From Macrostomum hystrix (Eukaryota; Animalia; Platyhelminthes), in assembly GCA_950097015.1 (NCBI GenBank), contig CATNEN010000038.1, positions 28,706,001-28,770,000 on the forward strand: a stretch of 64,000 nucleotides of DNA. The letters run 5' to 3'. The position numbers were made by a program, and so were the translations under genes. Below, piece by piece: positions 1 to 64,000 of this stretch (the first letter of the stretch is position 1; each line of letters starts with the position of its first letter). A model generated the notes under the pieces. That model did no database searches. It saw only the letters and a program-made list of their open reading frames with translations, and had not been told where the DNA came from.

Positions 1-547
1 CACGCTATCTAGATCGAATCTCACATCAGTCTCACTCTATTTAGATCGAATCTCACACCAGTCTCACTCTATCCAGATCGAATCTCACACCAGTCTCACT
101 CAATCTAGATCGAATCTCAAACCAGTCTCACGCTATCTAGATCGAATCTCACACCAGTCTCACTCTATTTAGATCGAATCTCACACCAGTCTCACTCTAT
201 TTAGATCGAATCTCACATCAGTCTCACTCTATTTAGATCGAATCTCACACCAGTCTCACTCTATCCAGATCGAATCTCACACCAGTCTCACTCAATCTAG
301 ATCGAATCTCAAACCAGTCTCACGCTATCTAGATCGAATCTCACACCAGTCTCACTCTATTTAGATCGAATCTCACACCAGTCTCACTCTATTTAGATCG
401 AATCTCACACCAGTCTCACTCTATTTAGGTCGAATCTCACACCAGTATCACTCTATCCAGATCGAATCTCACACCAGTCTCACTCTATTTAGATCGAATC
501 TCACACCAGTCTCACGCTATCTAGATCGAATCTCACACCACTCTCAC
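1..547. repeat. Minisatellite, 32-bp unit (AGATCGAATCTCACACCAGTCTCACTCTATTT), truncated by window start
   Basis: AGATCGAATC recurs at 11, 43, 75... with a 32-bp period. Confidence 0.95.
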
Positions 548-789
548 ACTGACCATAAAATATTTGCACTTTAAGCATGACTTCATAGACCCATACACAA
601 TAATCTCAATTCTCAGCCATGAGTTATGATCTGTGAGCTGTTCCTTCATTCGCTTCACATTGTTTAGGCTTAAAATCTAATTCAGATTCAGAAATTGTGA
701 CTCAAATTCCATTCTACGAGTAGTTCTCAAACCAGCTTGTCCACCTGCATTAAATTTGAGTTCGGCTGTCTATGATAATAAAAAAAGGA

Positions 790-898
790 ATGACAGTTGA
801 AATAGGAATAACAATAGGAATAGGAATGGGAATCGGAAAAGGAATAAGAATAGGAAAAGGAATAGGAATAGGAATAGTAACATGAATTATAAGGAACA
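790..898. repeat. Degenerate (GGAATA)n microsatellite
   Basis: Repeated GGAATA/GGAAAA hexamers. Confidence 0.8.
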
Positions 899-1240
899 GG
901 AGGGAGTGAGTGGCAGAGTCGTCTAACGCGGTCGCCTCTCGCACCAAGGTCCCTGAGCTCGATTCCGCGGCGAGGCCTCATTCACTTTGGGCGCAGCCGC
1001 GGAGAGAAGGCTTGGGGGCTTGTCGTGTAAATTAAGCCCTTAAGGGCCAACCTCCAAGGCACAGTGAGAGTGTACACTGCCTGACGATGAGAAAGTCAGG
1101 GCAGATGTACTCACCTGTGTGAGCGAATGCCTGCGTACGGTATCAGTGCGCGTGTGTGCTTAGGAGTCAGCGAATGGGCAGAATTGTGTCACCAAACGAT
1201 GTGCCCTTGCCCGCAGCCCTCCAGCAACTATTATCATTAT
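899..1240 (+). mobile_element. tRNA-derived SINE, family 1 (~330 bp)
   Basis: Head GTGGCAGAG..GTCTAACGCG (A-box-like) and GCTCGATTCC (B-box-like), internal GTGTACACTGCCTGAC...GTCAGGGCAGATGTAC hairpin, (TAT)n tail; about 10 related copies in the window. Confidence 0.85.
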
Positions 1241-1299
1241 ACAAAAATTGGAATATAGGAATACAATTGGAGATTGACAGCAGAGGGTATCCCACTGAC

Positions 1300-2425
1300 C
1301 TGTGGCTCGGAGTCTGTTGCCGCCTTCTTCAACAACGGCCTGCGCAGCCGGGTCGGCAGATCCGCCAAACCCGCCGGACTACGCGGAGTCGGCGGCGGCG
1401 GTTGCGGCCCGTCCTCGGAGGCGACGGAGACCAGGCGGACGAGGCGCTGATGAACGAAGCTGGCCAAGCGACGCGGAGTCGAGGTCAGGTCGGCTGTGGT
1501 CGCCTCATCGCCGGAGACAGTTTGTGGCGCTGCTTCTGATTTTTTGAAGTCGGCGAGTGCCGTGAAGGGTGAATGGGTGTGAATGAGCGTGAACAAGCAA
1601 ACATTTTTGTAAATTATAGACTAAGTACATATTTGTGAAGTTTAAAATCATGAAAATCATGAAAATGTTAAAATCTGTTTCAAGAGAATGACTTGTTCAC
1701 AACATAGAGTTATTGAATCTGGTCGGCGAGGAAATCAAACCTTTCTGAGAAGTTTCCGCTGTCTCAGGTGGCCCAGTAATAGCCACCGGTGTCGATTTCG
1801 CTACCTCAGTCGCCTTGGAATCAATTGTCCAGCCGTCAGTTTTGTTATCTGAGTTCAGCCAGAAGTTGCGCTCCGAGTAAGTCGCCGTGGACGAGCCCCA
1901 GCTGCCGTGGCCGTCGTCGCTGACGTCGCTGTCCGTTGTGCCAACAATGGCCGTCTCGGGCGCGTTCCACCACCAGTCCCAGGCGTCAGTGTTTTCAGAC
2001 GCCTCACCGACGTTACCAGACTCAACCGTCTCCTCCTCGTGATCGTCTTCGTCGGCTTCTTCCAGAGTCGGCGGCAGCAGCAGCAGCGACTGGCTCGACG
2101 ACGCTGAAACCGGAGGTCCGAGTTTGCGCTGATGAGTCAATGAAATTGGCTGGGCGGGGCCGAATTCTTCCAGCGGATCTTCGGCGGCTTCAAGAAGGTG
2201 CTCCAAGTTGACATCCGGCTGATTCGTCGATAGCGTCACGCAAATCGACGGCGGCTGCTGAGCGGACGGGCTCGGCGATCGAGAAGCTCGCGGAGTCAGC
2301 GGATGATTCAATAGGTGCACCGAGGTGCTAGCCGATGTTGTCTGAGCTGGCTGCTGCTGCTGCTGCTGCTGCTGCTGTGATGACCAGCCGCAGATGGACT
2401 GTCTGAGAGAAGTGGCGGCACCCAT
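1300..2425 (-). CDS. 5' exons of an unknown low-complexity Ser/Pro/Gln/acidic protein; gene continues beyond the left edge
   Basis: Exon 2425-1741 (MGAATSLRQ...polyQ...SQK, donor AAAG|GTTTGA) joins in phase 1 to exon 1535-1300 (acceptor ATCAG|, EAAPQTV...SEPQ, donor CAG|GTCAGT). GC-rich coding-like composition, no recognisable domain, start codon uncertain. Confidence 0.6.
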
Positions 2426-3096
2426 GTCTTGCTGACTGTGCTGCGTGAACTTTGTCAGACTCCGCTGACAATGTCTGCAAGCATTGCGATCACTGTGAAG
2501 CAGAAGCTCTAAGTCTCCAACTGTAGCGGTTTGATGAGCTGGGATAGGACTCAAAACCAACCAGTTGCCGAACGATGAGAGACGGGACAAAACAGCGATA
2601 AGAATGGGAGTTTTTCCTTCCCCGCCAAGCTCAGTTAATGCCGGTACCTGCTTGAGTCTGCCAATGCCAGTTCATATATCCGCGCCACTCCCCTACAGAA
2701 TGTGACGGGGGATAAGTCTGGGAGGAGGCAGTTTTTGAGCTGAGGGACTGGCTGAGCATACGAAGATGCTGAGGTGGGTGGGTGAGGGAGTTATCCAGTA
2801 GGAAAGTGAGGCGAATGAGAGCGAACTCTTCAGTGACACAGGCTGAGGTGGGATGAATAGTAGGTTACAGAGCCACATCACGCAGGCAATTGCACTAACA
2901 AAAAGCCTGTTATTTTTCATGCCAGAACAGTTTTATAACAGCAGTGCCGTGTGGCAGACAATTTATTAGTGCACTATTTAGCAGTCTAACTGAAGCCTGA
3001 CACGGGCGTACGTTGCTTGAAGTTAAAATTGCACAGTTAATTCTAGGCACGACTGTTCCTTAAGCTTCGATTCTCGACAAAACATCTACTAGCTTG

Positions 3097-3495
3097 TAGC
3101 TTCGATTCTAGATACGATTCTAGTTCTAGCTTCGATTCTAGTTCTAGCTTCGATTCTAGATACGATTCTAGTCCTAGCTTCGATTCTAGTCCTAGCTTCG
3201 ATTCTAGTTCTAGCTTCGATTCTAGATACGATTATAGTTCTAGCTTCGATTCTAGATACGATTCTAGTTCTAGCTTCGATTCTAGATACGATTATAGTTC
3301 TATATACGATTCTAGTTCTAGCTTCGATTCTAGTTCTAGCTTCGATTCTAGTTCTAGCTTCGATTCTAGTTCTTGCTTTGATTCTAGATAATAACTAACT
3401 TCTAGCTTTGCTTCTTGATAATAAATAGTTTCTAGCTTCGATTCTAGATTCAATTCTTGGTAAGAAATTATTTCTAGCTTCGATTCTTGATAAGA
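3097..3495. repeat. Minisatellite of 18-bp (AGCTTCGATTCTAGTTCT) and 12-bp (GATACGATTCTA) subunits
   Basis: Direct tandem repetition, degenerating to the right. Confidence 0.9.
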
Positions 3496-4153
3496 AATTA
3501 TTTCTAGCTTCGATTTTTAGTAAATTCATATAGTTGTCGTGCTTTGATTCACAAAATTACTTCACTCTAATATGCTTTCTATGCACGACAACAAGGGAAT
3601 TTATTTTAGTCCCCTTATTGCCTCGGGGCAAAAGGCTCAAAGTTGTTTAAGCACAGTTTAGACTTTACCGCAGCTAGTAAGATAACAACTTTGTCGTTGG
3701 GCACGAAAATATTTGGCCAGATTAGGACAGAATGAAGCCAATTTCAGAATTGCAGCTTAGATTTCTATTAGAGCGAGTATTATATTGCAGATTAATTTAA
3801 TTTAGATAAGATTTGTGTCCAGCATGAAACTCCCATTTACGAGCTCGTACATCTAGTATGGCATATTAGTTAGCTGGGATAAGGACACATGACTCAAACT
3901 ACGATCTCACTTTGTACATGCACTGGCATGTAGAGTCTATACTTCTAATTAACATAAAAAGTTCTTTCACATGACCATTCTATTCTTGAATAGAAAATGC
4001 CCCGTTTCTGGATAATCTAGACGATTATACAAAATCAATAAGCTCTCAAGTTCATTAAAGTAGAAAAGAAACAGTCAAATAACTTATTCCTGAAAGCATT
4101 ACCAAAATGTATAATAGGAGACAGCTTTGCGGGACGACTATGGATGAAACAAA

Positions 4154-4878
4154 GAAGAGATGAGCCACGGTAGAGATGAGACACGGTAGAGATGAGACAC
4201 GGTAGAGTTGAGACACGGTAGAGATGAGACACGGTAGAGTTGAGACACGGTAGAGTTGAGACACGGTAGAGATGAGACACGGTAGAGTTGAGACACGGGA
4301 GAGATGAGACACGGTAGAGATGAGACACGGTAGAGATGAGACACGGAAGAGATGAGACACGGAAGAGATGAGACACGGGAGAGATGAGACACGGTAGAGA
4401 TGAGACACGGGAGAGATGAGACACGGTAGAGATGAGACATGGGAGAGATGAGACACGGAAGAGATGAGACACGGAAGAGATGAGACACGGAAGAGATGAG
4501 ACACGGAAGAGATGAGACACGGAAGAGATGAGACACAGAAGAGATGAGACACGGAAGAGATGAGACACGGAAGAGATGAGACACGGAAGAGATGAGACAC
4601 GGTAGAGATGAGACACGGGAGAGATGAGACACGGAAGAGATGAGACACTGAAGAGATGAGACACGGAAGAGATGAGACACGGGAGAGATGAGACATGGGA
4701 GAGATGAGACACGGGAGAGATGAGACACGGGAGAGATGAGACACGGAAGAGATGAGACATGGGAGAGATAAGACACGGGAGATATAATACACGGGAGAGA
4801 TGAGACACGGAAGAGATGAGACATGGGAGAGATAAGACACGGGAGATATAATACACGAAAGAGATGAGACAGGGAAGA
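4154..4878. repeat. Minisatellite, 16-bp unit (GAGATGAGACACGGAA/TA/GA)
   Basis: Direct tandem repetition; gives spurious ORFs in all three minus frames. Confidence 0.95.
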
Positions 4879-6101
4879 GAAAGAAGATTGTTAAAAATAG
4901 TGTTTATCTTTTAGTCGCTCAAATTGAATCCCCAGAGAAGAAATCTAAGGCATGCTATAATTAGACATTTGCAATATTCATTTAGCAATATAGAGCTACA
5001 TATATGACCGGCAAATAAATAATTATTTTTTAGCCGACGACACGGGAGACAAGCGGCTGCAGAAGCGTCATCTGCAATTCAGGATTTTCAGTGAATTTTT
5101 TTCAGTTTAATATCCGGTCGACTACAAGGTGCTGACGGGACTGAGGCATCTTAATTAAATATTCAAAAAAGTCTTAATTCCCAACTGGTCGATCACTTTG
5201 GGCATTATATGCGTGGTACTTAACAGTAAATACATGTTTTTTGCTGACAAGCATAGTCACAATTATAATTAGTAAAAAACGTGTTATAATCAAACATTGG
5301 ACACTGCTTACTGAAGAGAATGACAAGTTAATAAAAAATGTGAAATGTGAAGAACACTGTTTTAATTTCCTGCTAAATAAACAAAATAATCGAGGAAGGA
5401 GGCTGTTGGCAATGATCAGTGACTGCAATGATCAGATATATGTATATATATATCGTTGCATTTGATCTCCATTTGATCCTCCTGCCACCTTCTGATTGGT
5501 CCGCCTGTCCACTTCTAGCCATATTCTCTCACCCTCTACTGACCCACCCCCAATCCTCTGACCTTATCGCACCGCCAACCCCACTCCTGTCGACCATGGT
5601 AGATCAATAAATAAATATAAGATAGAGTCAAATAACGGTATTTTTTAACCTTCCAAAAGTTTGTTTAAAACGTAAAACCAAAGCAGTTGAAAATAAGTTT
5701 TTATAATTAGTTCAAAAGTACACTACAATTCTTTGTCTGCGAAGCATATAAAGATAGAATCTACGAGCTACGAAATGTGAAGAAATTACAGGACTAGAAA
5801 GTGCCAGATTTTTAGCTTGATTAGCAATACTACTTGAAGTCAGTAGAGATTTGAAGATTGTTATTATACTAAAAATATTTACTGTAGATTTTCAATTGAC
5901 ATCTCAAAATTCTACACGAATTCAACAGGAAAGGCAAAAAAAGAGGAGAAAAACTATAAGCAACAAAAGAATCAAGTAGGTAAAATTGTTGGTAACAAAT
6001 CATGTAAACTCGAGGAAGAATTTACGTGTGGGAATAAAAAACTTTTAATTATAGGAGGGGTGAAATACTGCCCAATAAATAATCCATGTGTGTGCTAATG
6101 A

Positions 6102-6791
6102 ACGGCCTTATTAAGGACTCAGGTGTGGGGTAAGAAACGGCCTAATTAAGGACTCAGGTGTGGGGTAATAAACGGCCTAATTAAGGACTCAGGTGTGGGG
6201 TAAGAAACGGCCTAATTAAGGACTCAGGTGTGGGGTAAGAAACGGCCTAATTAAGGACTCAGGTGTGGGGTAATAAACGGCCTAATTAAGGACTCAGGTG
6301 TGGGGTAAGAAACGGCCTAATTAAGGACTCAGGTGTGGGGTAAGAAACGGCCTAATTAAGGACTCAGGTGTGGGGTAAGAAACGGCCTAATTAAGGACTC
6401 AGGTGTGGGGTAAGAAACGGCCTAATTAAGGACTCAGGTGTGGGGTAAATAAACGGCCTAATTAAGGACTCAGGTGTGGGCTAAATAAACGGCCTAATTA
6501 AGGACTCAGGTGTGGGCTAAATAAACGGCCTAATTAAGGACTCAGGTGTGGGCTAAATAAACGGCCTAATTAAGGACTCAGGTGTGGGGTAATAAACGGC
6601 CTAATTAAGGACTCAGGTGTGGGGTAATAAACGGCCTAATTAAGGACTCAGGTGTGGGCTAAATAAACGGCCTAATTAAGGACTCAGGTGTGGGGTAATA
6701 AACGGCCTAATTAAGGACTCAGGTGTGGGGTAATAAACGGCCTAATTAAGGACTCAGGTGTGGGGTAATAAACGGCCTAATAAAGGACTCA
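6102..6791. repeat. Minisatellite, 35-36-bp unit (AAACGGCCTAATTAAGGACTCAGGTGTGGGGTAAG)
   Basis: About 19 near-identical tandem copies. Confidence 0.95.
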
Positions 6792-6822
6792 AGGGCCTAC
6801 TGAAGGAGCCACCAGGGACTAC

Positions 6823-9800
6823 CTATTGTGTCCCACCAGGCGGAGTCCACAGTTGTCGGCCGTTCGCTTCAGATTTCAGCAGGCCAGACCGGCACTGAGC
6901 TAGCAGAAGGTCAAGGCCATCCTTGCTGGAGTGACCGTAGCGCGTTATGAAAGCGTGCAGCAGCAGGTTAGGATAACTCGGTCGATCTTTGCACACCGAC
7001 AAACAACTGAGACCTGCGAGAATCAATTAAAAATAAAAGTTAAAATAAAAAGCGACAAACCTCCAAGCCTGCTCTGCGCGGCAGAGCGTCGAAAAAATAT
7101 GGCAAAATCGATATTAGGACCTTGCCTATTTCCGTAATTTTTAAACCATATTAAAAAACCCATTTTGACAAAGTCTTACTAATAATTATACACTTACTAA
7201 GAAATTATAATCACTAGTTTTTGCCTCTCACACCATGGTTCATGAGTTGAAGCCACAGTCGCCAATAAAAGTCCAACAGCGCAAGGCAAAGGGATAATGT
7301 ACAGTGCTTGATGATTGATGTAACACTAATGTCGTATCAAAAAAACACATGATCGAATTTTTGGTTATTTGAATGTCGGAGGTTCGATTCCCGACTACAC
7401 TGAAATAATGCACATGTCCTTCAGCAAGACAATGTGTCGCTCCCTCCAGTGCATGGACTGAACAGCCGTACGCGGCTTTCAGATCCGGCCGTGCTGCGAT
7501 AAGACCCAATTAGAGCAGGGGTAATGAGTTCATTTTTTGGGATTTAGCGTACCCAGTTCGCCGCCAGCTGGTGACAGCCTCTGAAAGCCGCCGCGCCTCT
7601 GATACTCGTCCATAGCGCGCGTCAGGCACCGGACATCGCGCGGAGTCAGCGGTCCGTCTAGCAGCTTCGGCAGTCGACGACGCCAGCCGGCGGTGCAAAA
7701 ATAGGCGCGCTTCGCTCGCTCATCATCGGCTAGGCGGGTCGGCTTGGACCGGACGGGTGCAACTGACTGCCGATGGGCGTCTGTCGCATTTGGGACTGGT
7801 TTAGGAGGCCAGGGATGACTGTCAGTAGTAACTGGAGCAACTGTACGATCTGGGGAATACTTCGATTACTGAGGATAACTGAGAGTTTTTAAGGATTTTG
7901 GGGATCAGCGGATAACAAGAGGATCTTGGAATAACTGGAGGATCTGGGGACAATTGTGGGATCTGGGGACAAATGGGGGATCTGGGAATAACTAGGGAAT
8001 CTGGGGACAAATGGAGGATCTGGGGACAAATGGGGGATCTGGGAATAACTAGGGGATCTGGGGACAAATGGAGGATCTGGGGACAAATGGAGGATCTGGG
8101 GACTAATGGAGGATCTGGGGATAACTAGGGGGTCTGGGGATAACTGCAGGATCTGGGGATAATTGCAGGATCTGGGGATAATTGCAGGATCTGGGGATAA
8201 CTGCAGGATCTGGGGATAACTGGAGGATCTGGAGATAACTGCAGGAGGATCTAGGGATTAGAGAGGGATCTGGGGATAACTGGAGGATCTGGGGATAACT
8301 AGAGGATCTGCGGATAACTAGAGTATCTAGGGATAACTGGAGGATCATCGGGTATAACTGGAGGATCTGGCGATAACTGCAGGATATGGGGATAACTGGA
8401 GGATCTGGGGATAACTGAAGGATCTGGGGATAACTGCAGGATATGGGGATAACTGGAGGATCATCGGGGATAACTGGGGGATCTGGGGATAACTGCAGGA
8501 TCTGGGGATAATTGCAGGATCTGGGGATAACTGAAAGATCTGGAGATAACTGCAGGAGGATCTAGGGATTAGAGAGGGATCTGGGGATAACTGGAGGATC
8601 TGGGGATAACTGGAGGATATGGGGATAACTGGAGGATATGGGGATAACTGCAGGATATGGGGATAATTGGAGGATCTGGGGATAACTGCAGGATATGGGG
8701 ATAACTGGAGGATATGGGGATAACTGCAGGATATGGGGATAACTGCAGGATATGGGGATAACTGGAGGATATGGGGACAACTGCAGGATATGGGGATAAC
8801 TGGAGGATATGGGGATAACTGGAGGATATGGGGATAACTGGAGGATATGGGGATAACTGGAGGATCTGGAGATAACTGCAGGAGGATCTAGGGATTAGAG
8901 AGGGATCTAGGGATAACTGGTAGTAGTCTTACTAACCATTTGGCGCACACTTTCCTCTTCCAGCTTCAGTCTCGAGTCCTGCATTTCCCGCATTGTTATT
9001 CTTGTCCCTGGCTTTGCCGATTCCGTTCTCCCCAATGTCTTCGTCGTCATCATAGTCGTCGCTGTCATAATCGCCGGACGATTCCGGGGCCACCGTTAGA
9101 ACATTGCCAGCAGAGTCAATTGTTGGAAGACGAAAGCCAGTTAGACGAAAGGCGTCTGCGATGACAGCGTCCTTGATCCGACTGTCTAACTGGGTGTCTG
9201 TGTTTAATGACGGCGACACGTTGACCTATGGGTGTTCAAATGGGATTGCTTGCTAGTACTGCAGCTTCAGATTAATTACGGGTGCAAACACAAAAAATAA
9301 ATACTTTATACACGAGGGCTGTGGAAACTGGCGAATCTAGATCTGGGCTTGGGGATAACTGAAGGATCTGGGATAACTGGAGGAACTGGGGATAACTCAA
9401 GGATCTGGGGATAACTGGAGGACTAGGTGATCTGGGGATAACTGGAGGATTTGGGGATAACTGCAGGATCTGGGGATAACTGGAGGACTAGGGGATCTGG
9501 GGATAACTGGAGGATTTGGGGATAACTGCAGGACCTTGGGATAACTGGAGGATCTGGGGATAACTGGACGATCTGGGGATAACTAGAGGATCTAGGGATA
9601 ACTAGAGGATCTGAGGATAACTAAAGGATCTGGGGATAACTAGAGCATCTGAGGATAACTAGAGGATCTGAGGATAACTGGAGGATCTGGGGATAACTAG
9701 AGGATCTGAGGATAACTAGAGGATCTGGGGATAACTAGAGGATCTGGGGATAACTAGAGGATCTGGGATAACTAGAGGATCTGAGAATAACTAGAGGATC

Positions 9801-12800
9801 TGAGGATAACTAGAGGATCTGGGGATAACTAGAGGATCTGGGGATAACTAGAGGATCTGGGGATAACTAGAGGATCTGAGAATAACTAGAGGATCTGAGG
9901 ATAACTAGAGGATCTGGGGATAACTAGAGGATCTGAGGATAACTAGAGGATCTGGGGATAACTAGAGGATCTGGGGATAACTAGATGATCTGAGGATAAC
10001 TAGAGGATCTGAGGATAACTAGAGGATCTGAGGATAACTAGAGGATCTGAGGATAACTAGAGGATCTGAGGATAACTAGAGGATCTGGGGATAACTAGAG
10101 GACCTGGGAATGAATATAAATTAGTACTGTTACAGTAAAAGTGTTAAGCAAAAGTAATTTTATGAGACATCACTTGAAGTGAATTCCTATAGCAACTAGT
10201 CATGAACAGAAATGGCACATGCAATTCTTACCTCCAGTAGCCAAGGCCGCAGATTTTCGTCCAGTATTACATCGAAGCCGAACAGCTCGTGCACGCAGCA
10301 GGACCGTCTGCACAACAGACGCACCTGATTGGCAATATGCGACTGGGCGCTTAGCAGGGCTTTGAGTATGACGAGTTTAACAGCCTCCCAGATCGAGTCC
10401 GGACAATGGCCGTCTGATCTGAGACGGGCCCAAAGCGCCTGTAAGCTCCATTTGTGACCAAGGCCGTCCTGTTGCGAAGCCTGATAGGTGCGGCTGTGCT
10501 TATTAACGCTGTAGTTGGTTAGATGCGAAAATCGGTTGCTAGGATCCGACGGATCGTACTGGGAGCTGGCGAAGCGAACCAGACCCTGCATTTTTAAGTA
10601 AATATGCTTCATTGGGATACTGGATATTTATAATACTGAATTTCACACCTGAGAATTATCAGATTACTGAAACTCACACCTGAGAATTATCAGATTACTG
10701 AAACACACACCTGAGAATTATTAGATTACTGAAACTCACACATGAGAATTATTAGATTACTGAAACTCACACATGAGAATTATTAGATTACGGAAACTCA
10801 CACATGAGAATTATTAGATTACTGAATCTCACACCTGAGAATTATTAGATTACTGAATCTCACACCTCAGAATTATTAGATTACTGAATCTCACACCTGA
10901 TAATTATTGGATTACTGAGTCTCACACCTGAGAATTATTAGATTACTGAATCTCACACCTCAGAATTATTAGATTACTGAATCTCACACCTGATAATTAT
11001 TGGATTACTGAGTCTCACACCTGAGAATTATTAGATTACTGAATCTCACACCTGAGAATTATTAGATTACTGAATCTCACCCCTGAGAATTATTAGATTA
11101 CTGAATCTCACACCTGATAATTATTGGATTACTGAATCTCACACCTGATAATTATTGGATTACTGAATCTCACACCTGAGAATTATTAGATTACTGAGTC
11201 TCACACCTGAGAATTATTAGATTACTGAATCTCACACCTGAGAATTATTAGATTACTGAATCTCACATCTGATAATTATTGGATTACTGAATCTCACACC
11301 TGAGAATTATTAGATTACTGAGTCTCACACCTGAGAATTATTAGATTACTGAATCTCACACCTGAGAATTATTAGATTACTGAATCTCACACCTGAGAAT
11401 TATTAGATTACTGAATCTCACACCTGAGAATTATTAGATTACTGAATCTCACACCTGAGAATTATTAGATTACTGAATCTCACCCCTGAGAATTATTAGA
11501 TTACTGAATCTCACATCTGATAATTATTGGATTACTGAATCTCACACCTGATAATTATTGGATTACTGAATCTCACACCTGAGAATTATTAGATTACTGA
11601 ATCTCACACCTGATAATTATTGGATTACTGAATCTCACACCTGATAATTATTGGATTACTGAATCTCACACCTGAGAATTATTAGATTACTGAGTCTCAC
11701 ACCTGAGAATTATTAGATTACTGAATCTCACACCTGAGAATTATTAGATTACTGAATCTCACACCTGAGAGTTATTAGATTACTGAATCTCACCCCTGAG
11801 AATTATTAGATTACTGAATCTCACATCTGATAATTATTGGATTACTGAATCTCACACCTGATAATTATTGGATTACTGAATCTCACACCTGAGAATTATT
11901 AGATTACTGAATCTCACTCCTGAGAATTATTAGATTACTGAGTCTCACACCTGAGAATTATTTTGGCTACTGAGTCTCACACCTGAGAATTATTTTGGCT
12001 ACTGAGTCTCACACCTGAGAATTATTTTGGCTACTGAGTCTCACAGAGCTAGAGTGTGTGAACTTGAATCAGAAGGTAACTAACCAGTTCGTGAACGTAC
12101 GCCCTCAGCGGATCAAACGAGGTCACAAAGACGTACACTCTTAGGTCGAATTTGCTGCCATCAATAAGGTAAGGCTGAGCTATGTAGGCCTGTTGTGGTA
12201 TTGTTAAAATGAAGTATAAATCACTGCTCAGCATAATAGTAATAATAATTGCAGGAGGGCTGCGGGCAATGGCACATCATTTAGTGACACTACTATGCCC
12301 GCCGCCAGCGATGAGGCAATTCTGCCCATTTCGCTGACTCCTGAGCACACGCGCACACAGATACCGTACGCAGGCATACGCCCACACAAGTGTGTACATC
12401 TGCCCTGACTTTCTCACTGTGCCATGGAGGTTGACCCTCAAGGGCGTAAATTGCACGACAAGCCCCAAGCCTTCTCTCCGGGGCTGCGCCTTGGCCTAAA
12501 TGTGGCATCGCGGCGGAATCTAACTTCGGGACATTGGTGCGCGTGGCAAACGCGTTAGATCGCTCTGCCGCCGACCCCACCTCTGCTCAGACTAACTGAT
12601 AGCGGGCCCTATCAAAATAGTCACCAACCTGTACTAGCGCGGCGCGCCTTTTGGGCACCTGATGCCATTTATTCAACAGCCGAATGCCCTGACCCCGACA
12701 ACTAGCCGGCGGCTTCAAAATCCACAACGGCTGCGAAGGACCAGTCGATTCAGCCGATCTGGACATTGAATTCGACGCCGACGAGACCGACGACGTTGAC

Positions 12801-15800
12801 GACAATGAAGACATCGACGAAGTAGAAGCCGCCGAAATAGTTGACGAAACTGCGTTGTCCCAAGCCTGTCGAAGCGCCCGCAGGTCCTCTGGTAGGCAGT
12901 AGGTGGCCGGAGCAATGTCAAAGAAATCACCGTGACGATCTCGCATCCGACGCAGGCCCTGCCACAGGCGGTCCTTGCGGCCCAAGGCGAAGCTGCCGGG
13001 AAAGTGGTTCACCTAAGAGCATTTTTCAAAAATGGATTATGACAGAGTGGTAACGATGTATTGTTCTACAATTAGCAGAGCGGCTGTGGTCACTGGCAGA
13101 TCATTCAGTGCCAGTAGACCCACAGCCAGGGGGTGAGTGGCAGAGCGAGCGGTCTAACGCGTTTGCCTCTCTCTCGCACCAAGGTCCCTGAGCTCGATTC
13201 CGCGGCGAGGCCACATTTATTTGGGTCGCAGCCGCGGAGAGAAGGCTTGGTGGCTTGTGTTGCAATTTACGCCCTTGAGGGCCAACCTCCAAGGCACAGT
13301 TAGAGTGTACACTGCCTGACGATAGGAAAGTCAGGGCAGATGTACACACTTGTGTACAGTATCTGTGCGCTGGCTGCGGTTCTAGTGTCACCTAATGATG
13401 TGCCATTGCCCGCAGCCCTCCTGCAATTATTATTACTAGATCCGCAGCCAGCGAAAAGGCAGTTCTGCCCATGTTGCTGACTCTGAGAATCGAGCTCAGA
13501 CACCTAGGAGCGAGAGACAGGCGCGTTAGACCGCTCTGCTAATCACCCCTGCATCGAAACGCTGCTGGATGTGACATCCAATGAAGGAGAGATTATAGCT
13601 TGTAGAATTGTTACAAAATCTTTACACGCGTCTAGCCTTCGTTCTCTAACCTTTTGGTACACGCGAATATTGCCGAAATCAGCAGGTTTCATGTGACGAC
13701 CAAAGTAGCCAAGCCATTCGTCCGACTCTAAGGTGCAATACAAAGGTGAGTTTATCAAAGAACTGTGATGTGCTCAATCTTGTATGTAACTATGCATCCG
13801 ACGCGACGCATTTTCTTACCAACGCAATCAAACTCATCGCCAGAACCGAGCTCTAAAACAAAACAATTAGTAGAGAAAACTCAGGTTTTTTAAACTTAAA
13901 TTTGGTGGTGTGGTGGTGAATATTTTTCTAACTCTGATGGATTATTTGCCAACTCTGATGGATAATTTGCCAACTCTGATGGATAATTTGCCAACTCTGA
14001 TGGATAATTTGCCAACTCTGATGGATAATTTGCCAACTCTGATGGATAATTTGCCAACTCTGATGGATAATTTGCCAATTCTGATGGATTATTTACCAAC
14101 TCTGATGGATAATTTGCCAACTCTGATGGATTATTTACCAACTCTGATGAATAATTTGCCAACTATGATGGATAATTTGCCAACTCTGATGGATTATTTA
14201 CCAACTCTGATGGATGATTTACCAACTCTTATGGATAATTTGCTAACTATGATGGATTATTTACCAACTTTGATGGATAATTTGCCAACTCTGATGGATT
14301 ATTTACCAACTCTTATGGATAATTTGCTAACTATGATGGATTATTTACCAACTTTGATGGATAATTTGCCAACTCTGATGGATAATTTGCCAATTCTGAT
14401 GGATAATTTGCCAACTCTGATGGATAATTTGCCAATTCTGATGGATCATTTACCAACTTTGATGGATAATTTGCCAACTCTGATGGATTATTTACCAACT
14501 CTTATGGATAACTTGCCAAATCTGATGGTTTATTTGACAACTCTGATGGGTTATTCGCCAACTATGATTGATAACTTGACAACTCTTAGCAAAATGGTAT
14601 CTAGAACGAATTTAAAAGAATGCACTAACTCGGCAGAAACTTGAAGCCGCTCCTTGCCAGAACCCGCCTAACAACGCCAGGCGTGGCAGGACTCAATCGC
14701 CATTTCAGAGCCTGCCTTCGAATACGCTCCAAGTGCGCCGAATTTTCCAACGGCTCCAGGCGTTCGCCTTCGGTGGCAAAGTTCAAAGCCGCCGGAGCGC
14801 CAGGAAACAAAGAAGGCAGCAGAGCCGGAAGTTTGCGTCTACTGCGACCACTGCCACCAGCTGCTGGCTTCGCTCGAGAACTCGACGTTCGGGTCGGCGA
14901 CGTCTGCGGGCACGGCTGCTGAGGCGGAGACGCCTTGATAGCAGATTTTAAAGAATTTTCTGCGACAATCGGAGAATCTTTCTTGTCATTCTGATTGTCC
15001 GAGTCCGAATCTGTGCCGGCATCGCTGGATGAGTTAGACGAATTGTTGCTGATGACGGAATGGCTTTTTTCAGTTGGCGTTGAACGAACGAAAGCGGCTG
15101 AGCGAGGTCGCACCCTAGTTGAGGCCGCTTTCGACTGGCCTTCTTTATGGCCATTTGGATTTTCCTGTCGTTGACTGTCTGTTGATTTTGACCCGCTGCT
15201 AGCAGCTTGTCTTGGAACGTCGCTGGAATAGAATTGTTCCAGAATTATTCCGGATTCTGGCCTCAAGGCAATTGACAATACGAGACATTCATTAATTCAT
15301 CAACTTTCATTAATTACATTATAAAACCAATTGTCAAGGAGCTCTGTGTTTCCAATTATCGGCTTACTTGGACAAAATTTGTGTCTATAATTATTTAATA
15401 AATATTGTAGTGGACTGCACGCAATGACGTTCCATTTCGCGCAAGTCTATCTGAAGCCAGCGAGGATGCCATTGCGGTAACCACTGAGCACGTACTTATG
15501 TACATCGGCCCGAAATTCTCGTTACCAGGCAGCGAATATTCTCACTGTGCCCTTGGAGTTGGCCCTCGCGGTCTCTAAAAATTGCACAAGCCCCAAGCCC
15601 TCTCTCCATGGCTGCACCCTAACTGAATGTTAAATATTAAATCGGACCGTTACAGATCGACAGTCGACCCCCCCCCTGTGCAGGTCAGCGCCTAACATGA
15701 CTTCGATCCTTAACATTCTGACGTATAATTAACAATAGTTATTTTGCGTGTAAGCGACGCAAAACCAAATCCAGTGTCCTGAACATTACCCTAGAGCGAT

Positions 15801-16541
15801 AGTTTGCTCCTTTTGATCAGTTGCTTGTTCCAACGATAGGGGCGCAGTTACCGCTGTCTGTTGCAGAGCGCTAGTGTCAGTCACCTGAACCTTATTTTCC
15901 ACCGTTGACTGCAGCAGCTGCAAGTCGGCTATATTTGAATTCCAATTCAGTAAAGCATCGCGCTGAACTGACGGAGTTTGTAATCTTGTTCTGTCCTGCT
16001 GGCCCGCTTGTTGAACCGACAAAATCTGCACCACCTCCGACTTTAAGGTTGTACTCGTATTCTTAACAGCCATCGGTGGCGGCGGTGGCGGCATGGGAGT
16101 TTGATAAACACTGCCGGCTCTAGATCGCGACTGGCCCGCAACAGAGCCATACAACCCGGCAGCCGCCGTTCGAGGCCGCCGAAGGCCGTTACCGCCACCA
16201 ACACCGGCAAAGCCAACTCGTCGAAATGACGAAACCGACGACAGAGACTGCAATCCGGCAGCAGCCAGAGCCTGGTCCCAGCCCCGATCCTCCATTGTAC
16301 TCTGCCGACGCATGAAAGCATTCTGCAGCGGCGCAGACGCCGGAGGCTGCTGTACTAGCTGTGCCGCTGCCTGCTGAAGCTGGGCAAGCGATGTTGGCAG
16401 ACGAATATCGATACGCTGAGGCCGCGGCCCCGTACTCGGATCCAACAGTCCCGAACTCGTTCGCCACATGCGTCCCGGTATTGGTCGAAGAGTTAAACTC
16501 ACTGAATTAGCAGAGTCCAACTCTGTCGCAAGCTGCTGCAT
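6823..16541 (-). CDS. TTLL4: Tubulin polyglutamylase, TTLL4-like (~1004 aa, 9 coding exons)
   Basis: Exons 16541-15790, 15222-14630, 13727-13651, 13012-12629, 12189-12085, 10585-10232, 9225-8933, 7818-7553, 7013-6823; all GT-AG, total 3015 nt in frame. TTL motifs [89 protein letters not shown]4-type segments [22 protein letters not shown] and LTPRDVRCL...[12 protein letters not shown]. Confidence 0.9.
7371..7527 (+). mobile_element. Degenerate, internally deleted SINE family 2 copy
   Basis: GGTTCGATTCCCGACT..., GTCCTTCAGCAAGACA and CATGGACTGAACAGCCGTACGC match the copy at 21790. Confidence 0.7.
7846..8920. repeat. Intronic minisatellite, 19-bp unit (GGATCTGGGGATAACTGGA)
   Basis: Tandem repetition filling the last-but-one TTLL4 intron. 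Confidence 0.95.
9350..10108. repeat. Intronic minisatellite, same 19-bp family (GGATCTGRGGATAACTAGA)
   Basis: Tandem repetition, same unit and orientation as 7846-8920. Confidence 0.95.
10633..12044. repeat. Intronic minisatellite, 31-bp unit (GAGAATTATTAGATTACTGAATCTCACACCT)
   Basis: About 45 tandem copies. Confidence 0.95.
12234..12580 (-). mobile_element. SINE family 1 copy (intronic)
   Basis: Reverse complement of 899-1240, with an (ATA)n tail at the left end. Confidence 0.85.
13070..13548 (-). mobile_element. Older SINE family 1 copy split by a nested insertion (pieces 13070-13129 and 13437-13548)
   Basis: Both pieces match consecutive parts of the minus-orientation SINE consensus. 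Confidence 0.65.
13130..13436 (+). mobile_element. SINE family 1 copy nested in another SINE
   Basis: Full head-to-(TAT)n-tail copy flanked by TAGACCCACAGCCAG and TAGATCCGCAGCCAG direct repeats. Confidence 0.85.
13929..14585. repeat. Intronic minisatellite, 21-bp unit (CCAACTCTGATGGATAATTTG)
   Basis: Tandem repetition; gives the spurious LMDNLPT ORF. Confidence 0.95.
15455..15625 (-). mobile_element. Highly degenerate SINE family 1 fragment
   Basis: GCCAGCGAGG, CTCACTGTGCCCTTGGAG and ACAAGCCCCAAGCCCTCTCTCC match the family. Confidence 0.6.
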
Positions 16542-17245
16542 CACGAATCTATTCAACTAGTATATCTCTTATATAAGCAGTCTGGATTGTAGAAAATGAA
16601 TTATTACTTTGGATATCTATTCGCGAGATGCTAGGCGAACAATTGACGCTACTAGAGTCTAAACAGAGCGCAGCGTCGCAGACTCTCCCCGGCAAGCACC
16701 GGCTTCTCACTCTCACCCGCAAAAAAGTTTTTATATATGACGCCTTTATATATTCTACTCTTTTTCGGCCCTACTATGCAGCTGATTTAGAACTGCACAC
16801 AATAGCCTAGAGTTCTAGTAAGCAGACCATAGCTGAGCTTGACTACATCCAGACCACTGTGCAAGCCCCGGTCGGGTGAAAAGCAAAGATAAAACTTTAA
16901 CCAAACAGAGTACTCGCATAGTGCAATAGCTGTTGTGGAAGTGTGTGAGTGTGCTTTAGTGGGCCGAAGAAAGTGAGCAATACAGCAAGTCACCGCTCCA
17001 AAGAGAATAGTCGGGAAAGACGCGCCACTGACTGCTGTTTAAAAAACTTTGCACCCAGTTAATTAGAACTCCGAACTGCATTCAATACACCTACAGCTGC
17101 TACCTAGAACTAAATTTTATAAAACTTTTTTTGCATTCCAGGCATCTGCAGATAGTAGTGACAGACAGCCAACCTGCTGGAAATAATAAGGCTCAGTCTT
17201 CAAAAAGTTTTGCAATCTTTTAGTGCGAGAAATACAAGCAGAGAT

Positions 17246-17997
17246 TCTGTGAAGGGACTGAGCTGGTCTGTGAAGGGATTGAGCTGGTCTGTGAAGGGAC
17301 TGAGCTGTTCTTTGAAGGGACTGAGCTGGTCTGTGAAGGGACTGAGCTGGCATGTGAAGGCATTTAGCTAGTCTGTGAAGGGACTTAGCTGGTATATGAA
17401 GGGATTGAGCTAGTCTGTGAAGGGAATGAGCTGGTATGTGAAGGGAATGAGCTGGTCTGTGAAGGGACTGAGCTGGTAGGGGAAAGGACTGAGCTGGTCT
17501 GTGAAGGGACTGAGCTGGTAGGGGAAGGGATTGAGCTGGTAGGGGAAAGGACTGAGCTGGTCTGTGAAGGGACTGAGCTGGTAGGGGAAGGGACTGAGCT
17601 GGTAGGGGAAAGGACTGAGCTGGTCTGTGAAGGGACTGAGCTGGTAGGGGAAGGGACTGAGCTGGTAGGGGAAAGGACTGAGCTGGTCTGTGAAGGGACT
17701 GAGCTGGTAGGGGAAGGGACTGAGCTGGTAGGGGAAGGGACTGAGCTGGTAGGGGAAGGGACTGAGCTGGTATGGGAAGGGATTGAGCTGGTATGGGAAG
17801 GGACTGAGCTGGTCTGTGAAGGGAATGAGCTGGTCTGTGAAGGGAATGAGCTAGTCTGTGAAGGGACTGAGCTGGTATGTGAAGGGAATGAGCTGGTCTG
17901 TGAAGGGATTGAGCTAGTCTGTGAAGGGGCTGAGCTGGTCTGTGAAGGGACTGAGCTTGTCTGTGAAGTGATTGAGCTTGTCTATATGTGAAGGGCT
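17246..17997. repeat. Minisatellite, 21-bp unit (GAAGGGACTGAGCTGGTCTGT / ...GGTAGGG)
   Basis: Tandem repetition; gives the spurious PAQSLHR ORF. Confidence 0.95.
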
Positions 17998-20900
17998 TGA
18001 GCAAGATTTACATTTTAGTTTATTAGATTTAATTAAATTTGAATTATCTAGGTCTTACCTATAGATAAATAATTATCTATAGAATCGTGATATAGGCCTA
18101 GTTGAAATTATTGTCCAAAATAGGCCAAAAAAGGTTTGATCTTACTAAATTATATACAAAAATATTAGGCTTAGCAATTTAAAATTATTCTTCTTTGAAA
18201 ATAAAATATTTTGCAGAATCATTTCAGATTTTTTAAGTCAACATATAATAAGTCTTACATGAAGATAGAATATTTGATTTGACTGAAATCAAAATGCATA
18301 GGCTTAGCTAAGCCTTTATCTTCATTGCTTACTATTCAAATTACGCAGTGGACTTGTCATCATAAATTTTACTGCAAAATAAATGGAAATATGACTATAA
18401 CTTTTTAACATCAATAGCAATTTTGTTCAATAAGGGCAAAACTACAAGCTTTTAATAGTTTTTCTAGGGGAATTAGGGAATACAAAAATAAGCCTAGGTA
18501 TGTATTGCTAGCTAGCTTTTTAGCCTCAATCTAAGCAAATAGCTATCAATAACAGTTAGTCTAAAGTAGCACTGGACTGTTGCAGCAATAATATTAATAA
18601 GGCCTTGCTAAAACTGAAACATAGCGGGGACTACGTCTACTCAATCTTTGCATCTACAAAAATCTGCAAAAAAAATTGTTACAACAAAAATAGCTAGCTA
18701 GCTTTAGTATAAAAATGTTTACAGTTTACTGGTAAATCATAGGAATCGCATTAAAAATCTGAAGTTAGGACTTGAGAACCCCATTAGTCTAAATTGTCAA
18801 AAAAGTTATTGGTTATTATAACTTATTATGATAACCACTTGCTTCTTTGCATTTAGACTTGGTAACTAGATGAATCCTGCACACTGCCCACGCCCAGATA
18901 TGCTTAGCTAAATGTGCATCAGCAATAATTTACCACTTTTTATAGTTACTTTTCGTTTTTGCCATTTTATTGCCATTGGTATTGGCTGAGATTTTTTGTC
19001 GGCACAACAGGTACCAAAATCACACAATCAGTTGCTTTAAATCGACGCATCGTCAGTCACCAGGCAGCAAACTTTCTAAAAGTAAACTTTTACAAATGCT
19101 ATCAACAAGACAGCAAGCAAGACAGTCGCTTAATGAGCATCGCCACGTGAGTTTAATGGCACACTGTCTTCAAAGTTAAAGTTCTTGGAAAAGTAGAATG
19201 ATGTAGTTTAAAACTTGCTACAAAGTTTTAACAAAACAACTTACTCCAATGTCGCCTGACCCGCAAAAAATATTTTTTCCTTAAAGTTGACTTTCTGTTT
19301 TAGAGTTTTTATAGTTACTCCACTTTCGATTACATAGAGTAGGTATTGGGATGTTTTAGATGTTTTTTCGAATTTACATATTATTTCATAATTTGTGTAA
19401 TCGTGATCTATGTGCAGCCTGTGGTATTTAGCTTGGGATTTGGTGGTCATGCGGTCATAAAGCAGGAAATCTTATTTAACTGACCTAAATTCACGATCTT
19501 ATTATAGAAGCGGCACACTGAATGACTATGTCCTAGGTTTCTTCGGCTTGCAATTATCTTGATTCGAAGAGACATTCTTGACTCAGATGGGTAAGGCTGC
19601 TTGGTGTACCTTTCACGTATTGGACGTGATTAATCCCATTCATCATAGTGTAATGAACCATGAAGGCACATTACGAATGTCTTGCATTACAATGGGAAGT
19701 GTTTAGGAATATCAAATAATACCTACGCAAACGTAGCATACTTAACATTTTCGTGGACAACTGCAAATCTCATTTAACTGCTATGCTTTTACGATTTTCA
19801 TCGTAAATGTATCTAACGTAAATGTAAAGGTAAATGTATCATTTACTATACGGCATTCTAGTAGCTTTTGAAATCTGGTAATTCAGGTCGGAACTTTTAT
19901 TGATTGCAATAATAAATTTGTGTTAATAATATAACTCAGGGTGCTGTTGTTTACTGCTACTAAAAGTAGGCGAATTGCGCATGGTTTGAACATTTTCATT
20001 GGACGTAACTTTTTTACTCTTAGAAAACTCAACTTATTCGACTTTAATTAAATTACTTTATGATATTTTGCGATATGTTCAGTTGATCCAGCTTGGGCGG
20101 GACTGCAGGCACAGCCAGGTTACCAGGCATCAGTTCAATGCTATGTAATCTATACAAGAACATGCGCGTGTAGACACCTTGTATCTTTGCAAAGACTATG
20201 CAATTATTTAACTTGTTAATATGTTTCAGCTTATGTATGAATCAATGGATAATTGTTATCAGTAAAAAAATTCATCCGAACCAGATCGAAGCACCATGAA
20301 AACCATGATCGATGTGTACTTTTATACAAGGACTACGTACTACGAGTATGAAAAAGAAACAAAGCGTTGTTATAGTTTTCATTGCTTTTATACCATAGTT
20401 ATGTAAATACGAGCGTAAGAGTTTGAGTCTGATGGCGTACTGGCGTTGCATCTGGGCTCTCTCGTACAGGACCCCGACGACTATGGCTGCCTGGACATGG
20501 TCAACTTGAAGAGGTTGCTGCTTGCGAATGCGAATGCAAGCAGCAATGCACTCTTATGCACTCTTATAGTGCATTCCACGATATTTCTCTTCTGTTCTAA
20601 TATATTGATTACTGCTCCAGTAAAGGGTCGCCATCCAGCTTCAAGCCTTTAAACCAGATGTGAATTGCGCAGAACTGATCGGATATTAGTTTGCTCCGGG
20701 CCATTTTGTATAGAAGCACGTTATATTTATGTACTTTAGCACCCTCCGAGCTCCTGAAATTTGCTCAATAGCACAAAAACTCTTACTATAAGATAGGAGT
20801 TAGGACACTCCTAAGGATATTAGGATTTAGGAGCCCAGAGTGGTTTATAGCACTGGCCCCAGGACCAAAAGTTGCATATTGTTGCGTTGCTGATCGCAAG

Positions 20901-21789
20901 AGTGTGTTGCAATTTTTTCTACCTCATGCATGCATGCATGCGACTTGAAGCAAACTCTCGTAGGTAAAACATTCGGGCTTTGACTGGCTTCTAAATCTCG
21001 TGTGCGAATGAAAGCAGATATCGCCGCGACATTTCGATACGAGCTTAAAACTTTCTTTTTCGGAGCCGCGAGGTTTAACCGAGCTAGTTCGTGCTGTAGA
21101 TATAACCAGCCACGCCACGTCAATCAGTCGCATTTGGCATTGTATTAGCTATAGCTCCGCCTGTGAACTGAGAGGCGAGTGCAATGGTAATTTTAATTTA
21201 GCAAGCGGATAAGGACCATCGCAATTGGCTGGCTAAAGTTTCACAGCGGTTCTTAAAAGGTGCAATCTTCACTTGACCTGATACAAAAGTACCTGTTTCG
21301 TTAGAGACTCTATGCAGCCATAATGCAAAACCAGAGCTGAGTCAATAAATAGCTTTTGCGTCGGACCTATAAATGAAATAAATCATGCACTCACTCAATT
21401 ATTGAATTGCCATTGTCAATAGCGTGCTCTCCGGCTAATGCGCAAATCACTTCAAGATAAAGCTATAGCGACGTCGCAAAACGTTTTTACTAGCAATTAG
21501 GCAAGCAGACTGACACTGTCAACCTTTGCCAATAATAAAGCTTTCTCCCGAATATTCTAGAAATTGTTTAAGAAGACCATTCCCAAATATTTTTCTGGCT
21601 TCGTCAGTAAATCAGTTGTGATTCAGTACTCTGATTATGATTGAAGATAAATTTGCCGACTCACAAGAAGCGCACCGGACTGGGGCCGCTAACATTGAAA
21701 CTAAAACTGGTATGAAATAACTTCCATGGTTAGATTTTTGCATTCAAGTTTTATCTTCAATCTCTTCTTCAATCTCTCCTCTTCAATAG

Positions 21790-22107
21790 TAGAGGTTGTA
21801 GCCTAGTGGTTAGGGCGTCGGACTCACGACTTGAAGGTCGGGGGTTCGATTCCCGACTCCACTGGAACAATTTGCGTCCTTTAGCAAGACACTTAACTCT
21901 GCATTGCTTCAGTTCACCCAGCTGCTAAATGGGTACCAGCATCAGCTGGGATAATTGAAGGTGGGTGTGGCGTCCCCCCAGTCCGTGGACTGAACAGCTG
22001 TACGCAGCCTTCAGATGCACCGCGCATTAGCTGCGGCTGTGCTGTCGGCTGCACATCTGACCCGATTGGGGCAGGTGTAATCAATTATTATTATTATTAT
22101 TATTATT
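21790..22107 (+). mobile_element. Full-length tRNA-derived CORE-type SINE (family 2)
   Basis: A box TAGCCTAGTGG, B box GGTTCGATTCC, CORE-like GTCCTTTAGCAAGACACTTAAC...CTTCAGTTCACCCAGCTGCTAAATGGGTACC, 3' TCAGATG...CATCTGA hairpin, (ATT)n tail; near-identical copy at 44018. Confidence 0.9.
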
Positions 22108-22751
22108 CAAGTTTTAACTAAACTTATATTTTTATTTACCTTGGAAATATTTTCTAAGAAATAGTTACTAATGCGATTTAAAAAGCAACACAATGAGCAG
22201 GAAAAGGTGAATTAAACCCCAATTTACTTTAACTTACTTTAACTTTAGCCTTATTAAATCTTTCGTAAGAAAAATATTTGCTCATATCTCGGCGCGTTAA
22301 ATTAAGTCTTTACATTTGAACTTTAGGATGGAAAGGCAAGCTTATAGAACAAAGCCGCTATTGTAGCCAAAAGAATATTCCCAAAACTGTGAGTGCATCA
22401 GAAAATGCCCTTTAACCTTCGAGTTTAAGGTCTTATCTAATCCAACGTTTTTTTAGCTGTTCCCTAGCTGTTCTAGAAGTATTTTACTCTGGGGGGGTAT
22501 AGCGTGGGGGGCAAACACGTCTGATAAAATCCAAACGCATCGCAAACTCGTACGAATGAGTCGGCCGCTACTAATTAGCTTAATGCAATAGTAGTAACTT
22601 TTCAGGGAGCAAATACAAGGTATTGCTAGCCAATTCTTGCGCTGACCAGATAAAGATACGGAGCTGGTGCTCCTAATTTTCATTTATTCCTCAGATTGGC
22701 CCGGCAAATTGCTTCGAATTCGCGTATTTCATTTATTGGCCTAGGCCATAC

Positions 22752-23121
22752 TAATAATAATAATAGCAGGAGAGCTGTGGGCAATGGCACATCATTATGT
22801 GACACTAGAAACGCAGCCAGCGAGGAGGCAATTCTGCCTATTTCGCTGACTCCTGAGCACACACGCGCACACAGATACCGTAAGCAGGCATTCGCTCACA
22901 CTGGTGTGTACATCTGCCCTGACTTTCTCATCGTCAGGCAGTGTACACCCTCACTGTTCCTTGGAGGTTAGCCCTCAAGGTTGTAAATTATACGACAAGC
23001 CCCAAGCCTTCTCTCCGCGGCTGCGTCGCAATTTAATGTGTCCTCGCCGCGGAATCGTGCTCAGGGACGTCAGGCGAGCTCAGGCGAGAGGCAAACGTGT
23101 TTACCGTCTGCCACTGACCCT
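22752..23121 (-). mobile_element. SINE family 1 copy (full length)
   Basis: Reverse complement match to family 1 with (TAA)n at the left end. Confidence 0.85.
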
Positions 23122-24414
23122 TTTGGCCTACTGACCACTAAAAAATTTAATTTTCGTCGTCTATGGCAAAACAGGCTTAAAACGCACAAGCCATGACAAT
23201 GGCTTGAGGATGAGGATGAGCATGAGGATTAAGTTTTATTTATGTCGCCCCAGATTCGTTGTCTATGACTAAGGCCCGTCCTTCTCAGCCATGCCTAGGA
23301 CGTAGAAACGAAATATTTTTCGTTTCGAAATACAGTATCACGGCTCCAATTCGGAGTGGAGCCCCTAACCTTAAAATCACCCTTACCTGCTACCTTCTGT
23401 TTATTATCTTCTGCTGGGAAGGTTGTAGCCCGGTTGTTGGGAATTGTTACTGGTGTTGTACCTGTGGTAGCGTGGCACACACAATTGGTGAAAATAACCA
23501 AGACAGGAACGCTAGACTCAGAGAGGATTTTACCGGCCTCAACACTGGTGCGTCTTCGCAGTGGACACAACCTGGTAGTCAGGCTAGGATTGGCAAGTCT
23601 TCTCTTACTGGGGAATGGGGATTCTTCTTAGAACTAAGAAACTTCTTCTAAGGTTCTAAGGACGTGTTTTCGTCTTTAGACTAGACACAAATGAAGTCGG
23701 AAACTATGTCTCCAAACTCAGCCGTAAACGCATGAAGAAAAACAATCCCAGCAGTGCCATCTAAGTAGAGAAAGTGTGCTGCCACAATGCTAACACCATT
23801 CGGTGTTTTCGTCGGACTGTGCTCTACTTATACTAGGAGCATTTGAGCGATCTTCTGCCAGTCTTCTTCCGAACCGAAGCGATTGCACCATGGCGTACAA
23901 TATGACTCAGTGCGTAGATAGAGCTGGAACAAGAGAGAGAAAGAGGAGGGGGTGGCGAGCGGAGGTGAGTGTGCATGGTAAACCGCAGACCTCCCTACTC
24001 CCAAGCCCTCCCACAGAACTAGGGCAGCACTGACTTCACAGATTGCCTGGAGGCTGCTCAGCAGACTACAGCACATCACTGGTAAGGAATTATATTCCCA
24101 GGCCAGGTGAAACACTTGTTTCTTTAAGAATACTTTTAGTTCTTGATTTAAAAAAATGTGATCTCCAACCTAGCGGATCTCCTACCTAGTCCATGAGCTT
24201 ACCAGCTAGCTCTGTCCCAGATCGTTTGTTGTGATGATTGTATGCTACTAATACTCACATAAAGTACTTTCAGATGCATTGCTGCCACACTAAACTTGTT
24301 AGACAACGATTATGAAGCAAATTTAAACCAGATAACCGATAAAAAATAAGAGGAACTATAAATTTATGCTCAGACCCACAGAAAGCGAGTCCAGAAGTTT
24401 CAACCCCGTCGCCG

Positions 24415-26821
24415 ATGCAAGAATTCCCAGGAGAGACCTTGGCAAACGCAACCGCGGCTTCAGGAGTCGATCCGGACGAAATCGACGCTGCACTGGAACG
24501 CTCCGGGTGCTTTGGTCGCCGTCGCCTACTCGTTTCAATTGTCTGCGTAGTTGCCAGCATTGCCAATTCACTAAGCATTGTCTGCTCCTCATTCGCCATG
24601 CCAGCGGCAGAGTGCGACCTTCGCATGAGCTCGGTGCAGCTTGGCATGGTGAACGGGGCGGTCTTCGCCGGTATGCTCGTCGGCTCCTTGCTATTTGGAG
24701 CTGTTAGCGATGCCCATTTAATTAGTCGACGCGCTGTTATCACGGCCAGCTTGAGCATAGGCGCTGTTGGCACTCTTCTCTCGTCTGCGGCGCTTAACTT
24801 TTTCACGCTGATGCTGCTCTGCAGCCTCATTGGCATCGGCGCTGGGGGCTCCTTTCCTGTGGTGTTATCTTACTTTGCCGATTGGCAGCCTCGACGTACA
24901 CGTGGTTCTGCCGTCTCCGGCTTCTGCAGCTGCTGGATGCTCGGCGGAATGCTTGCCTCTGGCTGCGCGTGGGCTGTACTACCCAGGCCGCTCGAGTGGC
25001 ACCTATTCAAACTTGGCGGCATCAGCTTTGGTGCCTGGCGAATGTATATGGTTCTGTGCTCGTTGCCATACGCCATAGCCGCAGTGGCGTTCGGATTGTG
25101 CCTACCGGAAAGTCCAAAATGTTTACTGAAGGTGAGCGCTGGTGTTGCTGAGCTCTTTTTGGAAAAATTAACATATACGCTCGCGACGAAATTATACTTT
25201 GAAAAGCAAGAGAATCAAGTTCAGCACATGGTTTTAACCAGAAAGTATGATCAAATGATATTACAAGAGTTTATTACTTGCTCATTATTCGAGTTTGTAC
25301 GAGCGTATGCTTGTTGACCCTTGCTTCATAGTCGCTTACAATATTTTCACCGCAATAGTATAGCGGATTTTTCACTGATATAAAATCATTACTTGAATGT
25401 TTGATTTGCAGTGGAAGGATTCTGAACAGTCCAATGCGCTTCTGAACAAGACTGCCCAGATGGGGCTGGTATGTAAACGCGTCTTAACTTTTTTGTACGT
25501 ATTCAAATCGCAAAATTCTTTATTTAACACCGACAAGATAGTATAATCGCACTTTAATCACTACAGTTTGTTAACTGTATATACGGCTATTGATGATTGA
25601 ATAAGTGATGAATTGATAATTAGGCTTCGCAGTCTTGGAGAGAAAGTTTGCAACTTTTCATGCAATTTGGGCCCATGAGGGCCAACCCCAAATACAGTGA
25701 TAGAGTACACAGTCGGACGTTGAAAGAGTTTCCTTGATTCCTCGCTGACTGTAGGTCGACTCTAACGATAAAATCAAGTGAACACCCAGCCAGTATTATT
25801 GTCATTACGAAACTATCGCTTAAAAAATCACGGAAAACTAACCTCCAACAGATATTTGAAGCCAAGCTCTCCGATTTGACACCGTCAAAGAGTGATTCGT
25901 CATCAAGTCGGAAGTCGAGATTCCTAACACTGATTAGCGAACTGCTCAATCGTAAGCACAGACGAAGTGTTTTATTAATTGCGGCTCTCAACTCCGTGAT
26001 CTCATTCAGCTACTATGGCTTGCTGCTCTGGTTTCCCGTGCTGTTCAAACGGGCCCATCAGCTTGGCGGCAGCGAGGATGCTAATGAAAATAGCTTGACT
26101 TCTGTGTGCGCCTTGCCAGTTACGGGCAACCAAAGTCGATTTGGCATCATCGGCAATGCCACAGTCTTCTGGTCAGGTTAGTGTCTTGCTTTTACCCTGG
26201 TTTTCTACAAACAGCAGCCAGTTTGCTTGTTATAATAGCCAGTTAGGAAAAATGAGCGGAGAAATTTGTCTTTTCGCAGCCTGCGAACCAAAAATCCTGA
26301 TGGCAACTCGGCCGTACATCGAGACATTGCTAGTGAACGTTGCCAACGTGCCTGGTAACCTCATCTTGTTTGCTCTAATCGACCGAGTGCGCCGGCAGAT
26401 ACTTTTGTCAGTTAGCCTGACTCTAATGGCCGCCAGCGTCAGTCTTATCGCAATAGTCTGGTCGCACGCCCAGGCTCTGGCATTCTCCTGCGCATTCGCA
26501 GCAATGTCCGCCATTGTGTGGAGCTCATACAGCGTGCTCGCCGTGGATCTTCTACCTAGTCAGCTGCAAGCCAGTGCCCTGGGCATCAGCTTCGCTATAG
26601 GCCGGCTGTGCTCGCTGCTCGGTTCGGTCGCTTTCGGCGCTCTCGTAGACGCTGGCTGCGTGGCACCGATGTCGCTCTCGGCTGGGGCTCTGGTTGTTGG
26701 CGCCGTGTTGGCGTGCGCCCTGCCAGCCAAGAGGAATTCAGATGCGCCAACAATCATTCTGGGGATAAAAAATAAGGACGAAAATGCACAAGAACCCGTT
26801 CAAGAGACTGACGAAATATAG
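24415..26821 (+). CDS. MFS transporter, SV2/SVOP-like (~546 aa, 4 exons)
   Basis: Exons 24415-25131, 25412-25468, 25852-26176, 26280-26821; GT-AG, 1641 nt in frame. SV2-like FAMPAAECDL, GMLVGSLLFGAVSD, WRMY, LPESPK, FSYYGLLLWFP, LIDRVRR and multiple hydrophobic TM segments. Confidence 0.88.
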
Positions 26822-27069
26822 AGGAGAAGAAATCACGGCGATGCATTCTCACTTTATGTTTTACTAATTCATTGCTTGAAGAATAATTGGATGCGTTTAA
26901 ATTCGCAAACATTAGATAAAAATCTACACACGGCCAAAATTTGAATTGCGCCAATCAGAGAATAATTAGGGAAGCTTTTAACTCAAAAAAATCCTGCCTT
27001 TATCCCTTCCTGCTTCACTTTCTGAACTTGGACGCTTATCATTCCTGGCTCAGCTTTTGGTCACGCCCT

Positions 27070-27212
27070 GCGTCTCACCTGCCTCCCATCAAATCTCTCT
27101 TGTGCCTCACCCTGTCTCACCTGTTTCACACGTGTCTCATCCTGTTTCCCATGTCTCTAACCCTGTCTCACGTGCCTCTTAGCCTATTTCACCTGTCGCT
27201 AACCCTGTCTGA
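27070..27212. repeat. Short degenerate CACCTGTCT-type tandem repeat
   Basis: Repeated CACCTG/CCCTGTCTC motifs. Confidence 0.5.
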
Positions 27213-28083
27213 CCGTTGTTTTTGAGCTTCGTACTTTTCGAAATTCCTAAGAGGCATTTTAAAACTTAAAATGGAAGGCCTTTAATGGAAAGTGTTAAAT
27301 GTGAATTAATGTGTATAATCTAAAATTATCGTGTCTTAGTTATCAACAGGCTAATAGATTTCTTTAATAAAGCCACCAAGCTAGCAGCTTGGTACTTTAA
27401 CACTTAGATTAAAACCAATTGAGAGAACAAAAAAGCACTTTATTTAATGTTTTTTTACTTGGCACGTAGGACATTTAAAACCTGCATTTATTCTACTGGT
27501 ACTCGTAGTTATAATTTCGTACTGATAACATGCTCATATTGTTGAATAAAATACGCGATCAATATTTCTAGTTGTTATAAAAGTATAGTAAAACATGAGT
27601 TTAAAATTGTGAATAGATTTGCGATCACAGCAAATAGCTTCACACATAGGAAATTGAAGTGCAGTTTTCCGCATCAAAGTAGTAGTAATGATAAATATTT
27701 AGAAATACGTACATAGGAAATAAGCTTTAAGCAAGTGAAGCACGGCTTTACTTAATCAAATCTGAAGTTCTATCACTGCCGAGAATATTGAAAATCACTG
27801 ATTTGTCATTGCTAGGATTACAATTATAAAACTGAATTTTTAATCCATCCTATAAATAGTTGCGCATTTTTATATTCTGCTAGATTTTTTTGTTAATATC
27901 GTTGATCAAAGAGCTATAGCAGATTCAAGAACTTTAGTCTAAATTTTCAACCTCCAGTTTTTAGCGGCATAAAGTATTTTTAGTTTTTTTCGTCTAACAT
28001 GAATATATTGGCATAAACAAAATTATTGTTTTACTCATCAAAACAGGCCGGAATGTTTCAATAAAGGTCTCAAAATGTGTTAT

Positions 28084-31000
28084 TTAACCGGCGTAGGAGA
28101 AACCTAGCAGCTTTCGACGATCCTTCGGCTGCGGCTTCGGCTTGATTATCTTCTTCGGCTTTGGTGGCTGCACGTTGATGATCTTCTTGATCTTCTTTAC
28201 CTTCAGTCGGAGCATCCAGTGTCTCCAACGCTTCAGGTAACTAAGGCAGTCCTTGCAGCTAACCTGACCCATCAGCTTCACACTGTGAGAGCACTTGGAC
28301 CGACTAGCCGTGAATGTGATCTGGTACAGGTTGCGCTGGTTGCGCACACACTTGCATCCGAGAACCAGCTTCTTCTGCACGCCATGGCGACAGTCTAAGC
28401 AATTTTTTAAAGGAGGGTGTTCTAGCTTCTGGATCTAGTCTATATATTAAAAGCTAAAATGCACCTCCGAATTGAAATTGAAAGTCTAGAATTACCTGGC
28501 TGGCAGTCGAAGTAGGCAACCACTGTTGATTTTGAAACACAAGTGAACAGGCCGCTGGCAGACTTTGTACGCCTGCTAGAAACAAACAGAAGTCGACGCA
28601 CTCCGTGGAAGCAGGTGGAGACGATGTAGAAACCACGCGAGCAACGAGGCGGCTCGGCGCAGCGGATGCGTCTCAAAACAAGACTCTTGGCACGGCAGAC
28701 TCCGCGAACACGAATGTAAATTGTCTTAACAACCCGATGGAAACCCTTGATGCACTTCTTCTCAATGACTGTGATTCCCTTTTTGCAAGCTAAAATACGA
28801 ACGTGTGTGAAAAAATTTATGTAAATTCCAAACCAAAAATAAAACTATATGTAATAAAAAGTACTTACGACAGGGAATCTTCTTGACAACACGCTCGCTA
28901 TGGACACGACATTTGCCGTCCTTGAACTTGTAAATGATCTGGATGAATTTTCTATAACCAGAGCGCTTAGAGCAAGGCAAAACTCTCTTCTTTGTCGGGC
29001 AAACAACTGGAGCGTGGCAAGGCACACGAGACACGACGACGTTTTTGCGGCATCGAAGAACACAGATCGATTTGCGACATGTCTTTGCCACAGAATAAGT
29101 TATTGTGCGCTCCTCGCGGAACTTCCGTGAACCAATGCAAGGAATCTTAACAACCTTAACTTTCGGGCACTTAACAGGGCACGGGAAGTGCTTAGCAACA
29201 GTGTGCTTCTTGCACTTAGGATAACTGCCAGTAAACCAGGTTGTTATTACCGACCGGTAACGCCTCTTGCCACCACACTTGGTTACGCGTGGGATCTTCT
29301 TGGTATTGCAGAAATGGGGCGCAACGCATGGGACAGCTGAACGTGTGACGTGCCGAACGCACTTCTGACGGCACTTCGGTGGAAGACTCTTGGTGCAAAT
29401 GATCTTACCAACATAAAAAATAGTAGTTGTCACACGATTCTTTACTCCCTTGAGACAACGCTTAACGATCTTCTTTGACTTCGGACAAGGAATCGGAGCT
29501 GAAAAAAAACAAGTCCATATGCAAAAAAAGCAAAACAACATTGCTCAAATTCTAAAAAAATATTTGTTACTTACGACACGGAGCTCTCTTAACAATCTTC
29601 GAGGTGTACGACACACAACGTCCACCAATAGCCTTGTAGAAAACTTTGACGACATATTGATGAGTTGAGTCTTTCCTACACCGACGTAGGACAGTCTTGC
29701 TAAAGCATTTTACTTTCGGGCACTTGATCTTAGTGATTGTCTGCTTCCTGACGCACACACCAGCGCGATCGAAGAACACCACCTTGGTCGCCTTCCTGTA
29801 GCCCTTGTGGCACTTCTTGTCGATGAGCAGCAGCGGCTTCTTGTTGCACTTGCACTTCACGATGGACACCTTGACGTTCTTCTTGTGGCACACGTAGCCG
29901 GTCTTGTACTTGCGCGACTCGTAGAAGCTCAGGTAGGTCGAAGTGAATCCGGCTTGACACTTTTTGCCCACAGTCGTCTCGTGATAGTGGTTCTGGTGGG
30001 AGGTGCAGCCACCGCAGCGAACGCGTCGCACAATCTTGCTACGCCAGACGCAGCGTCCGCGGATCAGACTGCGGTACTTGACACTGAAGGTTCTGAAGTT
30101 CTTCACGCACTTCGAAGTGTGGTAAGACAGCACAAAGCGGCACTTGACGCCCGGCTTTTTGCATGCCTTCCTGGCTGAGCGCTTGTGCTTCTTCACGCAG
30201 ATGGTCTTGCAGTGGCGCTTACCAGACTTCGGGGCACCTAGAAAAGGTAAAGCGATTTCTCAGTCTAATCCCACAAAGCATTTCAGGTGAACACAGTCAA
30301 TGAAATGTGCGCAATAGTAATATATGCTTACGCAGACAGAGCTTCTTCTTCTCGAAGTAGTAGGTGGTGGTGTAGGAGTGCGAGTTCTTCTTCGAGCACC
30401 GAGTGTGCACCTTGTACGGCTTCTTGCACCGATGCGGAACAGGTGGCGGGCACGAGACGCGCGAGTGGATCAGCTTCGTGTAGCAGTGGAGGGTGCAGAT
30501 CGACTTGCTGCACCTCTTCTTCACGTAGGAAGTCGCGATGGTGAGCGTTCGGTACTTTCTGCCCTTGCCGCACGACGTTCGCTTGACGGTCTTCGACTTC
30601 GGACATGTGACTGGGCACGGGATGTGCTTGGCGATTCTGTGCTTCTTGCACAGCTTGCCCTGGCGAGTGTTCCAGGTGGTGATGACAGATCGGTAGCGCC
30701 TCTTTTTGCCGCACGTCGTGACCTTGACCTTCTTGATCGTGTCGCAGGGTGGAGGTGTCTCGCAACGTGTAGCCGAGCGGGTCACTCGCTTTGTGCACAC
30801 CTGATGGCACAAAATCGGCCTCGTCTTTGTGCACACAATCTTGCCAGAGTAGAAGGTTGTGATGGTGTAGCGGAGCTTGGCTCCCTTTGTGCACCTCGTG
30901 AGGATGCGCTTTGACTTCGGACATTCACGTGGAGCTGAAAAGCAAAGCATGCATTTTTACTTTTTCGCTGCAAACTATTGTTATGTAAAACTAACACCGC

Positions 31001-34000
31001 AGATGTTGCTGTTCAATACACTTACGGCAGAGCAAGCGGGCCTTTGTCTCTCGCTTGTAGACGATGCAAACACCGCGCACATTCTTGTAGTACACCTGAA
31101 TCTTGTACTTGTAGGCAGAGTGCTTATGGCACTTGGTCCAGTAGAACGGAGGCTGTTTGCAACGACGATCTGGCGGCTTGACTTCGCACTTCTTTCGGCT
31201 GCGCAGAACCTTCTTTTCACACCTCACAGTGCACTTGCCCTTGTGAACACACGAGCGACGGACAGTGTAAGTGACGATTGTCTTTACTGAGAACTTGGCG
31301 TCCTTCACGCAAGGCTTGCGGATGATCTGAGTCTTTGGACACACCAGCGGGCACGGGTAGCGCTTGGTGGTCGTGTGCTTCTTGCAAATTCCGCCGACGG
31401 GACGATACTTGATTGTGATGAACTCTCGGAATCGACGCTTGCCGCCGCACTTGGTCGCGCGGATGTAGTCGCGCTTGCATTTGACGATTTTGCACGGATT
31501 CGACGATCGCTTGACCTTCTTGGTGCAGGTCTGGGTGCAGCGGGGAGGCAGAGACCGAGTGCACCTGATGCTCGACACGTAGAAGATGACAGTCTTTGTG
31601 CGATTGATCGCGCCGTTCTTGCACTCAGTGCGGATGGTCTTTGCAGCGGGGCACTTCCTTGGCGCTGCAACGACAGAGAAATTTTAAAGCATCTAGAATA
31701 CACTAGAATCTGGTAACTTTTGATGAGGTACTCTTCAAACACAGACGAATTGTGTACTTACGGCATGGGAGCTTCTTGATGACCTTTCTGCTCTTGGGGA
31801 CGCACTTCTTTCCGTTCCACTTGAAAGAGACCTGAGTGATCACGCGGAAGGCCCTGTGCTTCTTGCAATGACGAATGATTGTCTTGTCGGAGCAATCCCT
31901 TTTGTAGACGCAACGCTTCCTTGGAGACGTCTTGTGCTTCTTCACGCAGATCGTCTTGCATCGGTGCGGTCCGCTCGTTGATTTTCCTGTAGTATCGAAG
32001 TGAGAAAATGTAAACCAAAAAGAACAGCTACAAAATGTTGTAAATCATATTTCAGACAAATACGTATTTTTTTGCGATGCTTACTGAGGCACAGCTTCTT
32101 CTTCTCGAAGTAGTAGGTGGTGGTGTAGGAGTACAATCTCTTGTTGATGCACCGAGTGTGCACCTTGTACGGCTTCTTGCACCGATGCGGAACAGGTGGC
32201 GGGCACGAGACGCGCGAGTGGATCAGCTTCGTGTAGCAGTGGAGGGTACAGATCGACTTGCTGCACCTCTTCTTCACGTAGGAAGTCGCGATGGTGAGCG
32301 TTCGGTACTTTCTGCCCTTGCCGCACGACGTTCGCTTGACGGTCTTCGACTTCGGACATGTGACTGGGCACGGGATGTGCTTGGCGATTCTGTGCTTCTT
32401 GCACAGCTTGCCCTGGCGAGTGTTCCAGGTGGTGATGACAGATCGGTAGCGCCTCTTTTTGCCGCACGTCGTGACCTTGACCTTCTTGATCGTGTCGCAG
32501 GGTGGAGGTGTCTCGCAACGTGTAGCCGAGCGGGTCACTCGCTTTGTGCACACCTGGTGGCACAAAATCGGCCTCGTCTTTGTGCACACAATCTTGCCAG
32601 AGTAGAAGGTTGTGATGGTGTAGCGGAGCTTGGCTCCCTTTGTGCACCTCGTGAGGATGCGCTTTGACTTCGGACATTCACGTGGAGCTGGAATTGAAAT
32701 GTTTACTTAGCCCATATTTTCCTGAGTATGGAAAGAAAATAATTAACCTGAAACTTGTCGGTGTGGCAGTGCTGTTTTAGTAAATGTATTAGTAACACTT
32801 ACGGCAGAGCAAGCGGGCCTTTGACTCTCGCTTGTAGACGATGCAAACACCGCGCACATTCTTGTAGTACACCTGAATCTTGTACTTGTAGGCAGAGTGC
32901 TTGTGGCACTTGGTCCAGTAGAACGGAGGCTGTTTGCAACGACGATCTGGCGGCTTGACTTCGCACTTCTTTCGGCTGCGCAGAACCTTCTTTTCACACC
33001 TCACAGTGCACTTGCCCTTGTGAACACACGAGCGACGGACAGTGTAAGTGACGATTGTCTTTACTGAGAACCTGGCGTCCTTCACGCAAGGCTTGCGGAT
33101 GATCTGAGTCTTTGGACACACCAGCGGGCACGGGTAGCGCTTGGTGGTCGTGTGCTTCTTGCAAATTCCGCCGACGGGACGATACTTGATTGTGATGAAC
33201 TCTCGGAATCGACGCTTGCCGCCGCACTTGGTCGCGCGGATGTAGTCGCGCTTGCATTTGACGATTTTGCACGGATTCGACGATCGCTTGACCTTCTTGG
33301 TGCAGGTCTGGGTGCAGCGGGGAGGCAGAGACCGAGTGCACCTGATGCTCGACACGTAGAAGATGACAGTCTTTGTGCGATTGATCGCGCCGTTCTTGCA
33401 CTCAGTGCGGATGGTCTTTGCAGCGGGGCACTTTCTTGGCGCTGCAACGACAGAAATTTTAAAGCATCTAGAATACACTAGAATCTGTTGACTTTTGATA
33501 AGGTACTCTTCAAACACAGACGAATTGTGCACTTACGGCATGGGAGCTTCTTGATGACCTTTCTGCTCTTGGGGACGCACTTCTTTCCGTTCCACTTGAA
33601 AGAGACCTGAGTGATCACGCGGAAGGCCCTGTGCTTCTTGCAATGACGAATGATTGTCTTGTCGGAGCAATCCCTTTTGTAGACGCAACGCTTCCTTGGA
33701 GACGTCTTGTGCTTCTTCACGCAGATCGTCTTGCAAACCTTCTTTCCACCTGATGCCGGCTTTCCTTTGCCCATGTCTTGAAATTAGAAAGAAAATTTGT
33801 TTGAAAATTTGTTATTGAAGCTGTATTCTCTTGCGATTTTGTTTGTCTGATTTAGTCTTTCTTCGTAAACAGTTCTCACCCTGGCAAACTTCGCGGGCAA
33901 CGCTGCCAACAATGGAGTCGAGCTTGTTGAAGTCACCTGCACGCCAGAACCTTCCCCTGCTTGAGATGCCCTTCAGTTCGTCTCTGGAATCGATTTGATA

Positions 34001-37000
34001 TGGTAGGACTACTCAATTACTGCTCAGTTTAGCTTGTTTGTGATGTAGATCGTAAATTTCGTATGCTAGCGATGCTTACGCTTCTCCCTTTGGAAGCTAG
34101 AAAAAGCCTATGCGAAGATGGGAATCAAAACTTACGGGTTTATCTTGTCAGTGACGCTCGGGTCAGGGTTATAGATTCCGACTGACACAAACCGAGCGCC
34201 TTTCTTCTTAAGAACGCTTGCTGATGCAATGGCGTCTCCCATTGTGCTCTTGCCGTCGGTGATGACAACAACAACAAATGGCACGCCGGCTCTCCTCTTC
34301 GGGAAAATTTCGCTGTCGACAAGATCGATAGCTGCGTAGGTCATAGTGACGCCTTCTTCCCTTGGCAGCTTGGACATTGCGGCCAGGACTTGCGACTTGG
34401 TGTTGTACTTATCGAGGTTGAAAACCAGCTTCGGAGTAGTCGAAAAGGTAACCACGGCGACGCGGACACCAGTTGGTGAGACGCCCATTTTGCGAACAAT
34501 GTGCTGCACGAACTGCGATTCCTTTGCAAAGTCAGCATCATGAATGCTCGTCGAAGAGTCGAGAACAAAGACGAGATCGGCAACCTTGCTACAAGTGCGA
34601 CTTGGAGGCACGATTAGGCCTGTGCACAGCTTCTTCTTCTCGAAGTAGTAGGTGGTGGTGTAAGAATACAATCTCTTGTTGATGCACCGAGTGTGCACCT
34701 TGTACGGCTTCTTGCACCCATGCGGAACAGGAGGCGGGCACGACACGCGAGTGTGGAGCGTCTTCTTGTCGCAGTAAAGAGTGCAGATCGACTTGCGGCA
34801 CCTCTTCTTTACAGAAAAGGTAACAATCGTGAGCGTTCTGTACTTCCTGCCTTTGCCGCACGAAGTTCTCTTGACGGTCTTGGACTTCGGGCATACCAGT
34901 GGACACGGGTAGTGCTTGACAATCTTGTGCGCCTTGCAGCCTTTGCCGACACGAGAGTTCCAGGTGGTGATGATAGATCGGTAGCGCCTCTTTTTGCCGC
35001 ACGTCGTGACCTTGACCTTCTTGGTGGTGTCGCAAGGTTGGGGTACTCCACACGGAACGGCAGAACGCGTCAAACGCTTGATGCACCTCTGACTGCACAC
35101 TTGTGGAGTTGTCTTGCTGCAGGTGATCTTGCCGATGTAAAAGATGGTTGTGGTGACACGGTGGCTCGCTCCCTTCTTGCAGTGCCGGACAATCTTTCTC
35201 GACTTCGGGCATGGCCGTGGAGCTGAAGAAGAAGAAGAATATCTTTTTTTCTCATTTTCGGAATATGCGCAGTAAAATGAATTTGTGTATGAAAGCAAGT
35301 ATCACGTAAAACTTACGGCAAGGGATTCGCTTGGTCGTGATGCGCTTGACCGGAACGCAACGCCCGCGAACTCGCTTGTAGTACACCTTGATCAGATATT
35401 TGTAAGCTGAGTGTTTCGTACAGTGCTTCAAGACGGCCTTCACCTTGCACGCCTTCACAACTGGCTTGCATGTCTTTGTCTTGCGAACGACGACATTTTT
35501 AACGCACTTGGTGACGCACTTTCCCTTGTGAACACAAACACGCCTGACAGTGTAGGTAATGAATAACTTGACTTCGTGCGAGCTGCCCTTGGAGCAAGGC
35601 TTGCGGATGATCTGAGTCTTTGGGCAAATCAGCGGGCACGGGAAGCGCTTGGTGGTCGTGTGCTTCTTGCAGACACCTCCGACAGGCAAATATTTGGTGG
35701 TGATAAATTCTCGGAATCGACGCTTGCCGCCGCACTTGGTCGCGCGGATGTGTTCGCTTTTGCATTTGACAATTTTGCACGGATTCGACGATCGCTTGAC
35801 CTTCTTGGTGCAGATCTGGGTGCAGTGTGGGGGCAGAGACCGAGTGCACCTGATGCTCGACACGTAGAAGATGACAGTCTTTGTGCGATTGATCGCGCCG
35901 TGCTTGCAGTGCGTGCGGATTGTCTTTGCACGTGGACAGGGTCTCGGAGCTGCAAAGTCAGAGGAGAATGCGTAATTCAATTTTACTGTTTCTTCAATGA
36001 TGAAGAAATAAAATTCAAAAAGGTAAACTGAAAGAGAAAGGTAATTTCTTACGGCAAGGCTGCTTGCGGATAATCGTAGTACGATATTTGCGACACTTGC
36101 CACCGGCAAGCTTGTAGGTGATTTGCAGGAACAGTCGGTATGCAGAGTGCTTTGTGCACTTCTTGACAATCATTGCCGGGTCGCAATGCATTGGTGGGAT
36201 CGGGCACTTGAGCTTGGTGATTGTCTGCTTCTTGACGCACACACCAGCGCGATCGAAGAACACCACCTTGGTCGCCTTCCTGTAGCCCTTGTGGCACTTC
36301 TTGTCGATGAGCAGCAGCGGCTTCTTGTTGCACTTGCACTTCACGATGGACACCTTGACGTTCTTCTTGTGGCACACGTAGCCGGTCTTGTACTTGCGCG
36401 ACTCGTAGAAGCTCAGGTAGGTCGAAGTGAATCCGGCTTGACACTTTTTGCCCACAGTCGTCTCGTGATAGTGGTTCTGGTGGGAGGTGCAGCCACCGCA
36501 GCGAACGCGTCGCACAATCTTGCTACGCCAGACGCAGCGTCCGCGGATCAGACTGCGGTACTTGACACTGAAGGTTCTGAAGTTCTTCACGCACTTCGAA
36601 GTGTGGTAAGACAGCACAAAGCGGCACTTGACGCCCGGCTTTTTGCATGCCTTCCTGGCTGAGCGCTTGTGCTTCTTCACGCAGATGGTCTTGCAGTGGC
36701 GCTTACCAGACTTCGGGGCACCTAGAAAAGGTAAAGCGATTTCTCAGTCTAATCCCACAAAGCATTTCAGGTGAACACAGTCAATGAAATGTGCGCAATA
36801 GTAATATATGCTTACGCAGACAGAGCTTCTTCTTCTCGAAGTAGTAGGTGGTGGTGTAGGAGTGCGAGTTCTTCTTCGAGCACCGAGTGTGCACCTTGTA
36901 CGGCTTCTTGCACCGATGCGGAACAGGTGGCGGGCACGAGACGCGCGAGTGGATCAGCTTCGTGTAGCAGTGGAGGGTGCAGATCGACTTGCTGCACCTC

Positions 37001-40000
37001 TTCTTCACGTAGGAAGTCGCGATGGTGAGCGTTCGGTACTTTCTGCCCTTGCCGCACGACGTTCGCTTGACGGTCTTCGACTTCGGACATGTGACTGGGC
37101 ACGGGATGTGCTTGGCGATTCTGTGCTTCTTGCACAGCTTGCCCTGGCGAGTGTTCCAGGTGGTGATGACAGATCGGTAGCGCCTCTTTTTGCCGCACGT
37201 CGTGACCTTGACCTTCTTGATCGTGTCGCAGGGTGGAGGTGTCTCGCAACGTGTAGCCGAGCGGGTCACTCGCTTTGTGCACACCTGATGGCACAAAATC
37301 GGCCTCGTCTTTGTGCACACAATCTTGCCAGAGTAGAAGGTTGTGATGGTGTAGCGGAGCTTGGCTCCCTTTGTGCACCTCGTGAGGATGCGCTTTGACT
37401 TCGGACATTCACGTGGAGCTGGAATTGAAATGTTTACTTAGCCCATATTTTCCTGAGTATGGAAAGAAAATAATTAACCTGAAACTTGTCGGTGTGGCAG
37501 TGCTGTTTTAGTAAATGTATTAGTAACACTTACGGCAGAGCAAGCGGGCCTTTGTCTCTCGCTTGTAGACGATGCAAACACCGCGCACATTCTTGTAGTA
37601 CACCTGAATCTTGTACTTGTAGGCAGAGTGCTTATGGCACTTGGTCCAGTAGAACGGAGGCTGTTTGCAACGACGATCTGGCGGCTTGACTTCGCACTTC
37701 TTTCGGCTGCGCAGAACCTTCTTTTCACACCTCACAGTGCACTTGCCCTTGTGAACACACGAGCGACGGACAGTGTAAGTGACGATTGTCTTTACTGAGA
37801 ACCTGGCGTCCTTCACGCAAGGCTTGCGGATGATCTGAGTCTTTGGACACACCAGCGGGCACGGGTAGCGCTTGGTGGTCGTGTGCTTCTTGCAAATTCC
37901 GCCGACGGGACGATACTTGATTGTGATGAACTCTCGGAATCGACGCTTGCCGCCGCACTTGGTCGCGCGGATGTAGTCGCGCTTGCATTTGACGATTTTG
38001 CACGGATTCGACGATCGCTTGACCTTCTTGGTGCAGGTCTGGGTGCAGCGGGGAGGCAGAGACCGAGTGCACCTGATGCTCGACACGTAGAAGATGACAG
38101 TCTTTGTGCGATTGATCGCGCCGTTCTTGCACTCAGTGCGGATGGTCTTTGCAGCGGGGCACTTCCTTGGCGCTGCAACGACAGAAATTTTAAAGCATCT
38201 AGAATACACTAGAATCTGTTGACTTTTGATAAGGTACTCTTCAAACACAGACGAATTGTGCACTTACGGCATGGGAGCTTCTTGATGACCTTTCTGCTCT
38301 TGGGGACGCACTTCTTTCCGTTCCACTTGAAAGAGACCTGAGTGATCACGCGGAAGGCCCTGTGCTTCTTGCAATGACGAATGATTGTCTTGTCGGAGCA
38401 ATCCCTTTTGTAGACGCAACGCTTCCTTGGAGACGTCTTGTGCTTCTTCACGCAGATCGTCTTGCAAACCTTCTTTCCACCTGATGCCGGCTTTCCTTTG
38501 CCCATGTCTTGAAATTAGAAAGAAAATTTGTTTGAAAATTTGTTATTGAAGCTGTATTCTCTTGCGATTTTGTTTGTCTGATTTAGTCTTTCTTCGTAAA
38601 CAGTTCTCACCCTGGCAAACTTCGCGGGCAACGCTGCCAACAATGGAGTCGAGCTTGTTGAAGTCACCTGCACGCCAGAACCTTCCCCTGCTTGAGATGC
38701 CCTTCAGTTCGTCTCTGGAATCGATTTGATATGGTAGGACTACTCAATTACTGCTCAGTTTAGCTTGTTTGTGATGTAGATCGTAAATTTCGTATGCTAG
38801 CGATGCTTACGCTTCTCCCTTTGGAAGCTAGAAAAAGCCTATGCGAAGATGGGAATCAAAACTTACGGGTTTATCTTGTCAGTGACGCTCGGGTCAGGGT
38901 TATAGATTCCGACTGACACAAACCGAGCGCCTTTCTTCTTAAGAACGCTTGCTGATGCAATGGCGTCTCCCATTGTGCTCTTGCCGTCGGTGATGACAAC
39001 AACAACAAATGGCACGCCGGCTCTCCTCTTCGGGAAAATTTCGCTGTCGACAAGATCGATAGCTGCGTAGGTCATAGTGACGCCTTCTTCCCTTGGCAGC
39101 TTGGACATTGCGGCCAGGACTTGCGACTTGGTGTTGTACTTATCGAGGTTGAAAACCAGCTTCGGAGTAGTCGAAAAGGTAACCACGGCGACGCGGACGC
39201 CAGTTGGTGAGACGCCCATTTTGCGAACAATGTGCTGCACGAACTGCGATTCCTTTGCAAAGTCAGCATCATGAATGCTCGTCGAAGAGTCGAGAACAAA
39301 GACGAGATCGGCAACCTTGCTACAAGTGCGACTTGGAGGCACTATTAGGCCTGTGCACAGCTTCTTCTTCTCGAAGTAGTAGGTGGTGGTGTAAGAATAC
39401 AATCTCTTGTTGATGCACCGAGTGTGCACCTTGTACGGCTTCTTGCAGCCGTGTCCGCTGCCACCGCACTTAGCCTTGCCTATTAGTGTTTTGCGCGGCT
39501 TGCAAACCTTTCCTTTTGCAACGTAGCGGATACGGAAGGTCCTTTTGTAGCCCCCAATGCAGGGTGTTGTCGTTGTGCGAGGCTTCTCACAGGACTTACC
39601 TACGAATCGTATGGGTTCAAATGCTAAGGAAAATTTTCTATTTGTCGCGTGAAATTTTGAAAATTTGTAGTGGCTTACATGTCCGTTTTCGAATAATAAC
39701 TTTGGCTTTGTGACAGGTTCGAGACTCCTCTCCTTGGTAAACTGTGACGTAGCTTGTAACAAAGCCGCTTGTGCACGTCTTGCCAATAGTAACCTGCTGG
39801 AAACTTCGCTGTTCGCTTGTACAGCCACCGCATGGAATCAGACGAATCAGCCTGCCATAAACTCGTACGCAAGGTCCGTCAGCTTGCACTCTCGCCAGAT
39901 GTGTCCAGTACACGCCACGGTATCTACTTCCTTTGCGCAGACAGTCTCTCTCGACGTGGATGGTAGCACTGAGTGGACAGCGCTTAGTGAGGCAGCGTCT

Positions 40001-43000
40001 CTTTGTGATTTGCAGCCTTTGGTAACTGCACTTGCCCTTGCGCGATGCGAAGAAGCTCGAGTAGACTGTCTTCTGGCCACCAGTGCACTTCTTGCCGATG
40101 GTGATGCGAAAGATGCGAATCTGATGCTTGGAGCAGCCTCGGCACGGGATTTTGCGAACGATCTTCGTGCGGACTCGCTTGCAGCTGCCGCCGCTAGCGC
40201 TGTAGAAGCCCCAGTAAATTTTACGGTAACCAGACTTACTGCAGCTTTTTTCAATGGTTAGTCGGCGTTTGACACAGCGGACTAAAAAGGTGTGTTGGAT
40301 TTCGAATTGAAACTCATAAGAGGCAATGTTAATTTTCTAATAACTAAAGCAACTCTCGTGTTCCTTACTCTTGCGACAGGAAAGCTTCTTTTGAACCAGG
40401 CGTCTGCTGCATCGCCAAACGCACTTCTTGCGGCTGCAATCGTGAATCTTGGACGTGTGAATTCGTGTTACAATCCTCAGGAGCGTCTTCGGATCACATT
40501 TTCCAACGTGGACCTTTGTTCCCTCCTTGCAGATGATGGCTGCAAAGTAATAAGAGGATTAACACGATAAAGAAGGCTATTTGCACTGAAATATTTCCCC
40601 CATTTTACAAACAAATGTGAAATATTCTTACGTTTACTGCAGCGAAGCTTCTTGACCTGCTTGTATGGCATGCATGTGTTTCGAACCATCTTATAAAACT
40701 TCTCAGTTCGAGTTTTGAAGCCGGCGACACACTTGCTAACCAGCACTCGGCGATACTTCGGGCAGCGAATCTTTAGAGCGCCGTGAACAGCCGGTTGAGC
40801 AACAAAGCTGATGCGCATGCGCAGGACGTATTTCGCCGCGAACTTCAGCTTGATCCAGGTGCGGATGTGAATGTAAACAGTGCTAATGACCTGCAGCGAT
40901 GCGTCGGTGACGTCGGGTCCAACGCCAATCACAAGGATGGAGACACTCATCTCCTGCAGTCTGGCTGTCTCGACTTCCACACTGCGGCCGTAGTCCGAAT
41001 CACCGGCGGTGATGACAATCAGCATCTTGGCGCTCTGACCCGCCGATTCGGTCAGGACCTGCTCGCGCACCAGCAATAGGGCATCGCCGATTGCTCGATG
41101 CTTACCGGTGAGTAGCTTCAGACCGTTGATGGCCGAGATGACGGCTGCTTGGTTTGTGTATTTGGTCAGACGGAAGGCCAGGCTAGCCGTGCTGGAGAAC
41201 AGGACAACGGAGACTCGAACACTCTTGGCACCGATCTTCATCTTGCGGATCATAGAGAGGACGAATTCCTTCTCGTAGCGGAAGTGCAGCTCGCCCAGGT
41301 CCTCGGTGGCCTGCATAACTAGGATGAGCTCCATGGCCTGACTGGCGAAGCACTCGCTCTTCTCGCAGCCACACGACTTCCTTTTCACAATCTTGGTGAC
41401 TGGGTTGCACTTGTTTAGCACCTTCACGAAGCCGATTTCCATTGTCTGGCTGAAGCCGTGCTTGCAGGGTGTCTTGTACCTGACTGCCGCCGGACACTTC
41501 AGAACACTGCTCATTGTCATTTGCACTGCAACGAATAATCAAAAAATACCATATTAGAAAGGAGTAAACAAAGTAAATTGCGGTTGAGATAAACTACAGC
41601 GACGACTCACTCTTCCAGCGAATGTGCATGTGGATGAACGCGTCAACTACGAACTCCAGACTGGCGAACTTGGGCACCCACACGTACTTTCCACCTGTGG
41701 CACGGCTCTTCCAGAAGGCCCTGGATAGTTTTGTTTATCGGGTGATTTGTGCGCTTTAGTTTTCGGTATTTGAGTGCTTAACATAGAAATTTTCATTCTG
41801 CAGAAAACATGCCTTTTTTATAAGAAAGAACTACAAAATCTGCATTGCCACTCACTGAGAAACGTCGTAGCCAACCATAACAGGCAGGAACGTGACGCCC
41901 TTACTTCCCAGATAGTTCACCTCGTCAGCGACGCTACGTCCTGAGTTCGAATCCACGCTAGTAAGCACCATGATCAGCTTGCCACTGAATCGGCGTCCCC
42001 TCTTTAGCACGCGCTTCCTGTAGAAGTACAGAGCCTCACCAAGGGCCACATTGCCGGCGGCACTAGTGTAGCGAGTGCGTCGAATCTTAGAAATAATGCG
42101 GGCCTTTGACGTGTCGAAGTCGAATAGCATGTGCGGCTTCGTGCCGGCCACGATCATGTTGACGCGCACGTGGAAGCGAGCCACTCGAAGGCGGTTGACC
42201 AACTGGGCGGCGAACTTGCGCCAACGCTGGAAGTTCTTGCCGTCGACCACGAAGGTCAGATCGATGGTGGAAGTTCCAACGCAGATGCCTTTGCGACAGC
42301 CCGCGCGGAAGATACGCTTAGCGATGCGTTTTTTGGGGGCTGTGAATGAAGGAACAATAATAATGATAATAATATTATATAATAAAAATAATATAATAAT
42401 AATAGTGTTCATATTTGCTGAAGGGCGGTGGGCAATGGCACATCATTTAGTGACACTAGATCCTGAGCACACGCACATAGATACCATACGTGTGCACATC
42501 TGCCCTGACTTTCTCATCGTCAGGCAGTAAAATCTTTCACTGTGCCTTGGAGGTTGTCCCTCAAGGGCGTAAATTGCACGACAAGTCCCCCAAGCTTTCT
42601 CTATGCTGAATGTGGCCTCCCGGAAGAATCGAGCTCATGGACCTTGGTGCGAGAGGTAGACGCGTTAGCCGCTCTGATACTCACTACGTTAAATGGAGGG
42701 AGTAAAGGTAAATAAGTTAATAAAGGTTCTCTTTGTCGAGCCTGCTACTTAGTGGTTAATTATTAAGGGTTGGGATACATTGGCTTAACAACTCAAGGTT
42801 CGAACCTCCCATTAAAGAACATTTTCTGTTATTAAAAGCACGTTTTTTTCAATTAACCACCTAGCGAAGAGTTCGGGAGTTTGAATCTCACAGAATGCCA
42901 CAGTAATCCGGGATAGAAATTTTTATATCCCCCTTAGTCATGAGAATGATGTAAGCAACGGCTTTCTAATTATCTACTTTCTGCCATCTGTGAGTATGCT

Positions 43001-46000
43001 TGTTGATAAATTTTTGCATAAGAAGTCACTATTGTGAGACCTATCCCCCATGAGCCCTGCCCCATAAAATGCACCAACCAACAAGTCCTGCTTCTCATCG
43101 GCTAGTGTATGAGATGCAGAGCTTAAAGCAGGCTTCATTCGTATAAACTAATGCGCAAAGTCTCGGCCAGGAGTTTTTAGAAGTGAAGGCTTTGAAGTTC
43201 GCAATAGCAGTCGGAGTCTGGGCGGAGTTGGGGTTGGTTCCAAGCCCAGAGACAGTTGGCCCTCGTGGCACGAGGCACAGCACTATCCTAACTGAAACGA
43301 GCCAACCTTGCCGTGTAAGTCTCTATAGCTTTCCTATGCTCTGAGTTTTCAAATTATTTTTCTATTATTCTATTGTCCGTCTATTGTGCTCAACTGGATA
43401 ATTGAGCTTTGGCCTTTTAACCCAACCCTCCATCGCGCGCCAGCTACCGAAAGCCTATTCAAATATTCACGTGCGAGAGACGCTTTTGGAAGCCAACACG
43501 TGCTTTGACAGCCCCTGCTCGCTGCCTCTCTGTCTCACTCCTCCTGCCCCTGCTACTTCGCTTCATCAACCTAGATTCCATCGCCATCAAACAGCTGCAA
43601 TACCTGCCTCCTCTATTGTTCCATTATTCTACCGTTTCTGACTAGACTGGCCACAGAAAGCAGCAGAAATAAGAATTTATTATTATTATTCTAAATGCAA
43701 ACTAAGCGCGACAGTTGTGCGAGAGTCCAAACCCTTTCAGATGAGTGTAGCTTAATAGGGCCATCTAGAACACGAGAAAGAGCTGACACGCAACTCGTGG
43801 CACGTGTTCACCGACCCCGAAAGTCCGCTCTCTGCCGAGTGATAGCAATTGCAAAACTCTATTGCGTTTAAATTTAGTAAACAACAAGTCGATTCTGTTC
43901 TTTAAATCTTTAGACCTCTTCATCAAAACTTAAAGCAGACACACAAAAAGTATTTAATTATTTTCTTCCGCTTAACCAGTTCTACAAAATATTTCTCACT
44001 ATGTTTTCTTCTTTACGCCTTGAAGGTCGGGGGTTCGATTCCCGACTCTACTGGAACAATTTGCGTCCTGTAGCAAGACACTTAACTCTACATTGCTTCA
44101 GTTCACCCAGCTGTTAAATGGGTACCAGCATCAGCTGGGATAATTGAAGGTGGGTGTGGCGTCCCCCCAGTCCGTGGACTGAACAGCTGTACGCAGCCTT
44201 CAGATGCGCCGCGCATTAGCTGCGGCTGTGCTGTCGGCTGCACATCTGACCCAATTGGGGCAGGTGTAATCAATTATTATTATATTCTTTACGCGCATTG
44301 CATGGTTTGATAATTCATCGGCACTTCTGATTTGAGGGCTTAGGGAGTAAATCCCAACCAGAAGTAAAAATGGTACTCTTGATAATAATAACAATTATAC
44401 GAGCGCTCGTAATTAGTTTATTACAACTATTTCGCTAATCGGACACAAGGTGTGCAGCCATCAGCGCAGCCGCAGCTATTGCGTGCGTACGGGTGTTCAG
44501 TCCATGGACTGGGGGGGGCGCCACAACTACATTTAATAATCTCAGCTGATTATGTAGCCAATACCCATTAAGGACACTAATTGTTCCAGTGGAATCAGGA
44601 ATCGAACCCCGACACTCAGAGCCTAAAAACCCCTGTCGTTGAAAAGGACTCATGATTCTTACTTGTTTCATTATAACTAGCTCTAACATGGGTATCAGCA
44701 TCAGCAGCCTTTGGAAGGGCTGCGTAATCAATCTCCTTAGCTAATAGATTTAGCCAAACTAAAATCACAGTACTTTTGTATCGAATTGAAGCAAATCGGA
44801 GGGCTAATCACACATATTTACTACAGAAAATACGTGAACGCCCGAAGAGTTTTAGAAGAACGAAACCAGAGACTGACTCACGAGTTCTCTTCATCGCTAA
44901 GTCGTCCACGCCTTCATCTTCCGCTTCGATTTCGGCCACCGATTCAGCGGCCGCGGCGGCATCGTCCGTGTCGCCGAATGCGCCCGGGTTGCCGTCCAAC
45001 TCGATGGTCTCTGGCACCTCGATGGCGTCCTTCATGTCCTCCAGCATTTGCTATCGGGTGGGGAAAGATTGGTTTGTTAATATGTATTTCATTGATTTAA
45101 CTTGATATTTGTCTATAACAATAATAATAATAATAGTATATGTTGGAAGGCTCTGGGCCATGGCGCATCATCTGGTGACACAAGACCCGCAGACAGCGAG
45201 GAGGCAATTCTGCTCATTTAGCTGACTCCTGAGCAGACACACAGATACTATACGCATGCACACGCTCACACAGGTGTGTACATCTGCACTGAATTTCCCC
45301 TGAGGGCATAAATTGCATGACAAGCCCCCAAGCCTTCTCTCCGCTGATGCGCCCTAATGTAATGTTGTCTCGCAGCGGAATCGAGCTCAGGGACCTTGGC
45401 GCGACAGGAAAATACGTCATCCGCTTTGCCACTGACCCCCTTAATATTTGTCTATAGAAAACTCCTTGACCATGGACATCCGTCAAACAGTTTTTTAATT
45501 CATTAAAAATCTAAAGAACCAGCATTGTTGTTAGTCAGAATATGAACAAATTGGGCCTATCTGGCCAATTGGGTCACGCTGTGTACCACGATTTCAGTCC
45601 CTTACCTTCGCTACCCGAATTTCAACCTTAACTATTGTTGCTATGACCCATTTTAATTTAATTTAAGCGCTTTGTGACAGCAAAACAAGGTGATGTTAAC
45701 AAGAAAAAAATTATATACAAAAAATTTTTTGCCGGCCATGTTAGCAGATAATTTGTCCCCAAAACTCATGGTGAACCGTAATAGAAATAATCTTTAAACA
45801 TTGGTGTAAATTCCAGAATTTCGTGTACAACCTAAGAGTTTATGTAAATCTTGAAACCCGGCCTAACAATATAGGCGTCAAGCCAGTTAAAAAGTTCAAG
45901 TGAGTGCGAAAAAAATGAAAAAACATTCAAATCATGCAAACAACATTAAGCTCACACTACTCATACAATTAAGTAAATAAAAAGTGTAAAATCGTGGCTA

Positions 46001-46141
46001 CATGTATAAGCCAAAGCCGAATATACTCACCTCTGTCGTCTGCTCCGCAGTCACCTCATTGGTGGCAGCGCCGGCTGTCAGAACGCACACGAGCAGCAGC
46101 AGGAGGACCGCGCGGCTGCTCCTAGTAGCCGTCGACGGCAT
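28084..46141 (-). CDS. Giant secreted Lys/Arg/Cys-rich repeat protein with four VWA domains (~4066 aa, 26 exons)
   Basis: Exons 46141-46031, 45050-44882, 42339-41856, 41720-41611, 41525-40632, 40539-40369, 40281-39679, 39599-38867, 38714-38611, 38507-38268, 38172-37534, 37418-36816, 36721-36053, 35949-35317, 35222-34136, 33983-33880, 33776-33537, 33441-32803, 32687-32085, 31986-31762, 31664-31026, 30934-30332, 30237-29575, 29498-28869, 28789-28496, 28394-28084. All GT-AG with matching phases, 12201 nt. Signal peptide MPSTATRSSRAVLLLLLVCVLTAGA; VWA motifs such as DLVFVLDSSTS and VVVVITDG. Confidence 0.85.
29717..30937. repeat. Intragenic segmental duplicate of 36201-37421
   Basis: Offset 6484; exon and intron sequence almost identical. 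Confidence 0.9.
31018..31961. repeat. Intragenic duplicate of 32795-33736 (and 37526-38467)
   Basis: Offset about 1777; 639-nt exon, intron and next exon nearly identical. Confidence 0.9.
32094..34716. repeat. Intragenic segmental duplicate of 36825-39447
   Basis: Offset 4731; five exons and four introns essentially identical, including the VWA domain. Confidence 0.92.
33880..34584 (-). other. VWA domain 4 of the giant protein (intact MIDAS)
   Basis: ADLVFVLDSSTSI...RVAVVTFST...GVTMT...VVVVITDGKS. Confidence 0.9.
38611..39315 (-). other. VWA domain 3 of the giant protein (intact MIDAS), same sequence as VWA4
   Basis: Same translation as 33880-34584. Confidence 0.9.
40820..41335 (-). other. 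VWA domain 2 of the giant protein (degenerate MIDAS)
   Basis: MELILVMQATED...RVSVVLFSS...MLIVITAGDS...ILVIGVG. Confidence 0.85.
41611..42270 (-). other. VWA domain 1 of the giant protein (basic, degenerate MIDAS)
   Basis: IDLTFVVDG...RVNMIVAG...KLIMVLTS...FLPVMVG. Confidence 0.8.
42356..42686 (-). mobile_element. SINE family 1 copy (intronic)
   Basis: Family match; AT-rich tail ends just upstream of the acceptor at 42340. Confidence 0.8.
44018..44283 (+). mobile_element. 5'-truncated SINE family 2 copy (intronic)
   Basis: Near-identical to 21830-22095. Confidence 0.9.
44440..44612 (-). mobile_element. Degenerate SINE family 2 copy, inverted
   Basis: GTTCAGTCCATGGACTGGGGGG, ATTGTTCCAGTGGA and GGAATCGAACCCCGAC are the reverse complement of family 2. 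Confidence 0.75.
45118..45441 (-). mobile_element. SINE family 1 copy with internal deletion (intronic)
   Basis: Family match with an (ATA)n tail at the left end. Confidence 0.8.
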
Positions 46142-46367
46142 TGCCTGTGCTATGAAACTTTTCTCTAAATTAACAAATTCTTCTGTTGCTTCACTTTGAA
46201 CTATAGGCCTAATACCCTATAAACTGATAGTATTGTAGACGATTCGAAAATCTGTTTTGGATCAACTATTGGCACCCTTCTGTGTTTAGGACAATGCTTC
46301 GCTATAGCTCCGTTGTCGCAGATTTTTACTCTCTTTGCCCATCATCTTTTGTCGATTCGGCTGCCGC

Positions 46368-46374
46368 TTTTATA
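46368..46374 (-). promoter_or_regulatory. Candidate TATA box of the giant secreted protein gene
   Basis: TATAAAA on the minus strand about 230 nt upstream of the ATG at 46141. Confidence 0.45.
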
Positions 46375-47084
46375 ACTCACGCGAGCACACTCACACACAC
46401 GCACACGCTCAGTAAGCGACACGAGACATGCAGAGCGTGCCTATGAAATCATGCCTATTGTGCCTCGATGTAGCCTGCACCGCCTCTGAACCATTTGGCA
46501 TTGTGCCTCGCGGCTGGCTTCATGCAGAGAAAAATTCATGAAAATGGAGGGGATAGAGACCTCTCAGCCTCTCGTGCCAGTGCAATGAGACAAATAAAAT
46601 AATTCCAAAGTAACTAAAGCATTGCTTGGGACAATAGCAGGTTAGTCAGCTACTGCAGGTCTGCCCCCCATGACCCCAGAGACCCACCCTATTTTCTACA
46701 CCCGTCTTATCTTTTTGCTGCGGTTGCTTTTCAACACGTGTTGAGCAAAAATTCTAGAAACGTGCGTATCTTCGAGCTCGTAACTCTAAATAAACTAACA
46801 TTGTTAAATATGTAAATAACGAGTGAACTAGTAACTTTAGTCGAATAAAAAAATGACTAGACTAGACTAAAATTCCGACCTAGACTAAAAGAGCCTAAAA
46901 TTCTGTCGACGCATACTTTGAGCAGTCAGTTAAACTGCTACTCGATAAATTGGTATCAACTGCGTCAAACAAAGCACAATTAAAAAGTTATATTTGCTTT
47001 TTTTATAATCCGTTTTTGCTGCAAAAACTCTAGTGCATGTTAATAAGCGTCTTTAATTAGCGATGGCGCACAGAAACCAATCTA

Positions 47085-47405
47085 TGAGTGCCTCTAACGC
47101 GTTTGCCTATCACACCCGGGGCTCGATTCCACAGCGAGACCACATTAAATTGGGGCGCAACCGCGGAGAGAAGGCTTTGAGGCTTGTCGTGCAATTTGCG
47201 CCCTTGAGGGCCGATTTCCAAGGCACAGTGAGAGTGTACACTGCCTGACGATGATAAAGTCAGAGCAGATGTACACACCTGTGTGTGTGTGCTCAGGAGT
47301 CAGCGAAATGAACAGACTTGCCTCCTCGCTATCTGCACCAAGTGTCACTAAGTGATGTGCCATTGCCCGCAGCCCTCCTGCAATAATAATAATTATTATT
47401 ATTAT
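47085..47405 (+). mobile_element. SINE family 1 copy
   Basis: Family match with an (AAT)/(ATT)n tail. Confidence 0.85.
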
Positions 47406-47962
47406 TCTTTCTATTGTCAGTCCTGTCTAAGCTGCTGGACACCATCAATTTTACCGAGAAGTCCCTAGAATTTTAGAAACGTTTCGGAGAAATCTCGAGA
47501 CAGCTTTCTAAATAGCTGCGCAGGTAAACAAGTCTGAAGCGGGTACAAAAGGGTCATTGTGAAAGAAGGCGCCTTTCGGGCTTTAAGAGACCTCAATTTC
47601 AAATTTTCGGCAGGGTTTGTTTTTGTTACTATCTATTGTCTGCCACCGGCCCCAAGTTTGATGCAGCTTCAATTTTTCATCGTGGCGCACGTGTTTGCCT
47701 TGCCAAGACCGAATCTGTTTTGTTGTTCTCAAATTGTTTATTCGCGTGCGTGCGTCAGCCAGTGGCTTGAGCAGCACGTGCAGTCCCGGTGGCCAAGTAG
47801 ATTGCAGCTTCAATTTCTGAGCTTGTCAAGCCAAGCGAGGGAAAAATTTGGCTGAGGTAAAGTAGCAACAGAAGGAGAAACAAAAATAAACAAAATATTA
47901 GGAGGAGAAGAATAAAAAGGAAACTAGTAAGGCTAAGGCTATAAGAAAAGAGAGAGGGATCG

Positions 47963-48241
47963 AGAGAGGAGAGTAGAGGGAGCTGAGGCGTGGGGAGAGA
48001 GGAGAGTAGAGGGAGCTGAGGCGTGGGGAGAGAGGAGAGTAGAGGGAGCTGAGGCGTGGGGAGAGAGGAGAGTAGAGGGAGCTGAGGCGTGGGGAGAGAG
48101 GAGAGTAGAGGGAGCTGAGGCGTGGGGAGAGAGGAGAGTAGAGGGAGCTGAGGCGTGGGGAGAGAGGAGAGTAGAGGGAGCTGAGGCGTGGGGAGAGAGG
48201 AGAGTAGAGGGAGCTGAGGCGTGGGGAGAGAGGAGAGTAGG
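47963..48241. repeat. Purine-rich minisatellite, 33-bp unit (GAGAGAGGAGAGTAGAGGGAGCTGAGGCGTGGG)
   Basis: About 8 perfect tandem copies. Confidence 0.95.
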
Positions 48242-48290
48242 GACCTTGGTGCGAGATGCAAACTGGTGAGACCACTCTGCCATGCACCCA
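48239..48290 (-). mobile_element. SINE family 1 head fragment
   Basis: AGGGACCTTGGTGCGAGA...AGACCACTCTGCCA matches the reverse complement of the SINE head. Confidence 0.6.
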
Positions 48291-48705
48291 GAAAAACAAA
48301 GTAAAACGATAGCGAATCATTTTTTCAGTCGAAGCATCATAGGACGCTACTTATTGATGAGTAGTCGCGCATGATTTTCCACTCGAAAGAAGTGTTGTTT
48401 CAATCCGAAAACAATAAATATTTTAATGTTTAAGAAGGCTGACATTAGAAACGTTGATGAAAAGCGCTAAATTGTGTTAAAAATAGACTTTTCATTCGAA
48501 CTTCGTACTACATTCAAAATAGCTTTGACCCAATTTTTGCTGGGGAGATAAAATTTCTATTTAGCAGAAGAGAAATTAATTACTATCCTTATACTCGTAT
48601 AGAGCATTCTTATTAGCATTTTCACCTTCACATAATATTTTAAAGGAAAAAGACTAAAAACAAGAGCATCAAACAAGAATCCCCGTAATTTAAATAGTAA
48701 TGAAC

Positions 48706-49911
48706 ATTCGATAGCAAGATTAGTATCTGAAATCGAAGCAAGATTAGTATCTGGAATCGAAGCAATATTAGTATCTGGAATCGAAGCAATATTAGTATCT
48801 GGAATTGAAGCAAGATTAGTATCTGGAATCGAAGCAATATTAGTATCTGGAATCGAAGCAAGATTAGTATCTGGAATTGAAGCAAGATTAGTATCTGGAA
48901 TTGAAGCAAGATTAGTATCTGGAATCGAAGCAAGATTAGTATCTGGAATCGAAGCAAGATTAGTATCTGGAATCGAAACAAGATTAGTATCTGGAATCGA
49001 AGCAAGATTAGTATCTGGAATCGAAACAAGATTAGTATCTGGAATCGAAGCAAGATTAGTATCTGGAATCGAAACAAGATTAGTATCTGGAATCGAAGCA
49101 AGATTAGTATCTGGAATCGCGTCTGGAATCGAAGCAAGATTAGTATCTGGAATCGAAGTAATATTAGTATCTGGAATCGAATCAAGATATATCGTCTGGA
49201 ATCGAAGCAAGATTAGTATCTGGAATCGAAGCAAGATTGGTATCTGGAATTGAAGCAAGATTAGTATCTGGAATCGAAGCAAGATTATTATCTGGAATCG
49301 AATCAAGATATAGCGTCTGGAATCGAAGCAAGATTAGTATCTGGAATCGAAGCAATATTAGTATCTGGAATCGAATCAAGATATAGCGTCTGGAATCGAA
49401 GCAAGATTAGTATCTGGAATCGAAGCAAGATTAGTATCTGGAATCGAATCAAGATATAGTATCTGGAATCGAAGCAAGATTAGTATCTGGAATCGAATCA
49501 AGATATAGCGTCTGGAATCGAAGCAAGATTAGTATCTGGAATCGAAGCAAGATTAGTATCTGGAATCGAAGCAAGATTAGTATCTGGAATCGAATTAAGA
49601 TATAGTATCTGGAATCGAAGCAAGATTAGTATCTGGAATCGAAGCAAGATTAGTATCTGGAATCGAATCAAGATATAGTATCTGGAATCGAAGCAAGATT
49701 AGTATCTGGAATCGAATCAAGATTAGTATCTGGAATCGAATCAAGATATAGTATCTGGAATCGAATCAAGATTAGTATCTGGAATCGAATCAAGATGTAG
49801 TATCTGGAATCGAAGCAAGATTAGTATCTGGTATCGAATCAAGATTTAGTATCTGGAATCGAAGCAAGATTAGTATCTGGAATCGAAGCAAGGTTAGTAT
49901 CTGGAATCGAA
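48706..49911. repeat. Minisatellite, 24-bp unit (GAAGCAAGATTAGTATCTGGAATC)
   Basis: About 50 tandem copies with 25-bp variants. Confidence 0.95.
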
Positions 49912-50576
49912 TAAATCTGTCTATTAATAGATTCATATGCCTGAGCTGCCATTTATCACGGTCATAAGATTTGCCAAAATTGACCAGTAGCTGTAGGTGT
50001 CCCTTCTGGGAATCCTTAAAGTGACCAAGTAGATGCAAGGCGGAGTTTCTGATCAGAGCCGAAATATCGAATTAGTTGAGTAGGGACCGCGCAGATTCTT
50101 CTTCTAGAGCAGCGAAGCGAGAGATAGCGCTGAGGGAGCTGCATGGTCACATATTGCCAACCAGATCCTGCTGGCAGTGATTGCGTTTGTAGCCGTTCCA
50201 ACAAGACAGTAATGCCTAACTGTGACGACTTGCCGACTAAGTTACGAATGAAGAGGTTCCAAGTCTTCCCTAGGGGAGATGAAAGGAACGATACAGCGAG
50301 GGTCCTTATAGATATTTATGTGCCAGAGCACAGATATTTTTAGCTGCCACTCAGTCGGCTCAAATTTGAGGGCCTATATATTTCTCTTTTCTCGGTGCAC
50401 AGCCCTCGCGAAGTTATTTTCGGAACTGAAGTGCCTTTTTTCTCTGTCGCCTGAGTGCCAGTTTATTGCTGAGCCTGAAGTCTGAACTGGGCGTCAACTA
50501 AATTCAGGAGGCAGTGTTGCAACATGAGCTCATGTTTTCGTGCTTCAAAAATACGAATGGCCGCTTGCGAATCACA

Positions 50577-51867
50577 AGTGATGCAGTGTAATGCAGTGTA
50601 ATGCAGTGTGATGCAGTGTGATGCAGTGTGATGCAGTGTGATGCAGTGTGATGCAGTGTAATGCAATGCGATGCAGTGTAATGCAGTGTGATGCAGTGTG
50701 ATGCAGTGTGATGCAGTGTAATGCAGTGTAATGCAGTGTGATGCAGTGCGATGCAGTGTGATGCAGTGTAATGCAGTGTGATGCAGTGTAATGCAGTGTA
50801 ATGCAGTGTAATGCAGTGTAATGCAGTGTAATGCAATGCGATGCAGTGTGATGCAGTGTAATGCAGTGTGATGCAGTGTGATGCAGTGTGATGCAGTGTA
50901 ATGCAGTGTGATGCAGTGTGATGCAGTGTAATGCAGTGTGATGCAGTGCGATGCAGTGTAATGCAGTGTGATGCAGTGTGATGCAGTGTGATGCAGTGTA
51001 ATGCAGTGCGATGCAGTGTGATGCAGTGTGATGCAGTGTGATGCAGTGTGATGCAGTGTGATGCAGTGTAATGCAATGCGATGCAGTGTGATGCAGTGTA
51101 ATGCAGTGTGATGCAGTGTGATGCAGTGTAATGCAGTGTGATGCAGTGTGATGCAGTGTAATGCAGTGTAATGCAGTGTAATGCAGTGTAATGCAGTGTA
51201 ATGCAGTGTAATGCAGTGTAATGCAATGCGATGCAGTGTGATGCAGTGTAATGCAGTGTGATGCAGTGTGATGCAGTGTGATGCAGTGTAATGCAGTGTG
51301 ATGCAGTGTAATGCAGTGTGATGCAGTGCGATGCAGTGTGATGCAGTGTAATGCAGTGTGATGCAGTGTGATGCAGTGTGATGCAGTGTGATGCAGTGTA
51401 ATGCGGTGTGATGCAGTGTGATGCAGTGTGATGCAGTGTGATGCAGTGTGATGCAGTGTAATGCAGTGTGATGCAGTGTGATGCAGTGTGATGCAGTGTA
51501 ATGCAGTGTGATGCAGTGTGATGCAGTGTGATGCAGTGTGATGCAGTGTGATGCAGTGTGATGCAGTGTAATGCGGTGTGATGCAGTGTGATGCAGTGTA
51601 ATGCAGTGTAATGCAGTGTGATGCAGTGTGATGCAGTGTGATGCAGTGTGATGCAGTGTGATGCAGTGTGATGCAGTGTGATGCAGTGTAATGCAGTGTG
51701 ATGCAGTGTAATGCAGTGTGATGCAGTGTGATGCAGTGTAATGTAGTGTAATGCAGTGTGATGCAGTGTGATGCAGTGTGATGCAGTGTGATGCAGTGTG
51801 ATGCAGTGTGATGCAGTGTAATGCAGTGTGATGCAGTGTAATGCAGTGTGATGCAGTGTAATGCAGT
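50577..51867. repeat. (ATGCAGTGTR)n decamer satellite
   Basis: About 129 tandem decamers; gives spurious HCITL ORFs. Confidence 0.97.
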
Positions 51868-53498
51868 CTGTATGGCCGTAAGCAGTCTTGATATTTAAAG
51901 AGGCTGTGGTGAATTATGTCATGTATTGCGGCTGCTGTGTCAGGCCGGGTTGTGTCGCCCTTATGACCTTTCGCCCCCTCCCTGCTCGGTGCCGCCACCT
52001 GATTGGCTGGGCGCGGGCATTGTCTCTCACCCTGTCCCCCAGCCCTGCGTGGCTTTGCTCCTCCTGCCAATCAGATAAGCCTAGCTGTGCCCATCCACCC
52101 GGCCAGTGCGCGTTCGTGTGACCCGAGCTGTCAGGGATTGCATGCACGTTCAGTGCGACAGTTTCTGACGAGTAGGAGCTGGAGTGTCGAGTCTACCTGC
52201 TTGTACAGAGCGCGAGGCAAGACCAGCTGGTCCGTCTCGGGACACAACAAGGCTAATAAGCTATGAGGCGGATGTGACTGCTGTTAAAAGTACAAATGCA
52301 TAGTCTTGTTTGATGTCAATTGAATTCAACAACAGGTGGGAAATTTAATCTGCTCACTAAAATGATGGAAAATTCAATTACGATTTTCAATTTCCGCTTA
52401 CTGAGTTAAATAAAAAATCTAATTAAATAATTGAAGTTATTTAAACTGTCCGAGCGCGTATGTGAATACTATTAAGCACAAAACATTTCTTTGTAACACC
52501 CAGGAGTTAATAATTTTTTTATAATGAATCATTTAATTTTTAACCTTGTTTGCCCAATTTAAACAAGCGAGTCTATTCGTTGGACAATTTATTCAGTCAA
52601 ATTTATATTTATTGATCCGGTTCGTTGGTTTAACAAAATAATATTTGACCTAAACGAAAAAAGTGGACGATTTTTTTGTTTTGTTTTATCATGAGAAAAA
52701 CAGATCGTTTTTTTAATTTATTTCTTGCATTTGGAGTCCAATAAACTCACAGCCGCAGCCAGTGTTATATATAACTACTGAATTGTTGTTCTTGTTTCTT
52801 AAAAGTGGAGATCCTTTCTTGATGAAACATTATTTCTAGTCTATGGCCGAAATCTTTTTATAACTTCGTTTTTCTTCGGGGGGTTCAATAGGCGTTTTTG
52901 ATGCTTAAATGAATGTCTATGGCAGCAACTCTTGGCCATAGACATTAGAGCACTCAAATCTACATTTGAGCAGCATTGTAATCACGATTACTTTCAGAAT
53001 GACTCTCGTAGATGGTCTTGTCCATAGACTATCTCGAGAGACATTAATTTTCCAAAAACATTAATTTGATATTCTATGGTGAAACTTAATTAGTGGCCAC
53101 TTTCCAGTCATTTTTTATCCAGACATGTAGTCTCGTAGTGCATGTTATTTTCACATTTTTGGCAGCCTAATGAATTAGCTGACTGGAGCGAAGCAGGAGT
53201 TTTAGCCATGAACTAAAGTACAACGGATCTGATCTGATCGTGAAGGGAGTACTATTGCTAAACTGACAGTACGTTTTGCTTTGCTCATTTTCGATGCCTT
53301 GCATCCGATCCTATGTTTTTTAAAGCAACAGACAAATCGATATAGGGATTTTTGCCCACTGAAATTGAATAAGGAATTTGACCCAAAACCTGTTAGACAC
53401 CTAGCTGGCAGCTAAATAGCTTCAAATTAGAGTTTTACGCTCGTAATAACAACGAGCCATTTTTCATTGTTCTCTCGACTGTTTGACGAGCGAGTAAC

Positions 53499-54308
53499 TC
53501 AAACAGCTCTGCCAGCTCTTCGATAATAGTAACGGCCGTAATAGTTGCCAAGGATGTCGCCGACATCGCCGGCGCCTCCAGGACAAGCCGACTGGCTGCA
53601 GACGCGTCGACGGATGCCGCGGCCGCTGACGACGGTGCTGTGGCAGCACTCGCCAGTTGGGCAATCCCAATCCGTGTCGCACTGCGACCACAGGGCGGCC
53701 GAGTGTTGCATGAAGGCCGGCAAGTCTGTACTGCTCGTGCTGGGTGATAGGCAGACACCGCCGCTGCCGGAACCTGTTGGATTGCAGGTGAGAACCTGGT
53801 GTCTAACAGGTGTGAGCCTGTGCCTCACAAATACGAACCTGTCTCTAACAGGTGTGAGTCTGTGTGTAACAGGTGTGAGTCTGTGTGTAACAGGTGTGAG
53901 TCTGTGTGTAACAGGTGTGAGTCTGTGTCTAAAAGGTGTGAGTCTGTTGTGTAACAGGTGTGAACCTTTGTCTTAAAGGTGTGAACTTGTGTGAACCTAA
54001 GCGTGTCCGTCACTCACGTTTATACTGCCACCAGGTGCGCCGGCAGGTGAGACCCTTGCAGCAGCTGGCCTCGCTCCAGCAGTAAGCGCCGTCACCTTGG
54101 CACTAAATGAAATCACTGCGATTATTAATTCATAATTTATCAGTCTATAAATCTAGTCAGCAATAGTCCTCACCATATTATCACTGCCACCCATCAGTCT
54201 CAGGTAGCCACTAACGGGTTCCGGGCCCAACTGAAGCAGCAAGATCACCAGAAGGAATAATCCTGTCGCTGAGATCAAAATGGACCCATTAGGCCTTGCT
54301 TGTGGCAT
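53499..54308 (-). CDS. Small secreted cysteine-rich protein with a knottin (ICK)-like domain plus a second 6-Cys domain (~164 aa, 3 exons)
   Basis: Exons 54308-54174, 54102-54018, 53773-53499; GT-AG, 495 nt in frame. Signal-like ...ILISATGLFLLVILLLQLGPEPVSG; CQGDGAYCWSEASCCKGLTC-x15-C; CDTDWDCPTGECC-x14-C-x4-C. Confidence 0.8.
53786..53997. repeat. Intronic minisatellite, 21-bp unit (ACAGGTGTGAGTCTGTGTGTA)
   Basis: Same family as 58678-59857. Confidence 0.9.
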
Positions 54309-54419
54309 TTCTCTGCACTGTTGATTTTATGTACCTTTTTTCCGATCGATTTTTTTCTCGATTGCACGGAATTTCGAGTCTAGCGAGTGTGGGGGGATTT
54401 TAACTAGATGGGCAAGGGG

Positions 54420-54442
54420 TTATATAGTACTGAGCGACCAAT
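54420..54442 (-). promoter_or_regulatory. Candidate TATA (TATATAA) and CCAAT motifs upstream of the knottin gene
   Basis: About 110-130 nt upstream of the ATG at 54308. Confidence 0.4.
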
Positions 54443-56984
54443 AAGAATCTCAGAATTGAAATAGCTGCGGGTTTGCAATCCGATGATCTGTCCTCGTGAA
54501 GGAAAAGGAGTGTGGGGATGGCGATAGAGTCAGAAGTCGTACCGCAAAGTCTCGCGAGTTGCCGCGGAAAGAGGGATGAAGGGAGAGATGAAGGGAGAGA
54601 CAGTGGATGCAGGGAGTGGTCCTCTCGGCCTCAGGCTGGCCAGTCCCACTCAACCCATAGGCCACAGGCATGACTGCCGTGCCTACCCCAAGCAGTGCTC
54701 GAAACCGGCTAAAAGTCTAAATAGATGTCGGACTACCCGCAGACGGATAGGACAGGGCTATGCAGCCTACTGTCATCAGTAGCATGTTCGTAACTGACCC
54801 CTAAACTCGGTAGCAGTGGTCGACTCGGCCTAGGCTCTTGTCTTAGAAATGCGGAAAGGCTATCGGCAAAGCGGGAAATGATCTAGGGTAGCGCCACCAC
54901 CCAATGCGCCTACGTTGCCACCGCAGACATTTGGGAACTTGGGTCCCCGGAGCTCGCAGCTCCTAGTTTGTCACGCAGATCTTAGACAAGCCGAAAAATA
55001 GAGCCTTCTGTAACTTCCGTTTTAGACTAGGGTGAAGACCCCAGAATGGATCGAGACACGCCTCACCAGGGGATTCCTGAATTTGCGCTACAGTGGTCTA
55101 GAAAGGTGGTACTCAGAACTCGAATGAAGGTCCATAGCCGGAAACCTACTCATGAAACATCAGGCACATTCCTTACATTAGATTACGGCCTACACATTAA
55201 TTAACTAGCAAATCCGAACCTGTGTGAGATGAGGAAATCAGAGGCAGGAGAGATTAGGCAGAACACTGGCTGAGTGATTATGCAAGCGAAAGATTAATTG
55301 ATCATCGCCCTCGCTTCCGTGGCGGCAGTTGCGAAAGGCGGGGAACAGAAGGGAAACTCAATTGGCAGGGGAGTTTGACACGTACTCCTTGATCCGCCAG
55401 GAAGAGAGGAAAAACCCGCCAAGGAATTCCCCACCCCTAGCAGAGAAACACATGCTACACTCCGCATTTTACTCGCAAATCCCTAGCTCCTTATTACTCT
55501 CATGCGCGCTCACAGTTGTCCTCCTGCCGCAGCTGTCAGCTAGGCATCACCAGAGCCCACCCCCTAATGAATTAGCCACTCATGATCGAGGGCTGCCTAA
55601 CGATAAAATAAAGGTGAAAAAGAGACATAGTAAAATAATTAAGTTGGTTTTAAAAGCAGCCCAATAAGTTAAATGATGGCGGTAAGTTAGATGGTTTATT
55701 AGGCTAAACAATTCCTAGCTCCCCTCCCGCTAAGTGTCGCCTAACTAAAAGTAAAATGTCCCTTAGGATTAACAATAATAAACCGCTGCGCGGATTACTT
55801 AGCTGGATCTCGTTTGGCCGCGTGCTGCAGTCCCGTTGTTCTCGGGGAGAAAGGATGGGCAAGACAGTAAGGCAGAGAAAGGAAACTTCTGCGAGTTGGC
55901 AGGGGCCAACGCACTGGGAGCTCAGAGGCTCAATTTAGAGCTCACCTAAGAGGTGGCTTGCGCTAAGGGAATGGGAACAGGCAATTGGCCTGTGCTATCT
56001 GCTCGGAGCTCAAGGCTCAAGGGTCTAAGCCCTACGTGGGTCCGGAAAGGTGCTCTGGGTCCGGTGGGAGTCCGGCCCGGCAAAAGTAAGTCCGGCAGGG
56101 GAGAAGGGGGAGAGCCGGCGGGGGAAAAAGGTCCTCCGGAAGGAAAAAGGTTGTCCTAGGGGCAGCGCAGCGCGCCTTCTTAAATAGTCCTGCAGCACGC
56201 CAACCCCGACATCCATCAAAGCAACCCACATTCGCGCCAGCCTGTCATCGAGGAATTGAAGCGGCGATTGCCGCCCCAATTGCCCAACGAACCGGCGGCG
56301 AGAAACGACAGATGTTCTGCTCGAACAGCCGTCGGCAGTCGGCCAATGATTGTTACTCCGCCAGGACAATGGGAAGCGCAGGCGCCGACCTGCCTACAGT
56401 GACATTTACATGTATCTAAAGGAGGGAGGTCATAAAGTCGAGCTAGGCTCGAATACTGTAAAGAAGTGGGGACATGAAGAATTAATGATCACTCATAACG
56501 CCCGAGTGATCCCCTATATCTGATCGCGGTTTGGAGGAGAATTATGACCTAAACTACTCATACAATAAAAGCTATGGCCGCGATCAGTCATTCCTACAGG
56601 GGTCTAGACAGATCCAGGGAGAAGGGATTCGACGGCTACTTAATTCACCGCCGCCCAAAACCCGGCCCTAAGATTAATGATCGTGTTTGCGGCCAGCTGC
56701 TATGTGGGTCGCAATTATTAGACACTTAAAAGTTTGAAAAATTATGCTGGCTCACACTCCCGCTCGATTCCCGCAGCACACTCCACATCAGAATCGGGAA
56801 CGAATCCCCATTCGTACATTTTTGTCGCAAGTGGATTAACTGTTAAAGCGACAGGGAAAAACACATCGGAGATTAAAGATAAGCAGACTTCTAAAGCTGA
56901 ATTTATCTAATTTAAATATTTTAATGGACTTTCTAGCTAAACTTTGACTTGTTCATATTTTTCTTGGAAATATAGTAGAAAATA

Positions 56985-57345
56985 GAATAGAAGAACTGGA
57001 TACAGCGGAGAGGGAATGTAAGACAAAGGATAAGGAATGTAGAACAAGACGATAAGGAATGTAGAACAAGAGGATAAGGAATGCAGAACAAGAGGATAAG
57101 GAATGCAGAACAAGAGGATAAGGAATGCAGAACATAAGGATAACGAATATAGGACAGAGGATAAGGAATGTAGAACAGAATGTAGAACAAGAGGATAAGG
57201 AATGCAGAACGTAAGGATAAAGAATATAGGACAGAGGATAAGGAATGTAAGACAGAGGATAGGTAATTTTTACAGCGGATAAGGAATGTAGAACAGAGGA
57301 TAAGGAATTTAGAACAAGAGGAAAGGATTGTAGAACAGAGAATAT
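56985..57345. repeat. Degenerate minisatellite, ~22-bp unit (GAATGYAGAACAAGAGGATAAG)
   Basis: Tandem repetition. Confidence 0.85.
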
Positions 57346-58677
57346 TAGAATTTAGGATAGACTGTTTGACTTATGTGTTAAATAATTCATATTGCAGTAC
57401 ACGAACTGGATTTGCTAAACCATACTACTCGTAATAGTAGAGTAATTTGAGTATTTGACTATATACTTTACGAGAACAGAATCAGCATTATATTCAGTTT
57501 TAGCAAAGGGCTCAAGATATGAACGGATGAAAATGATTTAAAGTCCTAACAAGCAAAATAAATCATTATAACCCACAAATAATTGTTTGAAACGAAAAAA
57601 CAATCACAGCCTTCTACTAAAAATGAACTATAATTTCATTAAGGAAAATTAATTTTTTAAGAAAAGTGCATGGCGACTAACGACTATTAACAAGAAAATG
57701 ATAGTCTGAAATATAATAATAAGCTTAGAAATTATTGTTGAAATGTTAAAATTAATTTTGCTACGAAAGTAATAGTAAAAAAATGTTTTTAGTATAAGTT
57801 TTTTCATGATAAACGATCGTTTTAGCATTTACAGGAATTATAATAACTATTGGCGTTAGTTTCAATTAGTTTAAATTAATAGTTTTGTTAAATCTTAGAT
57901 CTCAGCGATTTGTTTTTTCCAAGGCAATTTAAATTTTCTCTCAAGCTTTTCATATTTGAATCTAAAAGTCTAAAACTCAGTAGATATAAAGGATTTTAAT
58001 TTTAATTTAAATTTTTATTTTAATTTTAACAGTTCTAGCTCACAACCAAAAAGGGTGTTTGAGAACAACTTCTTATTTTATTAAGGAAATTTTTCATAGA
58101 AATCTAGAATTAAACAGAATTTTTGTTAAAAGCAGTTGGAATATGTGATCTAATACGTCTTCCTTTAAAAAATCTTCTTAGATCGCTGGATTTTAGAAGA
58201 ATTAAATAACGTTCTATTCGAACGTAAATAAGAACGCAATATTTCATAATGAACGAATCGATTTCAACTTACCAGTCACATTTTAAATACAAAGGGCATG
58301 CAATTTACTTTTTAACCTACACACATAAAATAAACTCGTATATTTCTACTCATAGTACGAGCGTATATAAATTTGAATCTATAATTCGCATTAAAAGTAG
58401 TTGTTTGCCAATTGCAAGATTAATAAAACAGTCCAGAATGTAAACAACGATGTCATCAGCCCGAATGCTTTTTGGCCTGAATTCGGATCTGGAAACCGAG
58501 AAATTGGGCATTTTTAGGTTTTCTGCGCAAAAAGGTTTTGTTAAGTTCAGTATTAATTTACTGGTATTCAAAGCTAATTTTTTGCGTTCTATAAGTCATG
58601 TTTATTTCGCACCTAACATGTACATAATATGAAATAGTAGTGTCCAATCTTAGCACAAGTGTCAAGGCGTAAAACGA

Positions 58678-59857
58678 TGTCTAACAGTTTGTGAGCCTGT
58701 GTTTTTGGACCAGTGTCTGACAGGTGTGAGTCTGTGTGTTACAGGTTTGAGTATATGTCTAACAGGCGTGAGCCTGTGTCTAACACGTACGAGTCTGTGT
58801 CTAACAGGTGTGAACCTGTGTCTCACAAATATGAACCTGTCTCTAAAAGGTGTGATTCTGTGTGTACCAGGTGTGAGTCTGTGTGTAACAGGTGTGAGTC
58901 TGTGTGTTACAGGTGTGAGTCTGTGTCTAACATGTACGACTCTGTGTCTAACAGGTGGGAGTCTGTGTCTAACAGGTATGAACCTGTGTCTCACAAATAT
59001 GAACCTGTCTCTAACAGGTGTGATTCTGTGTGTAACAGGTGTGAGTCTGTGTGTAACAGGTGTGAGTCTGTGTGTTACAGGTGTGAGTCTGTGTCTAACA
59101 GGTACGACTCTGTGTCTAACAGGTGGGAGTCTGTGTCTAACAGGTATGAACCTGTGTCTCAAAAATATGAACCTGTCTCTAACAGGTGTGATTCTGTGTG
59201 TAACAGGTGTGAGTCTGTGTGTTACAGGTGTGAGTCTGTGTCTAACAGGTACGACTCTGTGTCTAACAGGTGGGAGTCTGTGTCTTACAGGTATGAACCT
59301 GTGTCTCACAAATATGAACCTGTCTCTAACAGGTGTGATTCTGTGTGTAACAGGTGTGAGTCTGTGTGTAACAGGTGTGAGTCTGTGTCTAACAGGTACG
59401 ACTCTGTGTCTAACAGGTGGGAGACTGTGTCTAACAGGTGGGAGTCTGTGTCTAACAGGTGTGAGTCTGTGTCTAACAGGTGGGAGTCTGTGTCTAAAAG
59501 GTGTGAGTCTGTGTCTAACAGGTGTGAGTCTGTGTCTAACAGGTACGAATCTGTGTCCAACAGGTGGGAGTCTGTGTCTAACAGATGGGAACACTTTTTA
59601 GCAGGTGTGAACATGTGTCTAACAGACGTGAACCTGTTTCTATCAGCCGTGAACCTGCGCTTAAAAGGTGTAAGTCTGTGTCTAAAAGGGGTGAGCCTGT
59701 GTCTAAGAGGTGTGAACAAGTGTCTACCAGGTGTGAAAAAGTGTCTAACAGGTGTGAAAAAATGTCTAACATGTTTGAAGAAGTGTCTAACAGGTGCAAA
59801 CCTGTGGCTTACAGGTGTGAGTCTGTGTCTAAGAGGTTTAAACAAGTGTCTAACAGT
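58678..59857. repeat. Minisatellite, 21-bp unit (ACAGGTGTGAGTCTGTGTCTA), with 7-8-mer higher-order repeats
   Basis: Variant monomer block recurs at 58807, 58975, 59143 and 59290. Confidence 0.95.
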
Positions 59858-60384
59858 TTATAAAATATTATTCTGCTTCAAGCTGTGTTTGTTACGGCTT
59901 ATCACAATATACATAGAATACGGGACTTGACCTGCCATGGCCCTCACAGCAGCTGTTTGTGAAGCCAAGGGTGGGACACTGTGGCTAAGGGTAGAGAGCG
60001 CACGATTTCCTAATTTCATTCGTCCATCCTCATCTGTGTGAGGCATCTCTGTGAGTCTGAGAAATTTCATTCCCCCCCAGAGCTGTGCTGCCTATTGGCA
60101 GAGAATAGTAGGGTGAGGAGTTTCGACGAAATGGCACGTAAGTTGAGAGGGTAGGAAAATTTGCAAGCGTGTTTCATTCTCAGAAAAATCTGATAATTAA
60201 TTTTGTTCATGCGTAGACTCCTCACATATTTAACATTAATCAAGGACCTGGGTTCGAGTATTTGATGAAATAAAGAAACACAAAGCGAAAGGCTGTACTT
60301 GACACTGCGTGTTTACGGGTTCCGCAAAAATACCAAAAATGTTTTCATAGTAAGCCTTAACTCTGACACAGAGGTCAAGGGGGA

Positions 60385-60590
60385 GCACTTTGTGTCCTTG
60401 AGCACGACTGCCAATTTCCTAATACTTCAGTTCACCAACAAGTACACCCGACGAATGGGTACCAGCATCGGCTGGGGTAGAAATTAGGGTGTCTGTGGCG
60501 ACTCTCCACAGTCCATGGACTGAACAGCTGTACGCAATAGCTGTGGCTGTGCCACTGAACTGTGCATCTGGCTCAACTAGGCAACGGTCT
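60385..60590 (+). mobile_element. Degenerate SINE family 2 copy
   Basis: GTGTCCTTGAGCA, CTTCAGTTCACC, ATGGGTACCAGCATC and CAGTCCATGGACTGAACAGCTGTACGCA. Confidence 0.7.
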
Positions 60591-61525
60591 AATTTTTATT
60601 CTGTTCTATCAGGCCAGAAAATTTTTAAGGTACTAATAAGGAAGGTTGAGCAATTATTTTAGCTCATGCAAAATCCTGCTATCCACTTTACATCAAGAGC
60701 CAAAGGTAGGAGTAGACCGCAGGCATAAAGGCGGGTATTAGCTGGATCAATGCACAGATGACCAGGTGTTGGCACATCCTTACTCCTGGTAAGCTCTCTG
60801 AGAAGCAGCTGAACAATGGGCGATGAAGATTGGGATTTGAGGATGGCTGGGTGAAAGATATGGATCGCTGAAGACACGAAAAGATTGCATAGGTACCCTG
60901 ACCATCATGTGGCTGCTGCATGAAATAAACTCTTACGATTGCTAAAAGTACATTCTTATCAGTTAAAAGAGTACGCTATTTTCCCGGAAAAGACTACGGG
61001 GTATTTCAAATACCCACTGCCTATACTTCCCCATAGCTCCCAAACCGAATGACCGATTTTCCTGAAACTCCACCATCTGAATCAACATTTTCCGCCCTTT
61101 ACGGTGAAACTAACTTTTAAAGCCGTCCAAGACAGTCTATCGTCGAGATATTCAGCGATTCTTGTCGAAGACCCTGGTGGCAAGGACAAATTACATTGCT
61201 CTGTATAAAGCCTATTGGCGAATCCATATTTCTTCAATAATTCTAAGTACATGAACTAAGAATATAATCAACAATAATAGCCCACATGGTTACAAGTGTC
61301 TCTCATGAGATTTTTTGAGCAGAAAAATGATGCCCATATTGTTGATTTCTGCCACCAGACACCCCGACGAGAATCGTTGAATATCTCGACGATGCCGATG
61401 TTTTGTGATTCTGGAAGTTGTTTTAACGGATAGAGCGGAAAAATTCTTGCCCGTGTTCTGCATTTCAACCATGGCGATTGGTTGAATATTTTAGGAGATA
61501 CAAAAAAGTGAAAAAATTGTGGGTA

Positions 61526-62380
61526 TTAAATGGTACAATAGTTCCTAAGAATCCAGAACTCACACATTTCAACCGGCCTCTTCACCAATCGCTTCAGCAC
61601 AGCATCCTGTCCGAGCTGGCATTCCGGCTTTAAATCGGCCTCGAAGTCAACGAAGCTTTGCCGCAGCACCTCCCTGGCTGTGTCCAATTTCACTAGGCAG
61701 TCGGGCAGAACGGAAGATACATTCTGGACCAGCCTGCAGCCGGGATTCTCGTTGTCCTCACTGACAGAGGCCACCAGCGTGACCTCGGCTTGGTTTTGAC
61801 GGCACAGCAGGGCCTGTCGGGCAATAACCAGCTGATGACCCTCTGGCACGAAGCCGTTCTCGTTGATGAAAACCTTGCCTGAGTTCATCATGGTGGTAAA
61901 GAACAGTCCGGAGTCGCCGACATCGATGTTCAAGGCAAGGCAGAGACCGGTCTCTAACGACGGCGTCATCCCATTCAGAGTGACGTCACCATAGGGCAGG
62001 CGGCCCTTTAGATAGCACGAGGGCTTCACAACAGCCGAATACTGCTGGGTGCTGTCGCTGCTAGCAGAGTTGGGCAGACTGCGAACGACGTGCGTAACCT
62101 TGCCAGTGAACACGAGATTGGCCGTCAGGAAGCGAGTAGCCGTCAGCTTCAGATCTCTGAAATTTGAGCTTGCAGTTGAACTGGAAGCCTCGCCGAAAAT
62201 GTGAGTCAAGCTGGCCAAACGTTGAGCGCAGCCGTTCAGTGAGACTCGGGCCAAGTTGAACATTTGCTGAGCCGCGGCATAGTTGCAATCTGCAGACGCA
62301 TCCGTGACCTGGCTTGCTGGCCAAGCGACAATCAACAATACAGCGAGCAGCGAGAGGCAGCGACATAAGTTGACTGCCAT
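61526..62380 (-). CDS. Secreted protein with an NtA (agrin N-terminal, TIMP/NTR-like OB fold) domain
   Basis: Signal peptide MAVNLCRCLSLLAVLLIVAWPASQ; ANLVFTGKV...YSAVVKPSCYLKG...VTLNGM...C...IDVGDSGLFF parallels agrin NtA. A possible donor at 61563 makes the 3' end uncertain. Confidence 0.75.
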   Translation of the reverse strand: MAVNLCRCLSLLAVLLIVAWPASQVTDASADCNYAAAQQMFNLARVSLNGCAQRLASLTHIFGEASSSTASSNFRDLKLTATRFLTANLVFTGKVTHVVRSLPNSASSDSTQQYSAVVKPSCYLKGRLPYGDVTLNGMTPSLETGLCLALNIDVGDSGLFFTTMMNSGKVFINENGFVPEGHQLVIARQALLCRQNQAEVTLVASVSEDNENPGCRLVQNVSSVLPDCLVKLDTAREVLRQSFVDFEADLKPECQLGQDAVLKRLVKRPVEMCEFWILRNYCTI

Positions 62381-63079
62381 GTTCGGGAGATTGTTAAGTC
62401 CGATGTTAGTTTGAGTAAATCGTACTAGCAGATCAAATGGCTGTGCTCTATGGCTTACACTAGTGACTAGGCCTTTTTAGCAATTCACTGCTGCCTTGAT
62501 TGGCCTGCTCATCTGCCCTGCCCCTCTCCTTTCTTCCTCTTTGCTCCACTCACCTCGCCTACTCTGGCTCCAAATTCCTCTCCCAAACACTCTCTCCCTC
62601 GTTCTCTTATAATTTTTTTTTACACAAGTAAGTTCAGAGGCCGTCCGTTTGACGACTGGCGCGACAAACCTCCCACCTCCAGTGCCAACCGTGGCCTCGC
62701 TATCGTACCCCAGCAACTAGGCTCTAAGCCACCAATATACGTTGGCCAATGATTTGCATTCGTTATTTAAATTATACATTGAGACAGTAGAAAAACAAAT
62801 CAGGAGTCCTAACCTAACGCGGGATCAAGGTACGAGAATACGAGTTTTATTTATATATATACATATATATATATATACGGTCGTATATATACACTTCAAT
62901 TACTTGTAAATTGTCTGGCAGTTTGTTTAGGCAATAAAAGCGAAATTTAATCGAGATCGAATGTAACATTAACAATCGATATAAGTTGTCTTTCGAAAGT
63001 CACTCTTCAGAAGATTGAATTAACTTATTCATTCAAATTCATGGCTACTACAAGGTCGACAAAATTTAACAAAAATGGC

Positions 63080-63141
63080 CACCAGCATCAGCTGGGGAAG
63101 AATTTGGTGTATGTGGCGGCCTGTAGTCCATGGACTGTACA
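63080..63141 (+). mobile_element. SINE family 2 fragment
   Basis: ACCAGCATCAGCTGGG...TGTGGCG...AGTCCATGGACTG. Confidence 0.55.
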
Positions 63142-63171
63142 ATCTTCATTGCCTGGAAAATAACCAGGCAA

Positions 63172-63551
63172 TCTACTTGGATACTGAGGGAGAGAATGGC
63201 AGTCCACTTGGATACTGAGGAAGAGAATGGCAGTCCACTTGGATACTGAGGGAGAGAATGGCAGTCCACTTGGATACTGAGGGAGAGAATTATGGCAGTC
63301 CACTTGGATACTGAGGGAGAGAATTATGGCAGTCCACTTGGATACTGCGGGAGAGAATAGCAGTCCACTTGGATACTGAGGGAGAGAATAGCAGTCCACT
63401 TGGATACTGCGGGAGAGAATGGCAGTCCACTTGGATACTGAGGGAGAGAATAGCAGTCCACTTGGATACTGAGGGAGAGAATTATGGCAGTCCACTTGGA
63501 TACTGCGGGAGAGAATGGCAGTTCACTTGGAAACTGAGGGAGAGAATGGCA
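63172..63551. repeat. Minisatellite, 31/34-bp unit (CACTTGGATACTGAGGGAGAGAATGGCAGTC)
   Basis: About 12 tandem copies. Confidence 0.92.
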
Positions 63552-63600
63552 TGCAGTTCTCCTAAAGATGACATTTCATGAAGCAATTTTTCTGAATCCG

Positions 63601-63988
63601 TCAAAAGTACAACCGAATTCTGGTCTCAATCGGTCGACGGCACATGTGACAGACGGTCAACTGTCTGGCGCAGTCGCGGCAAGCTTGATGCCCGCAGCCG
63701 AAAGCCACGCAGACGTTGGCTGTGACGCAGACGCGGCACTGGAATCGATCATCCTGTTGATGATCGGACAGCGGCAGTTCAGACTCCGTTGACGACGATG
63801 ATGGCGAAAGCGATGCATCGTCTTCTGTTGAAGATGCTGGTGAATTTAGGCCCTCCTTGGTCTCAATAAGACGATTGCAGCGCAGACAAACTGGAGTGAA
63901 CACAGCGCATCTGCGGCATGCGATGCGGTGACCGCACGGCTGGTAGGTGACGCTTGAGTCCTCACAGCGGCACACTGAGCAGAGATCT
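63601..63988 (-). CDS. Last exon of a Mind-bomb-like E3 ubiquitin ligase (two C-terminal C3HC4 RING fingers)
   Basis: CSVC...YQPCGHRIACRRC...CLRC and CRVC...FGCGHQACRDC...CHMCRRPIETRIRLYF*, the tandem RING ending typical of MIB1/MIB2; acceptor TGTAG at 63989. The rest of the gene lies outside the window. Confidence 0.75.
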
Positions 63989-64000
63989 CTACAGATGCGT

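What the first reader, a model, noticed from the sequence alone, without database searches (positions are those of the whole stretch)
28084..46141. Giant (~4,066 aa) secreted polycationic Cys-rich VWA protein: candidate novel bioadhesive, mucus or rhabdite scaffold
Seen: the fragmented ORFs join into one 26-exon frame. The order is signal peptide, acidic pro-region, VWA, VWA, then about 3,000 aa of repeats dominated by K, R, C, T and V with very few acidic residues, two more VWA domains, and a Lys/Pro tail. Known: VWA domains mediate adhesion and cross-linking in invertebrate glues, and large K/R-rich, Cys-rich repeat proteins occur in flatworm adhesive secretions. I do not recognise this exact architecture. 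Inference: a disulfide-stabilised cationic fibre or gel former of a secretory gland.
Basis: partly seen in the sequence, partly recalled or inferred. Interest (0 to 1): 0.92.

Follow-up and report, generated by a model that had tools for sequence, protein, structure and literature searches.

The report
Giant secreted cationic cysteine-repeat VWA protein
This is a real, expressed flatworm (Macrostomum) gene for a roughly 4,000-residue secreted, very positively charged protein built from about 50 copies of an unclassified cysteine-framed beta module plus four VWA "sticky" domains; it probably forms part of a glue, cement or mucus, but where it is made and what it does are untested.

Summary
I rebuilt the model independently and got the same result: 26 minus-strand exons, a 12,201-nt CDS and 4,066 aa (K 14.8%, R 9.7%, C 7.3%, net charge about +819).

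- **RNA support:** single spliced contigs from two runs join exons 1-7 and the start of exon 8.
- **Orthologue support:** an uncharacterised M. lignano protein (BOX15_Mlig000187g2 / UniRef A0A1I8JHM6) is collinear with exons 1-18.
- **Unsupported part:** exons 19-26 rest on frame, splice signals and paralogy only.
- **Repeat module:** it matches no Pfam family, PDB sequence or solved fold, and is not a thrombospondin repeat. Among 1.84 billion proteins it occurs only in Macrostomum-type sequences. All 156 aligned Cys are conserved between the two species.
- **VWA domains:** VWA3 and VWA4 are identical and have a complete MIDAS site. Their nearest solved relatives are collagen VI and the mussel byssus protein PTMP1.
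- **Internal blocks:** these evolve in concert (100% identical within a species, 76% between species).
- **Not a known glue protein:** it is not ap1, ap2 or ap3.

A secreted cationic, disulfide-rich scaffold fits the sequence. The gland (adhesive, rhabdite, cement or other) is unknown.

The scan has flagged other giant polycationic VWA genes elsewhere in this genome, and has noted this same stretch twice before.

The parts
46031..46141 (-). Exon 1 coding part (aa 1-37): start codon at 46141. Signal-peptide-like N-terminus with a hydrophobic core at aa ~5-32 and an AGA|A cleavage-type motif. The 5' UTR extends to at least ~46312.
   Evidence: RNA contigs in X5/X6/X9; hydropathy; N-terminus conserved in M. 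lignano P0001/P0006
44882..45050 (-). Exon 2: acidic region (32% D+E; aa 25-93 net -18), ending in the basic site MKRT / PPKKR
   Evidence: RNA joints 46031/45050 and 44882/42339; composition
41855..42339 (-). Exon 3: basic site (PKKRIAKR) and most of VWA1 (no MIDAS)
   Evidence: Pfam VWA E 7.3e-13; RNA contig; MIDAS check
41611..41719 (-). Exon 4: C-terminal part of VWA1
   Evidence: RNA contig; 92% identical to M. lignano
40632..41525 (-). Exon 5: one Cys module, VWA2 (no MIDAS), then the first K/R/C module
   Evidence: Pfam VWA E 7.5e-28; RNA contig
40369..40539 (-). Exon 6: K/R/C module exon (30% K+R, 11% C)
   Evidence: RNA contig
39679..40281 (-). Exon 7: type-C repeat exon, diverged copy
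38867..39599 (-). Exon 8: two to three modules plus most of VWA3 (MIDAS DSSTS..T..D complete)
   Evidence: Pfam VWA E 4.7e-32; junction matches M. lignano (RKRN|CKSC); the X6 contig ends at 39418, 30 nt into the duplicated block (inference); PDB neighbours collagen VI, PTMP1 and integrin I domains
38611..38714 (-). Exon 9: last helix of VWA3 with the closing Cys
38268..38507 (-). Exon 10: 'a'-type 80-aa module exon (34% K+R)
37534..38172 (-). Exon 11: type-A repeat exon (213 aa, phase 1-1)
36816..37418 (-). Exon 12: type-B repeat exon (201 aa), used for the homology searches and the structure model
   Evidence: AF2 mean pLDDT 78.7, all-beta hairpins; no Pfam, PDB or Atlas match; only 4 library hits
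36053..36721 (-). Exon 13: type-C repeat exon (223 aa)
   Evidence: AF2 low confidence (52) but again long hairpins
35317..35949 (-). Exon 14: older type-A copy (73% aa identity to E11; dN/dS 0.38)
34136..35222 (-). Exon 15: older type-B copy (dN/dS 0.29 against E12) fused to most of VWA4, which is identical to VWA3 and MIDAS-complete
33880..33983 (-). Exon 16: last helix of VWA4 (identical to E9)
33537..33776 (-). Exon 17: 'a'-type exon (identical to E10)
32803..33441 (-). Exon 18: type-A exon (99.5% identical to E11). Last exon covered by the truncated M. lignano model.
32085..32687 (-). Exon 19: type-B exon (97.5% identical to E12)
   Evidence: no RNA or orthologue support
31762..31986 (-). 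Exon 20: 'a'-type exon with a different 5' end
   Evidence: junction analogous to E12|E13; no RNA or orthologue support
31026..31664 (-). Exon 21: type-A exon (99.5% identical to E11)
30332..30934 (-). Exon 22: type-B exon (100% identical to E12)
29575..30237 (-). Exon 23: type-C exon. Its 5' two-thirds are near-identical to E13; its 3' third is diverged.
28869..29498 (-). Exon 24: diverged type-B exon (49% identical to E12)
28496..28789 (-). Exon 25: unique C-terminal Cys-module exon
   Evidence: no Pfam match
28084..28394 (-). Exon 26: last Cys module, the Lys/Pro tail (net +14 over the last 45 aa) and the stop at 28084-28086. There is no hydrophobic C-terminal anchor. ATTAAA lies 240 nt and AATAAA 592 nt downstream.
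32077..34716 (.). Recent internal duplicate of 36808-39447 (99.3% over 2,641 nt; 0 of 473 intron mismatches). Further blocks: 29716-30937 = 36200-37421 (99.8%), and 31018-31960 = 32795-33735 = 37526-38466 (about 99%).
42340..44881 (-). Intron 2 (2,542 nt), holding high-copy repeat fragments
   Evidence: RNA contig skips it; DNA-run word depth 1e5-1e6 at 42300-42700 and 43900-44700

Best explanation
One real, transcribed 26-exon gene of a Macrostomum flatworm encodes a soluble secreted protein of about 4,000 aa.

After a signal peptide and a short acidic leader ending at a conserved basic (PKKR-type) site, the mature chain is a string of about 50 small disulfide-framed, Lys/Arg-rich beta modules. 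These are packed three to six per symmetric phase-1 exon. Four disulfide-closed VWA 'beads' interrupt the string, and two of them carry a complete metal-ion (MIDAS) binding site.

The most likely role is a structural scaffold of an extracellular deposited material, such as gland glue, egg cement, mucus or rhabdite matrix:
- The rigid cationic beta modules would bind polyanions (sulfated or carboxylated glycans, acidic partner proteins, negatively charged surfaces) by charge.
- The MIDAS VWA domains would make metal-dependent protein-protein cross-links, as matrix and byssal VWA domains do.

The array is kept uniform by gene conversion or unequal crossing-over inside the gene.

Shown here: gene structure, expression of the 5' third, orthology, domain content, Cys and charge conservation, purifying selection, and concerted evolution. 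Inferred: secretion, leader cleavage, disulfide bonding, polyanion binding, cross-linking, and the tissue.
For: - Model and frame.
- Spliced RNA contigs joining E1-E8 in two runs, with partial support from a third.
- M. lignano orthologue collinear through E18, 75.1% identical over 2,642 aa, no junction indels.
- Only one hydrophobic segment (the signal peptide) and no anchor.
- Four Pfam VWA domains. MIDAS complete in VWA3/4 only. Nearest solved VWA domains are collagen VI alpha-3, mussel proximal thread matrix protein 1 (4.7e-20) and the collagen-binding integrin I domains.
- Cys columns invariant among paralogues at 36-73% identity. 156 of 156 Cys and 89% of basic positions conserved between species.
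- dN/dS 0.29-0.38 between the older paralogous exons.
- AF2 model of E12 is confident (pLDDT 78.7, 160 of 200 residues at 70 or above) and consists entirely of long beta hairpins.
- Blocks are 100% identical within each species and 76% between species.
- Precedents: polycationic cohesive proteins in flatworm glue (PMC6410801), and a different giant VWA transcript (RNA815_13, 16 kb) specific to the shell/cement glands of M. lignano (PMC4490696).
Against: - No expression site, proteomic detection or binding data exist for this gene or its orthologue. No paper cites the accessions.
- M. lignano attachment was explained by two other proteins, ap1 and ap2 (PMC6410801), so a main role in the duo-gland glue is not expected.
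- Exons 19-26 lack RNA or orthologue support.
- The copy number of the near-identical blocks was not checked against reads.
- The signal peptide was judged by hydropathy and motif only.
- Disulfide pairing and inter-module geometry are not established (pTM 0.42).
- The type-C exon model is low-confidence (pLDDT 52).
Confidence: 0.6

Rival explanations
1. It is a resident extracellular-matrix protein, a collagen-VI-like or matrilin-like microfibril or basal-matrix component made by parenchymal, muscle or epidermal cells. In this reading it is not a gland secretion released to the outside. The cationic modules would bind matrix glycosaminoglycans.
For: The closest solved VWA relatives are collagen VI alpha-3 and alpha-2 and the collagen-binding integrin I domains. 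The multi-VWA 'beads on a string' layout is typical of matrix proteins.
Against: There is no collagen triple-helix segment and no other matrix module. The family is confined to Macrostomum-type sequences, whereas core matrix proteins are widely conserved. Rapid intragenic homogenisation and expansion are more typical of secreted biomaterials.
Confidence: 0.15
2. It is a defensive polycation: either an antimicrobial or anti-predator mucus component, or a polyprotein cut into cationic disulfide-stabilised beta-hairpin peptides.
For: The modules are cationic, disulfide-framed beta hairpins. That is the general design of beta-hairpin antimicrobial peptides (my own knowledge; not tested here).
Against: Only one R-x-[KR]-R site occurs in the whole protein, and there are no regular spacer or cleavage motifs between modules. 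Modules are joined directly by Cys-Pro linkers across phase-1 exons. VWA domains are not expected in a peptide precursor.
Confidence: 0.08
3. The gene is real but shorter. Some or all of the 97.5-100% identical internal blocks (about 1,380 aa) would be assembly duplications, giving a true product of roughly 2,700-3,300 aa with the same architecture.
For: The blocks are 99-100% identical including introns. The transcript contigs break where the duplicated block begins.
Against: The genome is in 42 large contigs, which suggests long-read assembly (inference). The M. lignano model also carries the second VWA-a-A block as a 100% identical copy in the same order. The copies are mosaic, with differing ends: E13 and E23 differ in their last third, and E12 and E19 differ in a patch. 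This is not what a simple collapse or expansion artefact gives.
Confidence: 0.15
4. The exons belong to two or more separate transcripts, for instance a 5' VWA gene and a 3' repeat gene.
For: No RNA evidence was obtained for exons 9-26.
Against: One contig joins E1 to E8, which covers both VWA domains and the first repeat exons. The M. lignano model runs through E18 in one frame. All repeat exons are phase 1-1 with no in-frame stop, and no exon downstream of exon 1 resembles a start or signal-peptide exon.
Confidence: 0.05

Closest known systems
Uncharacterised M. lignano orthologue (PAA94323.1 / BOX15_Mlig000187g2, UniRef A0A267H7R9; longer model UniRef A0A1I8JHM6)
   Same: It has the same N-terminus, acidic leader, basic site, VWA order and repeat-exon order through E18. 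Identity is 75% overall and every Cys is conserved.
   Different: The deposited models are truncated inside the repeats (2,381 and 2,693 aa) and are named only 'hypothetical' or 'VWFA domain-containing'. No paper mentions them.
Flatworm temporary-adhesion proteins Mlig-ap1 / Mile-ap3 / Tmed-ap3 (cohesive, Lys/Arg-rich) and ap2
   Same: They are giant, secreted, strongly cationic, repetitive proteins of free-living flatworms. Their charge-based binding to polyanions is the proposed working principle (PMC6410801, PMC9229212).
   Different: ap1, ap2 and ap3 use low-complexity K/R or GRK repeats plus C-lectin, vWD-C8-TIL, EGF, LDL and TSP-1 domains. This protein has folded Cys-framed modules and type-A VWA domains and none of those domains. 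It is not a family member.
Mussel proximal thread matrix protein 1 (PTMP1; PDB 4cn8) and collagen VI VWA arrays
   Same: The VWA domains are of the same matrix type (E 4.7e-20 and 7.8e-95 summed), sit in extracellular load-bearing or adhesive materials, and carry a MIDAS site (present here in VWA3/4).
   Different: PTMP1 is a small two-VWA protein, and collagen VI has triple-helical segments. Neither has the polycationic Cys modules, which make up about 70% of this protein.
Thrombospondin type-1 repeat / pleiotrophin-midkine domains
   Same: They are of similar size (about 50-55 aa), with a three-stranded disulfide-rich beta layout and basic residues. Local motifs such as C-G-K-G-R-K-Y-R recall the TSR C-G-x-G-x-x-x-R-x-R. 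Pleiotrophin, a heparin binder, appears at noise level in both fold searches.
   Different: The Pfam TSP_1 model finds 58 repeats in this genome and none in this gene. hhalign against the genome's own TSRs gives 0.2% probability. There is no Trp ladder. The structural matches are not significant (Foldseek E at least 0.56; VIA Z at most 4.2).
RNA815_13 of M. lignano (shell/cement-gland-specific 16-kb VWA transcript; PMC4490696)
   Same: It is a giant VWA-annotated secreted protein of the same genus, localised to a gland secretion.
   Different: Its N-terminus differs (MGWSPSL... against MPSTAT...), so it is another gene. It serves only as a precedent for where such proteins can be made.

Membership tests
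VWA domain (Pfam PF00092) | Match to the family profile above the curated cut-off (23.8 bits) | tested here: met
   49.5, 98.3 and 112 bits for VWA1, VWA2 and VWA3. VWA4 is identical in protein to VWA3.
VWA domain (Pfam PF00092) | Complete MIDAS metal site (D-x-S-x-S ... T ... D) | tested here: met
   Met for VWA3 and VWA4 (DSSTS, T, D). Not met for VWA1 (DGK--) or VWA2 (QATED).
Flatworm adhesion protein ap1 (Mlig-ap1 type) | Core of C-type lectin, vWD-C8-TIL and an EGF array, flanked by low-complexity K/R regions (PMC6410801, PMC8621496) | tested here: not met
   No C-lectin, vWD, C8, TIL or EGF hit in any exon scanned, even at E up to 10. The cationic part is Cys-framed and folded, not low-complexity.
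Flatworm adhesion protein ap2 (Mlig-ap2 type) | vWD/TIL/LDL N-terminal part, 221-255-aa central repeats and C-terminal TSP-1 repeats | tested here: not met
   None of these domains was found. The TSP_1 search of the genome gives no hit in this gene.
Thrombospondin type-1 repeat (PF00090) | Profile match, W-x-x-W ladder and six-Cys pattern | tested here: not met
   No hit in this gene among 58 genome hits. hhalign probability 0.2%. Trp is 0.6% of residues.
Gel-forming mucin / von Willebrand factor type polymers | VWD-C8-TIL assemblies, a PTS (Pro/Thr/Ser) mucin region and a C-terminal cystine knot | tested here: not met
   No VWD, C8, TIL or CTCK hits exon by exon. Thr sits in beta strands of Cys modules, not in PTS tracts. 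A cystine knot split across E25/E26 could not be searched as a joined sequence.
Collagen VI / matrilin-type matrix proteins | VWA arrays joined to a collagen triple helix (collagen VI) or to EGF plus a coiled coil (matrilins) | tested here: not met
   VWA similarity is present. There is no Collagen, EGF or coiled-coil hit, and Gly is 4.9%.
New Macrostomum Cys-module family (this gene, its M. lignano orthologue and P0004) | Module Ca-x(8-11)-Cb-x(18-21)-Cc-x(4-11)-Cd, Lys/Arg-rich, in phase 1-1 exons of about 200 aa | tested here: met
   About 50 such modules. Cys columns are invariant among paralogues and P0004 and between species. There are only four library clusters, three of them M. lignano and one an unnamed public-assembly (Logan) fragment.

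The most novel reading that the evidence does not exclude
The repeat would be a new extracellular domain family: a rigid, polycationic, triple-disulfide beta-hairpin unit found only in macrostomid flatworms. This protein would be the main scaffold of a secretion whose protein make-up I found no account of in the papers searched. Candidates are the basic, rod-shaped rhabdites of the epidermis, or an egg-cement or adhesive component missed by trypsin-based proteomics. It would work by charge-driven condensation with polyanionic glycans, locked by MIDAS-VWA cross-links.
Probability: 0.15. Interest if true: 0.8.

Novelty: new variant of a known kind. Interest (0 to 1): 0.5.

Why it matters
Giant cationic secreted proteins are the working parts of flatworm glue and are studied as templates for wet adhesives. 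This gene shows a different construction from ap1. Its charge sits on folded, disulfide-locked beta modules with no detectable relative in Pfam, the PDB or 1.84 billion proteins, and these modules are combined with matrix-type MIDAS VWA domains.

If its tissue turns out to be rhabdite, cement or adhesive gland, it would give a molecular handle on a secretion that is still poorly described. It would also provide a compact (about 50 aa), probably heparin-binding module for structural study.

The locus is also a clean example of concerted evolution inside one coding gene. Blocks are 100% identical within each of two species but only 76% identical between them.

Tried and rejected
**Gene model**
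- An unconstrained dynamic-programming splice model over-split the gene into non-coding frames, so I discarded it. The frame-constrained junction scan replaced it.
- A bacterial promoter/terminator scan of the 3' end was uninformative for a eukaryotic gene.

**Searches on the repeat exons that found nothing**
- Pfam at E up to 10: only chance hits (Pox_E10, TBP, Mrx7).
- PDB sequence search with E12 at E up to 10: 0 hits.
- ESM Atlas, all clusters and named clusters: no usable hit.
- Foldseek against the PDB: best E 0.56.
- VIA wide: best Z 4.2, generic hairpin sheets such as levivirus coat proteins.

**TSR hypothesis**
- Rejected.

**Wider homology**
- A profile search of 5.8 billion proteins with the paralogue alignment added nothing beyond P0004.

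**Literature**
- Searches for the orthologue's accessions, for Macrostomum with rhabdites or VWA, and for rhabdite chemistry found no characterisation.
- RNA815_13 (PMC4490696) was considered as a possible orthologue and rejected because its N-terminus differs.
- The supplements of the seminal-fluid screen (PMC5977470) hold no VWA entry.

**Tools and limits**
- The joined spliced protein was never sent to any search, fold or family tool. All such searches were done exon by exon by reference, and the joined sequence was used only inside scripts for composition, alignment and hydropathy.


Full report

The region 28,084-46,141 carries many long minus-strand stop-free stretches. I laid public runs on the unique 5' part, 40,300-46,299. 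Two runs behave as spliced transcriptome assemblies. In each, a single contig (2,838 and 2,895 nt) joins six exons:
- 46299+..46031
- 45050..44882
- 42339..41855
- 41719..41611
- 41525..40632
- 40539..40369

The contigs continue 725 and 785 nt further downstream. Every skipped part reads CT..AC on the plus strand, which is GT..AG on the minus strand. A third run, under a different organism label, supports two of the joints. A DNA run shows none of these joints.

The contig's loose end maps to 40252-40281, the start of exon 7. The six confirmed exons translate into one open frame of 646 aa from the ATG at 46141.

For the rest of the gene, an unconstrained splice search over-split the sequence. 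I then fixed the reading frames from the Lys/Arg/Cys-rich stop-free segments and scanned each junction. Nearly every repeat exon ends ...TGCC|gtaag and resumes after ...cag| in phase 1, with introns of 76-152 nt.

The curated model has 26 exons, a 12,201-nt CDS, one terminal stop and 4,066 aa.

One inference supports the E7|E8 junction. The X6 contig runs 785 nt past 40369. That equals exon 7 (603 nt) plus 182 nt of exon 8, so it ends at 39418, which is 30 nt (k-1) into the internally duplicated block that begins at 39447. A de Bruijn assembler would break at exactly that point. This supports the 79-nt intron between E7 and E8 and suggests the transcript continues into the repeats.

**Independent support from an orthologue**

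An exhaustive phmmer search of 1.84 billion representative proteins with exon 12 found four clusters:
- Three are M. lignano proteins: PAA94323.1 / BOX15_Mlig000187g2 (2,381 aa), two mis-modelled fragments, and, within the first cluster, UniRef A0A1I8JHM6 (2,693 aa).
- One is an unnamed 249-aa fragment from a public assembly.

The M. lignano protein begins with the same signal-peptide-like sequence, acidic stretch and basic site. It is collinear with my exons 1-18, exon by exon, at 61-92% identity. A global alignment gives 75.1% identity over 2,642 aa, with no indel tied to an exon junction.

Exons 1-18 are therefore supported. Exons 19-26 rest on frame continuity, splice signals and their being copies of supported exon types.

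Earlier notes of this scan place the genome in Macrostomum, probably M. hystrix. My data fit that (the closest relatives are M. lignano proteins at about 75% identity), but I did not test the species.

**Anatomy**

*N-terminus.* Residues ~5-32 are the only hydrophobic segment in the whole protein, with an AGA|A motif. There is no membrane span or C-terminal anchor. Residues 25-93 are acidic (net -18) and end at MKRT/PPKKR/IAKR. The PKKR site is conserved in M. lignano. A charge of -18 cannot offset the total of about +819, so this is not a charge-masking propiece.

*VWA domains.*
- VWA1 (E3-E4) and VWA2 (E5) lack a MIDAS site.
- VWA3 (E8-E9) and VWA4 (E15-E16) are identical in sequence and have a complete DxSxS..T..D site.
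- Each VWA is bracketed by Cys residues near its two ends.
- The nearest solved relatives of VWA3 are collagen VI alpha-3, mussel proximal thread matrix protein 1 (4.7e-20) and the collagen-binding integrin alpha-1/alpha-2 I domains.

*Repeats.*
- The remaining ~2,900 aa are exons of four types: 'a' (80 aa), A (213 aa), B (201 aa) and C (223 aa).
- They are built from a module Ca-x(8-11)-Cb-x(18-21)-Cc-x(4-11)-Cd, and about 50 modules fit this signature.
- After residue 646 the composition is K 15.8%, R 10.0%, T 9.2%, V 9.0% and C 8.1%.
- The mature chain has an even 294 Cys.

*C-terminus.* The chain ends in a Lys/Pro tail (net +14 over 45 aa).

**What the module is**

No Pfam family matches any repeat exon, even at E up to 10. 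There is also no PDB sequence match and no ESM Atlas cluster.

AlphaFold2 on exon 12, with an alignment of six paralogous or homologous exons, gives mean pLDDT 78.7, with block means of 77-93 for residues 1-160. The fold is all-beta. It repeats a unit of about 52-55 aa: a short strand plus a long hairpin with 12-16-residue strands. The type-C exon, with only three aligned sequences, gave a low-confidence model (pLDDT 52) that again consists of long hairpins.

Fold searches found nothing convincing:
- Foldseek best E-value 0.56.
- VIA-align best Z 4.2, below that tool's stated background. The hits are generic hairpin sheets.

The unit size, the three-strand layout and motifs such as CGKGRKYR recall thrombospondin type-1 repeats, so I tested that idea. 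The Pfam TSP_1 model finds 58 repeats in this genome but none in this gene. hhalign against the genome's own TSRs gives 0.2% probability. The module is best treated as an unclassified family.

**Selection and evolution**

- Cys columns are invariant among paralogues that are only 36-73% identical.
- Between the two species, 156 of 156 aligned Cys are conserved and 89% of basic positions remain basic, while Ile, Phe, Glu, Asn and Ala are only 51-58% conserved.
- Older paralogous exons give dN/dS of 0.29-0.38.
- In the 220-Mb genome the module occurs only in this gene.
- The unnamed fragment P0004 is about 55-62% identical to copies from both species, so it probably comes from a third, more distant taxon.

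The gene contains very recent internal duplicates:
- 36808-39447 = 32077-34716, at 99.3% over 2,641 nt. There are no mismatches in 473 intron positions.
- 36200-37421 = 29716-30937, at 99.8%.
- A threefold ~940-nt block at about 99%.

The VWA-a-A block is 100% identical between its two copies in this species and also in M. lignano, yet only 75.8% identical between the species. That is the signature of concerted evolution by gene conversion or unequal crossing-over. Two caveats apply. The M. lignano model may itself be partly collapsed. The copy number here was not checked against reads, because the single read-laying run had been used on the 5' part. If every block at 97.5% identity or more were an artefact, the product would still be about 2,700 aa with the same architecture.

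**How it most likely works**

The sequence supports a soluble secreted protein whose mature part is a long chain of small, disulfide-locked, strongly cationic beta modules carrying four VWA beads.

By analogy with established systems, I infer two activities:
- **Polyanion binding.** The modules would bind polyanions by charge. The charge-based cohesion of Mlig-ap1 can be blocked by heparin (PMC6410801).
- **Cross-linking.** The MIDAS VWA domains would make metal-dependent cross-links. Matrix and byssal VWA domains are the nearest solved relatives.

Together these would give a gel, fibre or cement.

The tissue is open. A different giant VWA transcript of M. lignano, RNA815_13, is specific to the shell and cement glands (PMC4490696). 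A WSC-domain protein in the same paper is prostate-specific. Reproductive glands are therefore as plausible as adhesive organs or rhabdites. Because ap1 and ap2 account for attachment in M. lignano (PMC6410801), a leading role in the duo-gland glue is less likely.

**Comparison with the known, and novelty**

It is not a member of the ap1, ap2 or ap3 families, the gel-forming mucins or VWF, collagen VI or the matrilins, or the TSR or pleiotrophin families. The membership rows give the details.

Its orthologue is deposited but only as a truncated hypothetical protein, and no paper mentions it. The kind of protein (giant, secreted, repetitive, VWA-bearing biomaterial or matrix protein) is known. 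The cationic Cys module and this architecture are new. I therefore rate it a new variant of a known kind.

Other notes of this scan describe further giant polycationic VWA genes elsewhere in this genome. This locus thus belongs to a wider Macrostomum theme. The same stretch was also noted as s1-854634 and s1-854616.

**Limits**

- The joined spliced protein was not sent to any search or fold tool. All such work was done exon by exon by reference.
- No signal-peptide predictor was available.

Noticed in passing
window 42300-42700, 43900-44700, 45100-45500: Introns 1 and 2 of the gene hold fragments of very high-copy repeats (summed word depth 1e5-1e6 in the DNA run, against about 80 for unique sequence). 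Many chimeric joints between 42.4-42.6 kb and 45.2-45.4 kb suggest two copies of one repeat family.
   Followed up: no
window 4038-4910, 8106-8887, 13874-14641, 17120-18007, 47758-49333, 50466-52070, 56936-57370, 58654-59927: There are many tandem minisatellite arrays that read as long stop-free periodic translations in several frames. Some coincide with strong GC skew, 0.33-0.43 at 8-10 kb and 48-52 kb.
   Followed up: no
window 39600-39678 versus 39624-39678: The E7|E8 junction has two frame-compatible acceptors, giving a 79-nt or a 55-nt intron. The M. lignano sequence (RKRN|CKSC) and the end point of the X6 contig favour the 79-nt intron. The other could be a minor isoform adding 8 aa.
   Followed up: partly
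window 10199-16556, minus strand: Stop-free stretches here include a motif typical of tubulin-tyrosine-ligase-like enzymes (VNHFPGS...GRKDRLW), which suggests a neighbouring TTLL-type gene. This rests on my own recognition of the motif and was not tested.
   Followed up: no
window 41356: Run X9, filed under a different organism label, carries G>A here in an otherwise near-identical spliced contig. This could be a strain or sister-species variant within VWA2.
   Followed up: no
M. lignano proteins P0002 (UniRef A0A1I8F7R1) and P0003 (UniRef A0A1I8FSL3): These database entries, named 'Ig-like domain-containing' and 'SWIM-type domain-containing', are frame-shifted mis-models of the same repeat gene. 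They show in-frame module stretches alternating with out-of-frame text, so their names are misleading.
   Followed up: partly
window 32085-32200 versus 36816-36930 (ends of E19 and E12/E22): All 19 mismatches in the 2.64-kb duplicate lie in exons and none in introns. The protein-level differences I noticed lie at the end of the type-B exon (INKRLYSY versus SKKNSHSY). This looks like a gene-conversion tract boundary rather than random divergence.
   Followed up: partly
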